DNA of 64,000 nt. Source: an uncultured Gammaproteobacteria bacterium (GTDB taxonomy: Bacteria > Pseudomonadota > Gammaproteobacteria > Steroidobacterales > BM003). The notes beneath the pieces were generated by a model, which searched no databases, was not told the DNA's origin, and worked only from the letters and a program-made list of their open reading frames with translations. Shown here in pieces: positions 1 to 64,000 of this stretch (positions are counted from its first letter, which is position 1; the number at the start of each line of letters is the position of its first letter). Both the position numbers and the translations under genes were made by a program. The stretch is taken from positions 33,744 to 97,743 of the forward strand of contig CAVOVJ010000012.1 in assembly GCA_963699835.1 (NCBI GenBank). The letters run 5' to 3'.

Positions 1-812
1 AGTTTGGCGACTTCGTCAACGGTGCTCAGGTGGTGATCGATCAGTTCATCAGTTCGGGCGAAGCGAAGTGGGGGCGCTTGTGCGGCCTGACCCTGCTGCT
101 GCCGCACGGCTACGAAGGCCAGGGTCCGGAGCATTCATCTGCCAGGCTCGAGCGCTTTTTGCAGTTGTGCGCGGAGCACAACATGCAGGTTTGCGTTCCG
201 TCCAACCCAGCCCAGATGTTTCACATGCTGCGCCGGCAGATGTTGCGCGACGCGCGCAAGCCGCTGATCGTCATGACACCAAAGAGCCTGTTGCGTCACC
301 GCTTGTCGGTTTCGGCGCTGGCGGAGCTGTCTGAGGGGCAGTTCCAGACCGTGATTCCGGAAAGCGAGACCCTCGATGCGGGCAAAGTTCGCCGGGTCGT
401 TTTTTGCAGCGGCAAGGTCTTCTACGATCTGCTCGAGTCGCGTTCGACGCATTCGATCGACGATGTGGCGATAGTCCGTGTCGAGCAGCTCTACCCGTTT
501 CCCAGCGACGAGTACGCTGCGGAGATCGGCCGCTACGCTAATGCCACGGAGATCGTCTGGTGCCAGGAAGAGCCGGAAAACCAGGGCGCCTGGTACCAGA
601 TCAGGCACCGGTTGCATGAGGCTTTACAGCCCGGCCACGAGCTCCTGTATGCGGGGCGAGCCGGGGCGGCGGCGCCGGCATCCGGAATCTACCGCATGCA
701 TGTTCAACAACAACAGGCGCTGGTCAAGGAGGCGCTCGGTATCGCCGCGGACGTCACGGCCGGCGGAGACACCGATGCCAGTAACAGCGTCAGTCTTAGG
801 AAGAAAGCATGA
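1..812 (+). CDS. sucA: 2-oxoglutarate dehydrogenase E1 component, C-terminal ~270 aa (5' end is upstream of the window)
   Basis: Frame open from base 3. [25 protein letters not shown]...[26 protein letters not shown] is the conserved SucA C-terminal region. Overlaps sucB by 4 nt, followed by lpdA. Confidence 0.95.
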
Positions 813-2014
813 CCATAGAAGTCAAAGTACCGCAACTGCCGGAATCGGTGGCCGACGCCACTCTCGTTGCCTGGCATAAAGCCGCCGGTGATCCAGTCAA
901 GCGTGACGAGAATCTCGTCGATCTCGAGACCGACAAGGTCGTCCTCGAGGTGCCGGCCCCGGCCAACGGCGTACTGAAGGAAATCCGCATTGCTGATGGC
1001 ACCACGGTAACGAGTGGTGAAATCCTCGCGATTCTCGAAGAGGGCGATGCCGCGGCGGCGGCGCCGCCCGCGCAAGCCGGCGAGCAGGAGCCTGCCGAGG
1101 AGAAGGCCGAGCAGAGCGAACCGGTTGCGGAAAGCGCCGGCAGGGCGGCCGCGAAACTCAGCCCGTCGGTTCGACGCCTGGTCGAAGAGCATGATCTCGA
1201 TGCAGAGGCGATTCCCGGTTCCGCGCGCGACGGCCGTCTGACCAAGGCCGATGTGAACAAGTACATTGCCGAGCGTGGCAGCGTGGCGCAGAGCATTGCC
1301 CTGCCCGAGACCGGGCGCGGAGAAAAACGGGTACCGATGACCCGCCTGCGCGCGCGCATTGCGGAGCGCCTGGTCGAAGTGCAGCAGTCGGCGGCAATGT
1401 TGACCACGTTCAACGAGGTCGATCTCAGCGAAGTAATGGCGTTGCGCAAACGCTACCGCGATCAGTTCGAAAAGAACTATGGTGTGCGCCTCGGTTTCAT
1501 GTCGTTTTTCGTAAAAGCCGCGGTCCAGGCGCTGCGCCGGTTCCCTGCCGTGAACGCGTACGTAGACGGCAACGAGATCGTGTACCACGATTTCTTCGAT
1601 ATCGGCATCGCGGTCTCGACCGAGCGTGGCCTGGTCGTGCCGGTATTGCGCGATGCTGACTCACTCGGTTTTGCCGAGATCGAGCAGGGTATCGGTGATT
1701 TTGCCGGACGCGCCCGCGACGGCGCACTGACGATCGAGGAGATGACCGGCGGTACCTTTACGATTACCAACGGCGGGGTTTTTGGCTCATTGCTCTCGAC
1801 GCCAATTATCAATCCGCCGCAGAGCGCGATTCTTGGCATGCACAAGATCCAGGAGCGGCCGATGGTGGTCGACGGCGAGATCCTGGTCCGGCCGATGATG
1901 TACCTGGCGTTGACCTATGATCACCGCATCATCGACGGACGCGAGTCCGTGCAGTTCCTGGTGACGATCAAAGAGGCGTTGGAAGACCCGGCGCGTCTGT
2001 TACTCCAGATCTGA
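809..2014 (+). CDS. sucB: dihydrolipoyllysine-residue succinyltransferase (E2 of 2-oxoglutarate dehydrogenase)
   Basis: Lipoyl domain ([15 protein letters not shown]), Ala/Pro/Glu linker, E3-binding segment ([15 protein letters not shown]), catalytic domain with YDHRIIDG. Confidence 0.95.
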
Positions 2015-3523
<1,509 letters not shown>

Positions 3524-3539
3524 ACGCCCGGGTCGCCGC

Positions 3540-5726
3540 CTACATTTTGCGTTGCGCGCTGATGACGTTTGGCAACGTCGTCAGCCGATGCAGAATCTGG
3601 CTAAGTTCGTCGAGTCCGCGCACGTTGATCGTCAGGTGGATGTCCGCCGTATTGTGAGCGGGAAACGTTTCCAGTTTCAATTCCTGGATTGATATCCTCG
3701 CGTCGGCGAAAACGGCGGTCACGTCGCGTGTCAGGCCTTGCCTGTCATACGCCTCCACCCGGATTTCGACCTGGTGACCGGCATCGTCACCGGCCTCGTT
3801 CCATGTCACCTGCAACACCCGCTCGCGATGATTTTCCCGCAGGCGCAGCAGGTTGCGGCATTGTTTGCGGTGGATCGTGACGCCGCGCCCCTGGGTGATA
3901 TACCCGGCAATCGGTTCCGGCGGGACCGGATGACAGCAACGTGCGAAATTCGACATCAGGTCACCGATGCCATCGACCGCAACTGCACTGCGATTGCGTG
4001 GGGCGGGTCTGGCTCCGCGCCCGCTCGAGCGCCGCGATCGCTCGCCGCTATCGGGGTGTTGCTGGGCGGCCGCCTGGGTTACTGCCGCAAGACTGATGTC
4101 GCCGCACCCAAGACCGACGTGGAGCTCGTCGACGTTGCCGACCTTCAGTGCCTTTAACAAAACCGGCATTTTCAGATCGCGCAGGCCAAGCCTTCCCAGT
4201 TCGCGCTCCAGCGTGATCCGGCCATGGCGGCGGTTCTGATCCTGGTCCTCACGGCGGAACCAGGCCCGCACCTTGGCCCGGCTGCGCGGTGATGCAAGAT
4301 ATCCGCGTTGCGGGATAAGCCAGTCGCGGCTCGGATGCCCGTTTTTGGCGGTAATGATCTCGACCTGCTCCCCGGTGGCCAGCACGTGGGTCAGCGCCAC
4401 CATCCTGCCATTGACCTTGGCGCCGCGGCAATGATGTCCGACTTCGGTATGCACGTGATAGGCGAAATCCAGCGGGGTGGCACCTTGCGGCAGGTCGACG
4501 ACATCGCCGCGCGGGCTGATGACATAGACACGATCCTCGAAAATCTCCGCGCGGACACGGTCGATGAAATCCTCGGCGGTATCGTGATGCGAATCCGGCA
4601 CCAGTAATTGCCGTAGCCAGTTGATTTTTTCGTCGAAGGCGCGGTGACCGCGGCCGCCTTCCTTGTAGCGCCAGTGGGCGGCAACGCCGAGTTCGGAATG
4701 TTCGTGCATTTCGTGGCTGCGGATCTGCACCTCGAGTGCCTGTCCGCCCGGACCGATCACGGCGGTATGGATCGAGCGGTATCCGTTTTCCTTGGGCGTG
4801 GCCACGTAGTCATCGAACTCTCCGGGAATGTACTGCCAGAGGCTATGAACGACACCGAGGGCGGCGTAGCAGTCGGCCACTGAATCCACCAGTATTCGAA
4901 CCGCCCTGATGTCGAACAGCTCGTCGAAATCCACCTGTTTGCGCTGCATCTTGCGCCAGATGCTGAATATGTGCTTCGGTCGGCCGCTGATTTCGGCGGC
5001 GATCCCCTCGGCGGCGAGCTTGTCCGAGAGCGTATGGTTGATCGCGAGTATGAAGCGCTCCCGGTCGCTGCGGCGTTGCCGCAAGGCTCCCGCGATGCGC
5101 CGATAGGTTGCGGGCTCGAGGTAGCGAAATGCCAGGTCTTCGAGTTCCCATTTCAATTGCCAGATACCGAGGCGGTTGGCCAGCGGAGCAAAGACCTCCT
5201 GGGTTTCGCGTGCCGCCGCACGCTTGTCCGCGGCGCGGGCGTTTTTCAGTCGCCGCATGCTGTCGAGCTGCTCGGCCAGCCGCACCAGCACCAGTCGCAC
5301 GTCGCTCGCGATAGCCAGGAGCATTTGCCGAACGCTCTCCGCCTGGTCGCGCGAAAGGGTCGAATCGGGATTCCAGTTCTGCGGAAGGTGAAAATCACCG
5401 AGTGAGACGAGCCCGTCGACCAGCGCCTTCATCTCGGCACCGAAGGTCGCGGCTATCCGGTCGCTGTCCAGCACCCCAGCGTGGACCAGCGGGAATATCA
5501 GGGTGGCGCTGACGAGGTCGTGATCGCCGTGCAAACCGCGAACCAGATCCGCGATGGATTCGCCGCGGTCGCGGGCCGCCACGCTGCGCTCGTCCGCGTC
5601 TGCGCCGATTGCGTCGTCGAGCCATTCCCGCACCTGCTCGAGCGATGCGCCGGACGGGACCGGTGTTGCGCTTTGGTTTGTATCGACTGCTGTTGCCAAG
5701 AGATAGCCTGAGGATGTGCTGGCCAC
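3540..5726 (-). CDS. relA: (p)ppGpp synthetase, RelA/SpoT family (RelA-like)
   Basis: 728 aa. Synthetase motifs YRSIHTAV and EVQIRSHEMH, TGS region, C-terminal ACT-like domain. No clear HD hydrolase motif seen by eye, so RelA rather than SpoT (tentative). Confidence 0.9.
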   Translation of the reverse strand: MASTSSGYLLATAVDTNQSATPVPSGASLEQVREWLDDAIGADADERSVAARDRGESIADLVRGLHGDHDLVSATLIFPLVHAGVLDSDRIAATFGAEMKALVDGLVSLGDFHLPQNWNPDSTLSRDQAESVRQMLLAIASDVRLVLVRLAEQLDSMRRLKNARAADKRAAARETQEVFAPLANRLGIWQLKWELEDLAFRYLEPATYRRIAGALRQRRSDRERFILAINHTLSDKLAAEGIAAEISGRPKHIFSIWRKMQRKQVDFDELFDIRAVRILVDSVADCYAALGVVHSLWQYIPGEFDDYVATPKENGYRSIHTAVIGPGGQALEVQIRSHEMHEHSELGVAAHWRYKEGGRGHRAFDEKINWLRQLLVPDSHHDTAEDFIDRVRAEIFEDRVYVISPRGDVVDLPQGATPLDFAYHVHTEVGHHCRGAKVNGRMVALTHVLATGEQVEIITAKNGHPSRDWLIPQRGYLASPRSRAKVRAWFRREDQDQNRRHGRITLERELGRLGLRDLKMPVLLKALKVGNVDELHVGLGCGDISLAAVTQAAAQQHPDSGERSRRSSGRGARPAPRNRSAVAVDGIGDLMSNFARCCHPVPPEPIAGYITQGRGVTIHRKQCRNLLRLRENHRERVLQVTWNEAGDDAGHQVEIRVEAYDRQGLTRDVTAVFADARISIQELKLETFPAHNTADIHLTINVRGLDELSQILHRLTTLPNVISAQRKM

Positions 5727-5800
5727 CGATAGCCGTTATCATACGCCGTTTCTGGGGGCCATGGGTCTGGCCTTCTGCGAGGTTCTTCGAGGAGCAATAA

Positions 5801-6367
5801 ATGTTTCGGATCTGCAGTGTGTTGGCACTGTTGCTCGTGTCGTTCGCGCGCCCGGTTGGCGCGGAAAGTCCGGCATTGGACGTCAGTTTCAACGCGGATG
5901 TTTTCAAGGTAGCCTTCGGTTTCCCGGTTTTTGACAGGGCCGCGCTCGAGACCAGCTGGTTGCACAGCGACGAAGATGGCGAACTGGTCGGTCTCGCCAT
6001 TTTCCGCACGGGAATTGCATCCCCGGGCACTAATCCGGTGAAGGCCGGCCTCGGCGCCAAGGTGGTTTACGGGGATCCGGACAAGGGCGGCAGCAGCGGC
6101 GGTTCGTTCGCGCTGGGTGGCTACTTTCGATGGGTCTTTCCGAATTACGACCGGATCGGTATCGGCGGTGAACTGTATTACGCGCCCGGCGTGCTCTCGT
6201 TCAGTGACACCGATACCTACGACGAGGAGAGCCTCTATATCAGTTACGACATTATGCAGGACGCCTGGGTTTACCTCGGGGTCCGGCATGTGCAAATGAA
6301 ATTCGAGGGTGACCCCGATGTGACTTTCGATACCGGCGTGCATCTGGGCGTACGGCTGAGTTTTTGA
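5801..6367 (+). CDS. small secreted protein, probable outer-membrane beta-barrel (YfaZ-like?)
   Basis: Signal peptide [23 protein letters not shown], alternating Gly/aromatic-rich strands, ends ...HLGVRLSF (aromatic terminus). Confidence 0.5.
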
Positions 6368-6404
6368 TTCAAGTAGCAACGACTGGGAAATACGGACTGA
6401 ACGC

Positions 6405-7148
6405 ATGGCAGGTCATAGCAAGTGGGCCAATATCCAGCACCGGAAGGGTGCTCAGGACAAGAAACGCGGCAAACTCTTTACCAAATTGGCGCGCGAAATC
6501 ACCGTCGCTGCGCGGATGGGCGGCGGCGATCCGGGCTTTAATCCGCGTTTACGCCTGGCCGTGGACAAGGCCAAGGCGCAGAGCATGCCCAAGGATAATA
6601 TCGAGCGCGCGATAAATAGGGGTACCGGCGATCTCGAGGGCGCCGAGTATGTTGAAATTCGCTACGAGGGCTATGGACCCGGCGGCGTTGCAGTCATGGT
6701 GGACTGCGTCACCGACAACCGTAACCGCACGGTGGCGGAAGTCAGGCATGCGTTCTCCAAGTTCGGTGGAAATCTGGGCGCGGACGGGTCGGTCGGTTAC
6801 CTGTTCAGCCATGTCGGTTTGCTCGGTTTCGATGCAGGTGTCGATGAGGAGGCGCTGATGGAGGCTGCGCTGGAAGCGGGCGCGGAGGACATTATTACCG
6901 GCGCGGACGGCTCGGTCGAGGTGATTACCGATCCGCAGGAGTTCGAAGACGTGCGCGACAAGATTCATGCCGCCGGCTTTCGGACGGAAGTCGAGGAGGT
7001 CACCCAGCGGGCGTCGACTTCCGCCGTTCTCGGCGAAGGCGAAGCGCAATCGATGATCAAACTGCTCGAGATGCTCGAGGATCTCGACGATGTGCAAAAT
7101 GTCTATTCGAATGCCGATATCCCGGACGAAATCCTTGCAGCGCTTTGA
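6405..7148 (+). CDS. yebC: YebC/PmpR family DNA-binding transcriptional regulator
   Basis: [37 protein letters not shown] is the hallmark YebC N-terminus. 247 aa. Sits upstream of ruvCAB as usual. Confidence 0.95.
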
Positions 7149-7196
7149 GCTGTTGCGCTCGCTGTCTGCGGCCGGGCGAAGCGATCCGGCTCACTG

Positions 7197-7736
7197 ATGG
7201 TTGCCGGCGTCAGAATTCTGGGCATCGACCCGGGTTCGCGAATAACCGGTTGGGGGGTCATCGATGTTGCGGGCCAGAGGATGACCCATGTCGGGAGCGG
7301 CCAGATTCGCACCAATGGAACTGACTTCCCGGCGCGGCTCGAACAGATCTTTGACCGAACGCGGGAGATCATGGATGAGTTCCAACCTGAGGAAGTGGCA
7401 ATCGAGCGGGTATTTATGCATCGCAATGCCGACAGCGCGTTAAAACTGGGGCATGCGCGGGCGGCTGCATTATGCGCGACGTTTGCGCGGCGAGCAGGTA
7501 TTCACGAGTATGCCGCGCGCGAGGTCAAGCTCGCAGTGGTTGGCACCGGTGCGGCTGAGAAAACGCAGGTGCAGCACATGGTAGGGGCGTTGCTGTCGAT
7601 ACGCGGAGCGATCCAGGCCGACAGCGCCGACGCGCTGGCCGTTGCGATCTGTCATGCCAATCACCGTCGTACCCGGACGCTCGTAGCGCAGAGCCCGGGC
7701 AATGATCGGTTTTATAAGAGGCCGGCTCGCAAGTAA
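7197..7736 (+). CDS. ruvC: crossover junction endodeoxyribonuclease RuvC
   Basis: [17 protein letters not shown] (catalytic Asp) and ...[11 protein letters not shown]. 179 aa. Overlaps ruvA by 35 nt. Confidence 0.95.
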
Positions 7737-8302
7737 GCAACCACCTTTGCTGGTCGTGGATGTAAACGGTATCGGCTACGAAATCGAGGCGCCGATGTCG
7801 ACTTTTTACGTGCTGCCGGGCGTTGGCGCGAGAGATCACGCTGGTGACGCATCTGCTGGTGCGGGAAGACGCCCAGATTCTGTTCGGGTTCTCGACCGAG
7901 GCGGAACGGCGCCTGTTTCGTGATCTGATCCGTATCTCGGGGGTTGGCGCAAAAATGGCGCTGGCGATCCTGTCGGGCATCAGCGTCGAAGGTTTCGTGC
8001 GGTGCGTGCATAGCGAAGACACCGCCATGTTGATTAAAGTGCCCGGTGTCGGCAAGAAAACCGCGGAACGGCTGATCGTTGAAATGCGTGATCGTATCGA
8101 CAAGGGTGCGGTCACGATACCGTCGGGTGCCCCGGCCGGGACCGAAACCGGACCGGCGCCGGCGACCGAGGCGCAGAACGCACTGGTTGCGCTGGGTTAT
8201 CGTCCGGCGGAGGCGCTGCGGCTGCTGGCCGCAGTCGATACGCGGGAACTGGAGACCGAGGAAATCATTCGCCGTGCATTGCAAAATATTGCGCCGCGCT
8301 GA
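7702..8302 (+). pseudogene. ruvA: Holliday junction helicase subunit RuvA, frame broken by one extra base near 7826 (true lesion or sequence error)
   Basis: N-terminus [42 protein letters not shown] is in frame 1. The rest ([21 protein letters not shown]...GVGAKMALAILSG...GVGKKTAERLIVEM) is in frame 2. Span is 601 nt = 3n+1. Confidence 0.85.
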
Positions 8303-8403
8303 CCGCGGCGATCTGGCAGCGTTGCGGCCGCAGACGGACACGTTTCGGCATTCCATGCACACATTTTTGTCGTTGACTGAGCGCGGCAGGGACCGGATAC
8401 AAG

Positions 8404-9459
8404 ATGCCTGATCAGGATCGAATCATTTCCGCCGCCGAATCCGGCGAGGAGGCCGAGTTCGATCGCGCCATCCGGCCGCGCGTCCTGACTGAGTATATCG
8501 GTCAGGCCTCGGTCAAGGAGCAGCTTGAAATATTTATTCAGGCTGCGCGCCAACGCGGAGATTCGCTCGACCACGTGCTAATTTTCGGGCCACCCGGGCT
8601 GGGAAAGACCACGTTGGCTCACATCATTGCCAATGAAATGGGGGTCAATCTCAGGCATACCTCGGGGCCGGTACTGGAGCGGGCCGGTGACCTGGCCGCG
8701 TTGCTGACCAACCTCGAGCCGCATGATGTGCTGTTCGTCGATGAGATCCATCGTCTGAGCCCGGTAGTGGAGGAGGTGTTGTACCCGGCGATGGAGGATT
8801 TCCAGCTCGATATCATGATTGGCGAGGGACCGGCGGCGAGGTCGATCAAGCTCGACTTGCCGCCATTCACGCTGGTAGGCGCGACCACGCGGGCGGGGTT
8901 GCTCACATCGCCGTTGCGTGATCGCTTTGGCATCGTGCAGCGACTGGAGTTTTACAGTGACCAGGAGCTTGGCGGTATCGTACGCCGTTCCGCGGGCATA
9001 CTCGCGCTCGAGGTGGAGCCTGACGGCGCCGCGCAGATTGCGGCGCGCTCGCGCGGTACTCCGCGAATCGCCAATCGTCTGTTACGCCGGGTGCGCGATT
9101 ATGCGCAGGTCAGGGCCACGGGCGAGGTCACTGCAGTCGTCGCGGAAAAAGCACTCGATATGCTCGATGTCGACGCCCGCGGCTTCGACGTGCTCGACCG
9201 AAAACTTCTGCTTACCATCATCGAGAAATTCGACGGTGGTCCGGTCGGTGTAGATAGCCTGGCCGCGGCGATCGGAGAGGAGCGGGATACGATCGAGGAT
9301 GTCATCGAGCCTTTCCTTATTCAGCAGGGTTTCCTTATGCGAACCGCGCGCGGCCGGGTCGCTACCCGCAATGCTTTCCTGCACTTCGGACTGCCCACCC
9401 CGCAGGGTGATAACCCGGCAAGTTCGCTCGAGTTGTTCGAACAGGACGATGAGTCCTGA
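8404..9459 (+). CDS. ruvB: Holliday junction DNA helicase RuvB
   Basis: AAA+ Walker [34 protein letters not shown]. 351 aa. Confidence 0.97.
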
Positions 9460-9553
9460 GTCGGGAGCGCCGGTCGGCGCCGGCGACAAACGGCGGCAGT
9501 ATCCGGCGACTGTTACAGCACGAGTCCGGCACGCGGACAAACGGGGCGCATAA

Positions 9554-9961
9554 GTGAACGAATCGTTTCGTCTTTCGGTCAGAGTTTACTGGGAGGATAC
9601 CGACGGAGGCGGGGTCGTCTACTACGCCAACTATCTCAAGTATCTCGAAAGAGCGCGCAGCGAATTTCTGCGCAGCTGCGGGTTTGAACAATCTGTATTA
9701 CAGCGAGAGCAGAACCTGGTGTTTGCGGTAGTGTCGGCACAGATCGACTATCTGCAACCGGCGCGACTTGACGATGAACTGACGATATCGGCGCGGGTCC
9801 GCGATGCGAGCCGGGCCAGTCTCGTGTTTGCACAGGCGATTTACCGTGCCGGCCCGGACGATTCGCGGTTGTGCCGGGCTCAAGTGAGGGTTGCCTGCCT
9901 GGATGCAAGTACTTTCCGGCCGCGCCGTATACCCGTGGCCATCCTCGAGGAGCTGCACTAG
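9554..9961 (+). CDS. ybgC: tol-pal associated acyl-CoA thioesterase (4HBT family)
   Basis: GTG start. VRVYWEDTDGGGVVYYANYLKYLERAR hot-dog fold motif. Immediately precedes tolQ. Confidence 0.85.
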   Translation: MNESFRLSVRVYWEDTDGGGVVYYANYLKYLERARSEFLRSCGFEQSVLQREQNLVFAVVSAQIDYLQPARLDDELTISARVRDASRASLVFAQAIYRAGPDDSRLCRAQVRVACLDASTFRPRRIPVAILEELH

Positions 9962-10648
9962 ATGCAAGGTGATATTTCAATTCTGGGTCTGATTCTGCAA
10001 GCCGGCGTGGTGGTGCAGTTCGTGATGTTCTTGTTGCTGCTGGCCTCGATTGCGTCGTGGGCCATTATCTTCCGCAAGCGTTCGTTGATCGGCAAGGCGA
10101 GGTCGACGGCCAACGATTTCGAGCGTGGTTTCTGGTCAGGCGGCGATCTTGGTGAGATGTATCAGCGTGTCGCGTCCGCGCCGGGCGAGGCGCAGGGCAT
10201 GGCCGGGATTTTCGAGGCCGGCTTCCGTGAGTTCGGTCGGCTGCGCCAGCAAGCCGGCTTGCCCTCCGACCAGGTGCTGGAAGGTTCACGGCGGGCGATG
10301 ATGGTGTCGCAGCGGCGCGAGATGGACCGACTCGAAGACAACCTCGCCTGGCTGGCGACGATTGGTTCCACCAGCCCCTATGTCGGGCTGTTCGGTACTG
10401 TATGGGGAATCATGAACTCGTTTACCGCGCTGGGAAACGTCCAGTACGCGACGTTGTCGCAGGTTGCGCCGGGTATCGCCGAGGCTCTGATTGCGACCGC
10501 AATGGGGCTGTTTGCGGCCATTCCCGCAGTGATAGCGTACAACCGTTATGCCGATCAGGTCGGCCGTCTCGAGAGTCGCTATGACACGTTCATGGAGGAA
10601 TTCTCCAGCATACTGCAACGCTATGCGCCGGGCGGCGGCGGGGACTGA
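9962..10648 (+). CDS. tolQ: Tol-Pal system protein TolQ
   Basis: MotA/TolQ/ExbB family, three TM segments, conserved ...SPYVGLFGTVWGIMNSF...IAEALIATAMGL. Confidence 0.95.
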   Translation: MQGDISILGLILQAGVVVQFVMFLLLLASIASWAIIFRKRSLIGKARSTANDFERGFWSGGDLGEMYQRVASAPGEAQGMAGIFEAGFREFGRLRQQAGLPSDQVLEGSRRAMMVSQRREMDRLEDNLAWLATIGSTSPYVGLFGTVWGIMNSFTALGNVQYATLSQVAPGIAEALIATAMGLFAAIPAVIAYNRYADQVGRLESRYDTFMEEFSSILQRYAPGGGGD

Positions 10649-10654
10649 GCGACT

Positions 10655-11098
10655 ATGGCTACGCCTTACAACAAACGACGACTGATGGGTGAAATCAACG
10701 TCGTGCCTTATATCGACGTGATGCTGGTCCTGCTGATCATTTTCATGGTGACCGCGCCGCTGCTGACCCAGGGGATCGACGTCGACTTGCCAAAAGTCGG
10801 CGCGGATCCGATCGAAACGCCGGATCGCGAGCCACTGGTGCTGACCGTCGATGCAGCCGGTTCGCTATATCTGAACGTGGGCAGCGACGAGGACGAGCCG
10901 GTCGACGCGGCGACGGTGGTGGCGCGGACTGCCGCAGTGTTGCAACGAGCGAGCGACACGCCGGTACTGGTCAAGGCGGACCAGGCCGTTGCGCACGGCG
11001 TAGTCGTCGCCGCGATGCGGCTGTTGCAACAGGCCGGTGCGCCCTCGGTGGGCATCATGACCGACCCGGAACAACAAACCGAGGTCGTTCGCGAGTAG
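10655..11098 (+). CDS. tolR: Tol-Pal system protein TolR
   Basis: ExbD/TolR family: INVVPYIDVMLVLLIIFMVTAP with the conserved Asp in the TM segment. Confidence 0.9.
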   Translation: MATPYNKRRLMGEINVVPYIDVMLVLLIIFMVTAPLLTQGIDVDLPKVGADPIETPDREPLVLTVDAAGSLYLNVGSDEDEPVDAATVVARTAAVLQRASDTPVLVKADQAVAHGVVVAAMRLLQQAGAPSVGIMTDPEQQTEVVRE

Positions 11099-11105
11099 CC
11101 GCGCC

Positions 11106-12071
11106 GTGATCGCATACCTGCGTAGCAATGCCGTTCCCCTCGGTCTTTCCGTCGCGCTGCACGGAGTCCTGGTGGTGCTGCTGATTTCCGGTATCGGCCT
11201 GCCGCGCCATATCCCGCCGGCGGTTGTGCCGCCGGTGGTCCAGGCGACTGTGGTCGATCAGGAACGGGTCGAGGAAGAGCTGCGCCAGATCGAAGAGGAG
11301 GAGCAACGCGAACGCGACCGTCGTGATGAGGAACTGCGCCGGCAGCAGAAACAGGCGGAGGATGCCAAACTCAAGCGCGAGCAGGAAGAGCAGCAGCTCG
11401 CCGCTGCACAGAAGGAACGCGAGGAGGCCGAACAGGAGCTGGCGCGGAAACGCGAGGCCGATGCCGCGGCCGAGCGTAAACGCATTGCCGACCTGGCGGC
11501 CAAGCGCGAAGCGGACGAACTTGCCGAGCGCGAGCGCCAGGCGGCGCTGAAAGCGCGCCGCGAAGCCGACGAGCGGGAGCGCAAGCGCAAGGAAGAAGCC
11601 GAGCGCCAGCGTCTGGCGGAGCTGGAGAAAAAACGCAAGGAAGAAGAGGAACGGCTGGCGAAAATCGAGCAGCAACGCAAACAGGAAGAGGCGCGCCGGC
11701 AGCGCGAACTGGAGGCGCAGCGCCAGCGGGAGAGTGAGAGTTTGCTGGCCCAGCAGCTTGCGGAAGAGGAAAAGCGGGTGGCGGCGCAGCGCTCCGGTTT
11801 GCTCGGGCAGTACATGGCGTTGATCCGGCAGAAAGTGGAACGCTCATGGATCAAGCCGCCTTCGGCACAGCCCGGTCTTAAATGTACGGTACAGGTCAGC
11901 CAGATTCCGGGCGGAGAAGTGGTATCGGTGCGGGTAGCGCGCTGCAATGGCGACGATGCGGTAGTGCGGTCGGTCGAGGCGGCCGTCTGGGCGGCGTCGC
12001 CACTGCCGTTACCCGCCGACCCGACTTTATTCGAGCGCAGCCTGTCGCTGGAGTTCGCGCCGACCGAATGA
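11106..12071 (+). CDS. tolA: Tol-Pal system protein TolA
   Basis: GTG start. N-terminal TM anchor, long E/K/R/A-rich helical domain II, TonB-like C-terminal domain. Lies between tolR and tolB. Confidence 0.85.
   Translation: MIAYLRSNAVPLGLSVALHGVLVVLLISGIGLPRHIPPAVVPPVVQATVVDQERVEEELRQIEEEEQRERDRRDEELRRQQKQAEDAKLKREQEEQQLAAAQKEREEAEQELARKREADAAAERKRIADLAAKREADELAERERQAALKARREADERERKRKEEAERQRLAELEKKRKEEEERLAKIEQQRKQEEARRQRELEAQRQRESESLLAQQLAEEEKRVAAQRSGLLGQYMALIRQKVERSWIKPPSAQPGLKCTVQVSQIPGGEVVSVRVARCNGDDAVVRSVEAAVWAASPLPLPADPTLFERSLSLEFAPTE
11270..11760 (+). repeat. low-complexity E/R/K/A-rich coding region (TolA domain II)
   Basis: Reiterated EE(E/Q)R, RKRE, AERQR peptide units. Degenerate, with no exact nucleotide tandem unit. 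Confidence 0.7.
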
Positions 12072-12107
12072 GGAATGCAACGTGAGAATAGAGGGGCACT
12101 GCCTGAA

Positions 12108-13427
12108 ATGAGGAACAGACGGATAACCGCGGGCGCATTGCTTGCCGTGTTCGGGTTTGCGTTGCTTGCAGCCGGCCCGGTCAGCGCCGAACTGCGGATC
12201 GAGATTACCAAAGGTGTCAGCGGTGCGGTGCCGATCGCGGTGGTGCCGTTCGGCTGGCGTGTCGACGGAGTCAGCCCGGGCGAGGACGTTGCAGCGATCG
12301 TGGCTGCGGATCTCGCCCGCAGCGGCCGATTCGAGCCGATGCCGCGGTCGCAAATGCTGGAAACGCCGACCACCGGCGCAGAGGTGGATTTTCAGGACTG
12401 GCGCCTGCTGAATTCACAAATCCTGGTGATCGGGCAGGTTACGCCGGCAGGTCCCGATGCAGTGTCGATTCAGTTCCAGGTTTTCGATATCTTTCGCAGT
12501 GATCAGATTCTCGGTTACCGCATGAATGCGCCGCTCGACCGCCTGCGCGGTGCCTCGCATCGTATCGCCGATATGATTTTCGAGAAACTGACAGGCGTGG
12601 CGGGGGCGTTTGCGACCCGAATTGCCTATATCACCGTGGATCGAGAGGGCGACGGACAACGCTATCGGCTCGTCGTCGCTGACTCCGACGGGGAAAATCC
12701 CAAGGTCATTGCCGACTCTGCCGACCCGATCATGTCTCCGGCTTGGTCGCCGGACGGGCGCAAACTTGCCTATGTCTCGTTCGAAGGCGGGCGCTCGCAG
12801 GTCTACGTGCAGGTACTACGCACCGGATTCCGCGAAAGCGTGTCGAAACGGATGGGTGTCAACGGCGCGCCGGCATGGCATCCGTCTGGTAAATCGCTGG
12901 CCCTGACGCTATCTGAAGGCGATGGTAATCTCGATATCTATACGCTGGATCTCGCCAGTGGCCGTTTGCAACAGGTGACCCGGCATTCGGCGATTGATAC
13001 CGAGCCCGAATGGACTCCCGATGGCCAGGATATTTTGTTCACGTCGGATCGTGCCGGCGGGCCGCAGATCTATCGGGTGCCGGCGGGCGGAGGCGAGATC
13101 GAGAGGATCACGTTCGAAGGCAACTACAATGCGCGGGCGCGGATGTCCCCGGACGGCAAGCGTATCGCGGTAGTGCACAATGACCGCGGTAATTACCGTA
13201 TTGCCGTCGTGGATATAAACCGCCGCAGCGCCCAGGTGTTGTCCGAGGGACGTCTCGACGAAGCGCCGAGTTTCGCCCCGAACGGCGCCGCCCTGATCTA
13301 CGCCAGTCGCAGGGATGGCAGCGGGATGCTCGAGACGGTATCGGTAGATGGCCTGGTGCGTGGCCGGATCAGTTCCCCGGGTACAGATGTCCGCGAACCG
13401 GTCTGGTCGCCGTATCCGCCCAACTAG
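12108..13427 (+). CDS. tolB: Tol-Pal system beta-propeller protein TolB
   Basis: Signal peptide MRNRRITAGALLAVFGFALLAAGPVSA/E, repeated SP(A/D)W/GxxLA(Y/F) propeller blades. ORF opens at 12075, ATG at 12108 preferred. Confidence 0.95.
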   Translation: MRNRRITAGALLAVFGFALLAAGPVSAELRIEITKGVSGAVPIAVVPFGWRVDGVSPGEDVAAIVAADLARSGRFEPMPRSQMLETPTTGAEVDFQDWRLLNSQILVIGQVTPAGPDAVSIQFQVFDIFRSDQILGYRMNAPLDRLRGASHRIADMIFEKLTGVAGAFATRIAYITVDREGDGQRYRLVVADSDGENPKVIADSADPIMSPAWSPDGRKLAYVSFEGGRSQVYVQVLRTGFRESVSKRMGVNGAPAWHPSGKSLALTLSEGDGNLDIYTLDLASGRLQQVTRHSAIDTEPEWTPDGQDILFTSDRAGGPQIYRVPAGGGEIERITFEGNYNARARMSPDGKRIAVVHNDRGNYRIAVVDINRRSAQVLSEGRLDEAPSFAPNGAALIYASRRDGSGMLETVSVDGLVRGRISSPGTDVREPVWSPYPPN

Positions 13428-13499
13428 CGGCTGCGATAGAATTGACGCCCGAGCTTGCAGGCTATTTTTTTGGCTTTATCTTCTGAGAGAAACTTATTC

Positions 13500-14053
13500 A
13501 TGAAAATTCGATTGATCTTTATCCTCGCGACCTGTGGATGGCTGGCAGCCGGCTGTCAGACCGTGCCTGTCGACGAACCAACAACGGGGCGGGTACGGCC
13601 ACGTCGGGATCGGCCGGCGCTGACGGTGCCCAGACCAGCGGCGTTGGCGATGATGGGGGTTTCTCGGGTTTGGATCTCGACGGCAGCCAGGCTGGTGGGA
13701 TCGGGATGCAGGGGGATCCGCTGCTCGAGACGAGGGTGATTCTTTTCGACTACGATAGCAGCGAGGTTCGCTCGGACTTCAATGATGTTCTGGCCGCACA
13801 TGCGGCCTATCTTGCGGCCAACCCCGATGTTCTGGTCCGTCTGGAAGGGCATGCCGATGAGCGTGGATCGCGTGAATACAACATCGGTCTCGGCGAGAGT
13901 CGTGCGCAGGCCGTGCGCCGCATACTGGTGTTGCAGGCCGTCAATTCATCACAGATCAGGACGGTCAGTTTTGGCGAGGAGCGTCCGGCCATGTTCGGTA
14001 CCAGTGAAGAAGCATGGGAGCGTAACCGTCGCGTCGAGATTGTCTACCCATGA
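13500..14053 (+). pseudogene. pal: peptidoglycan-associated lipoprotein Pal, frame broken by a 1-nt deficit in the G-runs near 13586-13593 (true lesion or sequence error)
   Basis: Lipoprotein signal MKIRLIFILATCGWLAAGC is in frame 3. The Gly/Ser linker and OmpA-like domain (VILFDYDSSEV...LEGHADERGSREYNIGLGESRA...NRRVEIVY) are in frame 2. Span is 554 nt = 3n-1. Confidence 0.85.
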
Positions 14054-14841
14054 GCTGGCACGATCGCAATCTCTCCGCACTGGCGGCGACCGTAGTGGCC
14101 GGCTTCCTGGTATCCGGTTGTACCACGATGGCGAGTACCCAGCCCGATCCGACCGAAGTGAAGGTGGCGGAGCTGGAGCAACGTGTCAATATGGTCGAAC
14201 GCAGGGTAGATAACGAATCGCTGATCCAGATGAACAGCGAGATCGCGAGCCTAGAGGAACAGGTGCGCGGACTGCGTGGAGTCGTCGAGCAACTGCAGTT
14301 CGAACTCGACTCTGCGCGGAAGCAGCAACGCGACCTCTATATGGACCTGGACGGCCGGATCCAGTCGCTCCAGGGTGGTTCCGGGTCTGCGGCGGCTGTG
14401 CCGGCTGCCGCTGCTGGTTCGGCGTCCGCGGCGGGCATCGCCGTTGCCGCCACAGCTTCTGAACAGGATGCGTATCAGGCGGCGTTCGAATTGCTGAAAC
14501 AGGGTCGATACGACGAGGCGGCCGGCGGGTTTCAGCGCTTTCTCGACGCCTATCCGCAAAGTAACCTGGCGGACAACGCGCATTACTGGTTTGCCGAGAC
14601 TTTCTACGTCACACGCAAGTTCGCTGAGGCTCGCGCGGCATTCCAGGTTGTCGTCGACAAGTTTCCGATGTCCAGGAAGATGGCCGATGCGCTGCTGAAA
14701 ATCGGCTTCTGTAATTACGAATTGCAACAATGGCAGGATGCGCGTAGCGCGTTGAATCGCGTCGTTGCGGAGTACCCTGACAGTACCGCCGCACGGCTTG
14801 CGAATCAGCGGCTGCAACGCATGAACAGCGAGGGTCATTGA
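14050..14841 (+). CDS. cpoB: cell division coordinator CpoB (YbgF), TPR protein
   Basis: Signal/lipobox-like N-terminus, coiled coil (VAELEQRVNMVERRV...LQFELDSARKQQRDLY), C-terminal TPR (YQAAFELLKQGRYDEAAGGFQRFLDAYPQS...). Confidence 0.9.
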   Translation: MSWHDRNLSALAATVVAGFLVSGCTTMASTQPDPTEVKVAELEQRVNMVERRVDNESLIQMNSEIASLEEQVRGLRGVVEQLQFELDSARKQQRDLYMDLDGRIQSLQGGSGSAAAVPAAAAGSASAAGIAVAATASEQDAYQAAFELLKQGRYDEAAGGFQRFLDAYPQSNLADNAHYWFAETFYVTRKFAEARAAFQVVVDKFPMSRKMADALLKIGFCNYELQQWQDARSALNRVVAEYPDSTAARLANQRLQRMNSEGH

Positions 14842-14863
14842 TCCGCGCGATCGGCCGGGCGGC

Positions 14864-15569
14864 GTGAGCGCAGAGTCCGGTGTAGCCACCGCAATGAACG
14901 TATCCGGCAAGAGTCAGTTGCCAGCCGACGAACGGCTGAAGATCAGCGAGATTTTCTACTCGCTTCAGGGCGAGGCTGCCAGCAGTGGCAAGCCAACCGT
15001 TTTCGTGCGGCTGACCGGTTGTCCGTTGCGCTGCACCTACTGCGATACCGAGTACGCATTTTTTGGCGGCGAATGGGTGAGTTTCGATGCCATTGTCGAG
15101 CGCATCAGGCGGCACGGAATCAACCGGGTTTGCGTCACGGGTGGGGAGCCCTTGGCGCAAAAGAACTGCATCGGGTTTTTGCACAGGCTGTGCGACGACG
15201 GTTTCGATGTCTCGATCGAAACCGCCGGTGCGCATGATGTCTCCGCGGTTGACGCCCGGGTTGTCCGGGTCGTGGATATAAAGACTCCGGGCTCTGGCGA
15301 GCATCACCGCAACCGCGGCGAAATCATTGCGGATCTTTGCGATCGGGATTTGCTCAAGTTTGTCATCTGCGATCGACGCGACTATGAATGGTCGCGCCAG
15401 CAGGTGGTCGACAAACGGCTGGATCAGGTGTGTGAGGTTCTGTTCTCGCCATCCTTCGGGCAGCAGGACCCAACTTCGCTTGGCGGAGTGGATCCTCGAG
15501 GACCGCTTGCCTGTGCGGTTGCAGCTGCAGTTGCACAAACAGCTTTGGGGTGAGGAAAAAGGCCGGTGA
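14864..15569 (+). pseudogene. queE: 7-carboxy-7-deazaguanine synthase QueE (radical SAM), frame broken by one extra base near 15461-15480 (true lesion or sequence error)
   Basis: IFYSLQGEA...VFVRLTGCPLRCTYCDT is in frame 2. The conserved C-terminus LAEWILEDRLPVRLQLQLHKQLWG is in frame 3. Span is 706 nt = 3n+1. The frame-3 stop overlaps the queC start (GTGA). Confidence 0.85.
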
Positions 15570-16249
15570 GCGATTTGCGTAATCCCGGGGCCGTGGTGCT
15601 GTTGTCGGGCGGGCTTGATTCGGCGACGCTCCTGGCGCTCGCCATGGAGCGCGGGTACGAATGCCACGCGCTGAGTTGCTTCTACGGTCAGAGGCATCAA
15701 TCGGAGTTGCGTGCGGCGGCGCGGGTGGCGCGGGCGCTTGGCGCAAGCGCGCACAAGGTAATGGGTATCGATCTGGCGGGGATGGGGGGGTCAGCGCTGA
15801 CCGATCCGGCGATTGCAGTGCCGGAGACGCCTGGCAGCGGGATCCCCGTTACCTATGTTCCGGCGCGTAATACGATCTTTCTTGCTCTTGCGCTGGGCTG
15901 GGCCGAAGTTCTCGGCGCCACCGATATTTTTATCGGTGTCAACGCGGTCGATTACTCCGGTTACCCGGACTGCCGGCCGGCGTTTATCGCAGCTTTTCAG
16001 AAATTGGCGGCGGTGGCCACCCGGGCGGGTCTCGCAGGGGATGGGGCGACGATTCATGCTCCACTGATCGAGCTCAGCAAGGAGGAGATTATCGGACTGG
16101 GGCGCAGCCTCGGGGTCGACTATGCGCTGACCGTTTCCTGCTATAACGCCGACGAGGAAGGTCGCGCATGTGGTAAATGCGACTCCTGCAGAATTCGGCG
16201 TGAGGGTTTTGCGGCAGCCCGAATCGCGGACCCGACCCGATACCGCTAG
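15566..16249 (+). CDS. queC: 7-cyano-7-deazaguanine synthase QueC
   Basis: PP-loop [12 protein letters not shown] and C-terminal zinc cysteines [17 protein letters not shown]. 227 aa. Confidence 0.95.
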
Positions 16250-16250
16250 C

Positions 16251-17324
16251 TCAGGAAAGCAGCCCGTCGTGCTGGTCTTGCGACCAGATCCGCCAGGTAA
16301 CCGCGGCGAGTAACGCGCCGACCGGCCCCAGAAGAATGCCAAAGTGGAGCAGCCCCTGGATCAGATCGCGCCGATCAAACAGCAAAAAAATCACTGCTAC
16401 GAGCAGTAATTGCAGCGCCCAGCCGGCCGCGGCGCTGCGCAGGGTTTCGCGACTCGGCCCTGCCAGCGTGCTGATAATCGCGCCGATCAGACCCCAGCAT
16501 AATGCAATCACCAGCGCTGCCACGCTGGTCGCGAGCGGCTCATAAGGCGGAAATTCACGTATTGCCGCATAGGCATAGGTCGTTGCATGGGTCGCGACGA
16601 ATCCGGCCGCCGCCGCGGCTGTCGCAACCTTAATCGCAACAGGCAGCAGATGGCGCACCGGTGCCGCCCAGTCATCCGCGTCATCGTTTTCGTCTGCTTC
16701 CGCCGCAGACTCATCCGCACCAGGTTCGGGCTCCGAATCCTCCTCGATCAAAATCGCCCGAGCGGATGTCTCCGGATCGACACTGCCCTGCGCCAGCAAG
16801 GCGTCGCGGCGCTCGTCGAGTTCTCGGGCAAGCCGCGCGCGATTGATTTCATTCAGTTGCGCTTCGATCCCGCGGACCAGTTGCTCCGTGTCGGGTCCGA
16901 AACCGACGTGGCTGATGCGGGCTCCATGGCGCCGTGCGAGCGCGCCCAGATCCTTGGGTAGTTCGTCTTCGCGCGGCGCATTTGCCCCTTCCACGAAAAC
17001 CGGAATGATAGGTATATTGCGCTTCAGTGCCGCGAGTATTTCCAGTCTCACATAGTCTTTCGGGTCGTCGAGTCGGCGCTGGCCCTTGGCGTCTTTTGCC
17101 GTTAGCCAGTCCGGACCGATCACGACCAGCATCAGGTCGCAGGCACTGACGGATTCCTCGATTTTCTCGACAAAATCGGTACCGAGCGGAATCGCATCGA
17201 TATCGAAAAAGATGTCTTTCTCATTGAATTTATCGCACAGCCGGTCATGGATGCGACCGGTTGCATGCGAGGCGTCCGCGCGTCGGTAGCTCAGAAAAAT
17301 GCGCCCACTCATCGTTGCGCCCAC
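16251..17324 (-). CDS. TIR domain protein with acidic linker and four C-terminal transmembrane helices
   Basis: N-terminal ~140 aa: IFLSYRRADASH..., DIFFDIDAIPLGTDF, CDLMLVVIGPDWL, conserved Glu in DYVRLEILAAL, IPIIPVFV (TIR_2-like pattern). Then EEDSEPEPGADESAAEADENDDADDW, then 4 hydrophobic helices. Start may be the ATG at 17312. Confidence 0.8.
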   Translation of the reverse strand: MGATMSGRIFLSYRRADASHATGRIHDRLCDKFNEKDIFFDIDAIPLGTDFVEKIEESVSACDLMLVVIGPDWLTAKDAKGQRRLDDPKDYVRLEILAALKRNIPIIPVFVEGANAPREDELPKDLGALARRHGARISHVGFGPDTEQLVRGIEAQLNEINRARLARELDERRDALLAQGSVDPETSARAILIEEDSEPEPGADESAAEADENDDADDWAAPVRHLLPVAIKVATAAAAAGFVATHATTYAYAAIREFPPYEPLATSVAALVIALCWGLIGAIISTLAGPSRETLRSAAAGWALQLLLVAVIFLLFDRRDLIQGLLHFGILLGPVGALLAAVTWRIWSQDQHDGLLS

Positions 17325-17770
17325 CGCTGCTGATTTCGCCGGCTAGTGGCCGCGCGACGGCCATCCAGTTCTGTCCCGTGGTCCCGATCACGCATGGAAT
17401 TCCGATTTCCCGTGCGGCCTGCATCTATTTGCGGGTTTAAAAATAAGCCCCAGGTCTATGTTTCGTAAAGCCCCGCGAACTGATTTCGGCGGAATGAACA
17501 GTACCCGGATACACTTTCTGATGTCTCAGGAATGAGTTTGCCTGGATTGCGAAAGGCGCCAAGCGACTGAATTTTTGGGTGAGTAGCGCTGGTGAGAATC
17601 GGTGCCGGCGACAGCGCGCCAGAGCTCAATCGCCACTATCGCGGCAGCGCGCCTACTCAGGCATAGCGCAATGCCGGACAATTCCGTAAAATGCCGCCCT
17701 CTTCCCTGAGAGAGGTGCCGGAATCGCGTTGTGACGCGCCGTATTCGGGTGCGAAGGGGACTTCCCCGGG

Positions 17771-17846
17771 GGGCCGTTAGCTCAGTTGGTAGAGCAGCTG
17801 GCTTTTAACCAGTTGGTCGTAGGTTCGAATCCTACACGGCCCACCA
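17771..17846 (+). tRNA. tRNA-Lys (anticodon UUU)
   Basis: 76-nt cloverleaf folded by hand. Acceptor GGGCCGT/ACGGCCC, D arm GCTC/GAGC, anticodon stem GCTGG/CCAGT with loop CTTTTAA, T arm GTAGG-TTCGAAT-CCTAC, encoded CCA. Confidence 0.95.
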
Positions 17847-18301
17847 TTTCTTAAATAAAAACAATAAATAAAAATGGTTTATTGAAGCTTATTCTCGATT
17901 ATACCGATCCGGATATCAAGGACCGTAAACGTAGCCAATGACGCGTTCGCCCGAGTGGCGCGCTCTACTCGAAAATGAACCTGGTCGGATTTTCCGGGCT
18001 GGTCCATGTCGGCACATCCCGGCGCAGGCCTCAGCGCGCCGGTGTTGGTCAACGAGGGGATGGCGACGGCGTAATTTTTGATACTCCGCCGTTTCGGTTC
18101 GCGATCAGATACTAAGATCGCGTAGACGCCAAGGCACTGCGTTGTTGCAGCTATCCGCCGGTTTGAGGTATCCGGGCCGGGCGGGCAGTTCAAGGTGAAG
18201 TCGCAAGCGTTACTCCACAAAGTCGGCTGGCGATCGACGCTTGCGGGGATCCCCGCAACCCACCGGCAATTGCGCAATCAGGCGCGGAACCGGCGGTGCA
18301 T

Positions 18302-18817
18302 TCAATGCTCGAGTGATATCGCGAAAAGCATGGGCCGTTCGTCTTCGAAATCCACGTCGGAGCAAAATTTCTTACCCAACTTTGTCGCGACGTTGACCGA
18401 CGCGTCATTGCCGTCGAGGATCAGCGCGGCGATTTTGTCGAGCCCGAGCGCTTCGCCCGCATGGGCGAGGTTCGCGGCACCGGCCTCGGTCGCATATCCC
18501 TTGCCCCAATGCCGCTCCTTGTAGCGGTAGCCGAGTTCGTCCATGCCAATTTGGGGCAGGTGCTTAATACCGCTGAATCCGATCACTTCGCCGGTGCTTT
18601 TCTATACCACTGCGAGGCGGCCATAGCCGTAATTTTCATAATCGGCGAACGTTGCTTCGCGCATGCAGCGACGCGCCTCTTTGAGATCGTGAAAGGGTTG
18701 CGGTTGCGCAAAACGGATGACATCCGGGTCGCTACCGAGTTCGTAAAAGTCCGCGCTATCGTTGGGAGTGAAGCGGTGCAACAGAAGACGTTCGGTTTCA
18801 ATCCCTGTCGCCGTCAT
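18302..18817 (-). pseudogene. GNAT (RimJ/RimL-like) N-acetyltransferase interrupted by an in-frame TAG at 18602-18604
   Basis: The two ORF-track pieces (18602-18880 and 18302-18586) are in the same frame. Read-through gives ...YGYGRLAVV*KSTGEVIGFSGIKHL...ELGYRYKERHWGKGYATEA. A Glu codon (GAG) would fit the family at the stop position. Confidence 0.75.
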
Positions 18818-18937
18818 TTCTCTCGCCGGTGATTGCAAAGCGGTGTGGCCAAGGTCCGTTTCCGTGTGTCCAGCACCCAACCAGGCCGCGGCCAGGCACT
18901 GCTGAGGACAAGGCCCGGCATGCTCGCGGTGCGCTGG

Positions 18938-20098
18938 TCAGCCACAAAATTCCTCGTAATCCATGTAGCCGGGAAATTCGCCATGCCCCGAGCAATACCG
19001 GCAGCTCGGGTCGGGCCGGATACGATGGGTCGTAAACCGTGTCTGGAGCGCGTCGTAGTGGAGCAGCCGTGATGTCAGCGGGTCGCCGAGCCCAAGCAAC
19101 AACTTCAGCGTTTCCGTTGCCTGCAGCAGGCCGATGACCCCGGGTAGGACTCCCAGCACGCCAGCTTCGCCACAACTCGGGGCGAGTTCCGGCGGAGGCG
19201 GTTGCGGATAGAGGCAGCGATAGCAGGGAGTGGGTGCGCCCGGTTGCGCAGGCCAGAACACTGATGCCTGGCCTTCGAAGCGGAATACGGATCCATAAAC
19301 GTTCGGCAGCCCGAGTCGGACGCAAGCGTCGTTGATCAGATAGCGGGTAGGGAAATTGTCGCTCCCATCCACAATGACATCGTGACCCGCAAAGAGGTCC
19401 TCGACATTTTCGCTGACGAGTTTCTTGCCAACGGCATTGACCCGGACATCAGGATTGAGCGCCCTGAGACGTGCCCTTGCTGCTTCCGTTTTGGGTATCC
19501 CGGTGTTTGAGTCCGAATAAAGGACCTGGCGTTGCAGATTGCTGCGATCAACCACGTCGTGGTCGACCAGCGTCAGTGTGCCGACCCCGGCCGCAGCCAG
19601 GTACAGCGCGACCGGCGATCCCAATCCGCCGGCGCCGGCAATCAGGACGCGGCTGCGCAACAACGTGTTTTGCCCATCCAGTCCGATCTCCGGCAATAAC
19701 AGGTGGCGTGCGTAACGCTGACGCTCATTCGCGCCCAAGCTGACCGGGACATCGATGGGAAGTTGTTCGGATTTCCAGCGCAGGAATCCGCCCGCAACAG
19801 AACGAACGTCGCGGTATCCGACATTCAGCAGGTTGTCCGCTGCCAGCAGAGAGCGCACTCCGCTGTTACACAGCAGGAGAACGGTTGCATCGAGATCGGG
19901 CGCATGATCCTCGATATGGAGTTCGAGCCGATCGCGGTTCAGCAGTGCGGCCCCCGCAGGTATGCCCATGGCGGTTTCTTCCGCTGTGCGGATGTCGATC
20001 AGTACGGCGCCGCTGCTGTGCAAAGCCTTTGCTGCGGACGGAGAGACTTCGACAATCTTCTCTCTGAGGCGCGCCAGCGTGGTGTCCTTAAGGCTCAT
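18938..20098 (-). CDS. rhodanese::ThiF/MoeB-type adenylyltransferase (E1-like sulfurtransferase), rhodanese N-terminal
   Basis: N-terminal rhodanese with active-site loop LLLCNSGVRS. E1 core RYARHLLLPEIG...IAGAGGLGSPVALYLAAAGVG...DRSNLQRQ. Zinc pairs CYRC and CRYC. Start overlaps the upstream stop (ATGA). Confidence 0.85.
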   Translation of the reverse strand: MSLKDTTLARLREKIVEVSPSAAKALHSSGAVLIDIRTAEETAMGIPAGAALLNRDRLELHIEDHAPDLDATVLLLCNSGVRSLLAADNLLNVGYRDVRSVAGGFLRWKSEQLPIDVPVSLGANERQRYARHLLLPEIGLDGQNTLLRSRVLIAGAGGLGSPVALYLAAAGVGTLTLVDHDVVDRSNLQRQVLYSDSNTGIPKTEAARARLRALNPDVRVNAVGKKLVSENVEDLFAGHDVIVDGSDNFPTRYLINDACVRLGLPNVYGSVFRFEGQASVFWPAQPGAPTPCYRCLYPQPPPPELAPSCGEAGVLGVLPGVIGLLQATETLKLLLGLGDPLTSRLLHYDALQTRFTTHRIRPDPSCRYCSGHGEFPGYMDYEEFCG

Positions 20099-20379
20099 GA
20101 CCGGCCTCCCGCCACGGCTGGAATAATCGTTATGATATCCCCGTCAGCGAGCGCGGTTGCCAGCCCTTCGGCATCGCGGATATTTGTTTCGCCGACGAAC
20201 ATGTTCACATAGGTCCGGATCGCGCCGTTGTGATCGACAATGCGTTGGCCCAGGAGCGGAAACCTTTGCGATAGCAGCTCGATTACTGCTCCGACACTTG
20301 CGGCCTGCAAATCGAGTTCGGGCAGTCCGTCGGCAAACTCGCGCAGCGCCGCTGGAATTCGAAGAGTGACAGTTGTCAT
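20095..20379 (-). CDS. MoaD/ThiS-family ubiquitin-like sulfur carrier with C-terminal GG-RS extension
   Basis: 95 aa from MTTVTLRIPAALREF..., ends ...GDIITIIPAVAGGRS. ATGA overlaps on both sides. The longer ORF-track start at 20475 lies inside the JAMM gene and is rejected. Confidence 0.8.
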   Translation of the reverse strand: MTTVTLRIPAALREFADGLPELDLQAASVGAVIELLSQRFPLLGQRIVDHNGAIRTYVNMFVGETNIRDAEGLATALADGDIITIIPAVAGGRS

Positions 20380-20813
20380 TGGCTCAGGTTGTCCTCGATC
20401 ATTTTGCCATCCACGAAACGCCAGGCGGCAAAGTCCAACATACCGTCGCTGCCGGGCCCGGCGATCAGATAGCACCAGTCAGGCCAGGCGAGCTCACGAT
20501 CGGTTGCGGAGGGCAGTATCGGGCCATGTGGATGCGAATGCCAGACACCGATGACCTCCTCGTTACGCGTTCGCGCTTCGTTTTCGACGCGAAGAAAATC
20601 GAGCGGGTCGATCTCATAATAACTGCGCGGATCGTCGCGAGTGCAATTTTCAAGGGTGAGTACGGCGTTGACCGTGGCGCGCCCCGGGTGGCGCATGCCG
20701 AGCAGCAGGCCGCACGCTTCGTTTGGCTGCATTGCGGATACCGTTGACCCGATTGAGCGGCGCAGTGAGTCACGAAGGGTAATGGTTATCGATTCGAATC
20801 GGGTCGCTGTCAT
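20376..20813 (-). CDS. JAMM/MPN+ (Mov34) metalloprotease
   Basis: Complete JAMM signature: NEACGLLLG ... WHSHPHGPILPSATD (E, HxH, S-x2-D). 145 aa. Confidence 0.85.
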   Translation of the reverse strand: MTATRFESITITLRDSLRRSIGSTVSAMQPNEACGLLLGMRHPGRATVNAVLTLENCTRDDPRSYYEIDPLDFLRVENEARTRNEEVIGVWHSHPHGPILPSATDRELAWPDWCYLIAGPGSDGMLDFAAWRFVDGKMIEDNLSQ

Positions 20814-20832
20814 CCGTATGTGCCGATGAAGG

Positions 20833-21585
20833 TCAACGGGTTACCACCGCAACGAGGGCAGACTCCCTGCGTCGCATGCTGGCAAGCACGACGCGATCGA
20901 AGCGCGTGGTCTGGTCGAGCGCAATTTCGGCAGCCTGTCGCGCCAGTTTCTCTATGGTTGCGTCGTCGACCATATTGATCAGCGGCACTACGGTCATCTC
21001 TCCGCAACCCTTTAACAGGCCGTCCGGGCTCGACAGCAGGCGCGCGACATGAACCGGGGCGATACGCTCGCCGGTCTCGAGACCGGTGATCCTGGCAGCC
21101 TGTTCAGTGCGGTGCACGATCGATTCGTCAAAGCCGCGTCCGATCGCGGCCGCTGAAACCACGGTCACAAGTGTGGTAGCGGAGGGCGGCAGGACCGGTT
21201 CGTGCTCGGCGGGCGCTTTTAGCAGGCGCATCCTGGCACCATCGGCCTTGACCAGGGTCAGGTCGAAGTCACCGAGACTGTGTATTTGCTCGATCATCCC
21301 GACTGGCACACCCGCATGGCGTCCCGGGCGGGTGCTCGGGGTCGCATAGCCGATTTTTTTCGCGTCACAGCCCGCGATCGCTGCGGTAAGCGCGGACGTC
21401 TCCGCAATGATCTCGTGCAGGCCGAGTGTGGCCGGGAAATACGTCGTGTGCGCACTCGCCGTCAGCGCGACCCGTCCCGGGTGTCGTTGCAGAAGACGGT
21501 AGAGCGTGCTCTTTTTGCCGCCCGCGCCGACTGCGCAGACGATGCCGCGGCGCGCCTCCAGCGCGTCGAGGAGATCGGGTTTCAA
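20833..21585 (-). CDS. YqeC-family protein (putative selenium-dependent Mo-hydroxylase accessory protein family)
   Basis: LLDALEARRGIVCAVGAGGKKSTLYRL P-loop-like N-terminus and ...LVKADGAR... typical of the YqeC family. TTG start overlaps the upstream stop (TTGA). Confidence 0.7.
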   Translation of the reverse strand: MKPDLLDALEARRGIVCAVGAGGKKSTLYRLLQRHPGRVALTASAHTTYFPATLGLHEIIAETSALTAAIAGCDAKKIGYATPSTRPGRHAGVPVGMIEQIHSLGDFDLTLVKADGARMRLLKAPAEHEPVLPPSATTLVTVVSAAAIGRGFDESIVHRTEQAARITGLETGERIAPVHVARLLSSPDGLLKGCGEMTVVPLINMVDDATIEKLARQAAEIALDQTTRFDRVVLASMRRRESALVAVVTR

Positions 21586-22745
21586 GCAGCGTCCCCGGCA
21601 TGCGCATCAAGTGCTTTTATGCTGAGTATTCTCGGCAGGTAACCGGCGGCAAGCTGCCAGTGATCGCCTTCGTCGCGGCTGACGAACACGTGTCCGCTGG
21701 ATGTTCCAAAATAGACGCCGCAGGGATCATTGTCGTCGCAATCGAGTGCCTCGCGAAGTACCGTGACATAGGCATGGCTCTGCGGCAGCCCCTGGTCAAG
21801 CGCCTGCCATAGCCTGCCACCATCGCGGCTGCGATAGATACGCAGCTTGCCGTCCACGGTCGTCCGCATGTGCGAACTCGATTCGGGAATCTGGAAAACA
21901 GTGTCTGCGTCGCGGCGGGAAACGCAAATCGCATAGCCGAAATCGCTTGGCAGCCCAGCGCTGATTTCCGTCCAGCCGAGGCCGCCATCGTCGCTACGAT
22001 AGGTGCCGTTGTAGCATTGCCGGTACAACCTGTCTGTGTTCATCGGATGCATCACGAGGCGGTGGATATTGTGACCTGATTGAGGATAGCGCCGCGGCAG
22101 GTTCTCTGCTCTCACTCCGTTGTTTGCCGGCTCCCAGGTCATGCCATTGTCGTTGCTACGGTATGCGCCACCAGCCGAAACCGCGGCATAAATTCTGCCG
22201 GGATTGTCCGCGGCAACGTAGACCGAGTGAACTGAAAACCCGCCACGCGCGGGCTCCCATGTTTCGCGGCTGGGGTGCTCGTTGAGACCGTTGAACGCTT
22301 GCCAGCTAAGCCCGTGATCAGTGCTCTGGAATAGTCCGGGTGGGTCGATGCCGGCCAATAGCCTGCCGTCGCGGCAGTGGGCGAGATACCAGATTCGTTT
22401 TAGCGGCGTATCGAACTTGCCCTGCGCATGATGAGGCGCCGTGGCCAGGGGTGACCAGGTCGCGCCGCGATCGCCGCTGCGGTAGACATGTGCGCCCCAG
22501 ATGGTATGACTCGCGGCCGCGTAAAGGGTATCGGGATCGTTGGCATCCGCGCAGGTGTGCAGAATTTCATAGCCGGCGATGTGCGGACCGTCGATTCCCC
22601 AGCCGGTACCTTTCGTCGGCGCGTGCAACCGGAACAGGCCCTTCCGCGTACCCACCAGCAGCATTACCGTACCCGGGGAAGCGGAGCGCGCTACCATGGG
22701 GCGCTCGGTCGTTGTCTGCCAAGCCGGTTCACGCTCAGGTTTCAA
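21582..22745 (-). CDS. BNR/Asp-box beta-propeller protein (sialidase-like fold), no signal peptide
   Basis: Six Asp-boxes: SGDRGATW, STDHGLSW, SNDNGMTW, SDDGGLGW, SRDGGRLW, SRDEGDHW. Start uncertain: TTG 22745, ATG 22697 or ATG 22664 (MLLVGTRKGLF). Confidence 0.75.
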   Translation of the reverse strand: MKPEREPAWQTTTERPMVARSASPGTVMLLVGTRKGLFRLHAPTKGTGWGIDGPHIAGYEILHTCADANDPDTLYAAASHTIWGAHVYRSGDRGATWSPLATAPHHAQGKFDTPLKRIWYLAHCRDGRLLAGIDPPGLFQSTDHGLSWQAFNGLNEHPSRETWEPARGGFSVHSVYVAADNPGRIYAAVSAGGAYRSNDNGMTWEPANNGVRAENLPRRYPQSGHNIHRLVMHPMNTDRLYRQCYNGTYRSDDGGLGWTEISAGLPSDFGYAICVSRRDADTVFQIPESSSHMRTTVDGKLRIYRSRDGGRLWQALDQGLPQSHAYVTVLREALDCDDNDPCGVYFGTSSGHVFVSRDEGDHWQLAAGYLPRILSIKALDAHAGDAA

Positions 22746-23250
22746 GCAGCCGTGGCATCAGTTCGACCAGGTTGCAGGGACGCGTGCGATAGTCGAGCTG
22801 GGCGCTAATGATCTCATCCCAGGCGGTCGCGCACGCGCCTCCTGAGCCAGGCACGCAGAAGACATAGGTGCCGTTCGCGACTCCGGCGAGCGCGCGCGAC
22901 TGAATCGTCGACGTGCGAATTTGTTGTAATGACACCGCCCGAAAAACCTCGCCGAAACCATCGATAATTTTATCTAGCAACGGGGCTACGGCTTCTGGTG
23001 TGCCGTCCCGGCCAGTGACCCCGGTGCCGCCGGTAGTGATCACAGCCTGTATGTCGGGTTCTGCAATCCATTGCGACAATGCCGCGCGCACCTGGTAGAT
23101 ATCGTCGGGTACGATTCGCTTGTCCGCACATTCGTGCCCGGCTGCGACGAGTCTTTCGACCAGCAGCTTGCCGGATTTGTCGGTGTCTTCGTTGCGCGAA
23201 TCCGACACTGTCAGAACGGCGATTTTCAGTGCAATGAATTCTCTGTTCAT
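22735..23250 (-). CDS. moaB: molybdenum cofactor biosynthesis protein B (MogA/MoaB family)
   Basis: IAVLTVSDSR...VITTGGTGVTGRDGTPEA...PGSGGA motifs. 171 aa. Confidence 0.9.
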   Translation of the reverse strand: MNREFIALKIAVLTVSDSRNEDTDKSGKLLVERLVAAGHECADKRIVPDDIYQVRAALSQWIAEPDIQAVITTGGTGVTGRDGTPEAVAPLLDKIIDGFGEVFRAVSLQQIRTSTIQSRALAGVANGTYVFCVPGSGGACATAWDEIISAQLDYRTRPCNLVELMPRLLET

Positions 23251-23318
23251 GGGTTACCGGTGAGCGGGTTCATTGGCGAAGCCGGACAAGGCGCCAGGTC
23301 CTGCAGCGGCGACCATGC

Positions 23319-24593
23319 TCAGACGAGCCCGGCGAAAGGTTGAACGGTGACTGTTGATCCGGCGGGCACGCGCTCTTGCTCGATCGGCAAGACGATAAAG
23401 CAATTCGCCTCGGCCATCGATCGCAGGACGCCAGCTCCCTGGTGGTCGGAGCCTCTCACGACGTAATGACCATCATTGGCCCGCGTCAGAATGCCACGCT
23501 GAAACTCGAGACGCCCTGCTTTCTTGCGCAGTCCTGTTTCGCAGACAGCCTTGATGTAGATCGGTGGATCGATTGCATCCAGACCCATCAACGCTTGCAG
23601 CGCCGGTTGAACCACTTGGTAGAATGTTGCCATAACCGATACCGGGTTGCCCGGCAGCCCGAAGAACAGTGCCTTGCCTACTCGGCCGAACGCGACCGGT
23701 CGCCCCGGTTTCATCGCGATTTTCCAAAAATCGACAGTGCCGACCCGGGCCAGCGTATCCGTGACGAAATCTGCCTCACCGACGGAGACGCCGCCGGACG
23801 TTATGATCGCATCGGCGACCTGCGACGCGTCGAGAAATGCCTGTTCGACATCTTCGCGCCGGTCGCGAATGACACCCATGTCCAGCACCGGCAACCCGAT
23901 GCGCTTGAGCATGCCGAACAGCGTGTACCGGTTGCTGTCGTAAATCTGGCCATCCTCCAGTGTCTCGCCGATCCCGCGCAACTCGTCGCCGGTTGAGAAA
24001 AACGCGATGACCGGCAGACGTCTTACCCTGACTTCGCCGATGCCGAGCGACGCGATCAGGCCGAGGTGGGCGGAGCGCAATCGAGACCCGGCAGCAAGGG
24101 CGACATCTCCGGCGCTGATATCCTCGCCGGCGGGACGCACATGCTGACCGACCTTGTTGTCCGGCCCAATAGTGGCGCTGTCGCCCTCGCGGATCACATG
24201 CTCCTGGATGACGACGGTATCGCAGCCGGCGGGTAACGGTGCCCCTGTCATGATGCGCACGCACTGACCCGGCGCCACGGCCCCGGCAAACGGCCGTCCC
24301 GCCCATGCCGTACCCATCACGGTATAGCTGCGGGCACGGTCCTGTGGCAGGTCGCTACCGGCAAGCGCGTAACCGTCCATTGCCGAATTGGTGTGTGGAG
24401 GTACATCTACCGTCGAGACGACGTCTTGCGCGAGCACCCGGCCAAGCGCGCTGCGCAAGGCAAGTGTCTCGGCTCCCGCTACGGGAGTGATCGAAGCGCG
24501 AATACGCGCGACGGCATCATCCAGAGACAGCGCTTCGCTGTCGTGCGGATCCATGCAGCTCGGCGCATGAATCCCGGTTTCGGCGCGGCTCAT
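23319..24593 (-). CDS. moeA: molybdopterin molybdenumtransferase MoeA
   Basis: ...PHTNSAMDGYA..., ...ITSGGVSVGEADF..., FGLPGNPVS. 424 aa. Overlaps mobA by 4 nt. Confidence 0.95.
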   Translation of the reverse strand: MSRAETGIHAPSCMDPHDSEALSLDDAVARIRASITPVAGAETLALRSALGRVLAQDVVSTVDVPPHTNSAMDGYALAGSDLPQDRARSYTVMGTAWAGRPFAGAVAPGQCVRIMTGAPLPAGCDTVVIQEHVIREGDSATIGPDNKVGQHVRPAGEDISAGDVALAAGSRLRSAHLGLIASLGIGEVRVRRLPVIAFFSTGDELRGIGETLEDGQIYDSNRYTLFGMLKRIGLPVLDMGVIRDRREDVEQAFLDASQVADAIITSGGVSVGEADFVTDTLARVGTVDFWKIAMKPGRPVAFGRVGKALFFGLPGNPVSVMATFYQVVQPALQALMGLDAIDPPIYIKAVCETGLRKKAGRLEFQRGILTRANDGHYVVRGSDHQGAGVLRSMAEANCFIVLPIEQERVPAGSTVTVQPFAGLV

Positions 24594-25220
24594 TTTCCGG
24601 TCTCCACTGTGTGCTGACGATCCGTGTCTGATTCACCCAGCCTTGGTTCGAGTGCTGCCACGTCCGCCGGTTCGTTTACGTTGAGGAAATTGTCCCGGCA
24701 ATCGCTGAAGTCGGCAAGCTCCATGGTCTGGTCGGCGTACCAACGATCAATTTTACGGCCCCCGCCACCGAGATAGGTCTCGAGGCTGACCAGCAGTGAC
24801 GTATTCAGTAGCGAGAATACCGGTTGCAGACGATCGCCGTCGTGGGCGACGCAGACCTCCGCGCCATTTCGCAGGTGCGCTTGCCACAACCGTTCGGCAA
24901 GATCGGCCACGATCAACGGCGAGTCACACGGGACTGTCAGGATATGAGTGGTCTGTGCCGCCCGCATTCCGCTCGCCATGCCGGCGAGGGGGCCGAGAAA
25001 TCCGTCCTCGTGGTCCGCAATTACCGGGTAGCCGAATTCGGAATAGCGCTCGCTATTGCGGTTCGCATTGATTGCGATCGTTGCAACCTGAGGTCGTAGC
25101 GCGCTGATCGTCCACTCGACCATCGGCCGCCCTTGCAATCGGAATGAGGCCTTTGTCGACACCCCCCATCCGACGTGCCTGGCCGCCCGCCAGAACGATA
25201 CCGGTGATCCGTGTTTGCAT
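24590..25220 (-). pseudogene. mobA: molybdenum cofactor guanylyltransferase MobA, frame broken by one extra base near 25130-25146 (true lesion or sequence error)
   Basis: MQTRITGIVLAGGQARRMGGVDKGLIP is in one frame, and LQGRPMVEWTISAL...INANRN...GPLAGM...VPCDSP is in another. Span is 631 nt = 3n+1. Confidence 0.85.
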
Positions 25221-25618
25221 CAGTTCCTTCCGTTCATGTGCATCATTTTTCGGCCCGCGCTGATCCGACGCTGACCGCAAGTATGCGATTGCTCCTGCTC
25301 AGGCCGACCCCTCGCCAGATCGCCTGCCCGGAATCTCGTCTTCTGGCAGCGAACGGTTAATGGCCTCGCGGGACCCGGTGGCGGGACATTTTGGCATAGA
25401 TTTCCACTGCATTTGCGCCATACTGACCCATCCCGTACTCTTTTTGTGGAGAATTCACCCGTTGGTTCAGTGAGCCGGTTGCGAAAGTCTGTTTTGTGCC
25501 ACCTGCGTGGCGAGGATATTTTGTGCGGGATCGGTGTCACAAACGTGTCGGAAAACTTCACCGCCCGAGTGTTCTGCGCAAATACGCAAACATTACCCGG
25601 CAGCAATGAGGAAAGCTC

Positions 25619-27004
25619 GTGGGCGACGTGTCCATGCAACAAGAAAAGACCGAAAAACTGCGGCTTATGCATGCGTCGGTGCTCGTTCTCGGCGCCACAT
25701 TGCCACAACGGCGAAGACTGGTTGCGCCGCTGTCGCGCAGGCTCGGGCTGGTCGAATGTGCCGACGATGGCGATAGTGCCATCCCGTTGATGTCGCGGTG
25801 TCGCTTCGACTTTCTTCTCGTTTTCGAAAATGGTCACCGCCGCGACTGGCTGGACTGGATCGAGTCTCTGCGTCGCGACGGCGATTTCCGGCCGGTGATT
25901 CTGTGCAGTGACAAGCTCGACCGCCCCGCAGCGGCGGCCGCAATACGCACCGGGATCGTCGATCTGCTGTCCGTCGACTGTGTTGAAAGCGATGTCGTGG
26001 CGGCCATCGAGAGGATGCAGGAGAGAGCGGCGCGCGGGGCGACCGCGCCACCCATGCAGCGAATCGTCAGCAGGGACCCCCGGCCCGATTCGCTGATTGG
26101 CGACAGCGCCGCAATGCGTGAGGTGAAACGCCTGGTTGGCAGAATAGCTCCGTTACCGGCGACCGTTCTCATCGAAGGTGAGACCGGAACCGGAAAAGAG
26201 CTGGCAGCGCGTCTGCTGCACAGCCTGAGTGGCCGCAAGGGCGCGTTCGTTCCGGTTAACTGCGGCGCCATCTCGCCGGAGTTGCTGGAAAGCGAATTGT
26301 TCGGTCATAAGAAAGGCGCGTTTACCAACGCGCATCGGGTTCGCGAGGGTTTGTTCGTAGCCGCCCGCCAGGGCACGCTGTTTCTCGATGAAGTCAGCGA
26401 AATGCCGGTTGCGCTGGAAGTCAAGTTGCTGCGCGCGCTGGAGGAGGGTGCCATCCGGCCGGTGGGCGCGGACGCGGAAACTGCGGTCGACGTAAGGATC
26501 ATCGCGTCGACGCAGCACGATCTTCCGGAGCGCGTCCGGCAAGGCCGGTTTCGCGAGGACCTTTTTTACCGGCTCAATGTGATCAATATCAAGTTGCCGC
26601 CTTTGCGCGCTCGGCATGGCGATATTGAATTACTCGCGGAGTTTTTCATGCACTCGCTCGCAGTTGAACTCGGGTTGCCTGCGGTCGCCCTGGACAAGGC
26701 GACGTTCGAACTGCTGAAGGCGCATGACTGGCCCGGAAATGTTCGCGAATTGAAGAATGTTATCGAGCGTACGCTGATGCTCGGCGAGTTCCCGAGTGGT
26801 TCGATCGGTACGCGTCGACCGGCGGAACGGCTGGCCGTGCCGGAGTACCCGATCGACTGGACCCTCGAAGAGGTCAAATGCCATCACATGCGTCGAGTGC
26901 TGGAGTCAGCCGGCGGCAACAAGTCAGCGGCGGCGCGCCTGCTGGGAATTTCGCGAAAGACGCTGGAACGCAAACTAGGGGTGACGGATACCCCCGAAAT
27001 TTGA
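25619..27004 (+). CDS. sigma-54-dependent transcriptional activator (NtrC/Fis family) with degenerate receiver domain
   Basis: AAA+ core GETGTGKELAARLLH, ESELFGHKKGAFTNA, RIIASTQHDL, C-terminal Fis HTH AAARLLGISRKTLERKL. GTG start with GAGGA RBS. N-terminal domain lacks the usual acidic pocket. Confidence 0.9.
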   Translation: MGDVSMQQEKTEKLRLMHASVLVLGATLPQRRRLVAPLSRRLGLVECADDGDSAIPLMSRCRFDFLLVFENGHRRDWLDWIESLRRDGDFRPVILCSDKLDRPAAAAAIRTGIVDLLSVDCVESDVVAAIERMQERAARGATAPPMQRIVSRDPRPDSLIGDSAAMREVKRLVGRIAPLPATVLIEGETGTGKELAARLLHSLSGRKGAFVPVNCGAISPELLESELFGHKKGAFTNAHRVREGLFVAARQGTLFLDEVSEMPVALEVKLLRALEEGAIRPVGADAETAVDVRIIASTQHDLPERVRQGRFREDLFYRLNVINIKLPPLRARHGDIELLAEFFMHSLAVELGLPAVALDKATFELLKAHDWPGNVRELKNVIERTLMLGEFPSGSIGTRRPAERLAVPEYPIDWTLEEVKCHHMRRVLESAGGNKSAAARLLGISRKTLERKLGVTDTPEI

Positions 27005-27063
27005 GCGCCCGGCTTGAATCTGTACGCGCGGGACCGATGAAAATTGATGATCAGGAGTAACAA

Positions 27064-27297
27064 ATGAACGACAATGGCGACGGAAAACGCGGCGGAGGCC
27101 TCAACACCGACCTGCGAAAATTCTTGAAAACGGTCGGTATTTCCTCACAACGCAAAATAGAGGAGGCGGTTACCGCCGCGCTGCAATCCGGAACGCTCGA
27201 TGCGGACAGCCCGGTCCGCGTGCGCATGACTCTGGAGTTGCCCGGTCTTGGTGTCACACACGTGGTCGAGCAGGATCTGTCCTCCGGGGCCGACTAA
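27064..27297 (+). CDS. small conserved hypothetical protein (77 aa)
   Basis: AGGAG RBS 8 nt upstream of ATG. LRKFLKTVGISSQRKIEEAV... resembles a small DUF family, but I cannot name it with certainty. Confidence 0.5.
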   Translation: MNDNGDGKRGGGLNTDLRKFLKTVGISSQRKIEEAVTAALQSGTLDADSPVRVRMTLELPGLGVTHVVEQDLSSGAD

Positions 27298-27354
27298 AGC
27301 GCTAGCAAACTCCGCGATGGACTCGCCGCTCGAAGGAAGTGAAGGGATCCGTGA

Positions 27355-28491
27355 TCAGGCCGGCCAGATCAGCTTGCCGGCTTCGCTGAGATCATAGCCA
27401 CCGAGCATCCGCGCGTGGGACTGGCAGTCTTTGCCGCGGATGTGTTCGAGCAACGACTGAAACAGCGTTCTGAAGAAGATGCCGCGGTGCATGGCCAGGT
27501 CGAAAGCCTCCCAGCCGATCGGCAGAAAGTCCAGCCCGTACTCGGTGGCTGACGCGCGCACACCGACAGTGACGTTTGCGTAGCCCATCGCAATCAGCGA
27601 TGCGGCGTCGCGCTCGGAAAAGGCATGGGTGGCGATTCTGCGCGACGCCAGATCGAGATCGTATTGCGACACCAGTTCCTGCAGAAATCGTTGCGATCCG
27701 GTTCCCTGTTCGTGGGCAACCCAGCGCGTTTCGCTGGAAAACAGCCGTTGCAGCGACGCGCCGCTATTCCACACGCCCGGCGTCAAAATCAGTCCCTGCT
27801 CGCGCCGGAAAAGACGCACCAGCAGCCAGTCATTATGCTGCGGGTATTGTCGTATCAACGCGGGATGGCGCTGGTGACTTTCTTCTGCAGGGCCCCAGCT
27901 CATTCCGCACAGGTCCGCGCGCCTTCGCGCCAGCAAGGTCAACCCGAGCTGGGTCACGGTTGGAGTGAAGCTGATCAGCGCGCTGGCCTGAAACTCATTG
28001 GCGGTCCGAACAATCGCCCGGTAAAGCAAGGGATCGTCCGATCCTGCGATCAGCATCCGATCGGTGAGCAGACCACCGTGACAGGACTCAAGAATCCACT
28101 GATCGACGAGGTCTTTTGGGAATAGCCATTTCCCTGTGATTTTACTCGCGGGGATCAGGCCATCGCCAACGAGCGCATAGACTTTTTTCTCGTTTATTTG
28201 CAGATAGTGGGCTACCTGTTTGACGCTCATGAACCTGGGAGTTTGCTCGGGATCGGTGTGTTTCGCCCCCGCCGCGGCGATATCGGTCGCCAGATTATCC
28301 ACATTCTGCCCCTCCCAGGTGACATGCCTGCCGCCGCGGCACTCACTGTAAACCGCATTCGGCCTCCCCTGGCGGCAAACGATGCAAAATTCGTTCCGCT
28401 CTGCGCACCGCGCATAACAGATTGAATAGAGTTCATTCGCTCGCGGCCGGGAGGAATCCACCTGCGCTACCGTTGCGACAAAATATCCCAC
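27355..28491 (-). CDS. HTH (excisionase/MerR-like) + periplasmic-binding-protein-like domain regulator (TunR/ModE-functional analogue?)
   Basis: MSVKQVAHYLQINEKKVYALVGDGLIPASKITGKWLFPKDLVDQWI HTH followed by a PBP-like domain. The 87-aa Cys-rich N-terminal extension is uncertain; alternative ATG at 28230. Confidence 0.7.
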   Translation of the reverse strand: MGYFVATVAQVDSSRPRANELYSICYARCAERNEFCIVCRQGRPNAVYSECRGGRHVTWEGQNVDNLATDIAAAGAKHTDPEQTPRFMSVKQVAHYLQINEKKVYALVGDGLIPASKITGKWLFPKDLVDQWILESCHGGLLTDRMLIAGSDDPLLYRAIVRTANEFQASALISFTPTVTQLGLTLLARRRADLCGMSWGPAEESHQRHPALIRQYPQHNDWLLVRLFRREQGLILTPGVWNSGASLQRLFSSETRWVAHEQGTGSQRFLQELVSQYDLDLASRRIATHAFSERDAASLIAMGYANVTVGVRASATEYGLDFLPIGWEAFDLAMHRGIFFRTLFQSLLEHIRGKDCQSHARMLGGYDLSEAGKLIWPA

Positions 28492-28670
28492 TGCTGGTTC
28501 ATATGGGAGTTTTTGTCCCAGTCTCTTATCAATTTCAGCAACGCTTGGGTCCGTCTCTGTCAGTCTCCTGAATTTTGTCTAACAGTCGTGTTCAATTGCG
28601 GTACAGTACGGGGCTTCCGGGTCATAGATGGCGGAGACAGGCCGGACGATTCGTTCGCCGGCGGTATTGG

Positions 28671-29156
28671 ATGAGCGCAGATTTGACGATACCGGTGTCG
28701 GTAATCATGCGACGCCGCGAAGTAGCCGGCCAAGGATGGTGCGTGCCCAGCTGGGACGCCATCGGTGTCATTGCCGGAGAGAATCTCGGGTCCGGCGAGC
28801 CGTCGCGCCAGCTGCTGCGGGATGGGCCAGACGAGCAACAGTATCTGTGGAGTGGATACCGCCTGCGGTTCTTCCGCGATGCCTGCGAGAGCTACTGGTG
28901 TAATCTCACTGTCGATCAGCCGAGGTTGTTCGTCGTGTGCAGGCCGGGCGAGGAGGGCGGCGATCTGGAGCCTTTTATCATTACGGCCGACCAGGACGAG
29001 GCCGGGTCTGCCGTGGAGACGGATGACCAGGTTTTTGCGGTAAATATGCCGCCGCAGATTTATCATCATCTCGAGCGCTACGTCGTCGAGAACTATGAGC
29101 CGCAGCCGAAGAGAAAGCGGAAGCGAAAGAACTGGTCGGAGCGGCCGCCGTCATGA
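28671..29156 (+). CDS. DUF3305-family protein (formate dehydrogenase-region accessory)
   Basis: MSADLTIPVSVIMRRR...YRLRFFRDACESYWCNL... pattern. Overlaps the next gene by 4 nt. ATG at 28671 preferred over the ORF-track 28575. Confidence 0.65.
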   Translation: MSADLTIPVSVIMRRREVAGQGWCVPSWDAIGVIAGENLGSGEPSRQLLRDGPDEQQYLWSGYRLRFFRDACESYWCNLTVDQPRLFVVCRPGEEGGDLEPFIITADQDEAGSAVETDDQVFAVNMPPQIYHHLERYVVENYEPQPKRKRKRKNWSERPPS

Positions 29157-29725
29157 GCGAAAAGATTTCCAACCGCACCATGCCACCGGGTAGCGATGAG
29201 GAAGGGTTTCTCAGTCGCTGGTCGCGTCTGAAAAACGCGGAACGAAAAGGTGTGGTCATTGACTCCGAGCAGGATTCGTTGCCGGTACCGGCGACGGCGG
29301 AGGAGGTAATCACCGGCGCTGCCGAGGAGCCGCCGCTGACCGATGCCGATATGCCGCCGCTCGATTCGCTGACCGGCGATTCCGATATCAGCGGGTTTTT
29401 GTCGCAAGGTGTCAGCCACGGTTTGCGCCGCGCTGCTCTGCGCAAACTGTTTCATAGTCCCAAATTCAACGTCTGCGATGGTCTCGATGACTACTGCGAC
29501 GACTTCCGGAATTTTGCCCCGCTCGGCTCGACCATTACAGCCGATATGCGTCATCACATGGAGCGGCTCCTAAAAGAGCGCCTGGCGGAAACCGGCGAAG
29601 CAGAAGATCCGGTCAGCGCGCACGAGCCTGCGGTTGACCCGGAGCTCGCGGCCGCGGGAGCCACCGGTGATCCGGATACCCAGGCGGTGTTTGACGAAGA
29701 TGAAGCAGGCAAAGGTGAAGGATGA
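29153..29725 (+). CDS. DUF3306-family protein
   Basis: ...EEGFLSRWSRLK... N-terminus, acidic middle, conserved C-terminal ...FNVCDGLDDYCDDF. 4-nt overlaps on both sides. Confidence 0.6.
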   Translation: MSEKISNRTMPPGSDEEGFLSRWSRLKNAERKGVVIDSEQDSLPVPATAEEVITGAAEEPPLTDADMPPLDSLTGDSDISGFLSQGVSHGLRRAALRKLFHSPKFNVCDGLDDYCDDFRNFAPLGSTITADMRHHMERLLKERLAETGEAEDPVSAHEPAVDPELAAAGATGDPDTQAVFDEDEAGKGEG

Positions 29726-31386
29726 CGGAACAAACGTCTGGCTTCCCGGCAAGGACAGGCAACGGTGCGGCGCGCGTCGTTGCGCTGGCCGAACGCAGCC
29801 GGGCAGAGGTAACACCGACCTCGATTGTGACTTTTCTCTCGCGCGGGCGGCTGCTGATAGTTGGCGCCGAGGACATCGCCGAACCTATCGCGAAAGAGCT
29901 TGCGGGCAGCCTGCACTGCGCTGTGCTGGCGCCGGCCGCGGAGGGAATCGTCGCGGTCAGTGAGCACGAGAACGTCCAGGTTGCGCGTTTCGACTCGCCG
30001 CAGGTCAGCGGCAGCCTTGGACAATTCGATGTGACCGTCGCAGTGGGCGGTCAGCGCAAGCCGTTGGTGGCATTGTTGCCGCGCGCGGGTGACTGTTTCG
30101 ATCTCGTGCTTGACCTCGGCGTGCCGCCGCTTCTCTCCCATGAGGTGCTTCCGCTCGGATACTACGCGCCGGGCGATGATCCTGGAGCGTTGCAGACCGT
30201 CCTCGCTACGTTGCCGGATATGCGCGGCGAATTCGAAAAACCCAAGTTCTTTGTCTATGACGCTGACATCTGTGCTCATGGCAGCAGCGGAATCGGCGGA
30301 TGTACCCGGTGCATTGATGCGTGCCCGACGCTTGCGATTTCTTCGCTGGGTGACACCGTCGAGGTCAATCCAAATCTGTGCCAGGGCGGTGGCAGTTGCG
30401 TATCCGCCTGCCCCAGCGGCGCCATGCGTTACGCCTATCCCAGCGTCAGCGACCTGCTCGCCTACATCAGAACGCTGATCCGGACCTACCGGGAGGCGGG
30501 CGGCGAAAACCCCTGCATCGTGTTTTATGATGAGACATCCGAGGCGGCGGTTGATGCGTGTTTGCGTAACGGGGGTAGTGAAAACCTGTTGCCGGTCCGG
30601 CTGGAGGAGATCGGTTCGGTCGGAATGGATGCATGGTTGACCTGCCTCGCCTACGGAGCGGGTTCCGTGGTGCTGGCAGTCAGTGCGGATACGCCGCCGC
30701 GGGTGCAGCGCGAACTTCGCGAGCAGGAGGGGTTTGTCAGACCGATAGTCGATGCCCTGGGATTTCAGGAAAACAGCCTGCTGCTGGTGTCGGCTGACGC
30801 TGAAGGAATGGCAATCCTGGGGCGCGAGCTGCCGGAGTCGCCCGTGTCGCGGCCGGCGGCATTCGCAGCCCCGGATGAGAAACGTACCCTGATTAGGCTT
30901 GCCATCGACCACCTCTCGGCACAGGCAGGCACTCAGCGCAAACAGGTCAAGCTGCCGGCGGGAGCGCCGTTTGGCGAAATTCGGGTAGACCGCGACGCCT
31001 GCACATTGTGCATGGGTTGTGTCGACGTCTGTCCGGTAAATGCGTTGCGCGATGGCGCCGGGTTGCCGCAGTTGAATTTTGCCGAGGCAAGTTGCGTGCA
31101 GTGCGGCCTGTGTGAAAAAGCCTGTCCCGAGCACGCTATCACCAGGGCGCCAAGATTCCTGTTTGATAGCGAGGCCAGACACAAGCCGCGAATCCTCAAT
31201 GAAGAGCAGCCCTTTTGTTGTGTTACCTGCGGCAAGCCTTTTGCGACCCGGTCCATGCTCGATGCCATGCAGAAGAAGCTCGAAGGGCACTGGATGTTTC
31301 AAACCGACGAGTCGCGGCGGCGGCTGCAGATGTGCGAGAACTGCCGCGTGAAAGACATGTTTTCCGGCGAGGCCGGGAACGCATGA
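29722..31386 (+). CDS. multi-cluster 4Fe-4S ferredoxin-domain protein
   Basis: Four cluster motifs: CTRCIDACP, CQGGGSCVSACP, CTLCMGCVDVCP, CVQCGLCEKACP. 554 aa. Confidence 0.8.
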   Translation: MTEQTSGFPARTGNGAARVVALAERSRAEVTPTSIVTFLSRGRLLIVGAEDIAEPIAKELAGSLHCAVLAPAAEGIVAVSEHENVQVARFDSPQVSGSLGQFDVTVAVGGQRKPLVALLPRAGDCFDLVLDLGVPPLLSHEVLPLGYYAPGDDPGALQTVLATLPDMRGEFEKPKFFVYDADICAHGSSGIGGCTRCIDACPTLAISSLGDTVEVNPNLCQGGGSCVSACPSGAMRYAYPSVSDLLAYIRTLIRTYREAGGENPCIVFYDETSEAAVDACLRNGGSENLLPVRLEEIGSVGMDAWLTCLAYGAGSVVLAVSADTPPRVQRELREQEGFVRPIVDALGFQENSLLLVSADAEGMAILGRELPESPVSRPAAFAAPDEKRTLIRLAIDHLSAQAGTQRKQVKLPAGAPFGEIRVDRDACTLCMGCVDVCPVNALRDGAGLPQLNFAEASCVQCGLCEKACPEHAITRAPRFLFDSEARHKPRILNEEQPFCCVTCGKPFATRSMLDAMQKKLEGHWMFQTDESRRRLQMCENCRVKDMFSGEAGNA

Positions 31387-31410
31387 TATCGTCCGATCGA
31401 GTGGCCATTA

Positions 31411-31437
31411 TGGGACATGAGTGGAAAAAATGTCACA
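31411..31437 (+). promoter_or_regulatory. candidate upstream activator site (imperfect inverted repeat TGGGACAT-N11-ATGTCACA)
   Basis: 7 of 8 positions complementary. Centre lies ~85 bp upstream of the -24 element, a typical distance for an enhancer-binding protein. Confidence 0.3.
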
Positions 31438-31506
31438 TCACGCAAGATAATGGCACTTTAGGACGGAGTATTGGTTATTATTTATCCGTTTTTTCCTTTG
31501 AGACGT

Positions 31507-31522
31507 GGCCTGTTTTTTGCTT
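31507..31522 (+). promoter_or_regulatory. sigma-54 (-24/-12) promoter of the formate dehydrogenase operon
   Basis: TGGCCTGTTTTTTGCT versus consensus TGGCACG-N4-TTGCW. GG and GC are separated by exactly 10 nt. 31 nt upstream of the ATG at 31553, which has a GAGG RBS. Confidence 0.6.
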
Positions 31523-31552
31523 TGTTAGGTAATATGGTTACCCGAGGCATCA

Positions 31553-32215
31553 ATGACTGAAGTGTCATTTACAGATTCCGGATTTTCCGAACCGCATGCG
31601 GCGGTGGTGTCCGGCGAGGATCGGCTGAGGGCCAACACCTACAGCCTGTTGGGCGCGCTGCTCGCGGCGCCGCCCGGCGCCGCTCTGCTGGAGACACTGA
31701 GCGAAATTGATGCCGAAGAGGGCGAAGCCTCCAGTTTGCTCGCCGCCGCCTGGGGGATGCTCAAGGGTGCGGCGTCGCGGGCCGAAGGTGATTTGCTCGA
31801 CGACGAGTATCACGAGTTGTTCATCGGTGTGGGACGAGGCGAACTGGTCCCGTATGGATCCTGGTACCTGACCGGATTCCTAATGGAGCAGCCGCTTGCT
31901 CAATTGCGCTCGGATCTTGATGCGCTGGGACTCGGGCGCAAGAAGGACGTTGCAGAACCCGAGGATCATGCGGCGGCGCTGTGCGAGGCGATGTCACTCA
32001 TCGTGGCCTGTGCAGCGGAAAGCGATTCTCAACTCCAGGCAGAATTCTTTACCCGGCACATCCAGCCCTGGATGGGCCGTTTTTTCAGAGATTTGCAGCA
32101 AGCCGAAGCGGCGCGGTTTTATCGCGCGGTCGGCCAGTTGGGCGAGCAGTTTATTGAGGTGGAATCGCAGTATCTCGCGATGGCCGCCCCGCGGCTCGAT
32201 GGCAGCCGGAATTAG
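31553..32215 (+). CDS. TorD/DmsD-family redox enzyme maturation chaperone
   Basis: ...DDEYHELFIGVGRGELVPYGSWYLTGF...EPEDHAAALCEAM... family pattern. 220 aa. Confidence 0.8.
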   Translation: MTEVSFTDSGFSEPHAAVVSGEDRLRANTYSLLGALLAAPPGAALLETLSEIDAEEGEASSLLAAAWGMLKGAASRAEGDLLDDEYHELFIGVGRGELVPYGSWYLTGFLMEQPLAQLRSDLDALGLGRKKDVAEPEDHAAALCEAMSLIVACAAESDSQLQAEFFTRHIQPWMGRFFRDLQQAEAARFYRAVGQLGEQFIEVESQYLAMAAPRLDGSRN

Positions 32216-32269
32216 TCGGGCTGAGTCGATTTGATAACCCAGAGTGTGTAGTTCGGGAGGAAGAGGGAA

Positions 32270-32479
32270 ATGACCGAGGCGAAAAAAACTGAGCGGAACG
32301 ACCGTCGCAAGTTTCTCAAGGATATTGCGGTCGCTGGTGGTGCGACTGCAGCCGTTATTGTGACCGGCAGCGCGCAAGCCGAAGAGATCGACGCGGGCGC
32401 TGACGGCGTCACACCCGCCGACCCGGGCTACAAGGTCACAACTCACGTTGAGACCTACTACAAGAAAGCGCGTTTTTGA
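32270..32479 (+). CDS. small twin-arginine signal protein of formate dehydrogenase regions
   Basis: NDRRKFLKDIAVAGGATAAVIVTGSAQA Tat signal. 69 aa. Directly upstream of the catalytic subunit. Confidence 0.75.
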   Translation: MTEAKKTERNDRRKFLKDIAVAGGATAAVIVTGSAQAEEIDAGADGVTPADPGYKVTTHVETYYKKARF

Positions 32480-32540
32480 CGGATAACAGCAAACGCGAAG
32501 CATCACCAGAAATTTCCAGCACAATTTCGAGGGAACAGCG

Positions 32541-35423
32541 ATGAAGCTGATCAAAAAGAGAGATCTGACCGGGCAAGAGGCGAAGCATGCGCTTTCCGGT
32601 GTGCTCGGCAGCGCGGTAGACCGGAGAACGTTTCTGAGCCGCACTGGCCTGGCGTTGGGTGGCGGAGCCGTGGCGGGCGCATTGCCGACATCGATGATTA
32701 GTCGCGCGGAGGCGAAAGCGGAGGCAGCGACCGGCAAGATATCGACGAAACGTTCGGTATGTACCCACTGCTCGGTCGGCTGCGGCGTCATTGCCGAAGT
32801 GCAGAATGGTGTCTGGGTCGCCCAGGAGCCGGATTTCGACTCACCGTTCAATCTGGGTGGTCACTGCGCCAAGGGTGCGTCCGTGCGCGAGCATGGCCAC
32901 GGCGAGCGGCGCCTGAAATACCCGATGAAAAAGGTCGCCGGCAAGTGGAAAAAGATCTCCTGGGACGAGGCGATCGATGAAATTGGTGATCAGCTGCTCG
33001 CGATTCGCGAAAAATCAGGGCCTGATTCGGTGTACTGGCTTGGTTCCGCCAAGTTCAACAACGAGCAGGCCTATCTGTATCGCAAGTTTGCCGCGATGTG
33101 GGGTACGAATAACGTCGACCATCAGGCGCGTATCTGTCATTCGACGACGGTAGCAGGGGTGGCGAACACCTGGGGCTACGGTGCGATGACCAACTCCTAC
33201 AACGACATGCATAACTGCAAGTCGATGTTCTTTATCGGCAGCAACGCGGCGGAGGCTCATCCGGTCGCGATGCAGCACATACTTCGCGGTAAGGAAAATG
33301 GGGCCAAGTTCATCGTTGCGGATCCGCGGTACACCCGCACGGCAGCGCATTCGGACCAGCATCTGCGGCTGCGTCCTGGCACGGACGTGCCGCTTATTTA
33401 CGGATTGCTGTGGCACATTTTCGAAAATGACTGGCAGGACGACGAGTACATCCGGCAGCGTGTCTGGGGTATGGACCAAGTGCGTGCCGAAGTCGCTAAC
33501 TGGACGCCCGACGTTGTCGAAGACGTAACCGGAATTCCTGGCGACGAGGTTCGTGAAGCCGCCAAGACCATGGCCGAGAACCGTCCTGGCACTATCGTCT
33601 GGTGCATGGGTGGAACCCAGCACACGATTGGCAACAACAACACACGTGCCTACTGCATCCTGCAGCTTGCCCTTGGCAACGTCGGCAAGTCGGGCGGCGG
33701 CGCCAATATTTTCCGTGGTCATGACAACGTCCAGGGCGCAACCGATTTCGGTGTGCTGGCTGATACGCTGCCGGGCTACTACGGCTTGGCTGACGGTTCG
33801 TGGCAGCACTGGAGTCGTGTCTGGGACCTCGACTACGAATGGGTCAAGAGCCGTTTTGACCAGGGTAGCTACGAAGAAGGCGGCAAAGAAGTCAAGGCAA
33901 TGAACCTGCGCGGTATTACGGTGTCGCGCTGGATCGACGGCATTCTCGAAGACCCGGCGAACATCGCGCAGAAAGACAACCTGCGGGCAATGTTCCTGTG
34001 GGGTCACGCGCCGAACAGCCAAACCCGCGGTCCAGAGCAGAAGAAGGCGATGGAAAAAGTCGACCTGCTCGTTGTTGTGGATCCGGTGCCGACGGTTACC
34101 GCGGTACTTCCCGACAGGGACGATAATATCTACCTGCTGCCGTGTACGACGCAATTCGAAACCTACGGTTCGGTTACCGCCTCGAACCGGTCCCTGCAGT
34201 GGCGTGAGAAAGTGATCGATCCGTTGTTCGAGTCGCTGCCCGATCACGTCATCATGTACAAATTGGCGAAGAAACTCGGTTTCGATCAACAGTTGTTCAA
34301 GAACATCAAGGTGAACGGTGAAGAGCCGCTGATCGAGGACATCACGCGCGAGTGGAACCGCGGCATGTGGACAGTCGGTTACACCGGGCAGAGTCCGGAA
34401 CGTATGAAGCTGCACATGGAAAACAAACATACCTTCAACACCACTACGCTGAAGGCCGAGGGAGGTCCCGCGGACGGCGACTACTATGGGTTGCCGTGGC
34501 CGTGCTGGGGCACTGCGGAAATGAAGCACCCGGGCACGCCCAATCTTTATGACACCAGCAAGAGTGTTGCCGATGGCGGGCTGAATTTCCGCGCCCGTTT
34601 CGGCGTTGAGCGCGACGGCGAGAGCCTGCTTGCGGATGGCTCTTACAGCAAGGGCGCTGAAATCCAGGACGGTTATCCTGAGTTCACTGCCGACATGCTG
34701 AAGCAGCTCGGATGGTGGGATGATCTCACCGCTGACGAGAAAGCCGCGGCTGAGGGCAAAAACTGGAAAACCGATTTATCGGGTGGGATTCAGCGGGTTG
34801 CTATCAAGCATGGCTGCGCACCTTTCGGCAATGCCAAGGCGCGTGCGGTGGTCTGGACTTTCCCCGATCCGGTACCGATTCATCGAGAGCCGCTCTACAC
34901 CAGCCGCCATGATCTGGTGGCGAAGTACCCGACTTACGAGGATCGCAAACGATTCTGGCGTCTGCCGACACGCTACCAGTCGATCCAGGAGAAAGACTAT
35001 TCCGGTGACTACCCGCTGGTGCATACCTCGGGACGCCTTGTCGAGTATGAAGGCGGCGGTGAAGAGTCGCGCTCGAATCCGTGGCTGGCTGAATTGCAGC
35101 AGGACATGTTCGCCGAAATTCATCCGGGCGATGCCAACGACAACGGTATCAAGGACGGCCAGTGGATCTGGCTGGAGGGCCCGGAGGGCGGCAAGATCAA
35201 GGTCAAGGCAATGGTGACCCGGCGTGTCGGACGCGGTGTGGTCTGGACCCCTTATCACTTCGGTGGCTGGTTCGAGGGCAAGGATCTTATCGACAAGTAC
35301 CCGGAAGGTGCAAACCCGTACGTACGCGGTGATTCGGCCAACACGGCTTTCACTTATGGCTATGACTCGGTGACTGCGATGCAGGAAACCAAGGCCAGCC
35401 TCTGCAAGATCATGCCGGCCTAG
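32541..35423 (+). CDS. fdhA: formate dehydrogenase catalytic (alpha) subunit, Mo/W-bisPGD, Tat-exported, Cys-type
   Basis: Tat signal VDRRTFLSRTGLALGGGA, N-terminal FeS motif CTHCSVGCGV...GGHCAKG, active-site region HQARICHSTTVAG (Cys where FdnG has Sec). 960 aa. Confidence 0.95.
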   Translation: MKLIKKRDLTGQEAKHALSGVLGSAVDRRTFLSRTGLALGGGAVAGALPTSMISRAEAKAEAATGKISTKRSVCTHCSVGCGVIAEVQNGVWVAQEPDFDSPFNLGGHCAKGASVREHGHGERRLKYPMKKVAGKWKKISWDEAIDEIGDQLLAIREKSGPDSVYWLGSAKFNNEQAYLYRKFAAMWGTNNVDHQARICHSTTVAGVANTWGYGAMTNSYNDMHNCKSMFFIGSNAAEAHPVAMQHILRGKENGAKFIVADPRYTRTAAHSDQHLRLRPGTDVPLIYGLLWHIFENDWQDDEYIRQRVWGMDQVRAEVANWTPDVVEDVTGIPGDEVREAAKTMAENRPGTIVWCMGGTQHTIGNNNTRAYCILQLALGNVGKSGGGANIFRGHDNVQGATDFGVLADTLPGYYGLADGSWQHWSRVWDLDYEWVKSRFDQGSYEEGGKEVKAMNLRGITVSRWIDGILEDPANIAQKDNLRAMFLWGHAPNSQTRGPEQKKAMEKVDLLVVVDPVPTVTAVLPDRDDNIYLLPCTTQFETYGSVTASNRSLQWREKVIDPLFESLPDHVIMYKLAKKLGFDQQLFKNIKVNGEEPLIEDITREWNRGMWTVGYTGQSPERMKLHMENKHTFNTTTLKAEGGPADGDYYGLPWPCWGTAEMKHPGTPNLYDTSKSVADGGLNFRARFGVERDGESLLADGSYSKGAEIQDGYPEFTADMLKQLGWWDDLTADEKAAAEGKNWKTDLSGGIQRVAIKHGCAPFGNAKARAVVWTFPDPVPIHREPLYTSRHDLVAKYPTYEDRKRFWRLPTRYQSIQEKDYSGDYPLVHTSGRLVEYEGGGEESRSNPWLAELQQDMFAEIHPGDANDNGIKDGQWIWLEGPEGGKIKVKAMVTRRVGRGVVWTPYHFGGWFEGKDLIDKYPEGANPYVRGDSANTAFTYGYDSVTAMQETKASLCKIMPA

Positions 35424-35436
35424 GAGGGTATCAACC

Positions 35437-36030
35437 ATGGCAAGAATGAAATTTCTTTGTGATGCCGAGCGCTGCATCGAGTGCAATGGCTGTGTAACGG
35501 CCTGTAAAAACGAGAACGAAGTTCCGTGGGGCGTTAACCGGCGCCGCGTGGTCACTCTCGACGACGGTGTGCCCGGGGAAAAATCGATCTCGGTGGCCTG
35601 CATGCATTGCACCGATGCGCCGTGTGCCGCGGTGTGTCCGGTGGATTGCTTTACCACGACCGATGACGGGGTGGTGCTGCATGACAAGGACCTCTGTATC
35701 GGTTGCGGGTATTGCTTTTATGCCTGCCCGTTCGGTGCGCCGCAGTTTCCGCAGCAGGAGGCATTCGGCGTTCGCGGTAAAATGGACAAATGCACGTTCT
35801 GCGCCGGCGGACCCGGCGAGGAAGCGAATTCGGCCGCCGAGCGCAGCAAATACGGACGCAACCGGTTGGCGGAGGGCAAGCTGCCTCTGTGCGCCGAGAT
35901 GTGCGCGACCAAGGCACTGATCGCAGGCGATGGCGATCAGGTGGCTGACATCTATCGTGAGCGCATTATGAAACGCGGTGGGCGTCCTCAGACCTGGGGC
36001 TGGGATACCGCCTACAAGAAAGACGTCTGA
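35437..36030 (+). CDS. fdhB: formate dehydrogenase iron-sulfur (beta) subunit
   Basis: Four ferredoxin-type Cys groups: CIECNGCVTAC, CMHCTDAPCAAVCP, CIGCGYCFYACP, CTFC...LCAEMC. Confidence 0.9.
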   Translation: MARMKFLCDAERCIECNGCVTACKNENEVPWGVNRRRVVTLDDGVPGEKSISVACMHCTDAPCAAVCPVDCFTTTDDGVVLHDKDLCIGCGYCFYACPFGAPQFPQQEAFGVRGKMDKCTFCAGGPGEEANSAAERSKYGRNRLAEGKLPLCAEMCATKALIAGDGDQVADIYRERIMKRGGRPQTWGWDTAYKKDV

Positions 36031-36086
36031 GCAAAGGGTGCGGAGCTTATGCCAACGGTCATCTCAGTAATGTCAAGGGGGCAGCA

Positions 36087-36272
36087 ATGCCGAGCATGAC
36101 GAAGGCCCTTTCGCTCCTTGCGGTGATTTTGGCCATCACGGGTTGTTATGACGAGCCCGTGATGGTCTCACTGCACGAGCCGGGAGTTTACAAGGGAGGC
36201 GATGTCGTAAGCCTGAGTTCTGAACAGGAAAACGAGATCGCGGAACGCTTCGAAAAACAAGGCGACAGATAG
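36087..36272 (+). CDS. small lipoprotein (61 aa)
   Basis: Lipobox LAVILAITGC, purine-rich RBS. Embedded between fdhB and the gamma subunit. Confidence 0.5.
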   Translation: MPSMTKALSLLAVILAITGCYDEPVMVSLHEPGVYKGGDVVSLSSEQENEIAERFEKQGDR

Positions 36273-36389
36273 CGAGCGGGATTTGCCCGGAATGCTTCGA
36301 CGAACCTCTCCGGGCGAAGATTTCGTTTGCCGTCTGTCGCTCCGCGCAGACGCGGGGCACATCGAGGACTGACAGGAGGACCTGAGTCC

Positions 36390-37478
36390 ATGGTTGAGAA
36401 TACTGCAGACAGGCGCAGCTGGCGTCGGCGTATCATGATCCTGAGCGTGATGCTCATGTTCGGGGGGTCGATGGTGCTGCCGCTGACAGGGTATCTGCTG
36501 GTCGATAGCACGCAGGCCCAGAACACGTCGGCCGAAGAAAAAGACGCGGCGAGCGGTGATGATGTCAATCCGCGCGCTGAGTACTGGCGAGCGGTTCGCG
36601 AAGGGACGGCGGGCTATTCCGCGGTGACCGGACAGGAGGCGAATGTACTGATCCAGAACGGCGGTCAGAACTGGCGTGAGCTCCGTAATGGTCCGGTTGC
36701 CAATGTGGGTGCGTGGCTGATTCTGGGGATCATTGCCGCATTGCTGACCTATCACCTGATTACCGGCGGCTACAAAATGCCTACGAGAACAGGTCGTAAG
36801 GTATTTCGCTGGCCACTGATTGACCGCGTGCTCCACTGGACAATGGCAACACTGTTTATCATCCTGACGATTACCGGGCTGAGCATATTGTGGGGCCGTG
36901 CGGTAATGATTCCGCTGATAGGCAAGGAGGCTTTCGCTGCCTGGGCCCAGGTGGCGAAACCAATCCACGACTATCTCGCGGTGCCATTCGCGGTGTTTTT
37001 CGTGATTGCGCTCCTCAAATGGATGCATCACAACTGGCCCAAGGCCTATGACCTGAAGTGGATTCTCCAGGGCGGCGGTTATCTCGGCGGCGGACATCCG
37101 CCTGCGGGCTTTGCCAACGCCGGACACAAGATGCTGTACTGGACGCTCGTTTTCGCGGGCGGTGCCATGGTGGTGTCGGGGGTTTTCCTGTTGTTCCCGA
37201 ATCTCGGAACCGGCCGCGAGGGCATGCAACTCGCCAACCTGATCCACGGCATAACATCGCTCATTTGTATTGCGTTTATCTGTCTCCATATCTACCTCGC
37301 CACGATCGGCAGCGAGGGTTCCCTGGAAGGCATGCTCACCGGCTATATCGATGAGCAGTACGCAATAAACCACCATCCGCTGTGGTGGGAAGAAATCAAG
37401 GACCAGCAACACGGCGGCGCTTCCTCGCCGCATGGAGGAACACCGTCGGCGGCACCCGCGGCGCCACGACCTGACTGA
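36390..37478 (+). CDS. fdhC: formate dehydrogenase gamma subunit (di-heme cytochrome b, FdnI family) with N-terminal extension
   Basis: AGGAGG RBS before the ATG at 36390. ...RWPLIDRVLHWTMATLFIILTITG..., HKMLYWTLVFAGG, IHGITSLICIAFICLHIY TM/His pattern. Confidence 0.8.
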   Translation: MVENTADRRSWRRRIMILSVMLMFGGSMVLPLTGYLLVDSTQAQNTSAEEKDAASGDDVNPRAEYWRAVREGTAGYSAVTGQEANVLIQNGGQNWRELRNGPVANVGAWLILGIIAALLTYHLITGGYKMPTRTGRKVFRWPLIDRVLHWTMATLFIILTITGLSILWGRAVMIPLIGKEAFAAWAQVAKPIHDYLAVPFAVFFVIALLKWMHHNWPKAYDLKWILQGGGYLGGGHPPAGFANAGHKMLYWTLVFAGGAMVVSGVFLLFPNLGTGREGMQLANLIHGITSLICIAFICLHIYLATIGSEGSLEGMLTGYIDEQYAINHHPLWWEEIKDQQHGGASSPHGGTPSAAPAAPRPD

Positions 37479-37588
37479 CGTCGCAATGCTGATGTCCGTA
37501 TTGCAAAATGGAGCGGGGATGCGAAAGCGTCCCCGTTTCCGTTGCGTCTGCTGATTGCTGGCGATCGCCCGGTTCTTTGCTGTTACAC

Positions 37589-38383
37589 ATGAGTCCGCGG
37601 AAGTACTTCCTCGCCACTCTGGTCGCTGTGGTCATCGTAATGGTGCCGGTCCGGCATAGCGTGGCCGGTAACTCGGCTGCGGACGCCTGGGTGACCGCGC
37701 TCGACTCCGGAACGATGACTGCATTGAGCGAATTGCTCGCGCGGGGAGTCGACCCGAACATTGCCGCAGCAAATGGCAAGACTGCTCTGATGTTGGCATC
37801 ACAGCGCGGTGAGTCGGCTTTGGTTGCGGCACTGATCCGGGCCGGTGCCGACGTCAATGCGACCAACCACAATGGTGGCACAGCATTGATGTATGCGGCG
37901 ATGGTGAACGATCCCGAGGTGACGCGGCTATTGATCGGCGCTGGTGCGAAGGTCGATATCCGCGCCAAACTGGGGTGGACGGCACTGCTGGTTGCAGCGG
38001 TAAAGGGACACAGCGGGCCTGCGCGGCCACTGATCGAAGCGGGCGCCGACGTGAATGGGCAGGACGCCTACGGCTGGACCAGCCTGATGCGGGCGGTCCG
38101 CGGCGGCCATGCCGACCTGGTCGCGCTGCTGCTCGGCGTCGAGGGTATCAGTCTCGATACAGTTCAGGAATCGGGTTCGAGCGCGCTGCATATAGCCGCG
38201 GCTGGCGGGCACGCGCGACTCGCGGAGGTGCTTGTAGAGCATGGCGCCGCCACCCAACTGCGGGACATGGCGGGAAATACACCGGCTGACGTGGCGCGTG
38301 GCGCGGGATTCACCGAACTCGCCGCGACTCTTGCGAGCGGAAGTGGTGGGCCCGAGTCGGGTGCCGCCATGGAAACCACCTGA
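37589..38383 (+). CDS. ankyrin-repeat protein with signal peptide or membrane anchor
   Basis: MSPRKYFLATLVAVVIVMVPVRHSVAG, then at least 6 ANK repeats (GKTALMLASQRGESALVAALIRAGADVNA, GGTALMYAA..., GWTALLVAAVKGH..., GWTSLMRAVRGGH..., GSSALHIAAAGGH...). Confidence 0.85.
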   Translation: MSPRKYFLATLVAVVIVMVPVRHSVAGNSAADAWVTALDSGTMTALSELLARGVDPNIAAANGKTALMLASQRGESALVAALIRAGADVNATNHNGGTALMYAAMVNDPEVTRLLIGAGAKVDIRAKLGWTALLVAAVKGHSGPARPLIEAGADVNGQDAYGWTSLMRAVRGGHADLVALLLGVEGISLDTVQESGSSALHIAAAGGHARLAEVLVEHGAATQLRDMAGNTPADVARGAGFTELAATLASGSGGPESGAAMETT

Positions 38384-38387
38384 GGCG

Positions 38388-39152
38388 CTAACAGGGCGCC
38401 GGATTCGTGCAGTAATCCTCGATCGGCCACACTGTGCTGGTATCCCCTACAAATGCGCTGACGTCGCTGCTGCGCGTCTCCAGGGCCAGCTGAAACCCGA
38501 ACTCGTCGAAGAATTTGCGAAACATATCGCCGCCGTAGATTCCGGCCGCTGAGATGTGTCCGGTTGAGCCGTCGTACTCAAGCGCAACGGCCGCGAGAGG
38601 CTGCGGCGCGGGGCCGCCGAGTACCCGTGCCCCTTCGGCCGGGTCGTAGACGCTGCCCTCGGAGCAGCAATAGATCACCGGGCGCCGCGGTTGTTCCGGG
38701 CTTGCGCCTGGCATGCCGTCATGGCGGTAGTTGATAAAGCTGACGCGGCGGGTCGGATAACTCATCTTGTGCGCGCAAATCGCCGAGAAGGCGACGATCG
38801 AGTTATCAGGTCCGACTCCGCCCTGCCAGCGGTAGCGGTCGCCGTTTTCGGTTTCGAGATCTGCAGGTGTGCTGACTCGGCGTCCGAGATTGAGCAGAAA
38901 ACACGGTGTCGCGGCATACGGGTAGTGAAAGACATAGGACTTGCCTGGCGCGAGTTTTTTTCCGTCCAGCGGCGCGCCGGACGGGTCCGTGAGCATTACA
39001 TTACCGGCCTGTTGAACCGGATTGCCGCGGGCCGCCAGCAGCGCCGGGTTGAGCGCGACCGCACCGCTCATCATGCTGCAGACTTTGACGAATCTGCGGC
39101 GGGAAACTCCTGTCTTTTCGTCCATGAGTTTGACCTGTTGACTTGGTGGCAC
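38388..39152 (-). CDS. Tat-signal Rieske-like domain protein with non-canonical second cluster box
   Basis: SRRRFVKVCSMMSGAVALNP Tat signal. Box I ICAHKMS is present. The box II position reads YCCSEGSVYD instead of CPCHGS. Confidence 0.55.
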   Translation of the reverse strand: MPPSQQVKLMDEKTGVSRRRFVKVCSMMSGAVALNPALLAARGNPVQQAGNVMLTDPSGAPLDGKKLAPGKSYVFHYPYAATPCFLLNLGRRVSTPADLETENGDRYRWQGGVGPDNSIVAFSAICAHKMSYPTRRVSFINYRHDGMPGASPEQPRRPVIYCCSEGSVYDPAEGARVLGGPAPQPLAAVALEYDGSTGHISAAGIYGGDMFRKFFDEFGFQLALETRSSDVSAFVGDTSTVWPIEDYCTNPAPC

Positions 39153-39283
39153 TGCCTGGCGCAGCGATCAGACACGAATTCTAGCTGCGAGTGCCGACGA
39201 CTTGCCAATCAGCACCCACCCAAATCGATGCGGTGTGACCCGCCCGGTCCTTGGTTACTGCGCAAAATGCGTAACGGCCGGCT

Positions 39284-40480
39284 TCAGCCGGCATGCCGTT
39301 GCCGCTGCCCGGTCGCGCAATTCCGAGTCATCACGCGCCGGTACACATCGCTGCGGGCGCCATATTTTGACGTCACGATTTGCCACAAATGGAGTTCCTC
39401 AACGTCGAAGGCGGCCTTGCACGACAACAGGTAATAATTCCACATACGACGGAAGCGCTCGTCGAACCGTTGCCGGGTCTCTATCTCCATTATTCGGGGC
39501 CAGTTGCGGTTGAAATTTTCATACCAGGCACGCAGCGTTTTCGAATAATAGTATCCGTAGTTTTCCCAGGCCTGGATCACGAACAGACCGCGCACAGCAT
39601 CCGCGATTTGGCTCATGGCCGGTATCATCGAATTGCGAAAGATGTATTTCTCGATCCATGGGTCGACGATAGTGGTCACGTCTTTGTTGCCTATCGTATG
39701 GAGGAGAAAAAGGCCGTTTTCGGACAAAAGCTCATGGATGATTTTCATGAGTCTGCGGTAGTTTTTGTACCCAACGTGCTCGAGCATGCCGCACACGAGA
39801 ATTTTGTCGAAACTGGCGGCAGGAAAGCGATCAGGCAGATCACGATAGTCGCACCTGACGATCTCGACGTCGAATCCCGCCGCATATTTGCGCGCATACG
39901 CGATCTGTTCGGCGGAGAGGCTGATTCCGACTGCCGTGCAGCCGCGGGTGCTGGCCGCATAGCGAACAAAGCCGCCCCAGCCGCAGCCGACATCGAGGAC
40001 CCGGTCACCGGGACCGAGTTCGAGTTTTTCGCACAGCATTTCCAGTTTGCATTCCTCGGCAACCCGGAGCTCATCAGTGCCGTCGAAGAAGCAGCAAGTG
40101 TACTGGTTGTGAGGCCCGAGGAAGTGCGTGTATAGCCGATGATCGAGGTCATAGTGCTGTTCCGCCATAGCCCGCGAACCGCGTCGTGTTTGCATATTGG
40201 CAATCCGGGAGCGCAGGTTTTGCAGAATTCTTCCGGCCCCCGCGACGGCGGTGGAGGGCGCGCCGGTGCGGAGCAGACGTTGAATCATCGAGTCGAGTTG
40301 CGGTGTGTCCCAGTCACCATCGGTATAGGATTCACCGAGACCGACGGATCCCTGCAGCACCCGGCGATAGAATCTTGGATTGTTCACCCGAATGTCCCAC
40401 GGCGCGTTCCCGCCGATGTCAATTCCGGCATGATTGAATAGTCTGGTTACAAGTGCTCTCGGAGATAGTTCCATCGTCAA
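39284..40480 (-). CDS. cfa: cyclopropane-fatty-acyl-phospholipid synthase family methyltransferase
   Basis: SAM motif VLDVGCGWGG, ...HYDL...FLGPHNQYTCCFF..., ...GMLEHVG.... 398 aa. Confidence 0.9.
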   Translation of the reverse strand: MTMELSPRALVTRLFNHAGIDIGGNAPWDIRVNNPRFYRRVLQGSVGLGESYTDGDWDTPQLDSMIQRLLRTGAPSTAVAGAGRILQNLRSRIANMQTRRGSRAMAEQHYDLDHRLYTHFLGPHNQYTCCFFDGTDELRVAEECKLEMLCEKLELGPGDRVLDVGCGWGGFVRYAASTRGCTAVGISLSAEQIAYARKYAAGFDVEIVRCDYRDLPDRFPAASFDKILVCGMLEHVGYKNYRRLMKIIHELLSENGLFLLHTIGNKDVTTIVDPWIEKYIFRNSMIPAMSQIADAVRGLFVIQAWENYGYYYSKTLRAWYENFNRNWPRIMEIETRQRFDERFRRMWNYYLLSCKAAFDVEELHLWQIVTSKYGARSDVYRRVMTRNCATGQRQRHAG

Positions 40481-40791
40481 AGTCCCCCTGGAATCGCGAT
40501 GGCTTGCCTGTATTTATGTAGCCAAACGCATCCGCGCGGCAATACGGGAGTGTCCGGCCTGTCTAATTGGTATAGCCGGATAGCGTCTTACTCGCCAGCC
40601 CCGGATCGGTCATTCCACTGGGCGCGAGCGCAACGAATTTTCTTTCGGGCATCACCGCGGCTGCCCCCGGGCCGGCCTCTCCATTAAGTCAATAAGTGTA
40701 TGACCGGATTAATTTTTTCGCCATTCGGTTTATTCTTGAAAATGATGGTCAGGGGTTTGGCCGTCTGTAGCGTGACAAGGAGGAAACAATC

Positions 40792-41307
40792 ATGACAACC
40801 GTGCGCAAAATCACCCCGAAAGAGACACCGGTGGAGGTTCAACGCGAGCGGGCAGCAATGAGACCGATTGTCCACGGCATGGAAGACTTGTTCGAATTAT
40901 TCCCGCGCCGCTGGATGGAGTCGCTGATGGAGCCGTTTATGCTGAAACGGCCGTTGGCGCGCGAGTTCGAGGGCTTCGGCGAAGCCTTCTATCCGCATGT
41001 CGATCTGATCGACCGCGAAGCAACTCTGCTTGTTCGCGCCGAATTGCCCGGTGTGAAGAAGGAGGACCTCGATATCAGCCTCGTCGGTGATCGCTTGACG
41101 ATCAAGGCGAAGAGGGAATTTAAGGAAGAGGAGAAGAACGAGACCTTCTTCCGGTCGGAAATGGGCTATGGATCACTGCTCCGCACTGTTCTGTTGCCGG
41201 CTGAAGTGGATATCAGAAAAGCAAAAGCCGAATTGCGAGAAGGCATTCTCGAGATCGTTTTGCCGAAAGTTGAAGTTCAGAAACGGCAGACGATCAAAGT
41301 AGCCTGA
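40792..41307 (+). CDS. Hsp20/alpha-crystallin family small heat-shock protein
   Basis: Alpha-crystallin domain VDLIDREATLLVRAELPGVKKEDLDISLVGDRLTIKAKRE...GILEIVLPK. GGAGGA RBS. Confidence 0.9.
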   Translation: MTTVRKITPKETPVEVQRERAAMRPIVHGMEDLFELFPRRWMESLMEPFMLKRPLAREFEGFGEAFYPHVDLIDREATLLVRAELPGVKKEDLDISLVGDRLTIKAKREFKEEEKNETFFRSEMGYGSLLRTVLLPAEVDIRKAKAELREGILEIVLPKVEVQKRQTIKVA

Positions 41308-41324
41308 TTATCACGCGAAGTGGG

Positions 41325-41354
41325 CGGGGCGGCGTAAGTCGCCCCGTTTCTTTC
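41325..41354 (+). terminator. intrinsic terminator after hsp20
   Basis: 7-bp GC stem CGGGGCG/CGCCCCG, 8-nt loop, then TTTCTTTC. Confidence 0.6.
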
Positions 41355-42034
41355 AGCGGTACGCCGCCTGCGCACCGAGGCGGCGGCAGAGGGGGCGGTT
41401 TTACGCTCCATGGCCCTGTATTTTGCCGCGGCGCAACATCCGCAGAAATACCTATTGCCCCGAGTATTGGTCGCTGGCAGGTTTGAGACTCTGTGGCCGG
41501 AATTGTATCCCTATGATGTCTCTTGCCAACCCGGTTGTCCTTAGTCGCTCTCTGCTGCGGCGGATGTTGTGTTGCCGCACGGCGGATACCTGGTCAGCCG
41601 ACTGGGGGTCAGTTGCGTTCCTGGGAACGGATGATCGGATTCATGCGGTTCATCTCGGTGAAATCATTGATGTTTTACCGGTCGATGAGGATCTTCGCGC
41701 CGTTCTCAGAAGCGTTCAGGGGGCTGGTCCCTACACCGTCGCGGCCTGATTGCCCTTGCCACTGTCGGTCGCCGGGCATCTTCGGGGCGGGCCGTTGCCG
41801 CGGTTCTCCGGTGTCAGGATTCCGCTTGCCACGGGATGCAACCAACGGACGCCTGTCGGCCCGCAGCGTCCGCTCGAACTCCGGGCGCGTTGCGCGCGCT
41901 ATTTCTGCCGTGTTTTCAAATAGCCTCCAGCAGGAATCCGTTGCGCTGCGACCGCAACGGTGGCGCAACAGGCGTGAGCCCAAAGTATAGTCGGATAATG
42001 GTCGTCACTCTGTCAAAGTGAACGGTGGAGGAAT

Positions 42035-43348
42035 ATGCGCGAAAAACGAAGGGGAGAAGCGAGCATGAGACTGTTCTGCAAGGAGTTCGGTTTTATAGCG
42101 ACGCTGTTCGCGTGCGCCGCATTTGCCACCGCGGCGGTCGCGCAGGATGCGAAGCTTTCAGAGGACGCCGAACGATGCGTCAGCTGCCATACCAAACAGC
42201 AACCGGGAATCGTGGCCGACTGGAAAAGCAGTCGTCATTTCGAAGTGGGTATCTCCTGTCTCGATTGCCACCGCGTTGAAGACGAGCATTCGCCCATGGG
42301 CGGTGAGCATATGAGTTCAGGCGCCAAAGTCTCGGTGCTGGTGCCTCCAAGTACCTGCGGCCGCTGTCACGCGGACCAGGTCGAGCAGTTCAATGCCAGC
42401 GGCCACTTCCGCGCCTACCGGCAGATTATTCCAAAAGATAGCCTCCACGCACTGACCCAGGTGCACGAAGGCCGCTCACATCCCGAATTCGGTGACGCCC
42501 CGAACGAGACCGGATGCATGCAGTGCCATGGAACCAAAATCGAGCTGGATGAGGACGGCAGTCCGACCCCTGAAACCTGGCCGAACGCGGGTATGGGCAA
42601 CATTTATCCCGACGGTAGCACCGGAAATTGTTCGGCCTGTCACACCCGCCATGCGTTTTCGAATGCCGAGGCGAGACGCCCGCATGCCTGCGCGTCGTGC
42701 CATCTTGGTCCGGATCATCCGAACATCGAGATTTTCGAAAACAGCAAGCACGGCCATGTCTACAACACCCAGGGCGAGGACTGGAACTGGGAGGGTGCCA
42801 GCGACGCCTGGACTGCAGGGGTCGATTATCGCGCGCCAACCTGTTCGAGCTGCCATATGAGCGCTGCCGGTGAGCAACCCGCCACGCATAATGTTTCCGA
42901 TCGCCTGTACTGGGTGCTGTGGTCGAAGAGTTCGCCGGTGCGAAATTCGGACGACCCGATGAGCCCGATTCTCGGCGACGGACCGAAAGGGCGCGAGCGA
43001 ATGAAGGAAGTCTGTGCCCAGTGCCATAGTTCGCTGCACACGGACGGGTTCTTCGCGCAAGGCGACAAGGCGGTCAATCTGTATAACGAGGCCTATTACA
43101 AACCCGCCAAGGCAATGCTCGACGAACTCAAGGAGAAAGGTCTGCTGGAGGACAATCCGTGGAGCGACGAGTTCCAGATTACCTTCTACTACCTATGGCA
43201 TCATGAGGGCCGGCGTGCGCGCCAGGGGGCGATGATGGGCGCTCCGGACTATGCGCACTGGCATGGCTTCTTCGAGCTGCAGCAGGACCTGTACAAGCTC
43301 GAGAAGATTCATGCGAAGCGGATCAAGACCGGCAAGATCGAAGAATAG
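42035..43348 (+). CDS. octaheme c-type cytochrome, hydroxylamine oxidoreductase (HAO) family-like
   Basis: Eight CxxCH motifs (CVSCH, CLDCH, CGRCH, CMQCH, CSACH, CASCH, CSSCH, CAQCH) plus the HAO-type C-terminal helix region FYYLWHHEGRRARQGAMMGAPDYAHWHG. Signal peptide if started at the ATG at 42065. Confidence 0.85.
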   Translation: MREKRRGEASMRLFCKEFGFIATLFACAAFATAAVAQDAKLSEDAERCVSCHTKQQPGIVADWKSSRHFEVGISCLDCHRVEDEHSPMGGEHMSSGAKVSVLVPPSTCGRCHADQVEQFNASGHFRAYRQIIPKDSLHALTQVHEGRSHPEFGDAPNETGCMQCHGTKIELDEDGSPTPETWPNAGMGNIYPDGSTGNCSACHTRHAFSNAEARRPHACASCHLGPDHPNIEIFENSKHGHVYNTQGEDWNWEGASDAWTAGVDYRAPTCSSCHMSAAGEQPATHNVSDRLYWVLWSKSSPVRNSDDPMSPILGDGPKGRERMKEVCAQCHSSLHTDGFFAQGDKAVNLYNEAYYKPAKAMLDELKEKGLLEDNPWSDEFQITFYYLWHHEGRRARQGAMMGAPDYAHWHGFFELQQDLYKLEKIHAKRIKTGKIEE

Positions 43349-43369
43349 CGCCCGGTCGCGAGCTGACAG

Positions 43370-43419
43370 GAAAGCAGGCGCGCCAGGCGACGCGCCTCCT
43401 TTCTGGGTGTTCGTTTTCC
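43370..43419 (+). terminator. candidate hairpin/terminator between convergent genes
   Basis: GAAAG-c-AGGCGCG / CGCGCCT-c-CTTTC stem (12 bp with one mismatch), followed by a T-rich stretch. Confidence 0.35.
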
Positions 43420-43474
43420 CCGCTCCGGCTTTGGCGGCAACCGCCGCCCACCGGCGGATGGGGGCGAGCGAAAT

Positions 43475-44557
43475 CTAAAACTCGAAGCCCAGTGAGGTAT
43501 TGATGCCGTAGTCCGAGTTCGATGCGTCGGTGTCGGATACATCGCTGTCATATTTGTGAAAAAAGCTCAGGTCCCAGAAAAAGTCCTCGATGATCTCCTG
43601 GCGCAGCGTGATATCGAAATCGGTACGGTATTCACCCAACTGGGTAATGCCGGGGAATACTGCAAGCGTGGCATCAAGCCTGCGCTTCGGCGTGTGATGG
43701 ATGTAGATCGACCAGCCGCTGCGCAGAAGTCCTTCCAGGTCGGTGTCCGACGTGCCGTCCGAGTTTTCAGAGTGGTTAACGACTACGCCGGTTTCGCCGA
43801 ATAGCTCGGAGACGTTGGTTTGCCAGAAGCGATGACCATAGCCGCCACCTGTCAGGAGCCGTAAATCCAACCCCAGTTCGTCGTTACGCTCTGCTGACCC
43901 CAGCGCCAGCCAGTAGTTGCGATTCTCGAGCCAGCGCCGGTAATCGACGTAGGCGGTCCATTGACTGGTCGTCTCGTCGCCGTCGTCGGTCACCAGTCCG
44001 CCGAGGCCAAAGTTCGTGCGGGATAACTCCCTGATGTAAAGAGCGTCATAATTGAGATTGAATCGCTCCACATCGCTCGCCTTGGTGTAGCTATAGCCCG
44101 TTTTCAATGTGCTGTCGATCTGGTCGCGCCAGGTTCTTTCGATCGTCTGGATCCGCACGATATCGATCATCGCGAGCTCCGACGTTGCACCGCCACGGAC
44201 GACAAGCAACCTGCCGTCGGCGATGCCGGGGTTCAGAGAGCCGAAGTACTTGGTGCCATCGGAGGTCTCCAGGCGGTAGTATTTTTTTGCTTCGACACTC
44301 AGAATCTCGTCCCACTCGACGGAGATGGTGCCCATGGAGTCGGTGCCATAGCTGAGTTTGCCGCGTTGGAGGTTCTTGACCTCACCGGTGACGAAATCGC
44401 CGTTGGCGAGACGGATGATGTCTTCCTTGGCAGCATGGGCCGGGGCCGCGAAGATTAATGCCCACGCACTCCAAAGCAGCAAATGCAGGCCGCCAATTCT
44501 GACCCGGAGGGGTCGTGGCAAATTCTTGCGATTCATACTCAATTCTCTGTGATTCAT
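43475..44557 (-). CDS. DUF481 (YdiY-like) outer-membrane beta-barrel protein
   Basis: Signal peptide ...LLLWSAWALIFAAPAHA/AKE, alternating beta-strand pattern, C-terminal ...INTSLGFEF. Confidence 0.7.
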   Translation of the reverse strand: MNHRELSMNRKNLPRPLRVRIGGLHLLLWSAWALIFAAPAHAAKEDIIRLANGDFVTGEVKNLQRGKLSYGTDSMGTISVEWDEILSVEAKKYYRLETSDGTKYFGSLNPGIADGRLLVVRGGATSELAMIDIVRIQTIERTWRDQIDSTLKTGYSYTKASDVERFNLNYDALYIRELSRTNFGLGGLVTDDGDETTSQWTAYVDYRRWLENRNYWLALGSAERNDELGLDLRLLTGGGYGHRFWQTNVSELFGETGVVVNHSENSDGTSDTDLEGLLRSGWSIYIHHTPKRRLDATLAVFPGITQLGEYRTDFDITLRQEIIEDFFWDLSFFHKYDSDVSDTDASNSDYGINTSLGFEF

Positions 44558-44837
44558 GGTTTGCTTGCGTGGTCAGCGCGGTAAAACCCGGTAGCCGCCA
44601 TGCCGGGGGCACTGCCGTGCCGGCCGGTCGGCCCAAGGGGTCGATGGCGGCGCTACTGCTTCCTGCACCGGCCGCGGTTGCGCGTGGCGCGCATGCTACC
44701 AATAATTCGGCGAGCGCAAAATGTCCGGGATCGACGGGTTTGCACCGGTTTCGCCCGGCGCGAAGTTCCGCCTGGCGGCGGATGCAGAGAGGGCAGACTG
44801 GCACGGCCCGGCAGATGGCGCGATAAATACTGAATCC

Positions 44838-46985
44838 CTAGATTGCGTCAGCGTCAATTCGGGTGACTGATACCGGCACCCCGTTTAGTGCCGCGTTGCC
44901 AGACAAAACGTCGAGAAAAGTCTCGTCGGTAAGGTCATTGATACATACGCCGGGGTGGCGCGTGGCGATCGAGAGCCGGCTGCCTGCGCGGTCATGGCCC
45001 CAACCATGAGGGAGGCTGACGACGCCGGGCATGAGATCTTCGCTGGCTTCGACTTTGACGGTCAGGCAACCGCTGCGCGAACGCAATTCCGCGAGGTCGC
45101 CGCTATGCAAGGCGTGTGCTGCCAGGTCAGTGGGGTGCATCAGCAGATTGCAACGGTCTTTTCCCTTTACCAGCCGCGCATAATTGTGCATCCACGAATT
45201 ATTGCTGCGGATGTGGCGTCTGCCGATCAGACGCAATGACTCAGTGGCACGCTGATTCGAATCGATTGCGGCCTGCAAACGAGCAAGGTCTGCAACCAGG
45301 AAATCCGGCGCGGCATGGATCTGCTGGTCATCAGTGCACAAGCGCGCTTGTATCGATCCACCGCGCAACGGTCCGAGATCGACGCCACTGCGATGGCGGG
45401 ATAATTTATCGAGATCCAGAGGCGAATCCGGTTTGTGACGCTTTCCGTACGGCCCCGCGGCCAGGCCCTGTTCCAGCAAAACCGTTGGTGGCGGCAGCGT
45501 ATCCGACCCGGATTCGAGCTTTTCCTGACAACGGCTTGCGAGCTGATTAAAGATCTCCCAATCGTGCAGCGCTGCCGGATTCCTTTCGAACACGGCCGGG
45601 CTGTAGCGCGCCGTGTTGTGTACGGCAAGCTGGTGAAAAACCAGGTCATAGTGATCATGTTCGAGCGGACTGGTGGGCGGCAGGATCACGTGGGCATGAC
45701 GAGTGGTTTCGTTCAGGTAAAAATCGAAACTCACCATGAAATCGAGATCGGCGAGCGCATGATCGAGCTGGCGTCCGTTGGGCGTAGACAGAACCGGGTT
45801 GCCGGCTACCGTTGCGAGCGCGCGAATCTGGCCATCACCGGGTGTCAGGATTTCTTCCGCGAGTGCCGCTACCGGAAGCTCCCCGGCAAATTCGGGGAGT
45901 CCGCGAACGCGGCTCTGCCAGGCGGCAAAATGCCCCGGGCGTTTGTCCCACGGCCCGGCCATGCCGATCGCTGCATGGGTCAGTACGACCCCGCCCTGAC
46001 GATCCAGATTGCCGGTCACCAGGTTCAGAAGCTGCAGCGCCCACTGGCACAGGCTGCCGAAAGCCTGTGTCGACACCCCCATGCGGCCATAGCATGCTGC
46101 GCTGCGAGCATCGGCGATCGTGTGCGCCAGGCGGCGAATTGTTGCCGCGCCGATACCCGTGGCGACGGCGACGCTCTCCGGCGTAAAAGCTGAAATGGTG
46201 TCGCAAAACCGTTCGAGACCGTTGGTGTAATCGGTGTGACTGCCTGCATCGGCGTTGCGTTCAACAACCAGCACATGCAGCATCGCAAACAGCAGCAACG
46301 CGTCGCTACCGGGACGGATGAAGTGATGTTCGTCGGCGATCTTCGCCGTCTCGGTCCGGCGCGGATCTATCACGATCAGGCGCCCCCCGCGTGCCTGCAG
46401 AGCGCGGATACGATTGCGAAAATCGGGCACCGTCATCAGGCTGCCGTTGGAAGCTATCGGATTGGCGCCCAGCATCAGAAAACAGTCGGTATGGTCGATG
46501 TCCGGGACCGGAATCAGGAACTGGTGACCGTACATCGCATGGCAGACGACATGGTGAGGAAGCTGGTCGACCGAGGTCGCCGAAAACCGGTTGCGGGTCC
46601 GGAAGTGACGAAAAAAGTGATAGCTGTGAGTCATGATTCCCCAGTTGTGGACACTGGGATTACCCATATAGATGCCAACGGCGTTGTCGCCGTCGCGCTG
46701 TGCGATCGCCGAAAGACGGCGAACGGTGAGATCGAGCGCCTCGTCCCATTCGCACTCGCGCCAGTCGTCGCCATCGCGCAGCATCGGTTGGCGGAGGCGA
46801 TCGGGGTCTTCATGAATGTCTTTGAGCGCCACAGCCTTGGGGCAGATATGACCGCGGCTCAGCGGGTCGTTCTTGTCGCCGCGGATGTGCAGGATGGCAT
46901 CGTTCTCCACTTTGATCTCGAGACCACAGATCGCCTCGCATAGATGACATGCGCGGTATACCGTTCGGGTTGCTGTGTGCGCCAT
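44838..46985 (-). CDS. cytoplasmic molybdopterin (bisPGD) oxidoreductase family protein
   Basis: N-terminal FeS motif CHLCEAICGL...GHICPKA, MopB core, C-terminal beta-barrel domain. No Tat signal. 715 aa. Confidence 0.85.
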   Translation of the reverse strand: MAHTATRTVYRACHLCEAICGLEIKVENDAILHIRGDKNDPLSRGHICPKAVALKDIHEDPDRLRQPMLRDGDDWRECEWDEALDLTVRRLSAIAQRDGDNAVGIYMGNPSVHNWGIMTHSYHFFRHFRTRNRFSATSVDQLPHHVVCHAMYGHQFLIPVPDIDHTDCFLMLGANPIASNGSLMTVPDFRNRIRALQARGGRLIVIDPRRTETAKIADEHHFIRPGSDALLLFAMLHVLVVERNADAGSHTDYTNGLERFCDTISAFTPESVAVATGIGAATIRRLAHTIADARSAACYGRMGVSTQAFGSLCQWALQLLNLVTGNLDRQGGVVLTHAAIGMAGPWDKRPGHFAAWQSRVRGLPEFAGELPVAALAEEILTPGDGQIRALATVAGNPVLSTPNGRQLDHALADLDFMVSFDFYLNETTRHAHVILPPTSPLEHDHYDLVFHQLAVHNTARYSPAVFERNPAALHDWEIFNQLASRCQEKLESGSDTLPPPTVLLEQGLAAGPYGKRHKPDSPLDLDKLSRHRSGVDLGPLRGGSIQARLCTDDQQIHAAPDFLVADLARLQAAIDSNQRATESLRLIGRRHIRSNNSWMHNYARLVKGKDRCNLLMHPTDLAAHALHSGDLAELRSRSGCLTVKVEASEDLMPGVVSLPHGWGHDRAGSRLSIATRHPGVCINDLTDETFLDVLSGNAALNGVPVSVTRIDADAI

Positions 46986-47085
46986 GGTAGCGACGGGACT
47001 CCTGCCGGTTCCTGGTCAGGATGGAAGAGTTGCATACACCGGAGGCGTATAACAAGTCATGCCAGCCGTCTGGTGCCAGGCAATG

Positions 47086-47118
47086 AAAAAAACCCCGGTG
47101 GCACAGGTGCCACCGGGG
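47086..47118 (-). terminator. intrinsic terminator downstream of the porin gene
   Basis: The minus strand reads CCCCGGTGGCAC-CT-GTGCCACCGGGG (about 11-12 bp stem), followed by TTTTTTT. Confidence 0.75.
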
Positions 47119-47150
47119 CCTGAAGGTTCGCCTTAGGCGCGGGTTTCAGC

Positions 47151-48527
47151 CTAGTAAGCGTACTTGGCCGAAACGATAAAGCGGGTCATGTCGCCGTCCA
47201 GTCCGTTTTCGAGTTCGCGGCTGGCGTACATGAACTCCGCACCGAGTGTCATTTTCGGTATCGGGTCGAACAGCAGGTTCACATGGACACTGTAGTGTTC
47301 CTTGTTCACGCCACCACCAGTCAGGCTGTCGTCGTTGTCAATCGACAGGCCACCGACCGTGAAGTTCGAACGCCAGCTGCCGGTCCAGAAGTGACGATAG
47401 GAGACGTAGCCTGCCATCTGCTCGATCGTCTCGAGATCGCCGCCGGAATCCAGCACCGCACCATTCGCCGCGTTCAGGGCGAGATAACGGCCAATACCGT
47501 CGCCGTAGTTGACCATCCAGCGGATATCGTCCTTTTCGAAGACGTTGAATTTACCGGATACCGAGATTCCGTAGCCGATTTCATCGTCGTCGAGATTGTT
47601 GACGTTATCCTCGATCTTGAGCTGACGCAGCAATCCGGCGAAAGCGATATGGCCCCAGTCACCGGTCCAGTTATAGCGGCCAACAAAATCAGGCAGCGAA
47701 TTGTCATCGGAGTTGATGCGGGAACCGCCACCGAATGGAGTCACTGTCGTTTCGGGATTCTCCAGCGCGAACTGCCACGGACCAGTCGTGTAGCGAACCA
47801 GTGCCTGACGGACGAAGATCGTGCCCTCGGTCGGGCCGATGAAGTCGAGGTTCTCGACGAACGCCCCCAGATTCTGGAAAGTCGACCAGGTCTGGCCCAC
47901 GTCCCATCCGTCATAAGAGATCAGCGCATGACGCAGGCGCGGTTGATACGAGTTGCTGATCCGCTCATCGCCCTCCGAGCCGGTAAAGAAATCCATCTCC
48001 AGCAGGGTCTTCACTTCCTTGCCGTTTGGAAGCTCATGTCGGCTCTTGAAGTTGATACGGGTTTCACGGGCCTGCATATCGACCTGCGCATCCTTGTCCG
48101 GAGCGTCGACCGGAACCAGCGACGGCACATAGAACTGACGCATCAGGCTGTCTTCTGACACGGAGCCGTCGTTGTACTTACTCACAAACGTGTCGAACTT
48201 GACGTAGCCGCCGAACTGGTAATCGTTCCACGGCTTGTCGTCGACAACTTCTGTGACTTTCTTTTCGACCGTTGCCGTGCGGGATTCGACAGTGGCCAGT
48301 TCCTGTCGCTGCATGTTTTGACCGTTGGCCAGCTGTCTGACCAACGCCTCCAGTTCGGCAACACGCGCCTCGAGCTGCTGTACCTCCTGATCGCTGGCGG
48401 CGGATGCGGAACCACTCCAGACGGCCAGCATGGCAGTCAGAATGGCAACAAGTGGCCCACGTAGTGAGCGATTTCTTTGTTCAGACATATCTCCTCCCTC
48501 GTCCGGAAGATTGACGGGCTTGGTCAT
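47151..48527 (-). CDS. DcaP-like trimeric outer-membrane porin
   Basis: Signal peptide, N-terminal coiled coil (VQQLEARVAELEALVRQL...), beta-barrel, ends ...VSAKYAY. Likely start is the ATG at 48488. Confidence 0.7.
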   Translation of the reverse strand: MTKPVNLPDEGGDMSEQRNRSLRGPLVAILTAMLAVWSGSASAASDQEVQQLEARVAELEALVRQLANGQNMQRQELATVESRTATVEKKVTEVVDDKPWNDYQFGGYVKFDTFVSKYNDGSVSEDSLMRQFYVPSLVPVDAPDKDAQVDMQARETRINFKSRHELPNGKEVKTLLEMDFFTGSEGDERISNSYQPRLRHALISYDGWDVGQTWSTFQNLGAFVENLDFIGPTEGTIFVRQALVRYTTGPWQFALENPETTVTPFGGGSRINSDDNSLPDFVGRYNWTGDWGHIAFAGLLRQLKIEDNVNNLDDDEIGYGISVSGKFNVFEKDDIRWMVNYGDGIGRYLALNAANGAVLDSGGDLETIEQMAGYVSYRHFWTGSWRSNFTVGGLSIDNDDSLTGGGVNKEHYSVHVNLLFDPIPKMTLGAEFMYASRELENGLDGDMTRFIVSAKYAY

Positions 48528-48558
48528 GGTGGTCGATGCAATTGGCGCTGGGTATTAG

Positions 48559-48602
48559 CCAATGGTCTAAGTCATCATGGTCGTGTCGACCAAGGTCTAA
48601 TT
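48559..48602 (+). promoter_or_regulatory. two copies of CCA(A/-)(T/A)GGTCTAA in the porin/acs divergent control region
   Basis: GCCAATGGTCTAAG (48558-48571) and ACCAAGGTCTAATTGG (48589-48604). The GGTCTAA cores are exactly 30 bp apart, flanked by ATTGGC/GCCAAT inverted repeats. Confidence 0.35.
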
Positions 48603-48721
48603 GGCGAAATAGCGGGGCGCGACGAGACTTCATGGTGTGAGCGATCGTGTTGCCGGTGGTGAATGAGTCGGCCGTGGTCCGCTTGGTAATGGCATTCCTG
48701 AAACAGACGGGAGCGAATGGT

Positions 48722-50666
<1,945 letters not shown>

Positions 50667-50684
50667 GCGAAAAAAGGTGGCCAG

Positions 50685-51359
50685 ATGAATCTGGCGGACA
50701 AAATCATAATCGCGGATGACCACCCGCTATTTCGCGAGGCATTGCGCCAGGCGGTGGAGCGGGTTTGTCCGGGTTGCGAAATCGTCGAGGCCGAGGATCT
50801 GACCAGCCTGCAGGCGGTGACCGACGCTCACCCGAGCGCGGACCTGCTGCTGCTGGATCTGCACATGCCGGGGGTGAATGGCTTCAGCGGTCTCATTTAT
50901 GTGCGATCCCACCAGGCAACCTTGCCAACCGTCGTGGTGTCGGCATTGGAAGAGACCTGGGTGATCCAGCGCGCCCGTAACCACGGTGCCGCAGGATTCA
51001 TCCCGAAATCGGCGCCCGTGCGGGTAATTGCCGAAGCCATGCAGACCGTGCTCGAGGGGGAGCGGTGGTTTCCTCCGGGAACCGAAGGTGGCACGCTCGA
51101 TCCGCGTGAAAGCGACATTGCCGAGCGTATTGCGCAGCTGACGCCACAGCAGTTCCGGGTGTTGATGCTGTTGTCCGAGGGGTTGCTGAATAAACAGATT
51201 GCGTTCGAGATGTCGGTATCGGAAGCGACGATCAAGGCGCATGTGACCGCGATTATGAAAAAGCTCAAGGTCAATAATCGCACCCAGGCTGTTCTCGAGG
51301 CCGGACGGTTGACGGTCAAGCCGCCGAAAATGGATCCCGCAACGCTGGAACAGGCCTGA
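50685..51359 (+). CDS. crbR: LuxR/NarL-family response regulator (CrbR-like)
   Basis: Receiver IIIADDHPLFREAL...LLLLDLHMPG, C-terminal HTH LTPQQFRVLMLLSEGLLNKQIAFEMSVSEATIKAHV. Paired with the SSS-fused hybrid kinase. Confidence 0.8.
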   Translation: MNLADKIIIADDHPLFREALRQAVERVCPGCEIVEAEDLTSLQAVTDAHPSADLLLLDLHMPGVNGFSGLIYVRSHQATLPTVVVSALEETWVIQRARNHGAAGFIPKSAPVRVIAEAMQTVLEGERWFPPGTEGGTLDPRESDIAERIAQLTPQQFRVLMLLSEGLLNKQIAFEMSVSEATIKAHVTAIMKKLKVNNRTQAVLEAGRLTVKPPKMDPATLEQA

Positions 51360-51360
51360 A

Positions 51361-54300
51361 TCAGGCCGCCGCGCGGGTTCTGAGCAGACTGTCGAGGGTC
51401 GCCCGCAGCGCGGCCGGTTTGACTGGCTTGCGCAATAACGGGTACCCCTGTGTTTTTGCTTCGAGGCGAAGTTCCTCGGAGTGATCCGCGGTAATCACCG
51501 CGCCGGGAATGTCGCCGCGCCATTGCGTACGCAATTCACGCATCAGATCCAGCCCGTTTTCTCCGTGGTCCAGATGATAGTCGACCAGCATGGCGTCGGG
51601 CGGGTCCTGGCCCTCCAACAGTTTTCTGGCTTCGGCGAGTGACGCTGCCATAAGTGGCAAGCTGCCCCAGCGGCCAAGCAGTGCCGCCATACCGTTAAGA
51701 ACTTCTGGCTGATTGTCCACGCACAGAATCCGAGCGCCCTCCAGGCGGGTACCGGCAATGTAACTGGATGTTGTCAGCGGGCGGATGATCTTCTCCGACT
51801 CGCTGGCTGCCGGTACGGTAACTGTGAACACGCTGCCCTGGCCAACACGCGACCGGACCTTGATCGAGTGATCCAGCATTCCCGCAATACGCTCGACGAT
51901 CGCAAGACCCAGCCCCAGGCCCTTATCTTTGCTGCCGGCGCTCTCGATGCGCTGGAATTCGAGAAAAATCGTATCAAGGTTGTGCTCGGCGATACCGCAG
52001 CCTGTATCCCAAACCTGGATCTCGACGTTGTCACCGCGGCGGCGGCAGCCGAGCAGCACGCCACCCTCGCGGGTATAGCGGATGGCGTTGACCAGCAGGT
52101 TCTGCAGAATCCGCCGCAGCAATTGGCGATCACTGCGCACGATCTCGTTGTTTGCGTGTACCCGTATGCGCAGCCCTCGCTCTTCGGCCAGCGGGGCAAA
52201 TTGTTCTCGCAATGCCGGCAGCAGCTCTCCGAGGTGGACCGACTCGTGTTCGGGTACCAGTGCATCAGAATCGAGTTTTGAAATATCGAGCAAAGCACCC
52301 AGCAGATCTTCCGCGGCACCGAGGCTTCCATCGATTTGGCGCACCAGGCGCCGATGCGGTCGATCGAGTTCGTCTTCCCGATCGGCCAGAACTGAGGTAA
52401 ACAGCCGGGCGGCGTTCAACGGTTGCAGCAGGTCATGAGTCGCCGCGGCAAGAAAACGCGTCTTGCTGATGTTAGCCTGTTCCGCGTCGGCTTTGGCTGC
52501 GCGGAGCGCGGTCATTGCATGAGTCAGATCTTTTGTGCGCTCCTCGACCCGTTGTTCCAGTTCGGCTTTTGCGTCGCGCAGCGCGAGCTCGGCGCGGCGG
52601 CGCCCGGAAATATCCTGAAACATGCCGTAAAATCCGAGCACATTGCCGTCTTCGTCATGCTCGGGAATATAGGTCCCGAGAGCATAGAAATTACTGCCGT
52701 CGGCCGCCTCCAGCTCCAATTCGAAATCCTGCCGCACGCCCTGCAAGGCGCCCTCCATATAGCCGGTACGTTGTAGCAGCTGTCTCTCGGTAAGCACTTC
52801 CTCGATGCGTTTGCCGACAATGTCCTGCATCGGGATACCGGCAAATTGCAGATACGCTTTGTTGGCAAACCTGTAGCGGCCTTCCCGGTCGACATACGCG
52901 AGCATAAGGGGTGCATTGTCGGTGTAAAGACGTATGCTGCGTTCGCTCTCGCGTAATGCGGTCTCCACATGTTTGTAGTCGGTAATATCGGTATAGGTGG
53001 TGACGTAGCCGCCGCCGTTCATCGGCTTGCCACGAAGCTCGAGGACCCTTCCGTCCTCATAGAGACGTTCGTGCCGGTAGATATGACCCTTGCGCATGTG
53101 TTCGATCCGCTTCCTGACCTCGTTGTGCACCGCGCCCATTCCGAAAAGGCCACGCTCGGCGTTGAACTGGATCAGTTCGGCTACCGGCTTGCCGAGGTAG
53201 ACCAGTCCATCCGGGTAGTGGAGTAACTCGAGGTAACGCTTGTTCCAGCCGACCAGACGCAAATCGCTATCGACTACGCTAACACCCTGGCTAATGTTCT
53301 CCAGGGTCGATTCGAGCAGTTCCCTGTTGAATTTGAGCGCCTGGCTCGTCTGGTCGAGAAGCGTTACGACGTCACCGAGTTCCATCCCGGTTTTGCGCAG
53401 CGCCGTTGTCATCACCACACGCGCAGACGCGGCCCCGATAGAGCCGGCCAGCAGCCGTTCCGTAAACTGGACCAGTTGCGGTTTGGCCTGCGCGCCACTG
53501 TCCTGGGGCAGGCCGTGCTCGGCACGATAGCGTTCGAACGCGCGCTCACTGTTATCTGTGCCGATAAAGCGTTCCGCGAGAGCGACCAGGTCGCCGATCG
53601 TGACGAGCCGTTGCTGGCGGTGGGACAACCCGGGCGCTCGCCGGCCCGGAACGTCCATGAACGCCACTGCCTGCAGCTCTTCGCGAACGGACTGCCGAGT
53701 CGTCAACGAACCGATAACCAGCGCGACGATATTGGCGGCAAGTGACCAGAACACACCGTGCGCCATGGTCGGCCAGTCCTGAGTTCCGAGCAGTGCCTCC
53801 GGTCGCAGCCAGCTCATTGCAAATGGTCCGGTATCGATCCAGCCGGCGTCGATTCCCGCGGAGCGGAATAGCGTGGGTATTAGCAACGTGTAGGCCCAAA
53901 GCAAAAATCCGGCGACGAGTCCGCTCATGGCGCCATTTCGATTGGCGCCCGACCAGTACACTCCGGTGACTAACGGTGGCGCAAATTGGGCTGCGGCGGC
54001 AAACGACAGCAAGCCAATCGACGCCAGCGCCGAACTCTCGGCAGTGAGCCGGTAATAGGTATAGGCAACGAGTGCAATCAGCACGATGGTAATGCGCCGG
54101 GTATTCAACAATACCGTACTGTAGTCGTGCCGCGCCGCCCTGTTGCGCGCCTGGTTGCGCAGGATCATAGGCAGTACGATTTCATTGCTTACCATCGTCG
54201 CCAAAGCGACGCTGGCAACAATGACCATCCCGGTTGCTGCGGAAAATCCACCGAGAAAAGCCAGCAGAGATAACAGGGTCTGATCATAAAACGCCGGCAG

Positions 54301-55323
54301 GGCCAGAACGAAGGTGTCTGCATTGATGTCCGGATTGGAAAATGTCAGCCGCCCGGCGAGGGCGATCGGCATGACGAATGCAGTAATCACGACAAGATAT
54401 AACGGGAAAGCCCAGCGTGCGACACGCAGGTCGCTGGCGCCATTGCATTCCACGACACCGACATGAAACTGGCGCGGCAGGCACAGGATCGCCGCCATTG
54501 CGATGACCGTCTGGGCAAAAAAGGTGGCGATGCCAATGTCACTGCTGAAGGTCGTGCTGAGGCGCGGGTCGGTGACGGTTCTGGCGAGCATGTCGCCTAA
54601 GCCGCCGAATACCCCATAGATGGCGTACAAACCGACAGCGGCGAAAGCGAATAACTTGACCACCGATTCGAATGCGATAGCGAGCATCATGCCGCGTTGA
54701 TGTTCAGTTGCATCGAGCTGGCGAGTGCCGAACAGAATCGAAAACAATGCCAGCGCCAGCGCGGCATACAGCGCGAGACTGGCCCAGCCGCTGTCGTCCG
54801 GGAGGTTGTGGCCATCGGTCAGGACTGAGTAGCCCATGACCACTGCCTTGAGTTGCAGCGCGATGTAGGGGACGGTGCCGATGACGGCCATGACCGTGAC
54901 CAGTACCGCGATGCTGTGAGCCCGGCCATAGCGGGCGGCAACGAAATCCGCGATGGATGTCAGATTCTGGCGCTTGCTGATGTTGACGATCCGGTTGAGC
55001 AGATCGAAGCCGAAGAGGAACACCAGAATCGGACCGAGATAAATGGGCAGGAATTGCCAGCCACTGGAGGCCGCTGTGCCGACCGCGCCATAAAAGGTCC
55101 ACGACGTGCAGTACACCGCCAGCGTAAGACTGTAGACGAGCGCTCTGCCGCGAGATTCTCGTGCACCACTGCGGCGCGGCCGTCTGTCGCCGAAGTACGC
55201 GATTGCAAACAGAATGCCCACGTACCCCAGGGATAGCGCAAGAAGTAGTGCTGCACTAAGCAAAGGGCTCCCCCGAGACCGACCTGAAGGCCTGTAATAC
55301 CATGGTCTAAGGCGCCCGGGCAA
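51361..55323 (-). CDS. crbS: hybrid sensor kinase with N-terminal sodium:solute-symporter-like domain, PAS, HisKA/HATPase and receiver (CrbS-like)
   Basis: About 13 TM SSS-like N-terminus, PAS regions, H-box FLAAATHDLLQPLNA, ATPase VWDTGCGI...GLGLGLAIV, C-terminal receiver ...MLVDYHLD. TTG start at 55323; alternative TTG at 55263 has a GGGGGAG RBS. Confidence 0.85.
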   Translation of the reverse strand: MPGRLRPWYYRPSGRSRGSPLLSAALLLALSLGYVGILFAIAYFGDRRPRRSGARESRGRALVYSLTLAVYCTSWTFYGAVGTAASSGWQFLPIYLGPILVFLFGFDLLNRIVNISKRQNLTSIADFVAARYGRAHSIAVLVTVMAVIGTVPYIALQLKAVVMGYSVLTDGHNLPDDSGWASLALYAALALALFSILFGTRQLDATEHQRGMMLAIAFESVVKLFAFAAVGLYAIYGVFGGLGDMLARTVTDPRLSTTFSSDIGIATFFAQTVIAMAAILCLPRQFHVGVVECNGASDLRVARWAFPLYLVVITAFVMPIALAGRLTFSNPDINADTFVLALPAFYDQTLLSLLAFLGGFSAATGMVIVASVALATMVSNEIVLPMILRNQARNRAARHDYSTVLLNTRRITIVLIALVAYTYYRLTAESSALASIGLLSFAAAAQFAPPLVTGVYWSGANRNGAMSGLVAGFLLWAYTLLIPTLFRSAGIDAGWIDTGPFAMSWLRPEALLGTQDWPTMAHGVFWSLAANIVALVIGSLTTRQSVREELQAVAFMDVPGRRAPGLSHRQQRLVTIGDLVALAERFIGTDNSERAFERYRAEHGLPQDSGAQAKPQLVQFTERLLAGSIGAASARVVMTTALRKTGMELGDVVTLLDQTSQALKFNRELLESTLENISQGVSVVDSDLRLVGWNKRYLELLHYPDGLVYLGKPVAELIQFNAERGLFGMGAVHNEVRKRIEHMRKGHIYRHERLYEDGRVLELRGKPMNGGGYVTTYTDITDYKHVETALRESERSIRLYTDNAPLMLAYVDREGRYRFANKAYLQFAGIPMQDIVGKRIEEVLTERQLLQRTGYMEGALQGVRQDFELELEAADGSNFYALGTYIPEHDEDGNVLGFYGMFQDISGRRRAELALRDAKAELEQRVEERTKDLTHAMTALRAAKADAEQANISKTRFLAAATHDLLQPLNAARLFTSVLADREDELDRPHRRLVRQIDGSLGAAEDLLGALLDISKLDSDALVPEHESVHLGELLPALREQFAPLAEERGLRIRVHANNEIVRSDRQLLRRILQNLLVNAIRYTREGGVLLGCRRRGDNVEIQVWDTGCGIAEHNLDTIFLEFQRIESAGSKDKGLGLGLAIVERIAGMLDHSIKVRSRVGQGSVFTVTVPAASESEKIIRPLTTSSYIAGTRLEGARILCVDNQPEVLNGMAALLGRWGSLPLMAASLAEARKLLEGQDPPDAMLVDYHLDHGENGLDLMRELRTQWRGDIPGAVITADHSEELRLEAKTQGYPLLRKPVKPAALRATLDSLLRTRAAA
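55298..55312 (+). promoter_or_regulatory. third copy of the CCAWGGTCTAA motif (ACCATGGTCTAAGG)
   Basis: Lies ~200 bp upstream of DUF4212/symporter. If crbS starts at 55263, it lies ~40 bp upstream of crbS on the opposite strand. Confidence 0.3.
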
Positions 55324-55510
55324 GCGTTCTGCACGGCCCCGTCAAAGAACGCAAGCCACTGAATTAGCCAGCAAAACATATCTGCTGTCTGCTCCGTCCC
55401 CGCGCCGGTGGCGCCCCCCAGTAAGACTAAAGTAGGGCTTAGTTGCGACTTGCCCTTTGATAGATTTATTGCGCCTTTGCATCTGGTAAGCGGGGAGAGG
55501 AGAGGTCCTA

Positions 55511-55771
55511 ATGATCACAAAAGATAATCGTGCGGCCTACTGGAAAGACAATCTGCGCCTGGTGACGATCTGTCTCGTTATCTGGTTCATAGTGTCTTAC
55601 CTGTTCGGCATCGTGCTTGCGGAGCCATTAAACAGTATACGTCTGGGGGGCTACAAACTCGGATTCTGGTTCTCGCAGCAGGGATCCATCTACGTCTTCG
55701 TGGTGCTGATTTTCTTCTACGCAAGACAGATGAACAAACTCGATCAAAAGTACGACGTCCACGAGGATTAA
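55511..55771 (+). CDS. DUF4212 small membrane subunit of solute:sodium symporter
   Basis: 86 aa, two TM segments, YWKDNLRLVTICLVIWFIVSY...GFWFSQQGSIYVFVVLIFFYA pattern. Immediately precedes the SSS transporter. Confidence 0.85.
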   Translation: MITKDNRAAYWKDNLRLVTICLVIWFIVSYLFGIVLAEPLNSIRLGGYKLGFWFSQQGSIYVFVVLIFFYARQMNKLDQKYDVHED

Positions 55772-55781
55772 GGGGAAAATC

Positions 55782-57560
55782 ATGGAACTAAAAACTATGA
55801 CCTATATCGTCGTGGGCCTTACGTTTATGGTCTACATCGCTATAGCGATCTGGTCGCGGGCATCGACCACCGGCGAGTTCTACGTGGCCGGCAAGGGTAT
55901 TCACCCGGTTGCCAACGGTATGGCGACGGCCGCTGACTGGATGTCCGCGGCTTCGTTTATTTCAATGGCAGGTCTGATCGCCTTCCTTGGATACGGCGGA
56001 TCAGTATTTCTGATGGGCTGGACCGGCGGTTACGTGTTGCTGGCAATGTTGCTTGCGCCCTATTTGCGCAAGTTCGGCAAGTTCACGGTGCCGGAATTCG
56101 TCGGTGAGCGATATTATTCGCAAACCGCACGCATCGTGGCGGTCATTTGCCTGATCGTCGCTTCGATTACCTACGTAATCGGGCAGATGAAAGGTATCGG
56201 TGTGGCGTTTTCACGATTTATGGAAGTCGAATTCGCGACCGGTCTCTTTACCGGTATGGGGATCGTGTTTATCTACGCAGTTCTGGGTGGAATGAAAGGC
56301 ATCACGTACACCCAGATCGCACAGTATTGTGTCCTGATTTTCGCCTATACGATTCCGGCGATTTTCATCTCACTGCAACTGACCGGCAATCCGATCCCGC
56401 AGCTTGGTCTTGGCAGCACGATGGCGGACGGTACCTATCTGCTCGATAAACTCGACCTTATCGTCACCGATCTGGGTTTCCGCGAATATACGACATCTTC
56501 GAACGGCAACATGCTGAATATGTTCCTTTACACGCTGTCGCTGATGATTGGAACCGCGGGATTACCCCACGTCATCATTCGTTTCTTCACGGTACCGAAG
56601 GTGCGGGATGCACGTTACTCCGCCGGTTGGGCGCTGGTCTTCATTGCCATTCTGTACACGACCGCGCCTGCAGTCGGTGCGATGGCCCGGCTGAATCTGA
56701 CCAATACCATCCAGATTGGCGATGTCGGCTCTCCGACCGGCAACCTGGTTGCCGACGAGCGTCCGGAGTGGATGAAGCGTTGGGAAACCACCGGCCTGCT
56801 GGGCTTCGAGGACAAGAACGGCGACGGGCGGATTCAGTATTTCAACGACGCCAACGCCGATTTTGTCACCAAGGCTGAAGGCTGGGGCTGGCAAGGCAAC
56901 GAGATGACCAAGGTCGACCGCGACATCATGGTGCTCGCCAATCCGGAAATTGCGAGTCTGCCCAACTGGGTGATCGCCCTGGTGGCGGCAGGTGGAATCG
57001 CGGCGGCACTATCGACCGCAGCCGGTCTGCTGCTGGCCATATCGTCGGCCATCTCGCACGATCTTCTGAAAGGCGTGTTCATGCCGCAAATATCCGAGAA
57101 GAACGAGCTGATGGCCAGTCGTATTGCGATGGCGTTTGCGATCGTGCTGGCGGGTTGGCTGGGATTGAATCCGCCAGGCTTCGCGGCGCAGGTCGTGGCG
57201 TTGGCGTTCGGTCTCGCGGCCTCGTCGATATTCCCGGCGCTGATGATGGGTATCTTCGACAAACGCGCAAACAGCGCCGGTGCGATTGCGGGCATGCTGT
57301 CGGGGCTTAGTGCGACGCTGTTGTACATCTTCTGGTTCAAGGGCTGGTTCTTCGTGCCTGGTACCGAGATGGCAGCCAACACGGCTGACAACTGGCTGTT
57401 GGGTATTTCACCAGAGGCGTTCGGCGCAGTAGGCGCGCTGATCAACTTCGCCGTGGCGTACGCGGTATCGCGTGCGACCGCGCCACCTCCGGAACACATC
57501 CAGCACCTCGTCGAGGACATCCGTGTTCCGCGCGGCGCCGGAGCGGGGGCGGCTCACTAA
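55782..57560 (+). CDS. sodium:solute symporter family transporter (VC_2705-type, acetate/monocarboxylate permease-like)
   Basis: 592 aa, about 13-14 TM segments, SSS signature GEFYVAGKGIHPVANGMATAADWMSAASFISMAG. Confidence 0.9.
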   Translation: MELKTMTYIVVGLTFMVYIAIAIWSRASTTGEFYVAGKGIHPVANGMATAADWMSAASFISMAGLIAFLGYGGSVFLMGWTGGYVLLAMLLAPYLRKFGKFTVPEFVGERYYSQTARIVAVICLIVASITYVIGQMKGIGVAFSRFMEVEFATGLFTGMGIVFIYAVLGGMKGITYTQIAQYCVLIFAYTIPAIFISLQLTGNPIPQLGLGSTMADGTYLLDKLDLIVTDLGFREYTTSSNGNMLNMFLYTLSLMIGTAGLPHVIIRFFTVPKVRDARYSAGWALVFIAILYTTAPAVGAMARLNLTNTIQIGDVGSPTGNLVADERPEWMKRWETTGLLGFEDKNGDGRIQYFNDANADFVTKAEGWGWQGNEMTKVDRDIMVLANPEIASLPNWVIALVAAGGIAAALSTAAGLLLAISSAISHDLLKGVFMPQISEKNELMASRIAMAFAIVLAGWLGLNPPGFAAQVVALAFGLAASSIFPALMMGIFDKRANSAGAIAGMLSGLSATLLYIFWFKGWFFVPGTEMAANTADNWLLGISPEAFGAVGALINFAVAYAVSRATAPPPEHIQHLVEDIRVPRGAGAGAAH

Positions 57561-57583
57561 CGACGCAAGTAAGGTGCACTACC

Positions 57584-57614
57584 GGGGCCACCCTTTGCGG
57601 TGGCCCCTTTTTTT
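57584..57614 (+). terminator. intrinsic terminator after the symporter
   Basis: Perfect 9-bp stem GGGGCCACC/GGTGGCCCC, 6-nt loop, then TTTTTTT. Confidence 0.85.
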
Positions 57615-57661
57615 GCGGAATATGATCGGCAGATGCAGACAGCACGGGAGCGTGGCCTTCA

Positions 57662-59502
57662 ATGATCGAGCTACCTGAAATCACTGAATTTCTGATCGCA
57701 CATCGTCCATTCGATGAATTGCCAGGGGAGGAAATTGCCCGCACCGTCCGCGCGGTGGAAATTGAATACTTCCGCCGTGGCGCTCAGATTCTGGCGGCAG
57801 ACTCGGACAACATGGAATTGCACATGATCCGCAACGGGGCGGTGGAGTTGCACGACAGCGAGGATGAGCTCGTGGCCCGGCTGGGCGAGGGCGACTATTT
57901 CGGTTATATCTCTTTGCTCAGCGGTCGACCGGTCCGCTACCGGGTCACCGCCCTGGAAGATACGATCGTCTATCATCTGCCCGGTGGCGATATTCAACAG
58001 GCTGCGTCATGCGAATCCGCGGTTCGATCAGTATTTCACCGAGGCATTCGCTGAGCGTCTGCAGTCTTATGTCGACGAACGTCTCGTCGGCGGAGGTGGC
58101 CACGACACGCTTGCGTCAGTTGGTCCAGCGCAGCCCGGTCGTCGTCACGCCGGAGGCAAGTATTGCCGACGCAGCGAAATGCATGTCCGAGAAACGGGTG
58201 TCGGCTTTGCTTGTCTGTGACAACGAGTCACTGGCCGGAATTGTTACAGACCGCGATCTGCGCAATCGCGTCGTCGCTGAGTGTCGACCCTACGAAGATG
58301 CGATCTCGACGGTGATGACGCCGCGACCCATGACACTCGATGCCGATGAAATGCTGGCGGATGCACTGCTGACGATGATGCGCTCAAATATCCACCACCT
58401 CCCGGTAACCAGCGAAGGTCGTCCGGTTGGGATGGTTTCGCTTGCGGATCTGCTGCGCGCGGAGTCCGAGCATCCGATTTACATGATCGGAGACATCCTG
58501 AAGCAACCTGATCCGGATAGTATCGCCCAGGTGTGCGTCAGTCTTCCGAGCCTGTTCCTGCGTATGGTTGATGCCGATGCAACGGCAGACCAGATCGGTA
58601 AAGTGGTAACGGCCGTCACCGATGCGGTGACACGGCGCCTGGTGATGCTGGCCGAGGAGAAACTGGGAGCGCCGCCGATTCCCTACGCGTGGCTGGCGCT
58701 CGGCTCGCAGGCGCGCCAGGAGCAAACGGTGAAGACCGATCAGGACAATGCAATTGTCATGTCCGATGAGGCGACCGACGCCGATCGCAAGTACTTCGAA
58801 GAACTGGCGCGCTTCGTTTCGGACGGGCTCGCTCTTTGCGGTTATCCTTACTGCCCCGGCAACGTCATGGCGACCAACGAAAAATGGCTGCAACCGCTGC
58901 GGGTCTGGAAACGTTATTTTGACGGCTGGATGACCGAGCCGGAGCCCAAGGCCCTGATGTATGCCGATATCTTCTTCGATCTGCGTTTCTCGTACGGTGA
59001 CGAATCCCTGGTGGACGAACTGAAGGGCTGGGTTGGTGAACTGGCACGGCAGAACCGGATCTTTCTTGCCATGATGGCGCGAAACGCAATGACCTTTACG
59101 CCGCCGCTGGGGTTTTTCCGCCAGTTCGTGCTGGAACGCGGCGGTGAGCATAAGGAGACGCTGAATCTCAAGCTGAATGGCGTGATTCCGATTGTCGAGC
59201 TGGCGCGCATCCATTCGCTTGCCAGCGGGGAATTACGCGTCAATACGCGGCGCCGGCTGCGCGGCGCCGCGCGTAGCGGCCGGCTCAACCGCAACGATGC
59301 CAAGAGCCTTGAAGACGCCCTCGAACTTATCGATTCGACTCGTCTCAGCCATCAGGCGCGGCAATTGCGGGCCGGCGAGGAGCCTGATAACTACGTAAAA
59401 CCAAAAAGCCTGTCACCACTTGCGCGCGATCATCTGAAAGCCGCGTTTGGAGTGGTGCGTACCTCGCAGCAGGCGCTGCTGAATAGTTTCGGTCTGGCCT
59501 GA
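57662..59502 (+). pseudogene. cNMP-binding + tandem CBS + DUF294 nucleotidyltransferase protein, two frame breaks (near 57981-57996 and 58075-58105)
   Basis: The cNMP domain (GDYFGYISLLSGRPVRYRVTALEDT) is in frame 2. IFNRLRHANPRFDQYFTEAFAERLQSYVDE is in frame 3. ATTRLRQLVQRSPVVV..CBS..DUF294 is in frame 1. Span is 1841 nt = 3n+2. Confidence 0.8.
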
Positions 59503-59506
59503 GCTC

Positions 59507-60193
59507 ATGGCAATGCGCTGGGACTGGGCGATAGACCGCCGCCGCCGTCGTCTGCGCAAACTGTGCCGCGGCGATGCCATGCAGGCCTACCTGGATACTC
59601 CAACGCCGCGTGCCAACACGCCGTATGATGTGGCCGAGTTCATCGTCGTCGACCTCGAGACCACCGGTCTCGATCCGCTCGCGGACGAAATTGTCAGTAT
59701 CGGCTGGGTTCTGGTGACCCGCTCGCGGGTGTTGCTCGCAAGCGCAAGCCACATCGTCATTTGTACCGGAAACCCGATGAATCAGAGCGCGATCGTGCAT
59801 GGCCTGCGCGACTCGGATCTTGCGGCCGGTGCGCCGCTGGGGCAGGCGCTCGATGAGTTTTTGAGCGCGCTGGCGGGACGGGTGCTGGTCGCGCACCATG
59901 CCCCTCTGGACTGCAGCTTCCTCGACAAGGCGTGTAACGAAGCGTATGGCGTGCCGCTGGTCGCGCGTTGCGTCGACACCCTCGAGCTCGAAAAACGCCG
60001 TCGCGCGCATCGTAACCAGAGCTATACCTCGGGTGCGTTACGGCTCGGTGCATTGCGCGAACATTATGGCCTTCCCCGGGTCCGCGCCCACAATGCGCTG
60101 GCCGACGCGATCGCGACCGCGGAGTTACTGCTGGTCATGGCGCGGCGGCGTCAGGGCCGCGGCAAGATCGCGCTGGCACAGATTTTTACCTGA
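59507..60193 (+). CDS. DEDDh 3'-5' exonuclease (DNA polymerase III epsilon-like)
   Basis: Exo motifs VVDLETTGLDP, VAHHAPLDCSFL, HNALADAIATAELL. Starts 4 nt after the DUF294 stop. Confidence 0.8.
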   Translation: MAMRWDWAIDRRRRRLRKLCRGDAMQAYLDTPTPRANTPYDVAEFIVVDLETTGLDPLADEIVSIGWVLVTRSRVLLASASHIVICTGNPMNQSAIVHGLRDSDLAAGAPLGQALDEFLSALAGRVLVAHHAPLDCSFLDKACNEAYGVPLVARCVDTLELEKRRRAHRNQSYTSGALRLGALREHYGLPRVRAHNALADAIATAELLLVMARRRQGRGKIALAQIFT

Positions 60194-60322
60194 ATACGGC
60201 AGTTCCCGGCCCGGCTCGGATATCAATCTAAAGTCCAATGGTGTTTGCTGGCGCCGCGCGCGAAAATCGGCGTTTGTGCCACAGGGACGGTTCGCTCCAA
60301 CAGCGGCGACCGCAGCAGATCC

Positions 60323-62224
60323 ATGTCTCAAGATTATCGTAGCGTCTATCGTTTTTCGGTTGAGCAGCCTGTCGAGTTCTGGGCGGCGGCAGCAAGCGAG
60401 CTGGCCTGGTCGAAACAGTGGGACGAGGTTCTCGACGCCTCGCATGCACCGATGTACCGGTGGTTCGCAGGCGGCGAGATCAACACCTGTTACAACGCGC
60501 TCGATCGGCATGTCGAGGCGGGTAACGGCGCGCGCACCGCCCTGATTTACGACAGCCCGGTTACCGATACGAAAGCGCGCTACTCGTATGCGCAACTTCT
60601 CGACGAGGTCAGTACGTTTGCCGGCGCACTGGCGGCCCGCGGTGTGAGTCGCGGCAGCCGGGTAATTATCTACATGCCAATGATTCCGCAGACGGTGGTC
60701 GCGATGCTGGCATGCGCGCGTATCGGCGCCATTCACTCGGTCGTGTTCGGGGGCTTCGCGGCGGACGAACTCGCTACGCGGATACGCGATTGCGAACCGG
60801 CCATGATTCTTACCGCATCGTGCGGAATTGAGCCGGGGCGCGTGGTCGAATACAAGCCATTGCTCGATGCGGCAATAGACGGCGCGGGTCGCGGTGCAAT
60901 TCCTTGCATCGTATTTCAGCGACCGCAGTGTCAGGCGACACTGATCGATGGCCGTGACGAGGACTGGGCGGCAGTTGCGGAGGCCGCGCAGCCGGTGCCG
61001 TGCGTGGCGCTGGCGGCAACCGATCCGCTGTATATCCTGTACACGTCCGGGACCACCGGCGAACCGAAGGGCGTGGTTCGCGACAATGGCGGTCATGCCG
61101 TGGCACTGAACTGGAGCATGCGAAACATCTACGGGATCAACCCCGGTGAGGTTTTCTGGGCGGCTTCGGACGTGGGATGGGTCGTTGGTCACTCGTATAT
61201 TGTCTATGCGCCACTTATTTATGGATGTACTACCGTTCTGTATGAGGGCAAGCCGGTGGGAACACCGGATGCGGGTGCGTTTTGGCGGGTGGTGTCCGAG
61301 TACGGTGTCAACTGCCTGTTTACCGCACCGACTGCCTTCCGTGCGATCAGGCGCGACGATCCCGCCGGCGAATTACTTCACGGATACGATCTGGGCAGTC
61401 TGCGCACGCTGTTTCTGGCGGGGGAGCGATGCGATCCGGGTACGCTGGAATGGGCCCAGTCGAACCTGGGGATCCCGGTGATAGATCACTGGTGGCAAAC
61501 CGAGACCGGCTGGCCTGTCGCGGCCAACTGCGTCGGTATCGAGTTGCTGCCGGTAAAGCCCGGATCGCCGACCTGTGCCGTGCCCGGCTATCGTGTTGCG
61601 GTGCTCGATGAGGCCGGTGAGCCCGTAGCGGCGGGGGAGACCGGCAACATCGTTATCAGCCTGCCACTGCCGCCAGGCACCTTGCCGACGTTGTGGAAAA
61701 AAGATGAGCGCTATCGGAGTTCATACCTGGAGCGTTATCCCGGCTACTATCTGACCGGAGACTCGGGGTACTGCGATAGCGACGGCTATCTGTGGATCAT
61801 GAGCCGAATCGACGACATCATAAATGTCGCCGGTCACCGCCTGTCCACCGGGCAGATGGAGGAGGTGCTTGCGTCTTTTCCGAATGTCGCGGAGTGTGCG
61901 GTCATCGGGGTCGAGGACAATCTCAAGGGGCAAATTCCGCTTGGTCTCGTCGTCATGCAGTCGGGTGTCGACGTGGACGAAGATGAGATTCGCGCCAGCC
62001 TCGTGCGGCGGGTGCGCGAGGTCATCGGGCCGGTGGCAGCCTTTAAACTGGTCACGATTGTCAACCGCCTGCCGAAGACGCGCTCCGGCAAGGTCTTGCG
62101 CGGGACAATGAAAAAAATCGCCGATGGCCAGCAGTTCAAGATCCCTGCGACGATCGATGATCCGGCTTCGCTCGCCGAGATCGAACGCGCTCTGGCGCGA
62201 CTCGGCTATCCCGGTGAGCATTAG
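60323..62224 (+). CDS. prpE: propionate--CoA ligase / acyl-CoA synthetase (PrpE-like)
   Basis: MSQDYRSVYRFSVEQPVEFW..., AMP-binding YTSGTTGEPKG, ...[20 protein letters not shown] at 60323 preferred over the ORF-track 60245. Confidence 0.85.
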   Translation: MSQDYRSVYRFSVEQPVEFWAAAASELAWSKQWDEVLDASHAPMYRWFAGGEINTCYNALDRHVEAGNGARTALIYDSPVTDTKARYSYAQLLDEVSTFAGALAARGVSRGSRVIIYMPMIPQTVVAMLACARIGAIHSVVFGGFAADELATRIRDCEPAMILTASCGIEPGRVVEYKPLLDAAIDGAGRGAIPCIVFQRPQCQATLIDGRDEDWAAVAEAAQPVPCVALAATDPLYILYTSGTTGEPKGVVRDNGGHAVALNWSMRNIYGINPGEVFWAASDVGWVVGHSYIVYAPLIYGCTTVLYEGKPVGTPDAGAFWRVVSEYGVNCLFTAPTAFRAIRRDDPAGELLHGYDLGSLRTLFLAGERCDPGTLEWAQSNLGIPVIDHWWQTETGWPVAANCVGIELLPVKPGSPTCAVPGYRVAVLDEAGEPVAAGETGNIVISLPLPPGTLPTLWKKDERYRSSYLERYPGYYLTGDSGYCDSDGYLWIMSRIDDIINVAGHRLSTGQMEEVLASFPNVAECAVIGVEDNLKGQIPLGLVVMQSGVDVDEDEIRASLVRRVREVIGPVAAFKLVTIVNRLPKTRSGKVLRGTMKKIADGQQFKIPATIDDPASLAEIERALARLGYPGEH

Positions 62225-62301
62225 CCACACAGCCTGCAGTTGACCCGCCGTGGTGATCGCTGCTAGATCGACCGCCGGTTTCGAATGACTGCAGGTAAGC
62301 G

Positions 62302-63363
62302 ATGGCCTTCTCGGCTTTGAAACTTCGCGCCGGACCCGCCGCGCTGGCGCAGATCAGGCGTGACGGCATGGTTCCCGAGACATTTTCGGTAATGGCCGGT
62401 GCATCGGGCGGGCCGAAATGGCTGGTGCTCAGCCAGCTTGACCGGGTGCTTGCTCCGTGGATTCTCGCGAATCGTGAATCGCCGCTGTTTTTGCTCGGCT
62501 CATCGATTGGCGCGTGGCGTTTTGCATGCGTCGCTCAGGCCGATCCGGTCGATGCCATTGTGCGTTTCGAAGAGGCGTACATTGGCCAGCGTTATGACCG
62601 CCGGCCGAGCGCGCAGGAGGTAACCGCTCGCAGCCGCGAGATTCTCGAGGTTGTACTGGGCGAGCATGGTGCGAGCGACATTCTCACCTCTCCGCTGGCT
62701 CGCCTCAATGTGATGACCGCGCGAAGCCGACGGGTAACCGCGTCCGACGCCCGTCCTGCACTGCTTGCCGGGCTTGCGATCTCGGCACTGGCCAACGCCG
62801 CGAATCGGAGGTTGCTGGGCTGGTTCTATGTGCGCAGTCTTTTCAGCGATCCACGCGACGAACCGCCATTTGCCGCGATGTCCGGGTTGCCTCTCGAGCG
62901 AGCGGCCTTGACGGAAAGAAATCTCGGCAAAGCGATCCTGGCGACCGGGTCGATCCCGCTGGTGCTCGAGGGTGTGCGCGACATCGATGGTGCTGCCCGT
63001 GGCACCTATCGGGACGGAGGAATCATCGACTACCACTTCGATGTCGAGTTATCGGGTGGACGCGGGCTGGTCTGCTATCCGCATTTCTATGGTCACATTG
63101 TCCCGGGGTGGTTTGACAAGGCATTGAAAAACCGGCGCGGTCGGGCCAGCCTCGAACGCACCGTGCTGATCCATCCTTCGCCCGAGTTCGTGGCGGGCTT
63201 GCCCAATGGCAAGATTCCTGACCGCAAGGACTTCGAGACGATGGGCAATGACGACAGGATACGATGCTGGCGCCGGGTCGTGGCGGAATGCGAGCGCCTT
63301 GCCGAGACGTTCGAGGAATGGCGAGTGCGTGGTCAACTCGTAGCCAGGGTCGAGCCACTGTGA
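62302..63363 (+). CDS. patatin-like phospholipase family protein
   Basis: Oxyanion AGASGGPKW, nucleophile elbow GSSIGA, catalytic Asp in YRDGGIIDY. Confidence 0.8.
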   Translation: MAFSALKLRAGPAALAQIRRDGMVPETFSVMAGASGGPKWLVLSQLDRVLAPWILANRESPLFLLGSSIGAWRFACVAQADPVDAIVRFEEAYIGQRYDRRPSAQEVTARSREILEVVLGEHGASDILTSPLARLNVMTARSRRVTASDARPALLAGLAISALANAANRRLLGWFYVRSLFSDPRDEPPFAAMSGLPLERAALTERNLGKAILATGSIPLVLEGVRDIDGAARGTYRDGGIIDYHFDVELSGGRGLVCYPHFYGHIVPGWFDKALKNRRGRASLERTVLIHPSPEFVAGLPNGKIPDRKDFETMGNDDRIRCWRRVVAECERLAETFEEWRVRGQLVARVEPL

Positions 63364-63411
63364 CTGGAAGCGCGTTGTCATGACCGGCAATGCCAAACGT
63401 GGAGGCCGCAA

Positions 63412-64000
63412 ATGGGCCAGGTAGTAAAGTACGAAACGATCGCAACGCTGGCGATCGTTACGATCGACAATCCACCTGTCAATGCGCTGTCGCATGCCGT
63501 GCGCGAAGGGCTCGCCCATGCGTTCGCAAGCGCCGCGAAAGATGATGCAATTGAGACGGTGCTGCTGATATGCGACGGACGTACCTTTATCGCCGGGGCC
63601 GATATCCGCGAGTTCGACCAGCCGCCGCGCGCACCACATCTGCCCGATTTGTTGAATCGTATTGAAGCTGTGAACAAACCGGTCGTCGCCGCGATCCACG
63701 GCACGGCGCTCGGCGGCGGGCTGGAAACCGCGATGGCCTGCCATTACCGCTGCGCCAGCAGTGACGCCCGGCTCGGTTTGCCGGAGGTCAACCTGGGGCT
63801 GTTGCCCGGAGCGGGCGGGACCCAGCGACTTCCGCGGCTTGTCGGCGTCGAGTTGGCTTTGGACATGATGGTAGGCGGCCGCCCGATTGGAGCCCGGCAG
63901 GCACTCGCTGCCGGTCTGATTGACGAAATCATCGAATCGGACGAACTGCGTGACGGGGCCATACGTTGGGCCCGACAACTGGCGGCGAGTTCGGCGGGTA
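63412..64000 (+). CDS. enoyl-CoA hydratase domain (N-terminus of a FadB/FadJ-like multifunctional enzyme), 3' end beyond the window
   Basis: Not in the ORF track because no stop falls inside the window. GGAGG RBS, then MGQVVKYETIATLAIVTIDNPPVNAL...FIAGADIREF...AAIHGTALGGGLETAMACH...LPEVNLGLLPGAGGTQRLPRLVG crotonase motifs. Confidence 0.85.
   Translation, partial: MGQVVKYETIATLAIVTIDNPPVNALSHAVREGLAHAFASAAKDDAIETVLLICDGRTFIAGADIREFDQPPRAPHLPDLLNRIEAVNKPVVAAIHGTALGGGLETAMACHYRCASSDARLGLPEVNLGLLPGAGGTQRLPRLVGVELALDMMVGGRPIGARQALAAGLIDEIIESDELRDGAIRWARQLAASSAG

Follow-up and report, generated by a model that had tools for sequence, protein, structure and literature searches.

TIR enzymes require self-association between TIR domains to build their active site. 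In SARM1, an animal cell-death enzyme held at the mitochondrial outer membrane, the TIR domain acts as an NAD+ glycohydrolase/cyclase. This domain nests inside a bacterial clade and is reported to be of bacterial origin; of bacterial origin, too, is TirC of Dictyostelium, a TIR NADase tethered by a transmembrane (TM) segment, and the tether restrains its toxicity (PMC13142454). In E. coli, single-protein TIR anti-phage systems and one TIR system with a TM domain have been described, and the anti-phage activity of TIR-I to TIR-IX needs a conserved residue of the TIR active site (PMC11350192). For Thoeris, at least 11 types are now distinguished (10.64898/2025.12.03.692087), and a three-gene system of the P2-like phage AC1, consisting of a TIR protein and two TM proteins, is a validated defence system (PMC9122126).

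The gene analysed here lies in a window of 64 kb (the whole stretch of DNA under study). It is a real gene, well conserved within one small group of uncultured bacteria of the Chromatiales. Its product, termed TIR-4TM, would be an inner-membrane protein in which a cytoplasmic TIR domain of the SARM1 type is followed by a stalk, a free spacer, and a four-helix bundle restricted to its own clade.

The gene and its locus between queC and tRNA-Lys

The open reading frame at 16251..17324 on the minus strand, on which the original prediction was based, is contained in the ORF list of the window. Its GTG at 17324 is not conserved among the relatives, and the N-terminus MSGRIF is common to all TIR-4TM homologues; on these grounds, comparison of the sequences makes the ATG at 17310-17312 almost certainly the true start. 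The coding sequence therefore extends over 16251..17312 on the minus strand (353 aa; TGA stop codon at 16251-16253), and the leader, previously given as 446 bp free of ORFs, measures 458 bp and indeed holds no ORF of 60 aa or more. The product is identical to the database protein P0001. No paralogue was found in the window, and dN/dS of the whole protein is 0.12-0.19.

On its left side, the gene is convergent with queC (15566..16249, plus strand; TAG stop at 16247-16249), which forms the left boundary of the slot. The two stops are 1 nt apart, as had been noted before, and this gap is kept in every relative carrying the TIR-4TM gene; Pfam QueC is found in the syntenic locus of relatives. The right boundary is a tRNA-Lys(UUU) gene (17771..17846, plus strand; ARAGORN, Rfam tRNA 78.6 bits). 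A decayed flank had been ascribed to this tRNA, which the data do not support: the tRNA is intact, no repeat of its 3' end was found across the 64-kb window, and the genes downstream of it are syntenic in relatives. A genomic island at tRNA-Lys was rejected on the latter two findings. The TIR-4TM gene sits 5' of tRNA-Lys, and integrases do not place islands on the 5' side of a tRNA. Over the TIR half of the gene, the drop in GC content is only slight. A functional link to queC was rejected as well: the genes are convergent and share no transcript, and adjacency of queC and tRNA-Lys without the gene is usual elsewhere, tRNA-Lys following 30-200 bp after queC in most gamma- and betaproteobacteria. 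The adjacency to queC is judged to be incidental. The neighbours (tol-pal, cpoB, queE, queC, tRNA-Lys, a GNAT gene, and ThiF/ThiS/JAB genes) are housekeeping.

Relatives were collected via a CpoB scan of metagenomes, a QueC protein search, and contig inspection. The gene-free junctions found elsewhere support the earlier view of the queC/tRNA-Lys junction as an insertion slot, namely for a lineage-specific insertion. By this comparison, the gene entered the junction once, in an ancient insertion, and was lost later in one nested lineage, which is without it. It is held at one locus, under constraint at the level of housekeeping genes, across a family-level clade, and since the insertion purifying selection has acted on it as strongly as on queC. 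The original prediction had named strict vertical conservation with a housekeeping-like distribution as evidence against itself. Inheritance within the clade is indeed vertical; the distribution, however, is not housekeeping-like, and the gene is accessory, because it occurs narrowly and is absent from one nested lineage.

Concerning the leader, two conserved DNA blocks stand in an otherwise divergent spacer, and by their sequence they look like two divergent promoters. Block A (17386..17472, minus strand), kept in all six aligned lineages, contains the candidate sigma-70 promoter of the TIR-4TM gene, with a -35 element TTTACG at 17464-17469, an 18-nt spacer, and a -10 element TATTTT at 17440-17445, an assignment read by eye from the sequence where a consensus scan did not call a promoter. 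After this candidate promoter follows a conserved palindrome, ATGGAATTCCG, at 17394-17404, which may be an operator. Block B (17660..17703, plus strand), present in all lineages, contains a -10 element TAAAAT at 17687-17692 and, behind it, a GC-rich discriminator, and is a candidate promoter of tRNA-Lys; it is retained in the spacer of the lineage without the TIR-4TM gene (L145; blastn 83% over 42 nt). The possibility that the upstream 458 bp hold a riboswitch or a leader RNA was considered and rejected, as Rfam sees the tRNA alone and the covariation term of RNAalifold is unfavourable. Both blocks make better sense as promoter or operator elements at the DNA level than as RNA.

Organization of the protein

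The TIR domain comprises residues 1-137 (16902..17312, minus strand), recognised by Pfam TIR_2, AlphaFold2, Foldseek, and profile matches. The TIR_2-like N-terminus proposed originally is borne out by a Pfam TIR_2 (PF13676) match at residues 9-123 (E = 2.2e-12; 48 bits vs. a gathering score of 28 bits); no other Pfam domain lies above cut-off in the protein, neither ARM nor SAM. AlphaFold2 models the flavodoxin-like alpha/beta TIR fold confidently, with pLDDT >90 for residues 1-170. In a Foldseek search against the PDB, the top 32 matches are all SARM1 or TIR-1 of C. elegans, with TM-scores of 0.83-0.86, given per target for isolated TIR-domain chains. Foldseek probability is 1.00 to the TIR domains of SARM1, AbTir, RPS4, TLR, and SPARTA, and the scores of bacterial TIRs such as AbTir, SPARTA, BtpA, and ThsB are 1,000 to 100,000 times worse than those of SARM1 and TIR-1. 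The family profile matches SARM1 in the PDB at E = 2.4e-16 (single sequence: 8e-7) and recovers SARM1 and TIR-1 as its only PDB structures; equally, these two are the only ones found at E <0.01 with the single sequence. Judged from sequence and predicted fold, the TIR head is specifically of the SARM1 type among characterised TIRs. Its dN/dS (0.05-0.07) is lower than that of queC (0.10-0.18).

The catalytic-type glutamate that had been pointed out in DYVRLEILAAL (Glu95 in the former numbering of 357 aa) is Glu91, with its codon at 17040..17042 on the minus strand (ttc on the plus strand, GAA on the minus strand). It is invariant in 104 aligned relatives and aligns with the catalytic E642 of SARM1 (motif DyVRlEi vs. 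DWVHKEI), such that this part of the prediction stands. Further active-site residues find their equivalents in SARM1: S8-Y9-R10-R11 correspond to S567-R570, D37 to D594, G44 to G601, and H135 to H685. Besides Glu91, F35, D37, G44, G66, W69, R80, D86, and P119 are invariant in the 104 relatives. Three of these (W69, R80, and D86) belong to an insert between strand C and helix C (residues 67-86, PDWLTAKDAKGQRRLDDPKD; 17055..17114, minus strand), which in the HMM alignment is the positional counterpart of SARM1 segment 622-637. The TIR head of TIR-4TM is probably an NAD+-cleaving enzyme, an activity that we infer from these residues.

The TIR domain continues into a helical stalk of about 50 residues (residues 138-186; 16755..16901, minus strand), for which AlphaFold2 gives helices at 138-174 and 180-186, in agreement with the helical linker foreseen in the prediction; pLDDT drops along the stalk from about 95 to 77, and dN/dS is 0.18-0.44. 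It is followed by a disordered spacer (residues 187-216; 16665..16754, minus strand) with pLDDT <50 at residues 189-216. Length and charge of the spacer differ between orthologues: it is acidic in the genome of the window, and Pro-rich and near-neutral in the orthologue P0004. An acidic linker, as claimed earlier, is thus present in the window's genome, but it is not conserved, and with dN/dS of 0.46-1.3 it is a fast-evolving spacer rather than a conserved feature or functional hallmark.

The remaining part is a four-helix membrane module (residues 217-353; 16254..16664, minus strand), recognised by hydropathy and AlphaFold2. It contains, all on the minus strand, TM1 (16560-16649), TM2 (16461-16538), TM3 (16380-16451), and TM4 (16275-16370). 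The helices modelled by AlphaFold2 (residues 222-251, 259-284, 288-311, and 315-346; moderate pLDDT of 56-81) fall on four peaks of Kyte-Doolittle hydropathy (1.86-2.39), and the four TM helices of the prediction are confirmed by both. Among four orthologues, 71 of the 141 columns of the module are invariant, and conserved polar residues (His, Asp, Glu, Cys, Trp) lie inside the four helices; dN/dS is 0.10-0.25. A conserved membrane module together with a neutral spacer agrees with a tether that connects two functional parts. A search of 1.84 billion representatives with the profile of the module yielded two matches, both from the TIR-4TM clade, and no TspO protein; comparison by hhalign with the membrane modules that other TIR-TM proteins carry showed no similarity (probabilities <=13.5%), and no Pfam family matched the module consistently across the four orthologues. 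An identity with TspO/MBR was rejected, its match (E = 0.0025) being below cut-off and confined to one of four orthologues. By these searches, the module is a clade-specific orphan.

Concerning the wider relatives, TM segments are found in 85 of the 105 closest TIR relatives, a figure that carries a retrieval bias; a search with the TIR alone, which returned mostly short, length-matched fragments, did not remove it. The claim of an undescribed type is accordingly fair for the orphan membrane module and goes too far for the TIR-TM architecture. The C-terminal parts of these relatives are non-homologous and include PASTA, CHASE2, IalB, Sel1, TPR, and FGE-sulfatase domains, a pattern that suggests a constant effector combined with variable sensors. 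The domains situated after the TM segments place the TIR in the cytoplasm, and by analogy TIR-4TM is assigned an N-in topology with a cytoplasmic TIR. TIR-4TM also points to a considerable number of membrane-bound TIR proteins that carry no annotation beyond 'TIR domain-containing protein', a group that bears on the origin of the enzymatic TIR of SARM1. One distant TIR-TM relative (L141) adjoins a gene with a SLOG-type (LSDAT_prok) domain, presumably a nucleotide sensor.

Functional interpretation

The gene had been put forward as a candidate for defence, a proposal to which the searches lend no positive support. PADLOC, suggested at that time as a check, yielded no family-level defence assignment, only partial generic TIR matches (ThsB with 26.6 bits over 73 residues; SAVED_TIR with E = 0.008, confined to the TIR part), and NCBIfam likewise gave a partial generic match only (ThcB4, 38 bits vs. 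a cut-off of 220). Neither PHROGs nor 50,697 phage genomes contained a match to TIR-4TM, and among 72,556 plasmids only five have a TIR relative at all, matching in the TIR part alone. Beside the gene, in the window and in syntenic relatives, there are no defence genes and no link to mobile elements; the statement that a recognisable sensor or partner gene is absent is supported by these neighbourhoods. In place of the signal-binding effector gene that adjoins in Thoeris, queC, tRNA-Lys, and the GNAT gene are found, and with respect to CBASS and Pycsar, the protein contains no SAVED, STING, or cNMP-binding domain and no cyclase gene lies nearby. Long vertical retention under housekeeping-level constraint is unusual for abortive-infection genes. 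A role in phage defence is possible but unsupported.

The reading that we favour, and to which we give an even chance, is that TIR-4TM is a latent NADase tethered to the membrane and activated by self-association, i.e., by clustering. In the resting state, the membrane module would keep the TIR heads apart, as may be presumed because TIR enzymes need self-association to form the active site. Upon a change in the membrane or envelope, the module would cluster the heads; the clustered heads would consume NAD+, possibly making ADPR or cADPR, and growth would stop. Phage attack or some other insult to the envelope could serve as the trigger. TIR-4TM would in this case be a sensor-effector switch in one polypeptide, in which, as we purely infer, sensing and clustering would be carried out by the membrane module. 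Should the membrane module indeed gate an active NADase in the head of the same protein, TIR-4TM would be a very compact sensor-effector, a single chain with neither partner nor ectodomain, and a tractable model, in bacteria, of the control of a SARM1-type TIR by membrane tethering. As an ordinary abortive-infection protein encoded by a single gene, it would instead extend an already long list of architectures by one.

Several other explanations have to be weighed against a clustering-activated NADase. The TIR might generate a signal, a cADPR isomer or an ADPR conjugate, that is read by a distant effector or has a physiological role, with no killing by depletion of NAD+. Signal production is common among bacterial TIRs, the best (though weak) matches to defence models are ThsB and ThcB4, long retention and tight constraint resemble those of physiological genes, and the L141 relative adjoins its SLOG-type gene. 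In Thoeris-type systems, however, sensor and effector genes normally lie side by side, whereas the flanking sequence, about 5 kb to each side, contains no SLOG, Macro, SAVED, STING, or other nucleotide-sensing gene in the window or in syntenic relatives, and the TIR is far nearer to the NAD-depleting SARM1 than to ThsB; we regard a signal generator as unlikely. Still less probable is that the module serves as a mere anchor and that a host or phage protease cuts the spacer, such that the freed head self-assembles and depletes NAD+. A variable, disordered spacer of 30 residues between two conserved ends would suit such a release, and TirC turns toxic once its TM helix is removed (PMC13142454), but a mere anchor would have no use for 71 invariant positions among 141 or for conserved polar residues in its helices, the locus has no linked protease gene, and the spacer contains no conserved cleavage motif.

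In line with the original prediction, which had noted that TM modules are frequent effectors of abortive infection, the four-helix module might act in cis as a toxic pore or membrane disruptor, with the TIR as its sensor or activator, comparable to a fused Thoeris-like pair. TM proteins do often serve as effectors in CBASS, Pycsar, and Thoeris types II, V, and VII, and in a system carried by a phage two TM proteins accompany the TIR protein (PMC9122126). The known TM effectors, however, possess a ligand-binding domain (Macro, SLATT-associated, DUF2270), whereas in TIR-4TM a helix and a disordered spacer alone lie between TIR and membrane; moreover, the module lacks similarity to any known effector, and what follows the TM segments in relatives frequently has the character of a periplasmic sensor domain rather than of an effector, all of which renders this idea very doubtful. 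An equally poor prospect is that of a non-enzymatic scaffold, in which the TIR would organise a complex at the membrane purely through protein-protein contacts, in the manner of animal TLR adaptors. A scaffolding role is frequent among TIR domains and the genomic context is housekeeping, but the catalytic Glu and the NAD-site residues of SARM1 are invariant in 104 diverse relatives, which scaffolding would not need.

Beyond the tethered NADase itself, a wider interpretation is offered as speculation and rated as rather unlikely. TIR-4TM might be the minimal member of a large class of bacterial 'inside-out Toll-like receptors', in which a constant cytoplasmic NADase head of the SARM1 type is combined with swappable membrane or periplasmic sensors. 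In the Chromatiales clade, the switch would have been domesticated as a long-lived chromosomal gene that couples envelope damage or stress to NAD+ collapse or cADPR-type signalling, as a bacterial counterpart of SARM1. Since TIR-4TM has no ectodomain, the state of the membrane itself would then be the input. If true, such proteins would be a possible source lineage of the injury-triggered NAD+ destruction known from SARM1, and not a classical phage defence.

Comparison with known TIR systems

TIR-4TM shares with the system of phage AC1 the combination of TIR and transmembrane parts, whereas these are separate genes in a phage hotspot there and a single chromosomal polypeptide with no phage link here. 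With Thoeris it has in common a TIR domain plus a membrane-spanning component, as represented by the TM effectors of types II, V, and VII; it differs in having neither a separate effector gene nor a ligand-binding domain, and in its TIR, which is of the SARM1 and not of the ThsB type. The E. coli TIR systems (PMC11350192) act equally without a Thoeris-type effector, and one of them has a TM domain, a likeness by description only. They occupy variable loci and their block of phages is demonstrated, whereas TIR-4TM is fixed in a housekeeping neighbourhood.

Dictyostelium TirC resembles TIR-4TM in its enzymatic-type TIR, its membrane anchor, and its low-complexity linker, but it has a single N-terminal helix, a TIR of the TIR-STING type, and a eukaryotic host. 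In Toll-like and IL-1 receptors, as in the wider bacterial subfamily, a cytoplasmic TIR is connected across the membrane with a part outside the cytoplasm that varies from protein to protein. In the bacterial proteins the order is reversed, the TIR being N-terminal, and it is predicted to be an enzyme, not a scaffold; TIR-4TM itself has short loops only in place of an ectodomain.

TIR-4TM differs from SARM1 in several respects: the TIR is N-terminal in TIR-4TM and C-terminal in SARM1, identity is about 26-28%, and instead of the ARM-SAM-SAM-TIR architecture an own four-helix bundle provides the anchor. Regulation by NMN and NAD via the ARM domain cannot apply, as TIR-4TM is without this domain. 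SARM1 and TIR-1 are the nearest solved structures by sequence and by fold, and they have the SYRR motif, the Asp and Gly of the BB loop, the catalytic Glu, and the strand C/helix C insert in common with TIR-4TM; SARM1, too, is a membrane-held protein.

Domain layout and the TIR head

The mechanical open reading frame of the TIR-4TM gene, situated between queC and tRNA-Lys, extends over 16251..17324 on the minus strand and begins with GTG. The reading frame exists as originally predicted, with its start moved to the ATG at 17310-17312 (minus strand; product of 353 aa), because P0001, an identical 353-aa protein in a public collection, and all its relatives open with MSGRIF, and conservation of the GTG was not found in these relatives. 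Residue numbers refer to the 353-aa form (those of the original prediction are higher by 4). Pfam TIR_2 matches residues 9-123 (E = 2.2e-12; 48 bits, the curated cut-off being 28), and in an AlphaFold2 model built with a 104-sequence alignment the TIR fold is confident (pLDDT > 90, residues 1-170). The model further contains a long helix (138-174, carried on at 180-186), a disordered region (189-216), and four C-terminal helices (222-251, 259-284, 288-311, and 315-346; pLDDT 56-81), at the same places as four Kyte-Doolittle peaks (1.86-2.39). Since segments and peaks agree, the predicted layout of a TIR_2-like N-terminus, a helical linker, and four transmembrane (TM) helices is correct.

When the family profile was compared with all PDB sequences, the matches were confined to SARM1 and to TIR-1, its orthologue in nematodes (best E = 2.4e-16), and they were also the sole matches of the single sequence at E < 0.01 (best 8e-7). 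With Foldseek, SARM1 or TIR-1 accounted for each of the top 32 PDB entries (lowest E, 4e-8; TM-scores of 0.83-0.86, normalised to isolated TIR-domain chains); the bacterial TIRs AbTir, SPARTA, BtpA, and Bacillus ThsB reached only 2e-4 to 3e-3. S8-Y9-R10-R11 is aligned with S567-R570 of SARM1, D37 with D594, G44 with G601, Y87 with W638, and H135 with H685, and residues 67-86 form an insert, located between strand C and helix C, that SARM1 also has. The conserved glutamate pointed out in the original prediction is E91, which stands opposite the catalytic E642 of SARM1 and, equally to D37, G44, W69, R80, and D86, is invariant in 104 relatives. The SARM1-equivalent residues, the common insert, and the invariant E91 make the head a SARM1-type, presumably enzymatic TIR. 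The TIR of SARM1 is itself reported, in a preprint, to branch inside a mainly bacterial clade (PMC13142454).

The membrane module and related TIR-TM proteins

Among orthologues, 71 of the last 141 columns (from just upstream of TM1 to the C-terminus) are invariant, including polar and aromatic residues within the helices; the motifs include VRHLLP, ATH, PYE, CWG, GPS, AAAGW, FD, GLLHFG, GPVGA, and W..W. The predicted acidic linker is present in the window's gene; as a general feature it had to be given up, since its length and charge vary between orthologues, the counterpart in the related protein P0004 being Pro-rich and near-neutral. Computed against four orthologues, dN/dS amounts to 0.05-0.07 in the TIR domain, 0.18-0.44 in the helical stalk, 0.46-1.3 in the disordered spacer, and 0.10-0.25 in the membrane module (queC, 0.10-0.18; cpoB, 0.07-0.09), a pattern of two constrained ends with a neutral tether between them.

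Judged from database searches, the membrane module is an orphan. Its profile, run against 1.84 billion representative proteins, yielded two matches, both from the same clade, no Pfam family matched consistently across the four orthologues, and hhalign did not link it to the membrane parts present in other TIR-TM proteins. An identity with TspO was rejected, the Pfam match occurring in only one of the four orthologues.

The nearest TIR relatives are 40-55% identical in the TIR only, and their C-terminal parts are very different. Among 105 relatives retrieved with the full-length query, a sample biased toward proteins sharing hydrophobic words, 85 are predicted to have one or more TM segments beyond the TIR, among them 43 in which a single TM comes after an N-terminal TIR (tail of at least 80 residues in 38 of these 43) and 28 with at least three TMs; a TIR-only query retrieved mainly short fragments, with TMs in 7 of 30. 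The tail domains comprise TPR, Sel1, PASTA, CHASE2, FGE-sulfatase, SH3_3, DUF1566, and IalB, several of which are typically extracytoplasmic, which puts the TIR on the cytoplasmic side. The subfamily combines a constant TIR head with variable membrane or sensor parts, and two more distant TIR-TM relatives on long contigs are solitary genes, too, in ordinary neighbourhoods. On the IMG/VR contig L138 (1650-6626), two adjacent TIR-TM genes (TIR-1TM-Ala-rich coiled coil-IalB, 516 aa; TIR and multi-TM region, 373 aa) lie beside a terminase large subunit that is broken up into two ORFs, so that TIR-TM relatives can adjoin phage-derived DNA. In locus L141 (3561-8966), the distant TIR-3TM relative P0098 is divergent to an operon encoding a peptidoglycan-binding M15 peptidase, an unknown protein, and a TPR-S/trypsin/LSDAT_prok (SLOG-type) protein; in that organism, nucleotides made by the TIR could be read by the SLOG domain.

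The queC/tRNA-Lys junction and its history

The gene order in the window is tolB-pal-cpoB-queE-queC, TIR-4TM (convergent with queC), 458 bp, tRNA-Lys(UUU), GNAT, and ThiF/ThiS/JAB. In none of 80 other gamma- and betaproteobacterial species was the TIR-4TM gene found, and tRNA-Lys there usually follows 30-200 bp past queC. In about ten gamma-/betaproteobacterial lineages, a co-oriented YeeE/YedE-type sulphur-transport gene (360-440 aa; Pfam Sulf_transp E = 2e-59 in L013) fills the gap (1.2-2.2 kb; L013, L039, L046, L066, L085, L086, L043, L083, L082, L068); the junction hence takes different cargo by lineage.

Close relatives were found by an unbiased CpoB scan (L001, L004, and L005 through the protein), and two intermediate lineages were added by sampling through QueC. 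Every contig with CpoB identity of at least 82% that extends beyond queC carries the gene (L087, L088, L089), and all contigs at or below 51% are devoid of it. At intermediate distance, L153 and L005 (QueC 78-79%, CpoB 77%) possess it in the same geometry; L145, L154, and L155 (QueC 82%, CpoB 75%) lack it, queC being followed by 350 bp with the candidate tRNA promoter block, tRNA-Lys, and DUF6916 and tail-collar cassettes. The 1-nt stop-to-stop gap between queC and TIR-4TM (window 16247-16253) is identical in every lineage carrying the gene (L001, L004, L005, L087, L088, L089, and L153). Past tRNA-Lys, L145 (6413-8788) and L154 (4252-5581) contain several copies of DUF6916 and phage-tail-collar (PF07484) genes; a counterpart of the GNAT gene in the window was not detected in this region, which has a different acetyltransferase-like gene (Acetyltransf_7, weak match). 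As the gene-lacking lineage differs on both sides, both flanks of tRNA-Lys vary within the clade.

A QueC neighbour-joining tree unites the gene-lacking lineage and that of L005/L153 (66% bootstrap) and places the two jointly as sister to the main group (92%); CpoB of L153 and L145 is 78% identical. The simplest history is a single ancient insertion and, later, one or more losses, provisionally, since the tree is built from one short protein. The gene is thus accessory but has been kept for long, dS being saturated toward the deepest lineage. No repeat of the tRNA-Lys 3' end was found within the window, the gene is located 5' of the tRNA, and its GC content is near that of the flanks; hence it is not a recent island. 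The insertion slot originally proposed persists as a lineage-specific insertion, absent from the other species; the claim of a decayed tRNA flank required correction.

The 458-bp upstream region is divergent save for two blocks kept in all lineages. Block A (about 17386-17472, minus strand), with TTTACG, 18 nt, and TATTTT, is read as a candidate promoter of TIR-4TM, and the palindrome after it, ATGGAATTCCG (17394-17404), which all six lineages retain, even the most divergent, may serve a regulator as operator. Block B (17660-17703), with TAAAAT and then a GC-rich discriminator about 75 nt ahead of the tRNA, is retained also in the lineage devoid of the TIR-4TM gene and is read as a candidate tRNA promoter. 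A consensus promoter scan called neither, and neither Rfam nor RNAalifold supported a structured RNA in the leader.

No terminator-like hairpin was detected between the stops of queC and TIR-4TM; the terminator-like sites that were found all lie within the TIR-4TM CDS (16389-16411, minus strand; 16944-16959, plus strand) and do not exceed the number expected by chance, so that each transcript would need to end within the other gene. The very AT-rich run tttcttaaataaaaacaataaataaaaatggtttattg immediately past the tRNA-Lys 3' end (17847-17885), similar to a run that follows the tRNA in L145, could serve in processing or termination, or be what is left of an old attachment site. The GNAT acetyltransferase gene by tRNA-Lys (18302-18817, minus strand) contains an in-frame TAG (18602-18604) in place of a Leu of three relatives (LAVV*KS vs LAVVLKS/LAVILKQ), and both halves of the product still match Pfam Acetyltransf_3. 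From the translations compared, a single-base change of TTG to TAG seems to have produced this stop; the gene either suffered a nonsense mutation recently, is a pseudogene, or is misassembled.

Possible function and comparison with known systems

TIR NADases often serve as abortive-infection effectors. The case for a defence role of the TIR-4TM protein is one of analogy only: in E. coli, single-protein TIR systems have been validated, and one validated TIR system also has a TM domain (PMC11350192); a TIR protein is coupled with TM proteins in a phage-borne system (PMC9122126). PADLOC and NCBIfam gave no family-level match to the protein, PHROG and a search of 50,697 phage genomes gave none, and TIR-only matches occurred on 5 of 72,556 plasmids, all five large and non-mobilisable. 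The neighbours are housekeeping genes, and selective constraint on the gene is at housekeeping level. The proposed defence role is not supported by these results; overall, the original observation holds with corrections to start, linker, and tRNA flank, and its interpretation in part.

We propose that TIR-4TM is a membrane-tethered latent NADase. At rest, cytoplasmic SARM1-type heads would be kept apart by stalk, spacer, and four-helix bundle; as TIR enzymes require self-association, the heads would be switched on when the membrane module clusters. Having no ectodomain, the protein would seem to sense its signal within the membrane, and NAD+ would be depleted as a result, or ADPR/cADPR possibly produced. 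Alternatively, the head might generate a signal for an unlinked reader, be released by a protease in a TirC-like manner, or act as a non-enzymatic scaffold, or the membrane module might itself be a cis effector.

The TIR head belongs to the known TIR superfamily and to the SARM1-like clade, SARM1 and TIR-1 being its nearest PDB entries by sequence and by fold. The protein is not a SARM1 orthologue, nor a member of Thoeris, CBASS, or Pycsar; an orphan four-helix module fused to a TIR and fixed in a narrow Chromatiales clade constitutes a new variant.

What the first reader, a model, noticed from the sequence alone, without database searches (positions are those of the whole stretch)
18938..20813. 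JAMM protease, MoaD-like Ubl with masked Gly-Gly (GG-RS) and a rhodanese::MoeB E1 with inverted domain order, translationally coupled
The three genes overlap by ATGA at 20376-20379 and 20095-20098.
- The 95-aa beta-grasp protein ends ...PAVAGGRS. The Gly-Gly that must be adenylated and thiocarboxylated is therefore capped by two residues.
- The upstream gene has a complete JAMM signature (EACG ... HSHPHGPILPSATD). It could uncap the Gly-Gly, as established for CysO/Mec+ and QbsE/QbsD.
- The E1 has GAGGLGS, two CxxC zinc pairs and an intact-looking rhodanese loop (CNSGVRS). Its rhodanese is N-terminal, the opposite of MoeZ/MOCS3/Uba4.

No E2-like gene is present, so a sulfur-carrier role is the default reading. 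However, JAMM+Ubl+E1 is also the core of bacterial ubiquitin-like conjugation modules. The target of this carrier is unknown.
Basis: partly seen in the sequence, partly recalled or inferred. Interest (0 to 1): 0.6.

Follow-up and report, generated by a model that had tools for sequence, protein, structure and literature searches.

The report
Capped sulfur carrier with trimming protease
Three overlapping genes encode a small ubiquitin-like sulfur-carrier protein whose reactive Gly-Gly end is capped by two residues, the metalloprotease that most likely trims it, and its activating enzyme; the kit is of a known kind, but here it sits in a molybdenum/tungsten-cofactor operon beside two uncharacterised partners instead of the usual cysteine synthase.

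Summary
The genes are JAMM (20376-20813), a CysO-like Ubl ending GG-RS (20095-20379) and a rhodanese::ThiF E1 (18938-20098), joined by ATGA overlaps.

The "inverted" E1 is not exotic. It is a full-length member of NCBIfam NF006444/PRK08762 "MoeB", a very large family. In about a quarter of its closest relatives the Ubl is fused in front (ThiS::rhodanese::ThiF), right after a JAMM gene. The window is a split version of that fusion, and RS is a linker remnant.

- With a JAMM adjacent, 47 of 52 Ubls are fused or tailed.
- In 52 YqeC-linked loci without JAMM, 49 end exactly at Gly-Gly.

This supports JAMM as the uncapping protease.

Related modules fall into two exclusive contexts:
- **Cysteine-synthase-linked:** the M. 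tuberculosis CysO/CysM type.
- **Cofactor-linked (the window's type):** oxyanion transporter, mobA, moeA, moaB, BNR propeller, YqeC, Ubl.

A homologous Ubl also pairs with this BNR family in Ralstonia, Burkholderia, Cupriavidus and Pseudomonas, with no Moco genes nearby.

It is a known mechanism in an undescribed context. The sulfur acceptor is unresolved. It may be a BNR/YqeC-dependent cofactor-maturation step or plain MoaD duty.

The parts
20376..20813 (-). JAMM/MPN+ metallopeptidase (145 aa; alternative start M28 gives 118 aa); predicted to remove the RS cap from the Ubl
   Evidence: Pfam PF14464 E = 9e-21. Catalytic residues E32, H92, H94, S102 and D105 are invariant in 35 orthologues. JAMM adjacency correlates with a masked Gly-Gly.
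20499..20540 (-). JAMM zinc-binding/catalytic motif HSHPHGPILPSATD (H92..D105)
   Evidence: Read directly from the sequence and conserved in alignment A1.
20095..20379 (-). CysO-like beta-grasp sulfur-carrier protein (Ubl), 94 aa, ending ...PAVAGG-RS
   Evidence: Pfam ThiS E = 1e-11. Best solved relative is M. tuberculosis CysO 3DWG_C, E = 2.8e-15, full length. It groups with YqeC-linked Ubls in the tree.
20098..20109 (-). Gly91-Gly92 followed by the two-residue cap Arg93-Ser94; the GGA-GGC codons also form the Shine-Dalgarno for the E1
   Evidence: Orthologue tails vary: RS, RL, LQ, WI, QV, R, AS or none.
18938..20098 (-). E1-like adenylyltransferase/sulfurtransferase with N-terminal rhodanese (386 aa), NCBIfam NF006444 'MoeB' family
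   Evidence: NF006444 570 bits, cut-off 449, model positions 3-383 of 387. Pfam Rhodanese 23-110 and ThiF 129-367. E. coli ThiF and MoeB structures match at E = 1e-55 to 1e-57.
19769..20032 (-). Rhodanese domain with active-site loop C77-NSGVRS (19850-19870)
   Evidence: Pfam PF00581 E = 2e-10. The Cys-x-x-G-x-R-S loop is kept in fused and split relatives.
18998..19714 (-). ThiF/MoeB adenylation domain: GAGGLGS nucleotide loop, CYRC and CRYC zinc pairs, SCGEAG crossover-loop cysteine
   Evidence: Pfam PF00899 E = 4e-82. Motif coordinates.
20833..21585 (-). YqeC-family protein (250 aa); the most constant neighbour of this Ubl subfamily
   Evidence: TIGR03172 147.6 bits, cut-off 73. The Ubl lies immediately downstream of yqeC in 55 of 69 YqeC-centred metagenome loci.
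21582..22745 (-). BNR/Asp-box beta-propeller (387 aa), homologue of PDB 3B7F; candidate partner of the Ubl
   Evidence: 3B7F E = 3.5e-68. BNR and Ubl co-occur 36/3/0/5, Fisher p = 5e-5. Ubl-BNR gene pairs occur in about 53 of 61 chromid/plasmid records.
22735..23250 (-). moaB (molybdopterin adenylyltransferase-type protein)
   Evidence: TIGR02667 264.9 bits, cut-off 222.
23319..24593 (-). moeA (molybdopterin molybdotransferase)
   Evidence: NF007960 562.8 bits, cut-off 440.
24590..25162 (-). mobA (Moco guanylyltransferase), first gene of the co-directional block mobA-moeA-moaB-BNR-yqeC-JAMM-Ubl-E1
   Evidence: TIGR02665 185.4 bits, cut-off 152. The same gene order occurs in L007, L013, L014 and L095.

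Best explanation
**Layer 1: what the three genes are (about 0.85).**
They form a protein-thiocarboxylate sulfur-transfer kit of the JAB/ThiS-MoaD/E1-rhodanese class.
- The Ubl is made with its Gly-Gly capped by Arg-Ser.
- The JAMM zinc peptidase cleaves after Gly92.
- The ThiF domain of the E1 adenylates the freed Gly92 carboxylate.
- Cys77 of the N-terminal rhodanese carries a persulfide that converts the acyl-adenylate to a C-terminal thiocarboxylate.
- The gene pair Ubl/E1 is a split form of a widespread single polypeptide, Ubl::rhodanese::ThiF. RS is a remnant of the inter-domain linker. JAMM is the enzyme that frees the Ubl in both the fused and the split forms.

**Layer 2: what it is for here (about 0.4; inferred).**
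In this lineage the carrier does not feed a cysteine synthase. It belongs to a sister subfamily of CysO that is built into molybdenum/tungsten-pterin cofactor operons: oxyanion ABC transporter, mobA, moeA, moaB, BNR propeller, yqeC, Ubl, with or without moaA or the E1. In the window this operon lies next to a formate-dehydrogenase operon.

I propose that its thiocarboxylate delivers sulfur to a cofactor-maturation step carried out with the BNR propeller and YqeC. That step would be either a dedicated supply of dithiolene sulfur or another sulfuration of the cofactor. It would not be general cysteine synthesis.
For: **Shown by sequence**
- Intact catalytic motifs in all three proteins.
- E1 is a full-length NF006444 member.
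- The Ubl's closest solved relative is CysO.

**Fusion**
- ThiS+Rhodanese+ThiF lie on one polypeptide in Dechloromonas and Methylonatrum by Pfam, and in Inmirania.
- About 30 of the top 120 E1 homologues carry the fused ThiS domain.
- The fusion is collinear with the window junction.
- Fused and split forms interleave in the E1 and JAMM trees.

**JAMM as maturase**
- In JAMM-centred loci, 47 of 52 Ubls are masked: 28 fused and 19 tailed.
- In YqeC-centred loci, 49 Ubls end exactly at Gly-Gly and none of these has a JAMM. All 4 loci with both a JAMM and a Ubl detected have a masked Gly-Gly. Fisher p = 9.5e-5.

**Context**
- About 30 loci have a cysteine-synthase-like PALP gene right after the E1 and none of them has YqeC/BNR.
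- About 20 loci have YqeC/BNR and none of them has PALP. PALP is present in 0 of 80 YqeC-centred loci.
- The linkage survives inversion: YqeC-BNR are divergently transcribed in the Methylonatrum group.
- The linkage survives loss of the adjacent E1: 11 loci have the Ubl only.
- In YqeC-centred loci, BNR is adjacent in 42/48, moaB in 29/38, moeA in 22/24, and moaA follows the Ubl in a subset.

**Ubl subfamilies**
- The Ubl tree separates the CysM-linked Ubls (with both CysO references nested among them) from the YqeC-linked Ubls.
- 95 of 96 nearest neighbours belong to the same class.

**Ubl-BNR pairing**
- The pairing recurs in unrelated genomes without Moco genes.

**Precedent**
- Extra MoaD-type carriers dedicated to particular W/Mo enzymes are already proposed (PMC1779556).
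Against: - Nothing here is biochemical. Cleavage, adenylation and thiocarboxylation are inferred from homology.
- Five JAMM-adjacent Ubls (L009, L014, L033, L036, L075) already end at Gly-Gly, so JAMM may have a second job such as adduct or isopeptide hydrolysis.
- Three tailed Ubls (L098-L100) have no JAMM within 6 kb.
- Bootstrap support for the exact CysO versus YqeC-linked split is modest: 29/200 exact, and 98/200 with 3 or fewer misplaced.
- The co-occurrence statistics are not corrected for phylogeny, and metagenome loci are partly redundant.
- No acceptor chemistry is known for YqeC. A C. difficile yqeC deletion had no clear phenotype (PMC11448449). None is known for the BNR family either.
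- NCBI's curated rule names this E1 MoeB, which fits a plain MoaD/MoeB reading equally well.
- I could not search the rest of the genome for moaD, moaE or cysM.
Confidence: 0.5

Rival explanations
1. Plain Moco biosynthesis. The Ubl is simply this organism's MoaD, the small subunit of molybdopterin synthase working with a MoaE encoded elsewhere. The E1 is its MoeB. JAMM only removes a vestigial tail. YqeC and BNR are unrelated accessory genes of the operon.
For: - The module sits in a mobA-moeA-moaB operon.
- The E1 passes the curated MoeB equivalog NF006444, and NCBI names its homologues MoeB.
- Most YqeC-linked orthologues of the Ubl end at Gly-Gly and have no JAMM: 49 of 52.
- moaA directly follows the Ubl in several loci.
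- The Ubl nearly reaches the archaeal MoaD model: TIGR01687 47.2 bits against a cut-off of 49.5.
- One E1 can serve both MoaD and CysO in mycobacteria (PMC3227635, listed; abstract only).
Against: - No moaE was found within 6-10 kb of the Ubl in any of 166 loci. In bacteria moaD-moaE adjacency is the core conserved neighbourhood (PMC1779556).
- E. coli MoaD does not detect these Ubls (best E = 0.06), whereas CysO does.
- The Ubl co-occurs with the BNR propeller. It is absent from operon variants that lack BNR.
- A homologous Ubl pairs with BNR where no Moco genes are nearby. This includes P. aeruginosa, which to my knowledge has a canonical moaCDE operon.
Confidence: 0.3
2. CysO-type amino-acid thiol biosynthesis. 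The thiocarboxylate is used by a CysM-like (or MetY-like) PLP enzyme encoded elsewhere. JAMM both uncaps the carrier and hydrolyses the carrier-cysteine adduct, as Mec+ does. The position in a Moco operon reflects only the dual use of the E1.
For: - CysO is the closest solved relative.
- The sister group of modules has a cysteine-synthase-like gene directly after the E1 in about 30 loci. Its best NCBIfam hits are cysKM/cysM at 260-278 bits.
- JAMM is retained in some loci whose Ubl already ends at Gly-Gly, which suggests an adduct-hydrolase role.
Against: - PALP is absent from all of about 20 YqeC-linked JAMM loci and from all 80 YqeC-centred loci.
- JAMM-Ubl stay next to YqeC-BNR even where the E1 has moved away (11 loci), so the E1 alone does not explain the linkage.
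- Most YqeC-linked Ubls have no JAMM at all. That would leave a CysO-type adduct unresolved.
Confidence: 0.1
3. Ubiquitin-like protein conjugation or regulation, as with haloarchaeal SAMP1/UbaA/HvJAMM1. The Ubl is attached to lysines of target proteins such as a cofactor-synthesis enzyme or the BNR protein. JAMM is both the maturase and the deconjugase.
For: - The best NCBIfam hits are to the SAMP system: desampylase 79.7 bits, SAMP1 52 bits, UbaA 301.6 bits.
- SAMP1 linkage to MPT synthase, reversed by HvJAMM1, regulates Moco synthesis in Haloferax (PMC4443979, abstract).
- SAMP-type conjugation needs no E2 (my own knowledge).
- JAMM persists in some loci with an uncapped Ubl.
Against: - All three SAMP-system hits fall below their curated cut-offs of 130, 60 and 450 bits.
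- The E1 carries a rhodanese with an intact catalytic cysteine, the hallmark of sulfur transfer.
- Most orthologous Ubls have no JAMM nearby. A reversible modifier system would need one.
Confidence: 0.08

Closest known systems
CysO / Mec+ (JAMM) / CysM with MoeZ, M. tuberculosis cysteine pathway (PDB 3DWG, 3DWM)
   Same: - The Ubl aligns with CysO end to end (E = 2.8e-15), including the ...LPAVAGG terminus.
- A JAMM gene lies directly upstream of the carrier.
- The E1 combines ThiF and rhodanese domains.
- The sister clade of the window's module has the cysteine-synthase-like gene in the operon.
   Different: - M. tuberculosis CysO ends at Gly-Gly, while the window's Ubl is capped by RS.
- The rhodanese is N-terminal rather than C-terminal. 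The MoeZ model NF005902 scores 356.8 bits against a cut-off of 647.
- No cysteine synthase is linked. YqeC, a BNR propeller and Moco genes are linked instead.
QbsE/QbsD/QbsC (thioquinolobactin) and HcyS/HcyD/HcyF (Wolinella methionine pathway): carriers with C-terminal extensions removed by a JAMM protease (my own knowledge; not re-read here)
   Same: - The carrier is made with residues after the Gly-Gly.
- An adjacent JAMM metalloprotease exposes the Gly-Gly before adenylation and thiocarboxylation.
   Different: - The downstream chemistry and operon partners differ: an AMP-ligase for siderophore synthesis, or MetY.
- Those E1s have a C-terminal rhodanese or none (PMC1779556).
NCBIfam NF006444 / PRK08762 'molybdopterin-synthase adenylyltransferase MoeB'
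   Same: - The window's E1 matches the whole model (positions 3-383 of 387) at 570 bits, above the 449-bit cut-off.
- The family therefore already includes the N-terminal rhodanese.
- The fused Inmirania protein matches at 627 bits.
   Different: - The family name asserts a MoeB role. I found no experimental paper on it in the held library.
- Many members are fused to a ThiS domain and are flanked by JAMM and a cysteine-synthase-like gene, which the name does not convey.
JAB + ThiS/MoaD + E1-rhodanese operons of Iyer, Burroughs and Aravind 2006 (PMC1779556, Table 1 rows 4b and 4c)
   Same: - The same three-gene core.
- Row 4c adds a cysteine synthase.
- Row 4b includes Alkalilimnicola (Ectothiorhodospiraceae), the same broad group as many YqeC-linked loci.
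   Different: - The paper describes a C-terminal rhodanese.
- It states that these operons contain no cofactor-pathway genes.
- It does not mention the Ubl::rhodanese::E1 fusion, YqeC or the BNR propeller.
AOR-linked extra MoaD genes for tungsten cofactor (PMC1779556, section 11)
   Same: - A second MoaD-type carrier, sometimes with MoeB, is dedicated to supplying a particular W/Mo enzyme.
- In Haloferax, YqeC itself sits next to an AOR gene.
   Different: - Those carriers are adjacent to AOR.
- No JAMM, YqeC or BNR partner is reported for them.
SAMP1 / UbaA / HvJAMM1 of Haloferax volcanii
   Same: - It consists of a MoaD-like Ubl, a JAMM and an E1, with a documented link to molybdopterin synthase (PMC4443979).
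- It gives the best-scoring NCBIfam names for the window's JAMM and Ubl.
   Different: - All scores fall below the curated cut-offs.
- UbaA has no rhodanese.
- SAMP1 is not capped (my own knowledge).

Membership tests
JAMM/MPN+ metallopeptidase (Pfam Prok-JAB PF14464) | Score above the Pfam gathering threshold | tested here: met
   74.3 bits against 25.
JAMM/MPN+ metallopeptidase (Pfam Prok-JAB PF14464) | Catalytic motif E ... H-x-H-x7-S-x2-D | tested here: met
   E32, H92, H94, S102 and D105 are present and invariant in 35 orthologues.
JAMM/MPN+ metallopeptidase (Pfam Prok-JAB PF14464) | Peptidase activity on the Ubl C-terminus | not testable with these tools
   There is only comparative support: a masked Gly-Gly co-occurs with JAMM.
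Desampylase (NCBIfam NF041370, equivalog) | Score above the curated cut-off | tested here: not met
   79.7 bits against 130.
ThiS/MoaD beta-grasp sulfur carriers (PF02597) | Score above gathering threshold and a C-terminal Gly-Gly | tested here: met
   45.5 bits against 22.5. Gly91-Gly92 are present but followed by Arg-Ser.
CysO-type carrier (cysteine pathway) | Closest characterised relative is CysO | tested here: met
   3DWG_C E = 2.8e-15 over the full length; next is 4N6E_B at E = 2.7e-10.
CysO-type carrier (cysteine pathway) | Operon link to a CysM-type PLP enzyme | tested here: not met
   There is no PALP gene in the window region, in about 20 YqeC-linked JAMM loci or in 80 YqeC-centred loci. 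The window's Ubl falls outside the CysM-linked half of the Ubl tree.
MoaD (molybdopterin synthase small subunit) | Match to a curated MoaD model | tested here: not met
   TIGR01687 moaD_arch 47.2 bits against a cut-off of 49.5. No bacterial moaD model was listed.
MoaD (molybdopterin synthase small subunit) | Adjacency to, or complex with, MoaE | tested here: inconclusive
   No MoaE was found within 6-10 kb in 166 loci. The probe has no positive control, and the rest of the genome could not be searched.
MoaD (molybdopterin synthase small subunit) | Location in a Moco biosynthesis operon | tested here: met
   mobA-moeA-moaB lie upstream on the same strand. moaA lies downstream in related loci.
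NF006444 / PRK08762 MoeB (rhodanese-N-terminal E1) | Full-length score above the curated cut-off | tested here: met
   570 bits against 449, model positions 3-383 of 387.
NF006444 / PRK08762 MoeB (rhodanese-N-terminal E1) | Nucleotide loop, zinc CxxC pairs and rhodanese catalytic Cys | tested here: met
   GAGGLGS, CYRC, CRYC and C77NSGVRS are all present.
NF006444 / PRK08762 MoeB (rhodanese-N-terminal E1) | Activates MoaD for MPT synthase (the function in the family name) | not testable with these tools
   No experimental paper was found in the held library.
MoeZ / MOCS3 / Uba4 (ThiF with C-terminal rhodanese) | Domain order ThiF then rhodanese, and the curated MoeZ cut-off | tested here: not met
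   The rhodanese covers residues 23-110, ahead of ThiF at 129-367. NF005902 scores 356.8 bits against 647.
Bacterial ubiquitin-like conjugation modules (E1 + E2 + JAB) | An E2/UBC-like gene or domain in the operon | tested here: not met
   No such domain appears among the Pfam/NCBIfam calls for the window genes from 18.3 to 25.2 kb or in the precomputed Pfam of syntenic loci. In those systems the E1 lacks a rhodanese (PMC1779556).
SAMP1 (NF041918, equivalog) | Score above the curated cut-off | tested here: not met
   52 bits against 60.
YqeC (TIGR03172), neighbour gene | Score above the curated cut-off | tested here: met
   147.6 bits against 73.05.
YqeC (TIGR03172), neighbour gene | Co-occurrence with SelD and YqeB (selenium-dependent hydroxylase trait) | not tested
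   None appeared among the window ORFs I annotated. Not all window genes, and not the genome, were checked.

The most novel reading that the evidence does not exclude
The CysO-like Ubl, the 3B7F-type BNR propeller and, in cofactor operons, YqeC form a previously unrecognised sulfur-insertion system.
- The Ubl thiocarboxylate is used by the propeller. Ubl-associated propellers have a His/His/His/Cys signature that could be the active site.
- In Mo/W-cofactor operons the system would perform a maturation step distinct from molybdopterin synthase, such as installing the terminal sulfido ligand needed by formate-dehydrogenase- or AOR-type cofactors.
- This would give YqeC its first biochemical context.
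- JAMM and the fused E1 are optional add-ons that appear when the carrier is made as a precursor.
Probability: 0.25. Interest if true: 0.8.

Novelty: new variant of a known kind. Interest (0 to 1): 0.5.

Why it matters
1. **Evidence for JAMM as a carrier maturase.** Carriers that are fused or tailed have a JAMM next door. Carriers ending at Gly-Gly mostly do not. This pattern holds across many natural variants.
2. **The odd E1 architecture is explained.** The N-terminal rhodanese is what is left when a widespread Ubl::rhodanese::ThiF polyprotein is split. The whole family is currently annotated simply as "MoeB".
3. **A testable lead on the carrier's target.**
   - The carrier is tied to two proteins with no known biochemistry.
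   - One is YqeC, so far known only as a marker of the selenium-dependent molybdenum-hydroxylase trait.
   - The other is a BNR propeller with a solved but unexplained structure (3B7F).
   - The Ubl-BNR pair also occurs in Ralstonia, Burkholderia, Cupriavidus and P. aeruginosa, where it can be tested genetically.

Tried and rejected
- **Homologue search with the 94-aa Ubl.** It first timed out. It then returned only 4 close hits because of the word index. I reached the family through the JAMM and the E1 instead.
- **First gene caller.** My crude GC3-based caller missed small genes. I replaced it with profile searches over six-frame ORFs (onward).
- **First E1 profile.** It was contaminated by fused proteins, so it also hit free Ubls. 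I rebuilt it from unfused E1s.
- **YqeC as a MobB-like protein.** Rejected. hhalign probability is 0.9 % and only the P-loop aligns. The YqeC sequence and profile have no significant PDB match.
- **Canonical MoaD, MoaE and FdhD near the module.** The MoaC probe served as a positive control (L093 and L143, E = 2e-48). The MoaE and FdhD probes have no control, so this is weak negative evidence.
- **Regulatory signals.** There is no Moco riboswitch or other Rfam family apart from a tRNA. Promoter and terminator scans were at or below the counts expected from shuffled sequence.
- **Diagnostic columns.** No single alignment column separates CysM-linked from YqeC-linked Ubls at 80 %/80 %.
- **Structure prediction.** I did not run it. 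Only window sequences may be submitted, and a single-sequence model of YqeC would probably be too poor to interpret.

Full report
**Observation**

Three minus-strand ORFs occupy 18938-20813, exactly as described.
- **JAMM, 20376-20813, 145 aa.** It carries E32 and H92-x-H94-x7-S102-x2-D105. These five residues are invariant in an alignment of 35 orthologues.
- **Ubl, 20095-20379, 94 aa (not 95).** It ends ...IIPAVAGG-RS.
- **E1, 18938-20098, 386 aa.** Rhodanese covers residues 23-110 and ThiF covers 129-367. It has the C77NSGVRS loop, GAGGLGS, CYRC, CRYC and an SCGEAG crossover-loop cysteine.
- **Junctions.** Both ATGA overlaps exist. The Gly-Gly codons GGA-GGC double as a GGAGG Shine-Dalgarno 6 nt before the E1 start.
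- **Source.** The sequence comes from an uncultured gammaproteobacterium. Its nearest named relatives are MAGs labelled Gammaproteobacteria and Chromatiales.

**What the proteins are**

- The E1 matches the curated NCBIfam equivalog NF006444 (PRK08762, "molybdopterin-synthase adenylyltransferase MoeB") over the whole model: 570 bits against a cut-off of 449. The N-terminal rhodanese is therefore a catalogued architecture.
- A homologue search scored 8,000 candidates and all had E <= 1e-30. The best 120 are 59-96 % identical over the full length, and where a source names them, NCBI calls them MoeB.
- The Ubl's closest solved relative is M. tuberculosis CysO (3DWG_C, E = 2.8e-15, end-to-end). 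Next is the Amycolatopsis carrier in 4N6E.
- The Ubl falls just under the cut-offs of the SAMP1 and archaeal-MoaD models. An E. coli MoaD probe does not detect it.
- The JAMM is a Prok-JAB protein. Its best curated hit is the haloarchaeal desampylase model, below that model's cut-off.

**Survey centred on the JAMM**

I used an alignment of JAMM orthologues to scan one genome per species. That gave 80 loci. Adding loci already fetched made 86, which I scored with profiles over six-frame ORFs.

*1. Fusion of the Ubl to the E1*
- In 28 loci the Ubl is fused to the front of the E1 as one ThiS::rhodanese::ThiF polypeptide directly after the JAMM gene.
- Pfam confirms the three domains in Dechloromonas and Methylonatrum, and the same holds in Inmirania.
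- About 30 of the top 120 E1 homologues have the fused ThiS domain.
- The fusion is collinear with the window. "...PAVAGG-AGGKERR-LNELR..." corresponds to "...PAVAGG-RS*" followed by "MSLKDTT-LARLR...".
- Fused and split forms interleave in the E1 and JAMM trees, so fusion or fission has happened repeatedly.
- In a fused protein the Gly-Gly is internal and must be released by proteolysis. In split forms a short, variable tail remains: R, RS, RL, QV, AS, AT, RA, AR, SAS and longer.
- Overall 47 of 52 JAMM-adjacent Ubls are masked.

*2. Two mutually exclusive contexts*
- About 30 loci have a PLP enzyme immediately after the E1. Its best NCBIfam hits are cysKM/cysM at 260-278 bits, below the cut-offs. 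In Betaproteobacteria a suf operon often lies upstream. This corresponds to rows 4b/4c of Iyer et al. 2006 (PMC1779556) and to the CysO/CysM logic.
- About 20 loci, including the window, have YqeC and a BNR propeller next to the JAMM, within mobA-moeA-moaB and transporter genes. None of these has the PLP enzyme.
- This linkage survives inversion. YqeC-BNR are divergently transcribed in the Methylonatrum group.
- It also survives loss of the adjacent E1, in 11 loci.

**Reciprocal survey centred on YqeC**

A YqeC alignment was used to scan metagenome contigs. There were 447 confirmed stretches, of which 80 loci were kept. Counts use only loci with enough flanking sequence.

| Neighbour of yqeC | Loci |
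|---|---|
| Ubl immediately downstream | 55 of 69 |
| BNR immediately upstream | 42 of 48 |
| moaB adjacent | 29 of 38 |
| moeA nearby | 22 of 24 |
| E1 adjacent | 6 of 41 |
| PLP enzyme | 0 of 80 |

- 49 Ubls end exactly at ...AVAGG and none of those has a JAMM nearby.
- All four loci with both a JAMM and a Ubl detected have a tailed (GGRS, GGQV) or fused Ubl. Fisher p = 9.5e-5.
- Three tailed Ubls have no JAMM.
- Operon variants lacking BNR also lack the Ubl: 36 loci have both, 3 have BNR only, none has the Ubl only, and 5 have neither (p = 5e-5, not phylogeny-corrected).
- The operon often begins with an ABC transporter whose binding protein is of the PBP_like_2 type. In a subset it ends with moaA.
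- In a tree of about 100 Ubls, the CysM-linked sequences, with both CysO references nested among them, separate from the YqeC-linked ones. 95 of 96 nearest neighbours are of the same class. Bootstrap support for the exact split is modest.

**The BNR partner**

- The propeller is a full-length homologue of PDB 3B7F, a structural-genomics entry named "glycosyl hydrolase, BNR repeat".
- Of 61 plasmid or chromid records that encode it, about 53 have an 89-aa MoaD/ThiS-family gene 10-150 nt upstream on the same strand. That protein ends ...VQALSGG and is homologous to the window's Ubl at E about 1e-9.
- These records come from Ralstonia, Burkholderia, Paraburkholderia, Cupriavidus, Mitsuaria, P. 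aeruginosa and the Bacteroidota member Chondrinema.
- The P. aeruginosa and Ralstonia contexts contain no Moco genes.
- Ubl-associated propellers share H80, H86, H225 and C244 (window numbering). Two Ubl-less homologues lack them (only two outgroup sequences).

**YqeC**

- A C. difficile deletion had no clear phenotype, and the protein's biochemistry is unknown (PMC11448449).
- Haloarchaeal megaplasmids carry yqeC next to an aldehyde:ferredoxin oxidoreductase gene and a Moco guanylyltransferase gene.

**Mechanism**

*Shown directly by sequence*
- The motifs, the cap, the overlaps and the family memberships.

*Inferred from homology and from the comparative pattern*
- JAMM removes Arg-Ser.
- The ThiF domain adenylates Gly92.
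- A persulfide on rhodanese Cys77 gives the thiocarboxylate.

*Inferred from context only*
- The sulfur goes to a Mo/W-cofactor-related step involving BNR and YqeC, not to cysteine.

The window also carries a formate-dehydrogenase operon 3 kb away, with DUF3305, DUF3306, a polyferredoxin, a TorD-like chaperone and FdhABC. No fdhD, moaD, moaE or moaC was found in the ORFs I checked.

The main rival is plain MoaD duty. It is favoured by the operon position, the curated E1 name and the many uncapped orthologues. It is disfavoured by the absence of moaE from every locus, by the BNR co-occurrence, and by the Ubl-BNR pairs outside Moco contexts.

**Comparison and novelty**

- *Already known or catalogued:* the kit and the uncapping idea, from the operon classes of Iyer et al. 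2006 and, from my own knowledge, from CysO/Mec+, QbsE/QbsD and HcyS/HcyD. The E1 architecture is also catalogued.
- *Not found in the held literature:*
  - the Ubl::rhodanese::ThiF polyprotein as the origin of the domain order;
  - the JAMM versus masked-Gly-Gly correlation;
  - the cofactor-operon subfamily with YqeC and BNR;
  - the Ubl-BNR gene pair.
- I therefore rate it a new variant of a known kind, of moderate interest.

**Caveats**

- All function is inferred.
- The profiles were built from the surveyed loci themselves.
- Metagenome loci are partly redundant.
- The statistics ignore phylogeny.
- The rest of the genome could not be examined.

Noticed in passing
L176 6744-8140; L179 4679-6161; L180 4520-6146; L181 7039-8501: There is a conserved two-gene unit: an 89-aa MoaD/ThiS-family protein ending ...VQALSGG, directly upstream of a 3B7F-type BNR propeller. 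It occurs in about 53 of 61 chromid/plasmid records (Ralstonia, Burkholderia, Paraburkholderia, Cupriavidus, Mitsuaria, P. aeruginosa, Chondrinema). The two contexts I inspected have no Moco genes nearby. Its function is unknown.
   Followed up: partly
window 21582-22745 (BNR residues H80, H86, H225, C244): Three histidines and one cysteine are at least 95 % conserved in 64 Ubl-associated BNR propellers. They are replaced in the two Ubl-less homologues (Rhodobacter, Streptomyces). This could be a metal or active site. The comparison rests on only two outgroup sequences.
   Followed up: partly
L175 8995-9726 (Haloferax lucentense pSVX82-1) and 23 other haloarchaeal and other plasmid records: YqeC homologues (34-41 % identity) sit on haloarchaeal megaplasmids. 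In Haloferax the gene lies between an aldehyde:ferredoxin oxidoreductase gene and a Moco guanylyltransferase gene, with fdhF about 7 kb away. YqeC therefore travels with W/Mo-pterin enzymes outside the selenium-hydroxylase context for which it is named.
   Followed up: partly
window 18302-18880 (-), stop at 18602-18604: The GNAT acetyltransferase gene just downstream of the E1 has an in-frame TAG where the orthologue in L013 has Leu (GRLAVV*KS against GRLAVVLKS). It is a pseudogene or an assembly error.
   Followed up: yes
window 48647-50666 (+): An acetyl-CoA-synthetase-like gene appears split into two overlapping ORFs. One (48647-50125) carries ACAS_N and AMP-binding, and the other (50067-50666) carries AMP-binding_C. 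This suggests a frameshift, either real or an assembly error.
   Followed up: no
window 28575-37478 (+): This is a formate-dehydrogenase island: a DUF3305-like protein (weak NCBIfam match), an ORF syntenic with DUF3306 genes, a 554-aa polyferredoxin, a TorD/DmsD-like chaperone, a 960-aa FdhA-like subunit, an FDH3-type beta subunit and a gamma subunit. Between it and the cofactor operon lie a sigma-54 activator (25619-27004), a DUF6494 gene and an HTH + PBP-like regulator (27355-28491). No fdhD was seen.
   Followed up: partly
L018, L038, L049, L051, L055, L067 (upstream of the JAMM): In Betaproteobacteria the CysM-linked JAMM/Ubl/E1 module follows directly after a complete suf-type operon: an Rrf2 regulator, SufB, SufC, SufD, SufS, NifU-like, SufT-like and a Rieske-like protein. 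This suggests that the SufS persulfide is the sulfur source for the rhodanese-E1.
   Followed up: partly
L098 (GGALNR), L099 (GGALKQ), L100 (GGSPGQAAKRS): Three YqeC-linked Ubls carry tails of 4 to 9 residues after the Gly-Gly, but no JAMM lies within the available flanks. These are exceptions to the JAMM versus masked-Gly-Gly rule.
   Followed up: no
window 16251-17846: A TIR-domain protein (16251-17324, -) and tRNA-Lys(UUU) (17771-17846, +) lie between queC and the module. In relatives this interval is variable: L007 has phage tail-collar genes there. It looks like an insertion hotspot.
   Followed up: no
L009, L014, L033, L036, L075: JAMM is retained, with intact catalytic residues, next to Ubls that already end at Gly-Gly. 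This hints at a second JAMM function such as hydrolysis of a carrier adduct or an isopeptide.
   Followed up: no

Follow-up and report, generated by a model that had tools for sequence, protein, structure and literature searches.

A conserved propeller, ubiquitin-like protein and YqeC module in a molybdenum/tungsten-cofactor operon

Introduction

What does YqeC do in a place that has no selenium genes, next to a beta-propeller and a ubiquitin-like (Ubl) protein? To our knowledge, no function of YqeC has been established since 2008. The sole role assigned to it is in the maturation of a selenium cofactor, and the one knockout study (PMC11448449) did not bear this out: the C. difficile yqeC deletion had no selenium phenotype, and the gene is located among cofactor genes. 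We analysed a 64,000-nucleotide stretch of DNA from an uncultured gammaproteobacterium (the window) that has a yqeC gene in such a place. A preliminary description of it proposed that propeller and YqeC had been inserted together between moaB and a Ubl module, that the genes might deliver a labile sulfur or selenium ligand to a Mo/W cofactor, and that the role of the propeller was completely open. Because YqeC is found here in a selenium-free and strictly conserved setting with defined partners, its function becomes directly testable.

Results

Gene organization

The genes in question are part of a coupled chain on the reverse strand, which runs mobA-moeA-moaB-propeller-yqeC-JAMM-Ubl-E1:

24590..25220 (-): mobA, guanylyltransferase (TIGR02665, 185 bits)
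23319..24593 (-): moeA, metal insertase (NF007960, 562.8 bits)
22735..23250 (-): moaB, MogA-like molybdopterin adenylyltransferase family (TIGR02667, 264.9 bits)
21582..22664 (-): seven-bladed Asp-box (BNR) propeller, predicted cytoplasmic, 360 aa from M28 (longest ORF to 22745)
20833..21585 (-): YqeC-family protein, 250 aa (TIGR03172, 147.6 bits; PF19842, 96.4 bits)
20376..20813 (-): JAMM/MPN metalloprotease (Prok-JAB, 74.3 bits)
20095..20379 (-): ThiS/MoaD-like Ubl, 94 aa, ending AVAGG-RS (PF02597, 45.5 bits)
18938..20098 (-): E1 adenylyltransferase (MoeB/ThiF) with N-terminal rhodanese (PRK08762 570, ThiF 275, Rhodanese 41 bits)

We confirmed that the propeller stop overlaps the YqeC start in TTGA and that the flanks are as described, with mobA, moeA and moaB upstream and JAMM, Ubl and E1 downstream. 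There are also ATGA overlaps at the mobA/moeA, JAMM/Ubl and Ubl/E1 junctions. Compared with close relatives, mobA has a 1-nt insertion near 25139, which is a frameshift. For the propeller, the TTG start at 22745 still falls inside moaB, near its end. We took M28 ("MLLVGT", coordinate 22664) as the start, since homologues begin there and an independent gene call agrees.

On the other side of mobA there are regulatory genes and a formate dehydrogenase cluster:

25619..27004 (+): sigma-54-dependent activator, divergent from mobA and conserved in the supercluster
27064..27297 (+): DUF6494 small protein, conserved 3' of the activator
27355..28491 (-): HTH_17 + PBP_like regulator
28575..31386 (+): DUF3305, DUF3306 and a 554-aa poly-[4Fe-4S] ferredoxin (formate dehydrogenase accessory genes)
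31553..36030 (+): TorD/DmsD-like chaperone, then formate dehydrogenase alpha and beta
32541-35423 (+): formate dehydrogenase alpha, Tat-exported, Cys-type
35437-36030 (+): FDH3-type beta subunit (FDH3_beta, 337 bits; cutoff 240)

The HTH_17 and PBP_like domains of the regulator are what we take to be the architecture of the tungstate-responsive TunR. Genes of the DUF3305/DUF3306/ferredoxin type have a known association with fdh/dmsD loci (PMC4464133).

YqeC

The assignment to the YqeC family held. Over its full length the protein exceeds both curated cutoffs (73.05 bits for TIGR03172 and 27.6 bits for PF19842), and it is homologous to E. coli YqeC (28% identity over 211 aa, E 7e-23). The two proteins have the motifs VGAGGK, ADGxR and LKAPxEHEP in common, and GAGGKKS, KADGAR and INMVD are invariant across the aligned YqeC sequences. 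For the AF2 model (pLDDT 94.7), the best PDB folds are the G-domains of MeaB/IcmF and SRP54/FtsY, which are weak matches (TM ~0.44, E ~1e-4), and a search of PDB sequences with the YqeC profile gave no match. From the model, YqeC is predicted to be a SIMIBI-class P-loop NTPase with a deviant Walker A (GAGGKKS) and with an INMVD motif that merely resembles NKxD. The G3E/SIMIBI cofactor-loading G-proteins (MeaB/MMAA and the IcmF G-domain) come closest to this predicted fold. We also tried YqeC as a MobB homologue and rejected it, as hhalign gave a probability of 0.55% against E. coli MobB.

E. coli yqeC is in the same operon as the XdhC-family gene yqeB and adjoins mocA. The window protein resembles the YqeC of the selenium-dependent molybdenum hydroxylase trait by homology, by the GAGGK and (K/E)ADG(A/S)R motifs and by the position of its gene, which in both settings is among molybdenum-cofactor genes. 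The settings differ in the partner, which is the propeller and Ubl here and the XdhC-like YqeB there, and in the client, which here is apparently a bis-PGD formate dehydrogenase and there an MCD hydroxylase. They also differ in that yqeB, selD and xdh are not nearby here.

The propeller

The protein matches Sortilin-Vps10 and BNR models and has six S-x-D-x-G-x-x-W Asp-boxes, at residues 90, 141, 197, 251, 306 and 356. Its AF2 model (pLDDT 85.7) superimposes on the seven-bladed PDB entry 3B7F (TM 0.86/0.90, 36% identity; phmmer E 3.5e-68), and among its other fold matches are sortilin and Ycf48, two propellers that bind peptides. We read no hydrophobic stretch at the N-terminus and the homologues start straight at blade 1, so from sequence the propeller appears to be cytoplasmic and to have no signal peptide. 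A cytoplasmic propeller with six Asp-boxes had been proposed before, and the six motifs, on a seven-bladed fold, agree with this. The family is large, with about 590 clusters at 50% identity (E <= 1e-30), and five polar residues are invariant throughout it: K8, H146, H201, Q216 and R304.

3B7F (Reut_B4987) is a structural-genomics "glycosyl hydrolase, BNR repeat" with the same fold and from the same family as the window propeller, and its database entry gives the function as "not known". There were no propeller-YqeC fusion proteins among those that we found; one apparent long ORF was an ORF-calling artefact.

Conservation of the module

We counted loci from tblastn and from the gene calls supplied with the genomes, as our own ORF prediction frequently chose antisense ORFs in these GC-rich loci. 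The preliminary description had said that an association unique to this genome would speak against its reading, and we found the same arrangement in about 80 species-level genomes. YqeC comes directly after the propeller in 77 of the 79 related loci with room for it, with a projected gap of -8 to +31 nt in 76/78 loci, which shows a tight coupling of the two genes in the clade of the window. Upstream there is moaB in 58 of 77 loci, and Ubl follows YqeC in 59 of 77. About 45 of 80 loci have a DUF3305/DUF3306/ferredoxin/TorD/formate dehydrogenase cluster no more than 10 kb away. Independent gene calls with Pfam labels confirmed the gene order and also revealed another formate dehydrogenase, of the NAD type, and an ABC transporter whose binding protein has the PBP_like_2 label. 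In the window clade the module is accompanied by a TunR-like regulator and, in many cases, by a TupA-like ABC transporter.

The propeller, YqeC, an optional JAMM, Ubl and an optional E1 are thus a conserved module. In the window clade it forms part of an operon for the late stages of Mo/W-cofactor synthesis (mobA-moeA-moaB and so on), usually beside a Tat-exported Cys-type formate dehydrogenase cluster. We did not find a description of this module in the literature on YqeC, on DUF3305/DUF3306, on MoaD with BNR or on 3B7F.

There are cases where the propeller-YqeC pair has no adjacent Ubl. This applies to 14 loci, of which eight have DUF6505 upstream and some have moaC or moaD-moaE 5-10 kb off. 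DUF6505 has no solved relative and no NCBIfam match, and it is absent from the window. In 18 loci moaA is directly after Ubl, which fits an early-pathway role equally well. Some loci are in an unrelated context, with dimethylglycine dehydrogenase/ETF, FimV, PrkA/SpoVR and TPR proteins as neighbours, and these gave no functional lead.

Ubl, JAMM and E1

The cognate E1 of the Ubl is the rhodanese-ThiF E1 encoded directly downstream. The JAMM motif is intact (E...HSHPx7SxxD), and this protease probably cleaves RS off the end of the Ubl, so that Gly-Gly is exposed. JAMM was undetected in 68 of 80 loci, and in loci without a detectable JAMM the Ubl orthologues nearly always end in a free GG. Where the Ubl is extended or fused to E1 (the fusions are in L039, L054, L057 and L078), JAMM was detectable in all loci except L068, in which the Ubl ends GG-R, and L047, in which the Ubl match is disrupted.

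Against the propeller-linked Ubls of other lineages the window Ubl gives E values of 1e-11 to 7e-17, as compared with ~0.005 against canonical MoaD. By these sequence comparisons the propeller-linked Ubls belong together in a single family, and canonical MoaD stands apart from it. We also checked for orthology to canonical MoaD and pairing with moaE, and found neither the orthology nor an adjacent moaE. Canonical moaD-moaE is present besides the module in L005 and L078, so that in at least two lineages the linked Ubl is an additional carrier.

Four known systems use the same ThiS-fold Ubl with a Gly-Gly end: CysO/Mec/MoeZ, QbsE/QbsD/QbsC, MoaD/MoeB and SAMP/UbaA. A tail removed by JAMM and an E1 with a rhodanese domain are further points of likeness. 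The difference is in the sulfur acceptor encoded beside the Ubl, which here would be an Asp-box propeller and in the known systems is MoaE, ThiG, CysM or similar, and in the propeller-linked Ubls being a family of their own.

The propeller-Ubl pair in other lineages

This Ubl family adjoins the propeller in three lineages, namely the window clade, the 3B7F clade and Thermoplasmatota archaea, which are about 35% identical to one another. In the 3B7F-type clade an 86-aa ThiS-like ORF ending ALSGG is directly after the propeller in 53 of 65 loci, commonly with a 4-bp overlap, and four further loci have GG plus a short tail. The GG-ended Ubl after the propeller is what this clade has in common with the window clade; in contrast to the latter, it has no YqeC and no nearby cofactor genes. 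In the archaeal loci ThiS is directly upstream of the propeller, and in some archaea the two are fused (ThiS-propeller proteins P0251 and P0303). This shows that in both Bacteria and Archaea the propeller is co-inherited with a distinct Ubl family, in some cases as a fusion protein.

The oldest partner of the propeller is therefore the Ubl and not YqeC. Since propeller and Ubl are adjacent in three lineages, YqeC is a lineage-specific insertion into a propeller-Ubl pair. This changes two points of the preliminary description: it was YqeC alone, rather than the propeller and YqeC together, that was inserted, and the role of the propeller is not completely open, as it is a dedicated partner of the Ubl. 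The pair occurs without cofactor genes in Burkholderiales-like loci (neighbours gidAB, parB and the atp operon) and in the archaeal loci (neighbours cysS and ribosomal genes, no nearby cofactor gene). Because it is found so far from cofactor genes, its ancestral role may be broader than Mo/W cofactors.

The formate dehydrogenase and absent maturation genes

Formate dehydrogenase alpha has a Tat signal and a Cys active site (HQARICHSTTVAG), and this Tat-exported Cys-type enzyme is the probable client of the module. In Pfam/NCBIfam scans of the window, which covered nearly all ORFs of at least ~130 aa, we did not find yqeB, selD, xdh, fdhD, mobB, moaA, moaC or moaE. tblastn with E. coli FdhD, FdhE, MobB and YqeB gave no match in the window or in ~167 loci, up to ~10 kb from the module; as a positive control, E. 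coli YqeC matched 82 loci. There was likewise no yqeB, selD or xdh within ~10 kb in the 80 related loci.

These results agree with what had been described: a window without yqeB, selD or xdh, a Cys-type formate dehydrogenase without fdhD, and linkage of the genes to Mo/W-cofactor genes, to the Ubl/JAMM/E1 set and to that enzyme. The selenium reading is not supported, as yqeB and selD do not co-occur with YqeC in the window, nor do they within ~10 kb at the 80 related loci.

Discussion

We are confident that there is a real propeller-Ubl-YqeC module that is tied to cofactor and formate dehydrogenase maturation. It probably provides the formate dehydrogenase cofactor with sulfur or with aid in its assembly. 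The best explanation for it as a whole, which we hold tentatively and at somewhat less than even chances, is that the module supplies sulfur from a Ubl thiocarboxylate to W/Mo-bis-PGD, with the propeller for docking and YqeC as the NTPase. The Ubl would have its RS tail trimmed by JAMM, and the rhodanese-E1 would adenylate the Gly-Gly end and convert it to the thiocarboxylate. The flexible C-terminal tail would then dock at the conserved K/H/H/Q/R site of the propeller, much as MoaD does on MoaE and as C-terminal peptides bind to the Asp-box propellers sortilin and Ycf48. YqeC would act as a nucleotide-gated chaperone while the sulfur passes to newly made W/Mo-bis-PGD, and the TorD-like chaperone would load the enzyme. 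Such nucleotide-gated cofactor hand-off is what YqeC would have in common with MeaB/MMAA, IcmF and MobB; the likeness of YqeC to MeaB/IcmF is the weak one given above, and to MobB there is no profile similarity.

Formate dehydrogenases need a terminal sulfido ligand, and this ligand would be the likeliest destination of the sulfur. That the module delivers it is a specific step that we consider possible and rather doubtful. The role proposed for the module is that of FdhD (with IscS) and XdhC, the chaperones for sulfuration of the Mo cofactor, which put the terminal sulfido ligand in place and pass the cofactor on to the enzyme. The module is placed where an FdhD-like function is expected, beside formate dehydrogenase genes with no fdhD nearby. 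It would do the job of FdhD plus IscS with no sequence or fold relationship to FdhD or XdhC, and its proposed sulfur source is a Ubl thiocarboxylate, compared with a cysteine desulfurase persulfide for FdhD/IscS. In selenium-dependent hydroxylases YqeC is suspected of acting together with the XdhC-like YqeB, and here it would have the same part, for sulfur and not selenium. A complete FdhD-independent route of this kind, from Ubl thiocarboxylate through propeller docking to YqeC-controlled transfer, is more doubtful still.

We weighed this against other explanations. The Ubl could be the MoaD of the organism and the E1 its MoeB, with the propeller and YqeC assisting or regulating dithiolene formation or taking the place of a MoaE accessory. 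The Ubl is indeed closest to the archaeal-type MoaD and SAMP1 models (under their cutoffs), the E1 matches the MoeB model at 570 bits, moaA is directly 3' of Ubl in the 18 loci mentioned above, and neither moaE nor another moaD is visible in the window. We think it unlikely, however, because canonical moaD-moaE coexists with the module in L005- and L078-type genomes, the linked Ubls are clearly apart from canonical MoaD by E values, the propeller-Ubl pair is widespread away from cofactor genes, and the operon partners are the late-step mobA, moeA and moaB and not moaE. It is quite unlikely that YqeC and the propeller replace MobB, forming a platform with MoeA/MoaB/MobA that inserts the metal or selects W over Mo, with the Ubl link secondary. 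Profile comparison gives no match between YqeC and MobB, the partner of the propeller across lineages is Ubl and not MoeA, and in several propeller-YqeC loci moeA is not adjacent. What speaks for a platform is that the genes come immediately behind moeA-moaB and that their operon has no mobB, the TunR-like regulator and TupA-like transporter in the cluster, the fact that E. coli yqeC adjoins mocA as mobB adjoins mobA, and a precedent in M. extorquens, where a MoeA1-MobB platform is essential for tungsten formate dehydrogenase (PMC13197769).

Among NCBIfam models, JAMM scores best on desampylase, Ubl on SAMP1 and E1 on UbaA, though none reaches the cutoff. This would fit a conjugation system like sampylation, in which the Ubl would be coupled to proteins and taken off again by JAMM, and the propeller would serve as a receptor or as an adaptor for substrates. 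Other Asp-box propellers (Ycf48, sortilin and DAIP) have proteins or peptides as ligands, and there is a Ser/Thr kinase-propeller fusion (P0245). We still find conjugation improbable, as most loci have no detectable JAMM, its presence tracks Ubl tails or fusions and so indicates processing, there are no E2- or E3-like genes, and the rhodanese domain on the E1 is a mark of sulfur transfer. Very improbable is a glycoside hydrolase whose genomic position is incidental. It is suggested by the source annotations ("exo-alpha-sialidase", "glycosyl hydrolase, BNR repeat"), by the depositors' name for 3B7F and by weak matches to GH74 xyloglucanases, but these matches are distant (15-20% identity, TM <=0.6; 15-21% identity for the sialidase and GH74 fold matches taken together) and 3B7F itself is listed as "function not known". 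In addition, the propeller is predicted to be cytoplasmic, it is obligately paired or fused with Ubl, and there are no carbohydrate genes nearby in ~170 loci.

The propeller family, including a crystal structure that has been without a function since 2007, gains a concrete partner in a dedicated ubiquitin-like sulfur carrier. If sulfur delivery by the propeller-Ubl pair is correct, the pair would be a new and ancient class of sulfur carrier and acceptor common to Bacteria and Archaea. By extension, YqeC may be a general nucleotide-gated factor for the terminal chalcogen of molybdenum cofactors, which would be sulfur here and selenium with YqeB and SelD. A module that matures W/Mo formate dehydrogenases without FdhD would be a new branch of cofactor biosynthesis. 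It would also bear on the heterologous production of CO2-reducing formate dehydrogenases, for which cofactor maturation is a known bottleneck (PMC13197769, PMC13396061).

Regulatory elements

We found no Moco riboswitch or other RNA element in the window, where the sole Rfam match is a tRNA-Lys. We looked for a sigma-54 promoter 5' of mobA and did not find one; the single candidate is upstream of the TorD-like gene. Homologues of the HTH_17 + PBP_like regulator are ~310-320 aa long, so its true start is probably later than annotated.

The cofactor gene chain

The genes from mobA to the E1 form a single chain on the minus strand with overlapping stop and start codons (ATGA at mobA/moeA, TTGA at propeller/YqeC, and ATGA at both JAMM/Ubl and Ubl/E1).

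Genes of the chain, with the basis for each assignment
24590-25220, minus: mobA (domain model)
23319-24593, minus: moeA (domain model)
22735-23250, minus: moaB (domain model)
21582-22664, longest ORF to 22745, minus: Asp-box propeller (Asp-boxes, homologues)
20833-21585, minus: YqeC (TIGR03172, PF19842)
20376-20813, minus: JAMM metalloprotease (domain match and motif)
20095-20379, minus: ThiS/MoaD-like ubiquitin-like protein (Ubl), GG-RS end (domain match)
18938-20098, minus: rhodanese-ThiF adenylyltransferase (E1), rhodanese domain N-terminal (domain match)

The preliminary description had proposed a YqeC gene overlapping a cytoplasmic six-Asp-box propeller gene. YqeC passes both model cutoffs (TIGR03172, 147.6 bits against 73.05; PF19842, 96.4 bits against 27.6), and the junction sequence confirms the TTGA overlap. 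The propeller does have six Asp-boxes and an N-terminus with no hydrophobic stretch; its start had to be corrected to M28 (coordinate 22664, 360 aa), where homologues begin and where a separate gene call also puts it. Neither tblastn nor domain scans covering almost every sizeable ORF found selD, yqeB, xdh, fdhD, mobB, moaA, moaC or moaE in the window, in agreement with the reported lack of the first four.

On the divergent side are a sigma-54 activator, a DUF6494 gene, an HTH_17+PBP_like regulator, DUF3305, DUF3306, a large ferredoxin and a TorD-like chaperone. The formate dehydrogenase, also on this side, is Tat-exported; its active site carries Cys (HQARICHSTTVAG) and its beta subunit is of the FDH3 type. 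TGGCCTGTTTTTTGCT (31506-31521, plus), which agrees with the sigma-54 -24/-12 consensus at 10 of 12 positions, lies just 5' of the genes for the TorD-like chaperone and formate dehydrogenase. We found no such site upstream of mobA.

Conservation of the arrangement

Scanning the propeller alignment against one genome per species gave 80 loci, so the association is not unique to this genome. The loci are mostly from Gammaproteobacteria (Woeseiaceae, Steroidobacteraceae, Thioalkalivibrio and Ectothiorhodospiraceae, Acidiferrobacterales and Lentisalinibacter isolates), with a few MAGs carrying other labels. YqeC lies immediately 3' of the propeller in 77 of the 79 loci with room, with a projected gap of -8 to +31 nt in 76/78. 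The propeller has moaB immediately 5' in 58/77 loci, and the Ubl is 3' of YqeC in 59/77. Within the set, mobA was found in 58 loci and moeA in 63, and about 45/80 have a DUF3305-type formate dehydrogenase cluster within the fetched flank. The collection's own gene calls support this order. They also place an ABC transporter with a PBP_like_2 (TupA-like) binding protein 5' of mobA in many loci, and moaA or a second, NAD-type formate dehydrogenase on the 3' side (moaA is 3' of the Ubl in 18 loci).

There are 14 propeller-YqeC loci that lack the adjacent Ubl, and 8 of them have DUF6505 upstream instead. In these (L005, L009, L015, L017, L020-L022 and L030; L numbers are loci fetched for comparison) a DUF6505 gene of ~160-176 aa is directly 5' of the pair, and neither an adjacent Ubl nor the cofactor operon is present. 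No solved relative of DUF6505 was found. In L165, a bufferin-like set (BufA1, MbnB-TglH-ChrH, HvfC_N; 12237-14268) lies immediately 3' of the Ubl and 5' of an NAD-type formate dehydrogenase.

The propeller and its Ubl partner

The propeller model (AF2, pLDDT 85.7) matches PDB 3B7F, a structural-genomics entry from Cupriavidus, over its full length (TM 0.86/0.90, 36% identity, phmmer E 3.5e-68). The one paper discussing 3B7F gives its function as unknown. Metagenome contigs were scanned with the 3B7F sequence, which we reconstructed from the alignment. In 53 of the 65 loci of this type with downstream room, a ThiS-family ORF (86 aa, ALSGG end) is immediately 3' of the propeller, frequently with a 4-bp overlap; 4 further loci have a ThiS-like ORF ending in GG plus a short tail. 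Neither YqeC nor cofactor genes occur in these 3B7F-type loci; around them lie gidAB, parB, a redoxin and the atp operon. In two propeller-family proteins, P0251 and P0303, an N-terminal ThiS domain ending in GG is fused to the propeller. These fusions have relatives in Thermoplasmatota archaea, where three lookups (five places) put a ThiS gene immediately 5' of the propeller, one of them with ThiF and also a ThiI-domain gene close by.

Across the three lineages (the window's clade, the 3B7F clade and the archaea), propeller-linked Ubls match one another at E 1e-11 to 1e-17, against ~0.005 for canonical MoaD. Because of this resemblance, we read the propeller and Ubl as the old unit and YqeC as a clade-specific insertion between the two. 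This reverses the earlier idea that a YqeC-propeller pair was inserted between moaB and the Ubl module. Nor is the propeller's role completely open, as had been stated: its partner is the Ubl, adjacent in three lineages and sometimes fused.

K8, H146, H201, Q216 and R304 (numbered from M28) are invariant polar positions in all three lineages and the fusions, and would suit an anionic ligand, for example a phosphate or a (thio)carboxylate. The window's clade additionally conserves GVRAENLP, GHN(V/I)HR and RQCYNGTYRSDDG, the last with an invariant Cys. Fold matches include sortilin, Ycf48 and DAIP, which bind peptides or proteins; what sortilin and Ycf48 bind is a C-terminal tail. About 590 propeller relatives (E at most 1e-30), P0251 and P0303 among them, emerged when cluster representatives were searched exhaustively. 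The metagenomic P0245 (704 aa) has a Ser/Thr protein kinase domain fused N-terminal to a propeller of this family.

Probable Ubl processing

Where no JAMM could be detected, the Ubl almost always has a free GG end; only L068 (GG-R) and L047 (a disrupted Ubl hit) depart from this. Where the Ubl is tailed (GGRS, GGRL, GGAS, or the longer tail in L065), a JAMM is present at the locus. The same is true of four Ectothiorhodospiraceae MAGs (L039, L054, L057 and L078) in which Ubl-GG, a linker, rhodanese and ThiF are fused in frame; here the JAMM is beside the fusion, and both run divergently to the propeller-YqeC pair. Since JAMM presence tracks tailed or E1-fused Ubls, it is probably the processing enzyme for them. 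The window JAMM has a complete E...HxHx7SxxD motif. A canonical moaD-moaE pair lies 9 kb away in L005, along with moaC, and L078-type genomes have moaD (PPVSGG end), moaE and moaB besides the JAMM/Ubl-E1/propeller/YqeC set. In at least these lineages the Ubl is an extra carrier and not the housekeeping MoaD.

YqeC

YqeC is 28% identical to E. coli YqeC, and its AF2 model has a pLDDT of 94.7. No solved structure resembling it was detectable by sequence search. Its nearest folds are the G-domains of MeaB, IcmF and SRP54/FtsY (TM about 0.44, E about 1e-4), so the model predicts a SIMIBI-class P-loop protein with no close solved relative. GAGGKK(S/T), KADGAR and INMVD are invariant in the alignment. 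A profile comparison with E. coli MobB was negative, and we rejected YqeC as a MobB homologue. In E. coli, yqeC and yqeB (the latter annotated as XdhC-CoxI family) share an operon that runs divergently to mocA. In C. difficile, yqeC is among cofactor genes, and deleting it gives no phenotype when purines are used in the selenium-dependent way (PMC11448449). Earlier surveys already allowed YqeC alone in selenium-independent processes.

Proposed role

We consider it very likely that the propeller, Ubl and YqeC form a module tied to cofactor and formate dehydrogenase maturation. In the proposed scheme, the JAMM would free the Gly-Gly end of the Ubl, the rhodanese-E1 would convert it to a thiocarboxylate, and the propeller would dock its tail. 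YqeC would then gate hand-off to the cofactor built by MoaB, MoeA and MobA, and the TorD-like chaperone would load formate dehydrogenase. The terminal sulfido ligand is the best-fitting step we can offer, although we regard it as a doubtful assignment. It is suggested by the absence of fdhD beside two kinds of formate dehydrogenase in the fetched flanks of about 80 loci, by the separate MoaD/MoaE in some lineages, and by the XdhC-like protein that is the usual YqeC partner. Since the propeller-Ubl pair is common away from cofactor genes, its basic activity may be a broader one. The 14 propeller-YqeC loci lacking an adjacent Ubl, and the 18 in which moaA comes after the Ubl, also call for caution.

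The M. extorquens tungsten pathway uses MoeA1-MobB, MobA and FdhD (PMC13197769), whereas here MobB and FdhD are absent from the neighbourhood and the three module genes are in their place. Ubl/JAMM/E1 sulfur-carrier sets and YqeC are already known. In the literature searched we found no description of the propeller as a conserved, sometimes fused, Ubl partner, of YqeC inserted into that pair, or of a fixed place for the three in a formate dehydrogenase cofactor operon. There is a moderate chance that the module is a new maturation route.

Other features of the window

A 1-nt insertion near 25139 (25130-25145, minus), as judged against L003 and L004, both close relatives, breaks mobA into a 27-codon N-terminal piece (ATG at 25220) and the remainder. 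Either the frameshift is real or the assembly is in error here. An acetyl-CoA synthetase is also split into two overlapping ORFs (48647-50666, plus; AMP-binding 48647-50125, AMP-binding_C 50067-50666), with an intact paralogue at 60245-62224; this second apparent frameshift suggests indel errors in the assembly.

A second molybdopterin oxidoreductase (44838-46985, minus, 715 aa, no Tat signal), near a multihaem cytochrome gene (42035-43348), could be a further client for the cofactor operon. Just past the E1 gene is a tRNA-Lys(UUU) gene (17771-17846, plus), adjoined by a TIR-domain protein (16251-17324, minus) with a hydrophobic C-terminal half and a weak likeness to a Thoeris ThcB4 model; the TIR gene is kept in the same place in L003 and L004. 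Ankyrin-repeat proteins turn up repeatedly beside such clusters. In the window one is downstream of formate dehydrogenase (37508-38383, plus). Another is near moaC in L005 (17185-18363), and a related cluster occurs in 7 loci.
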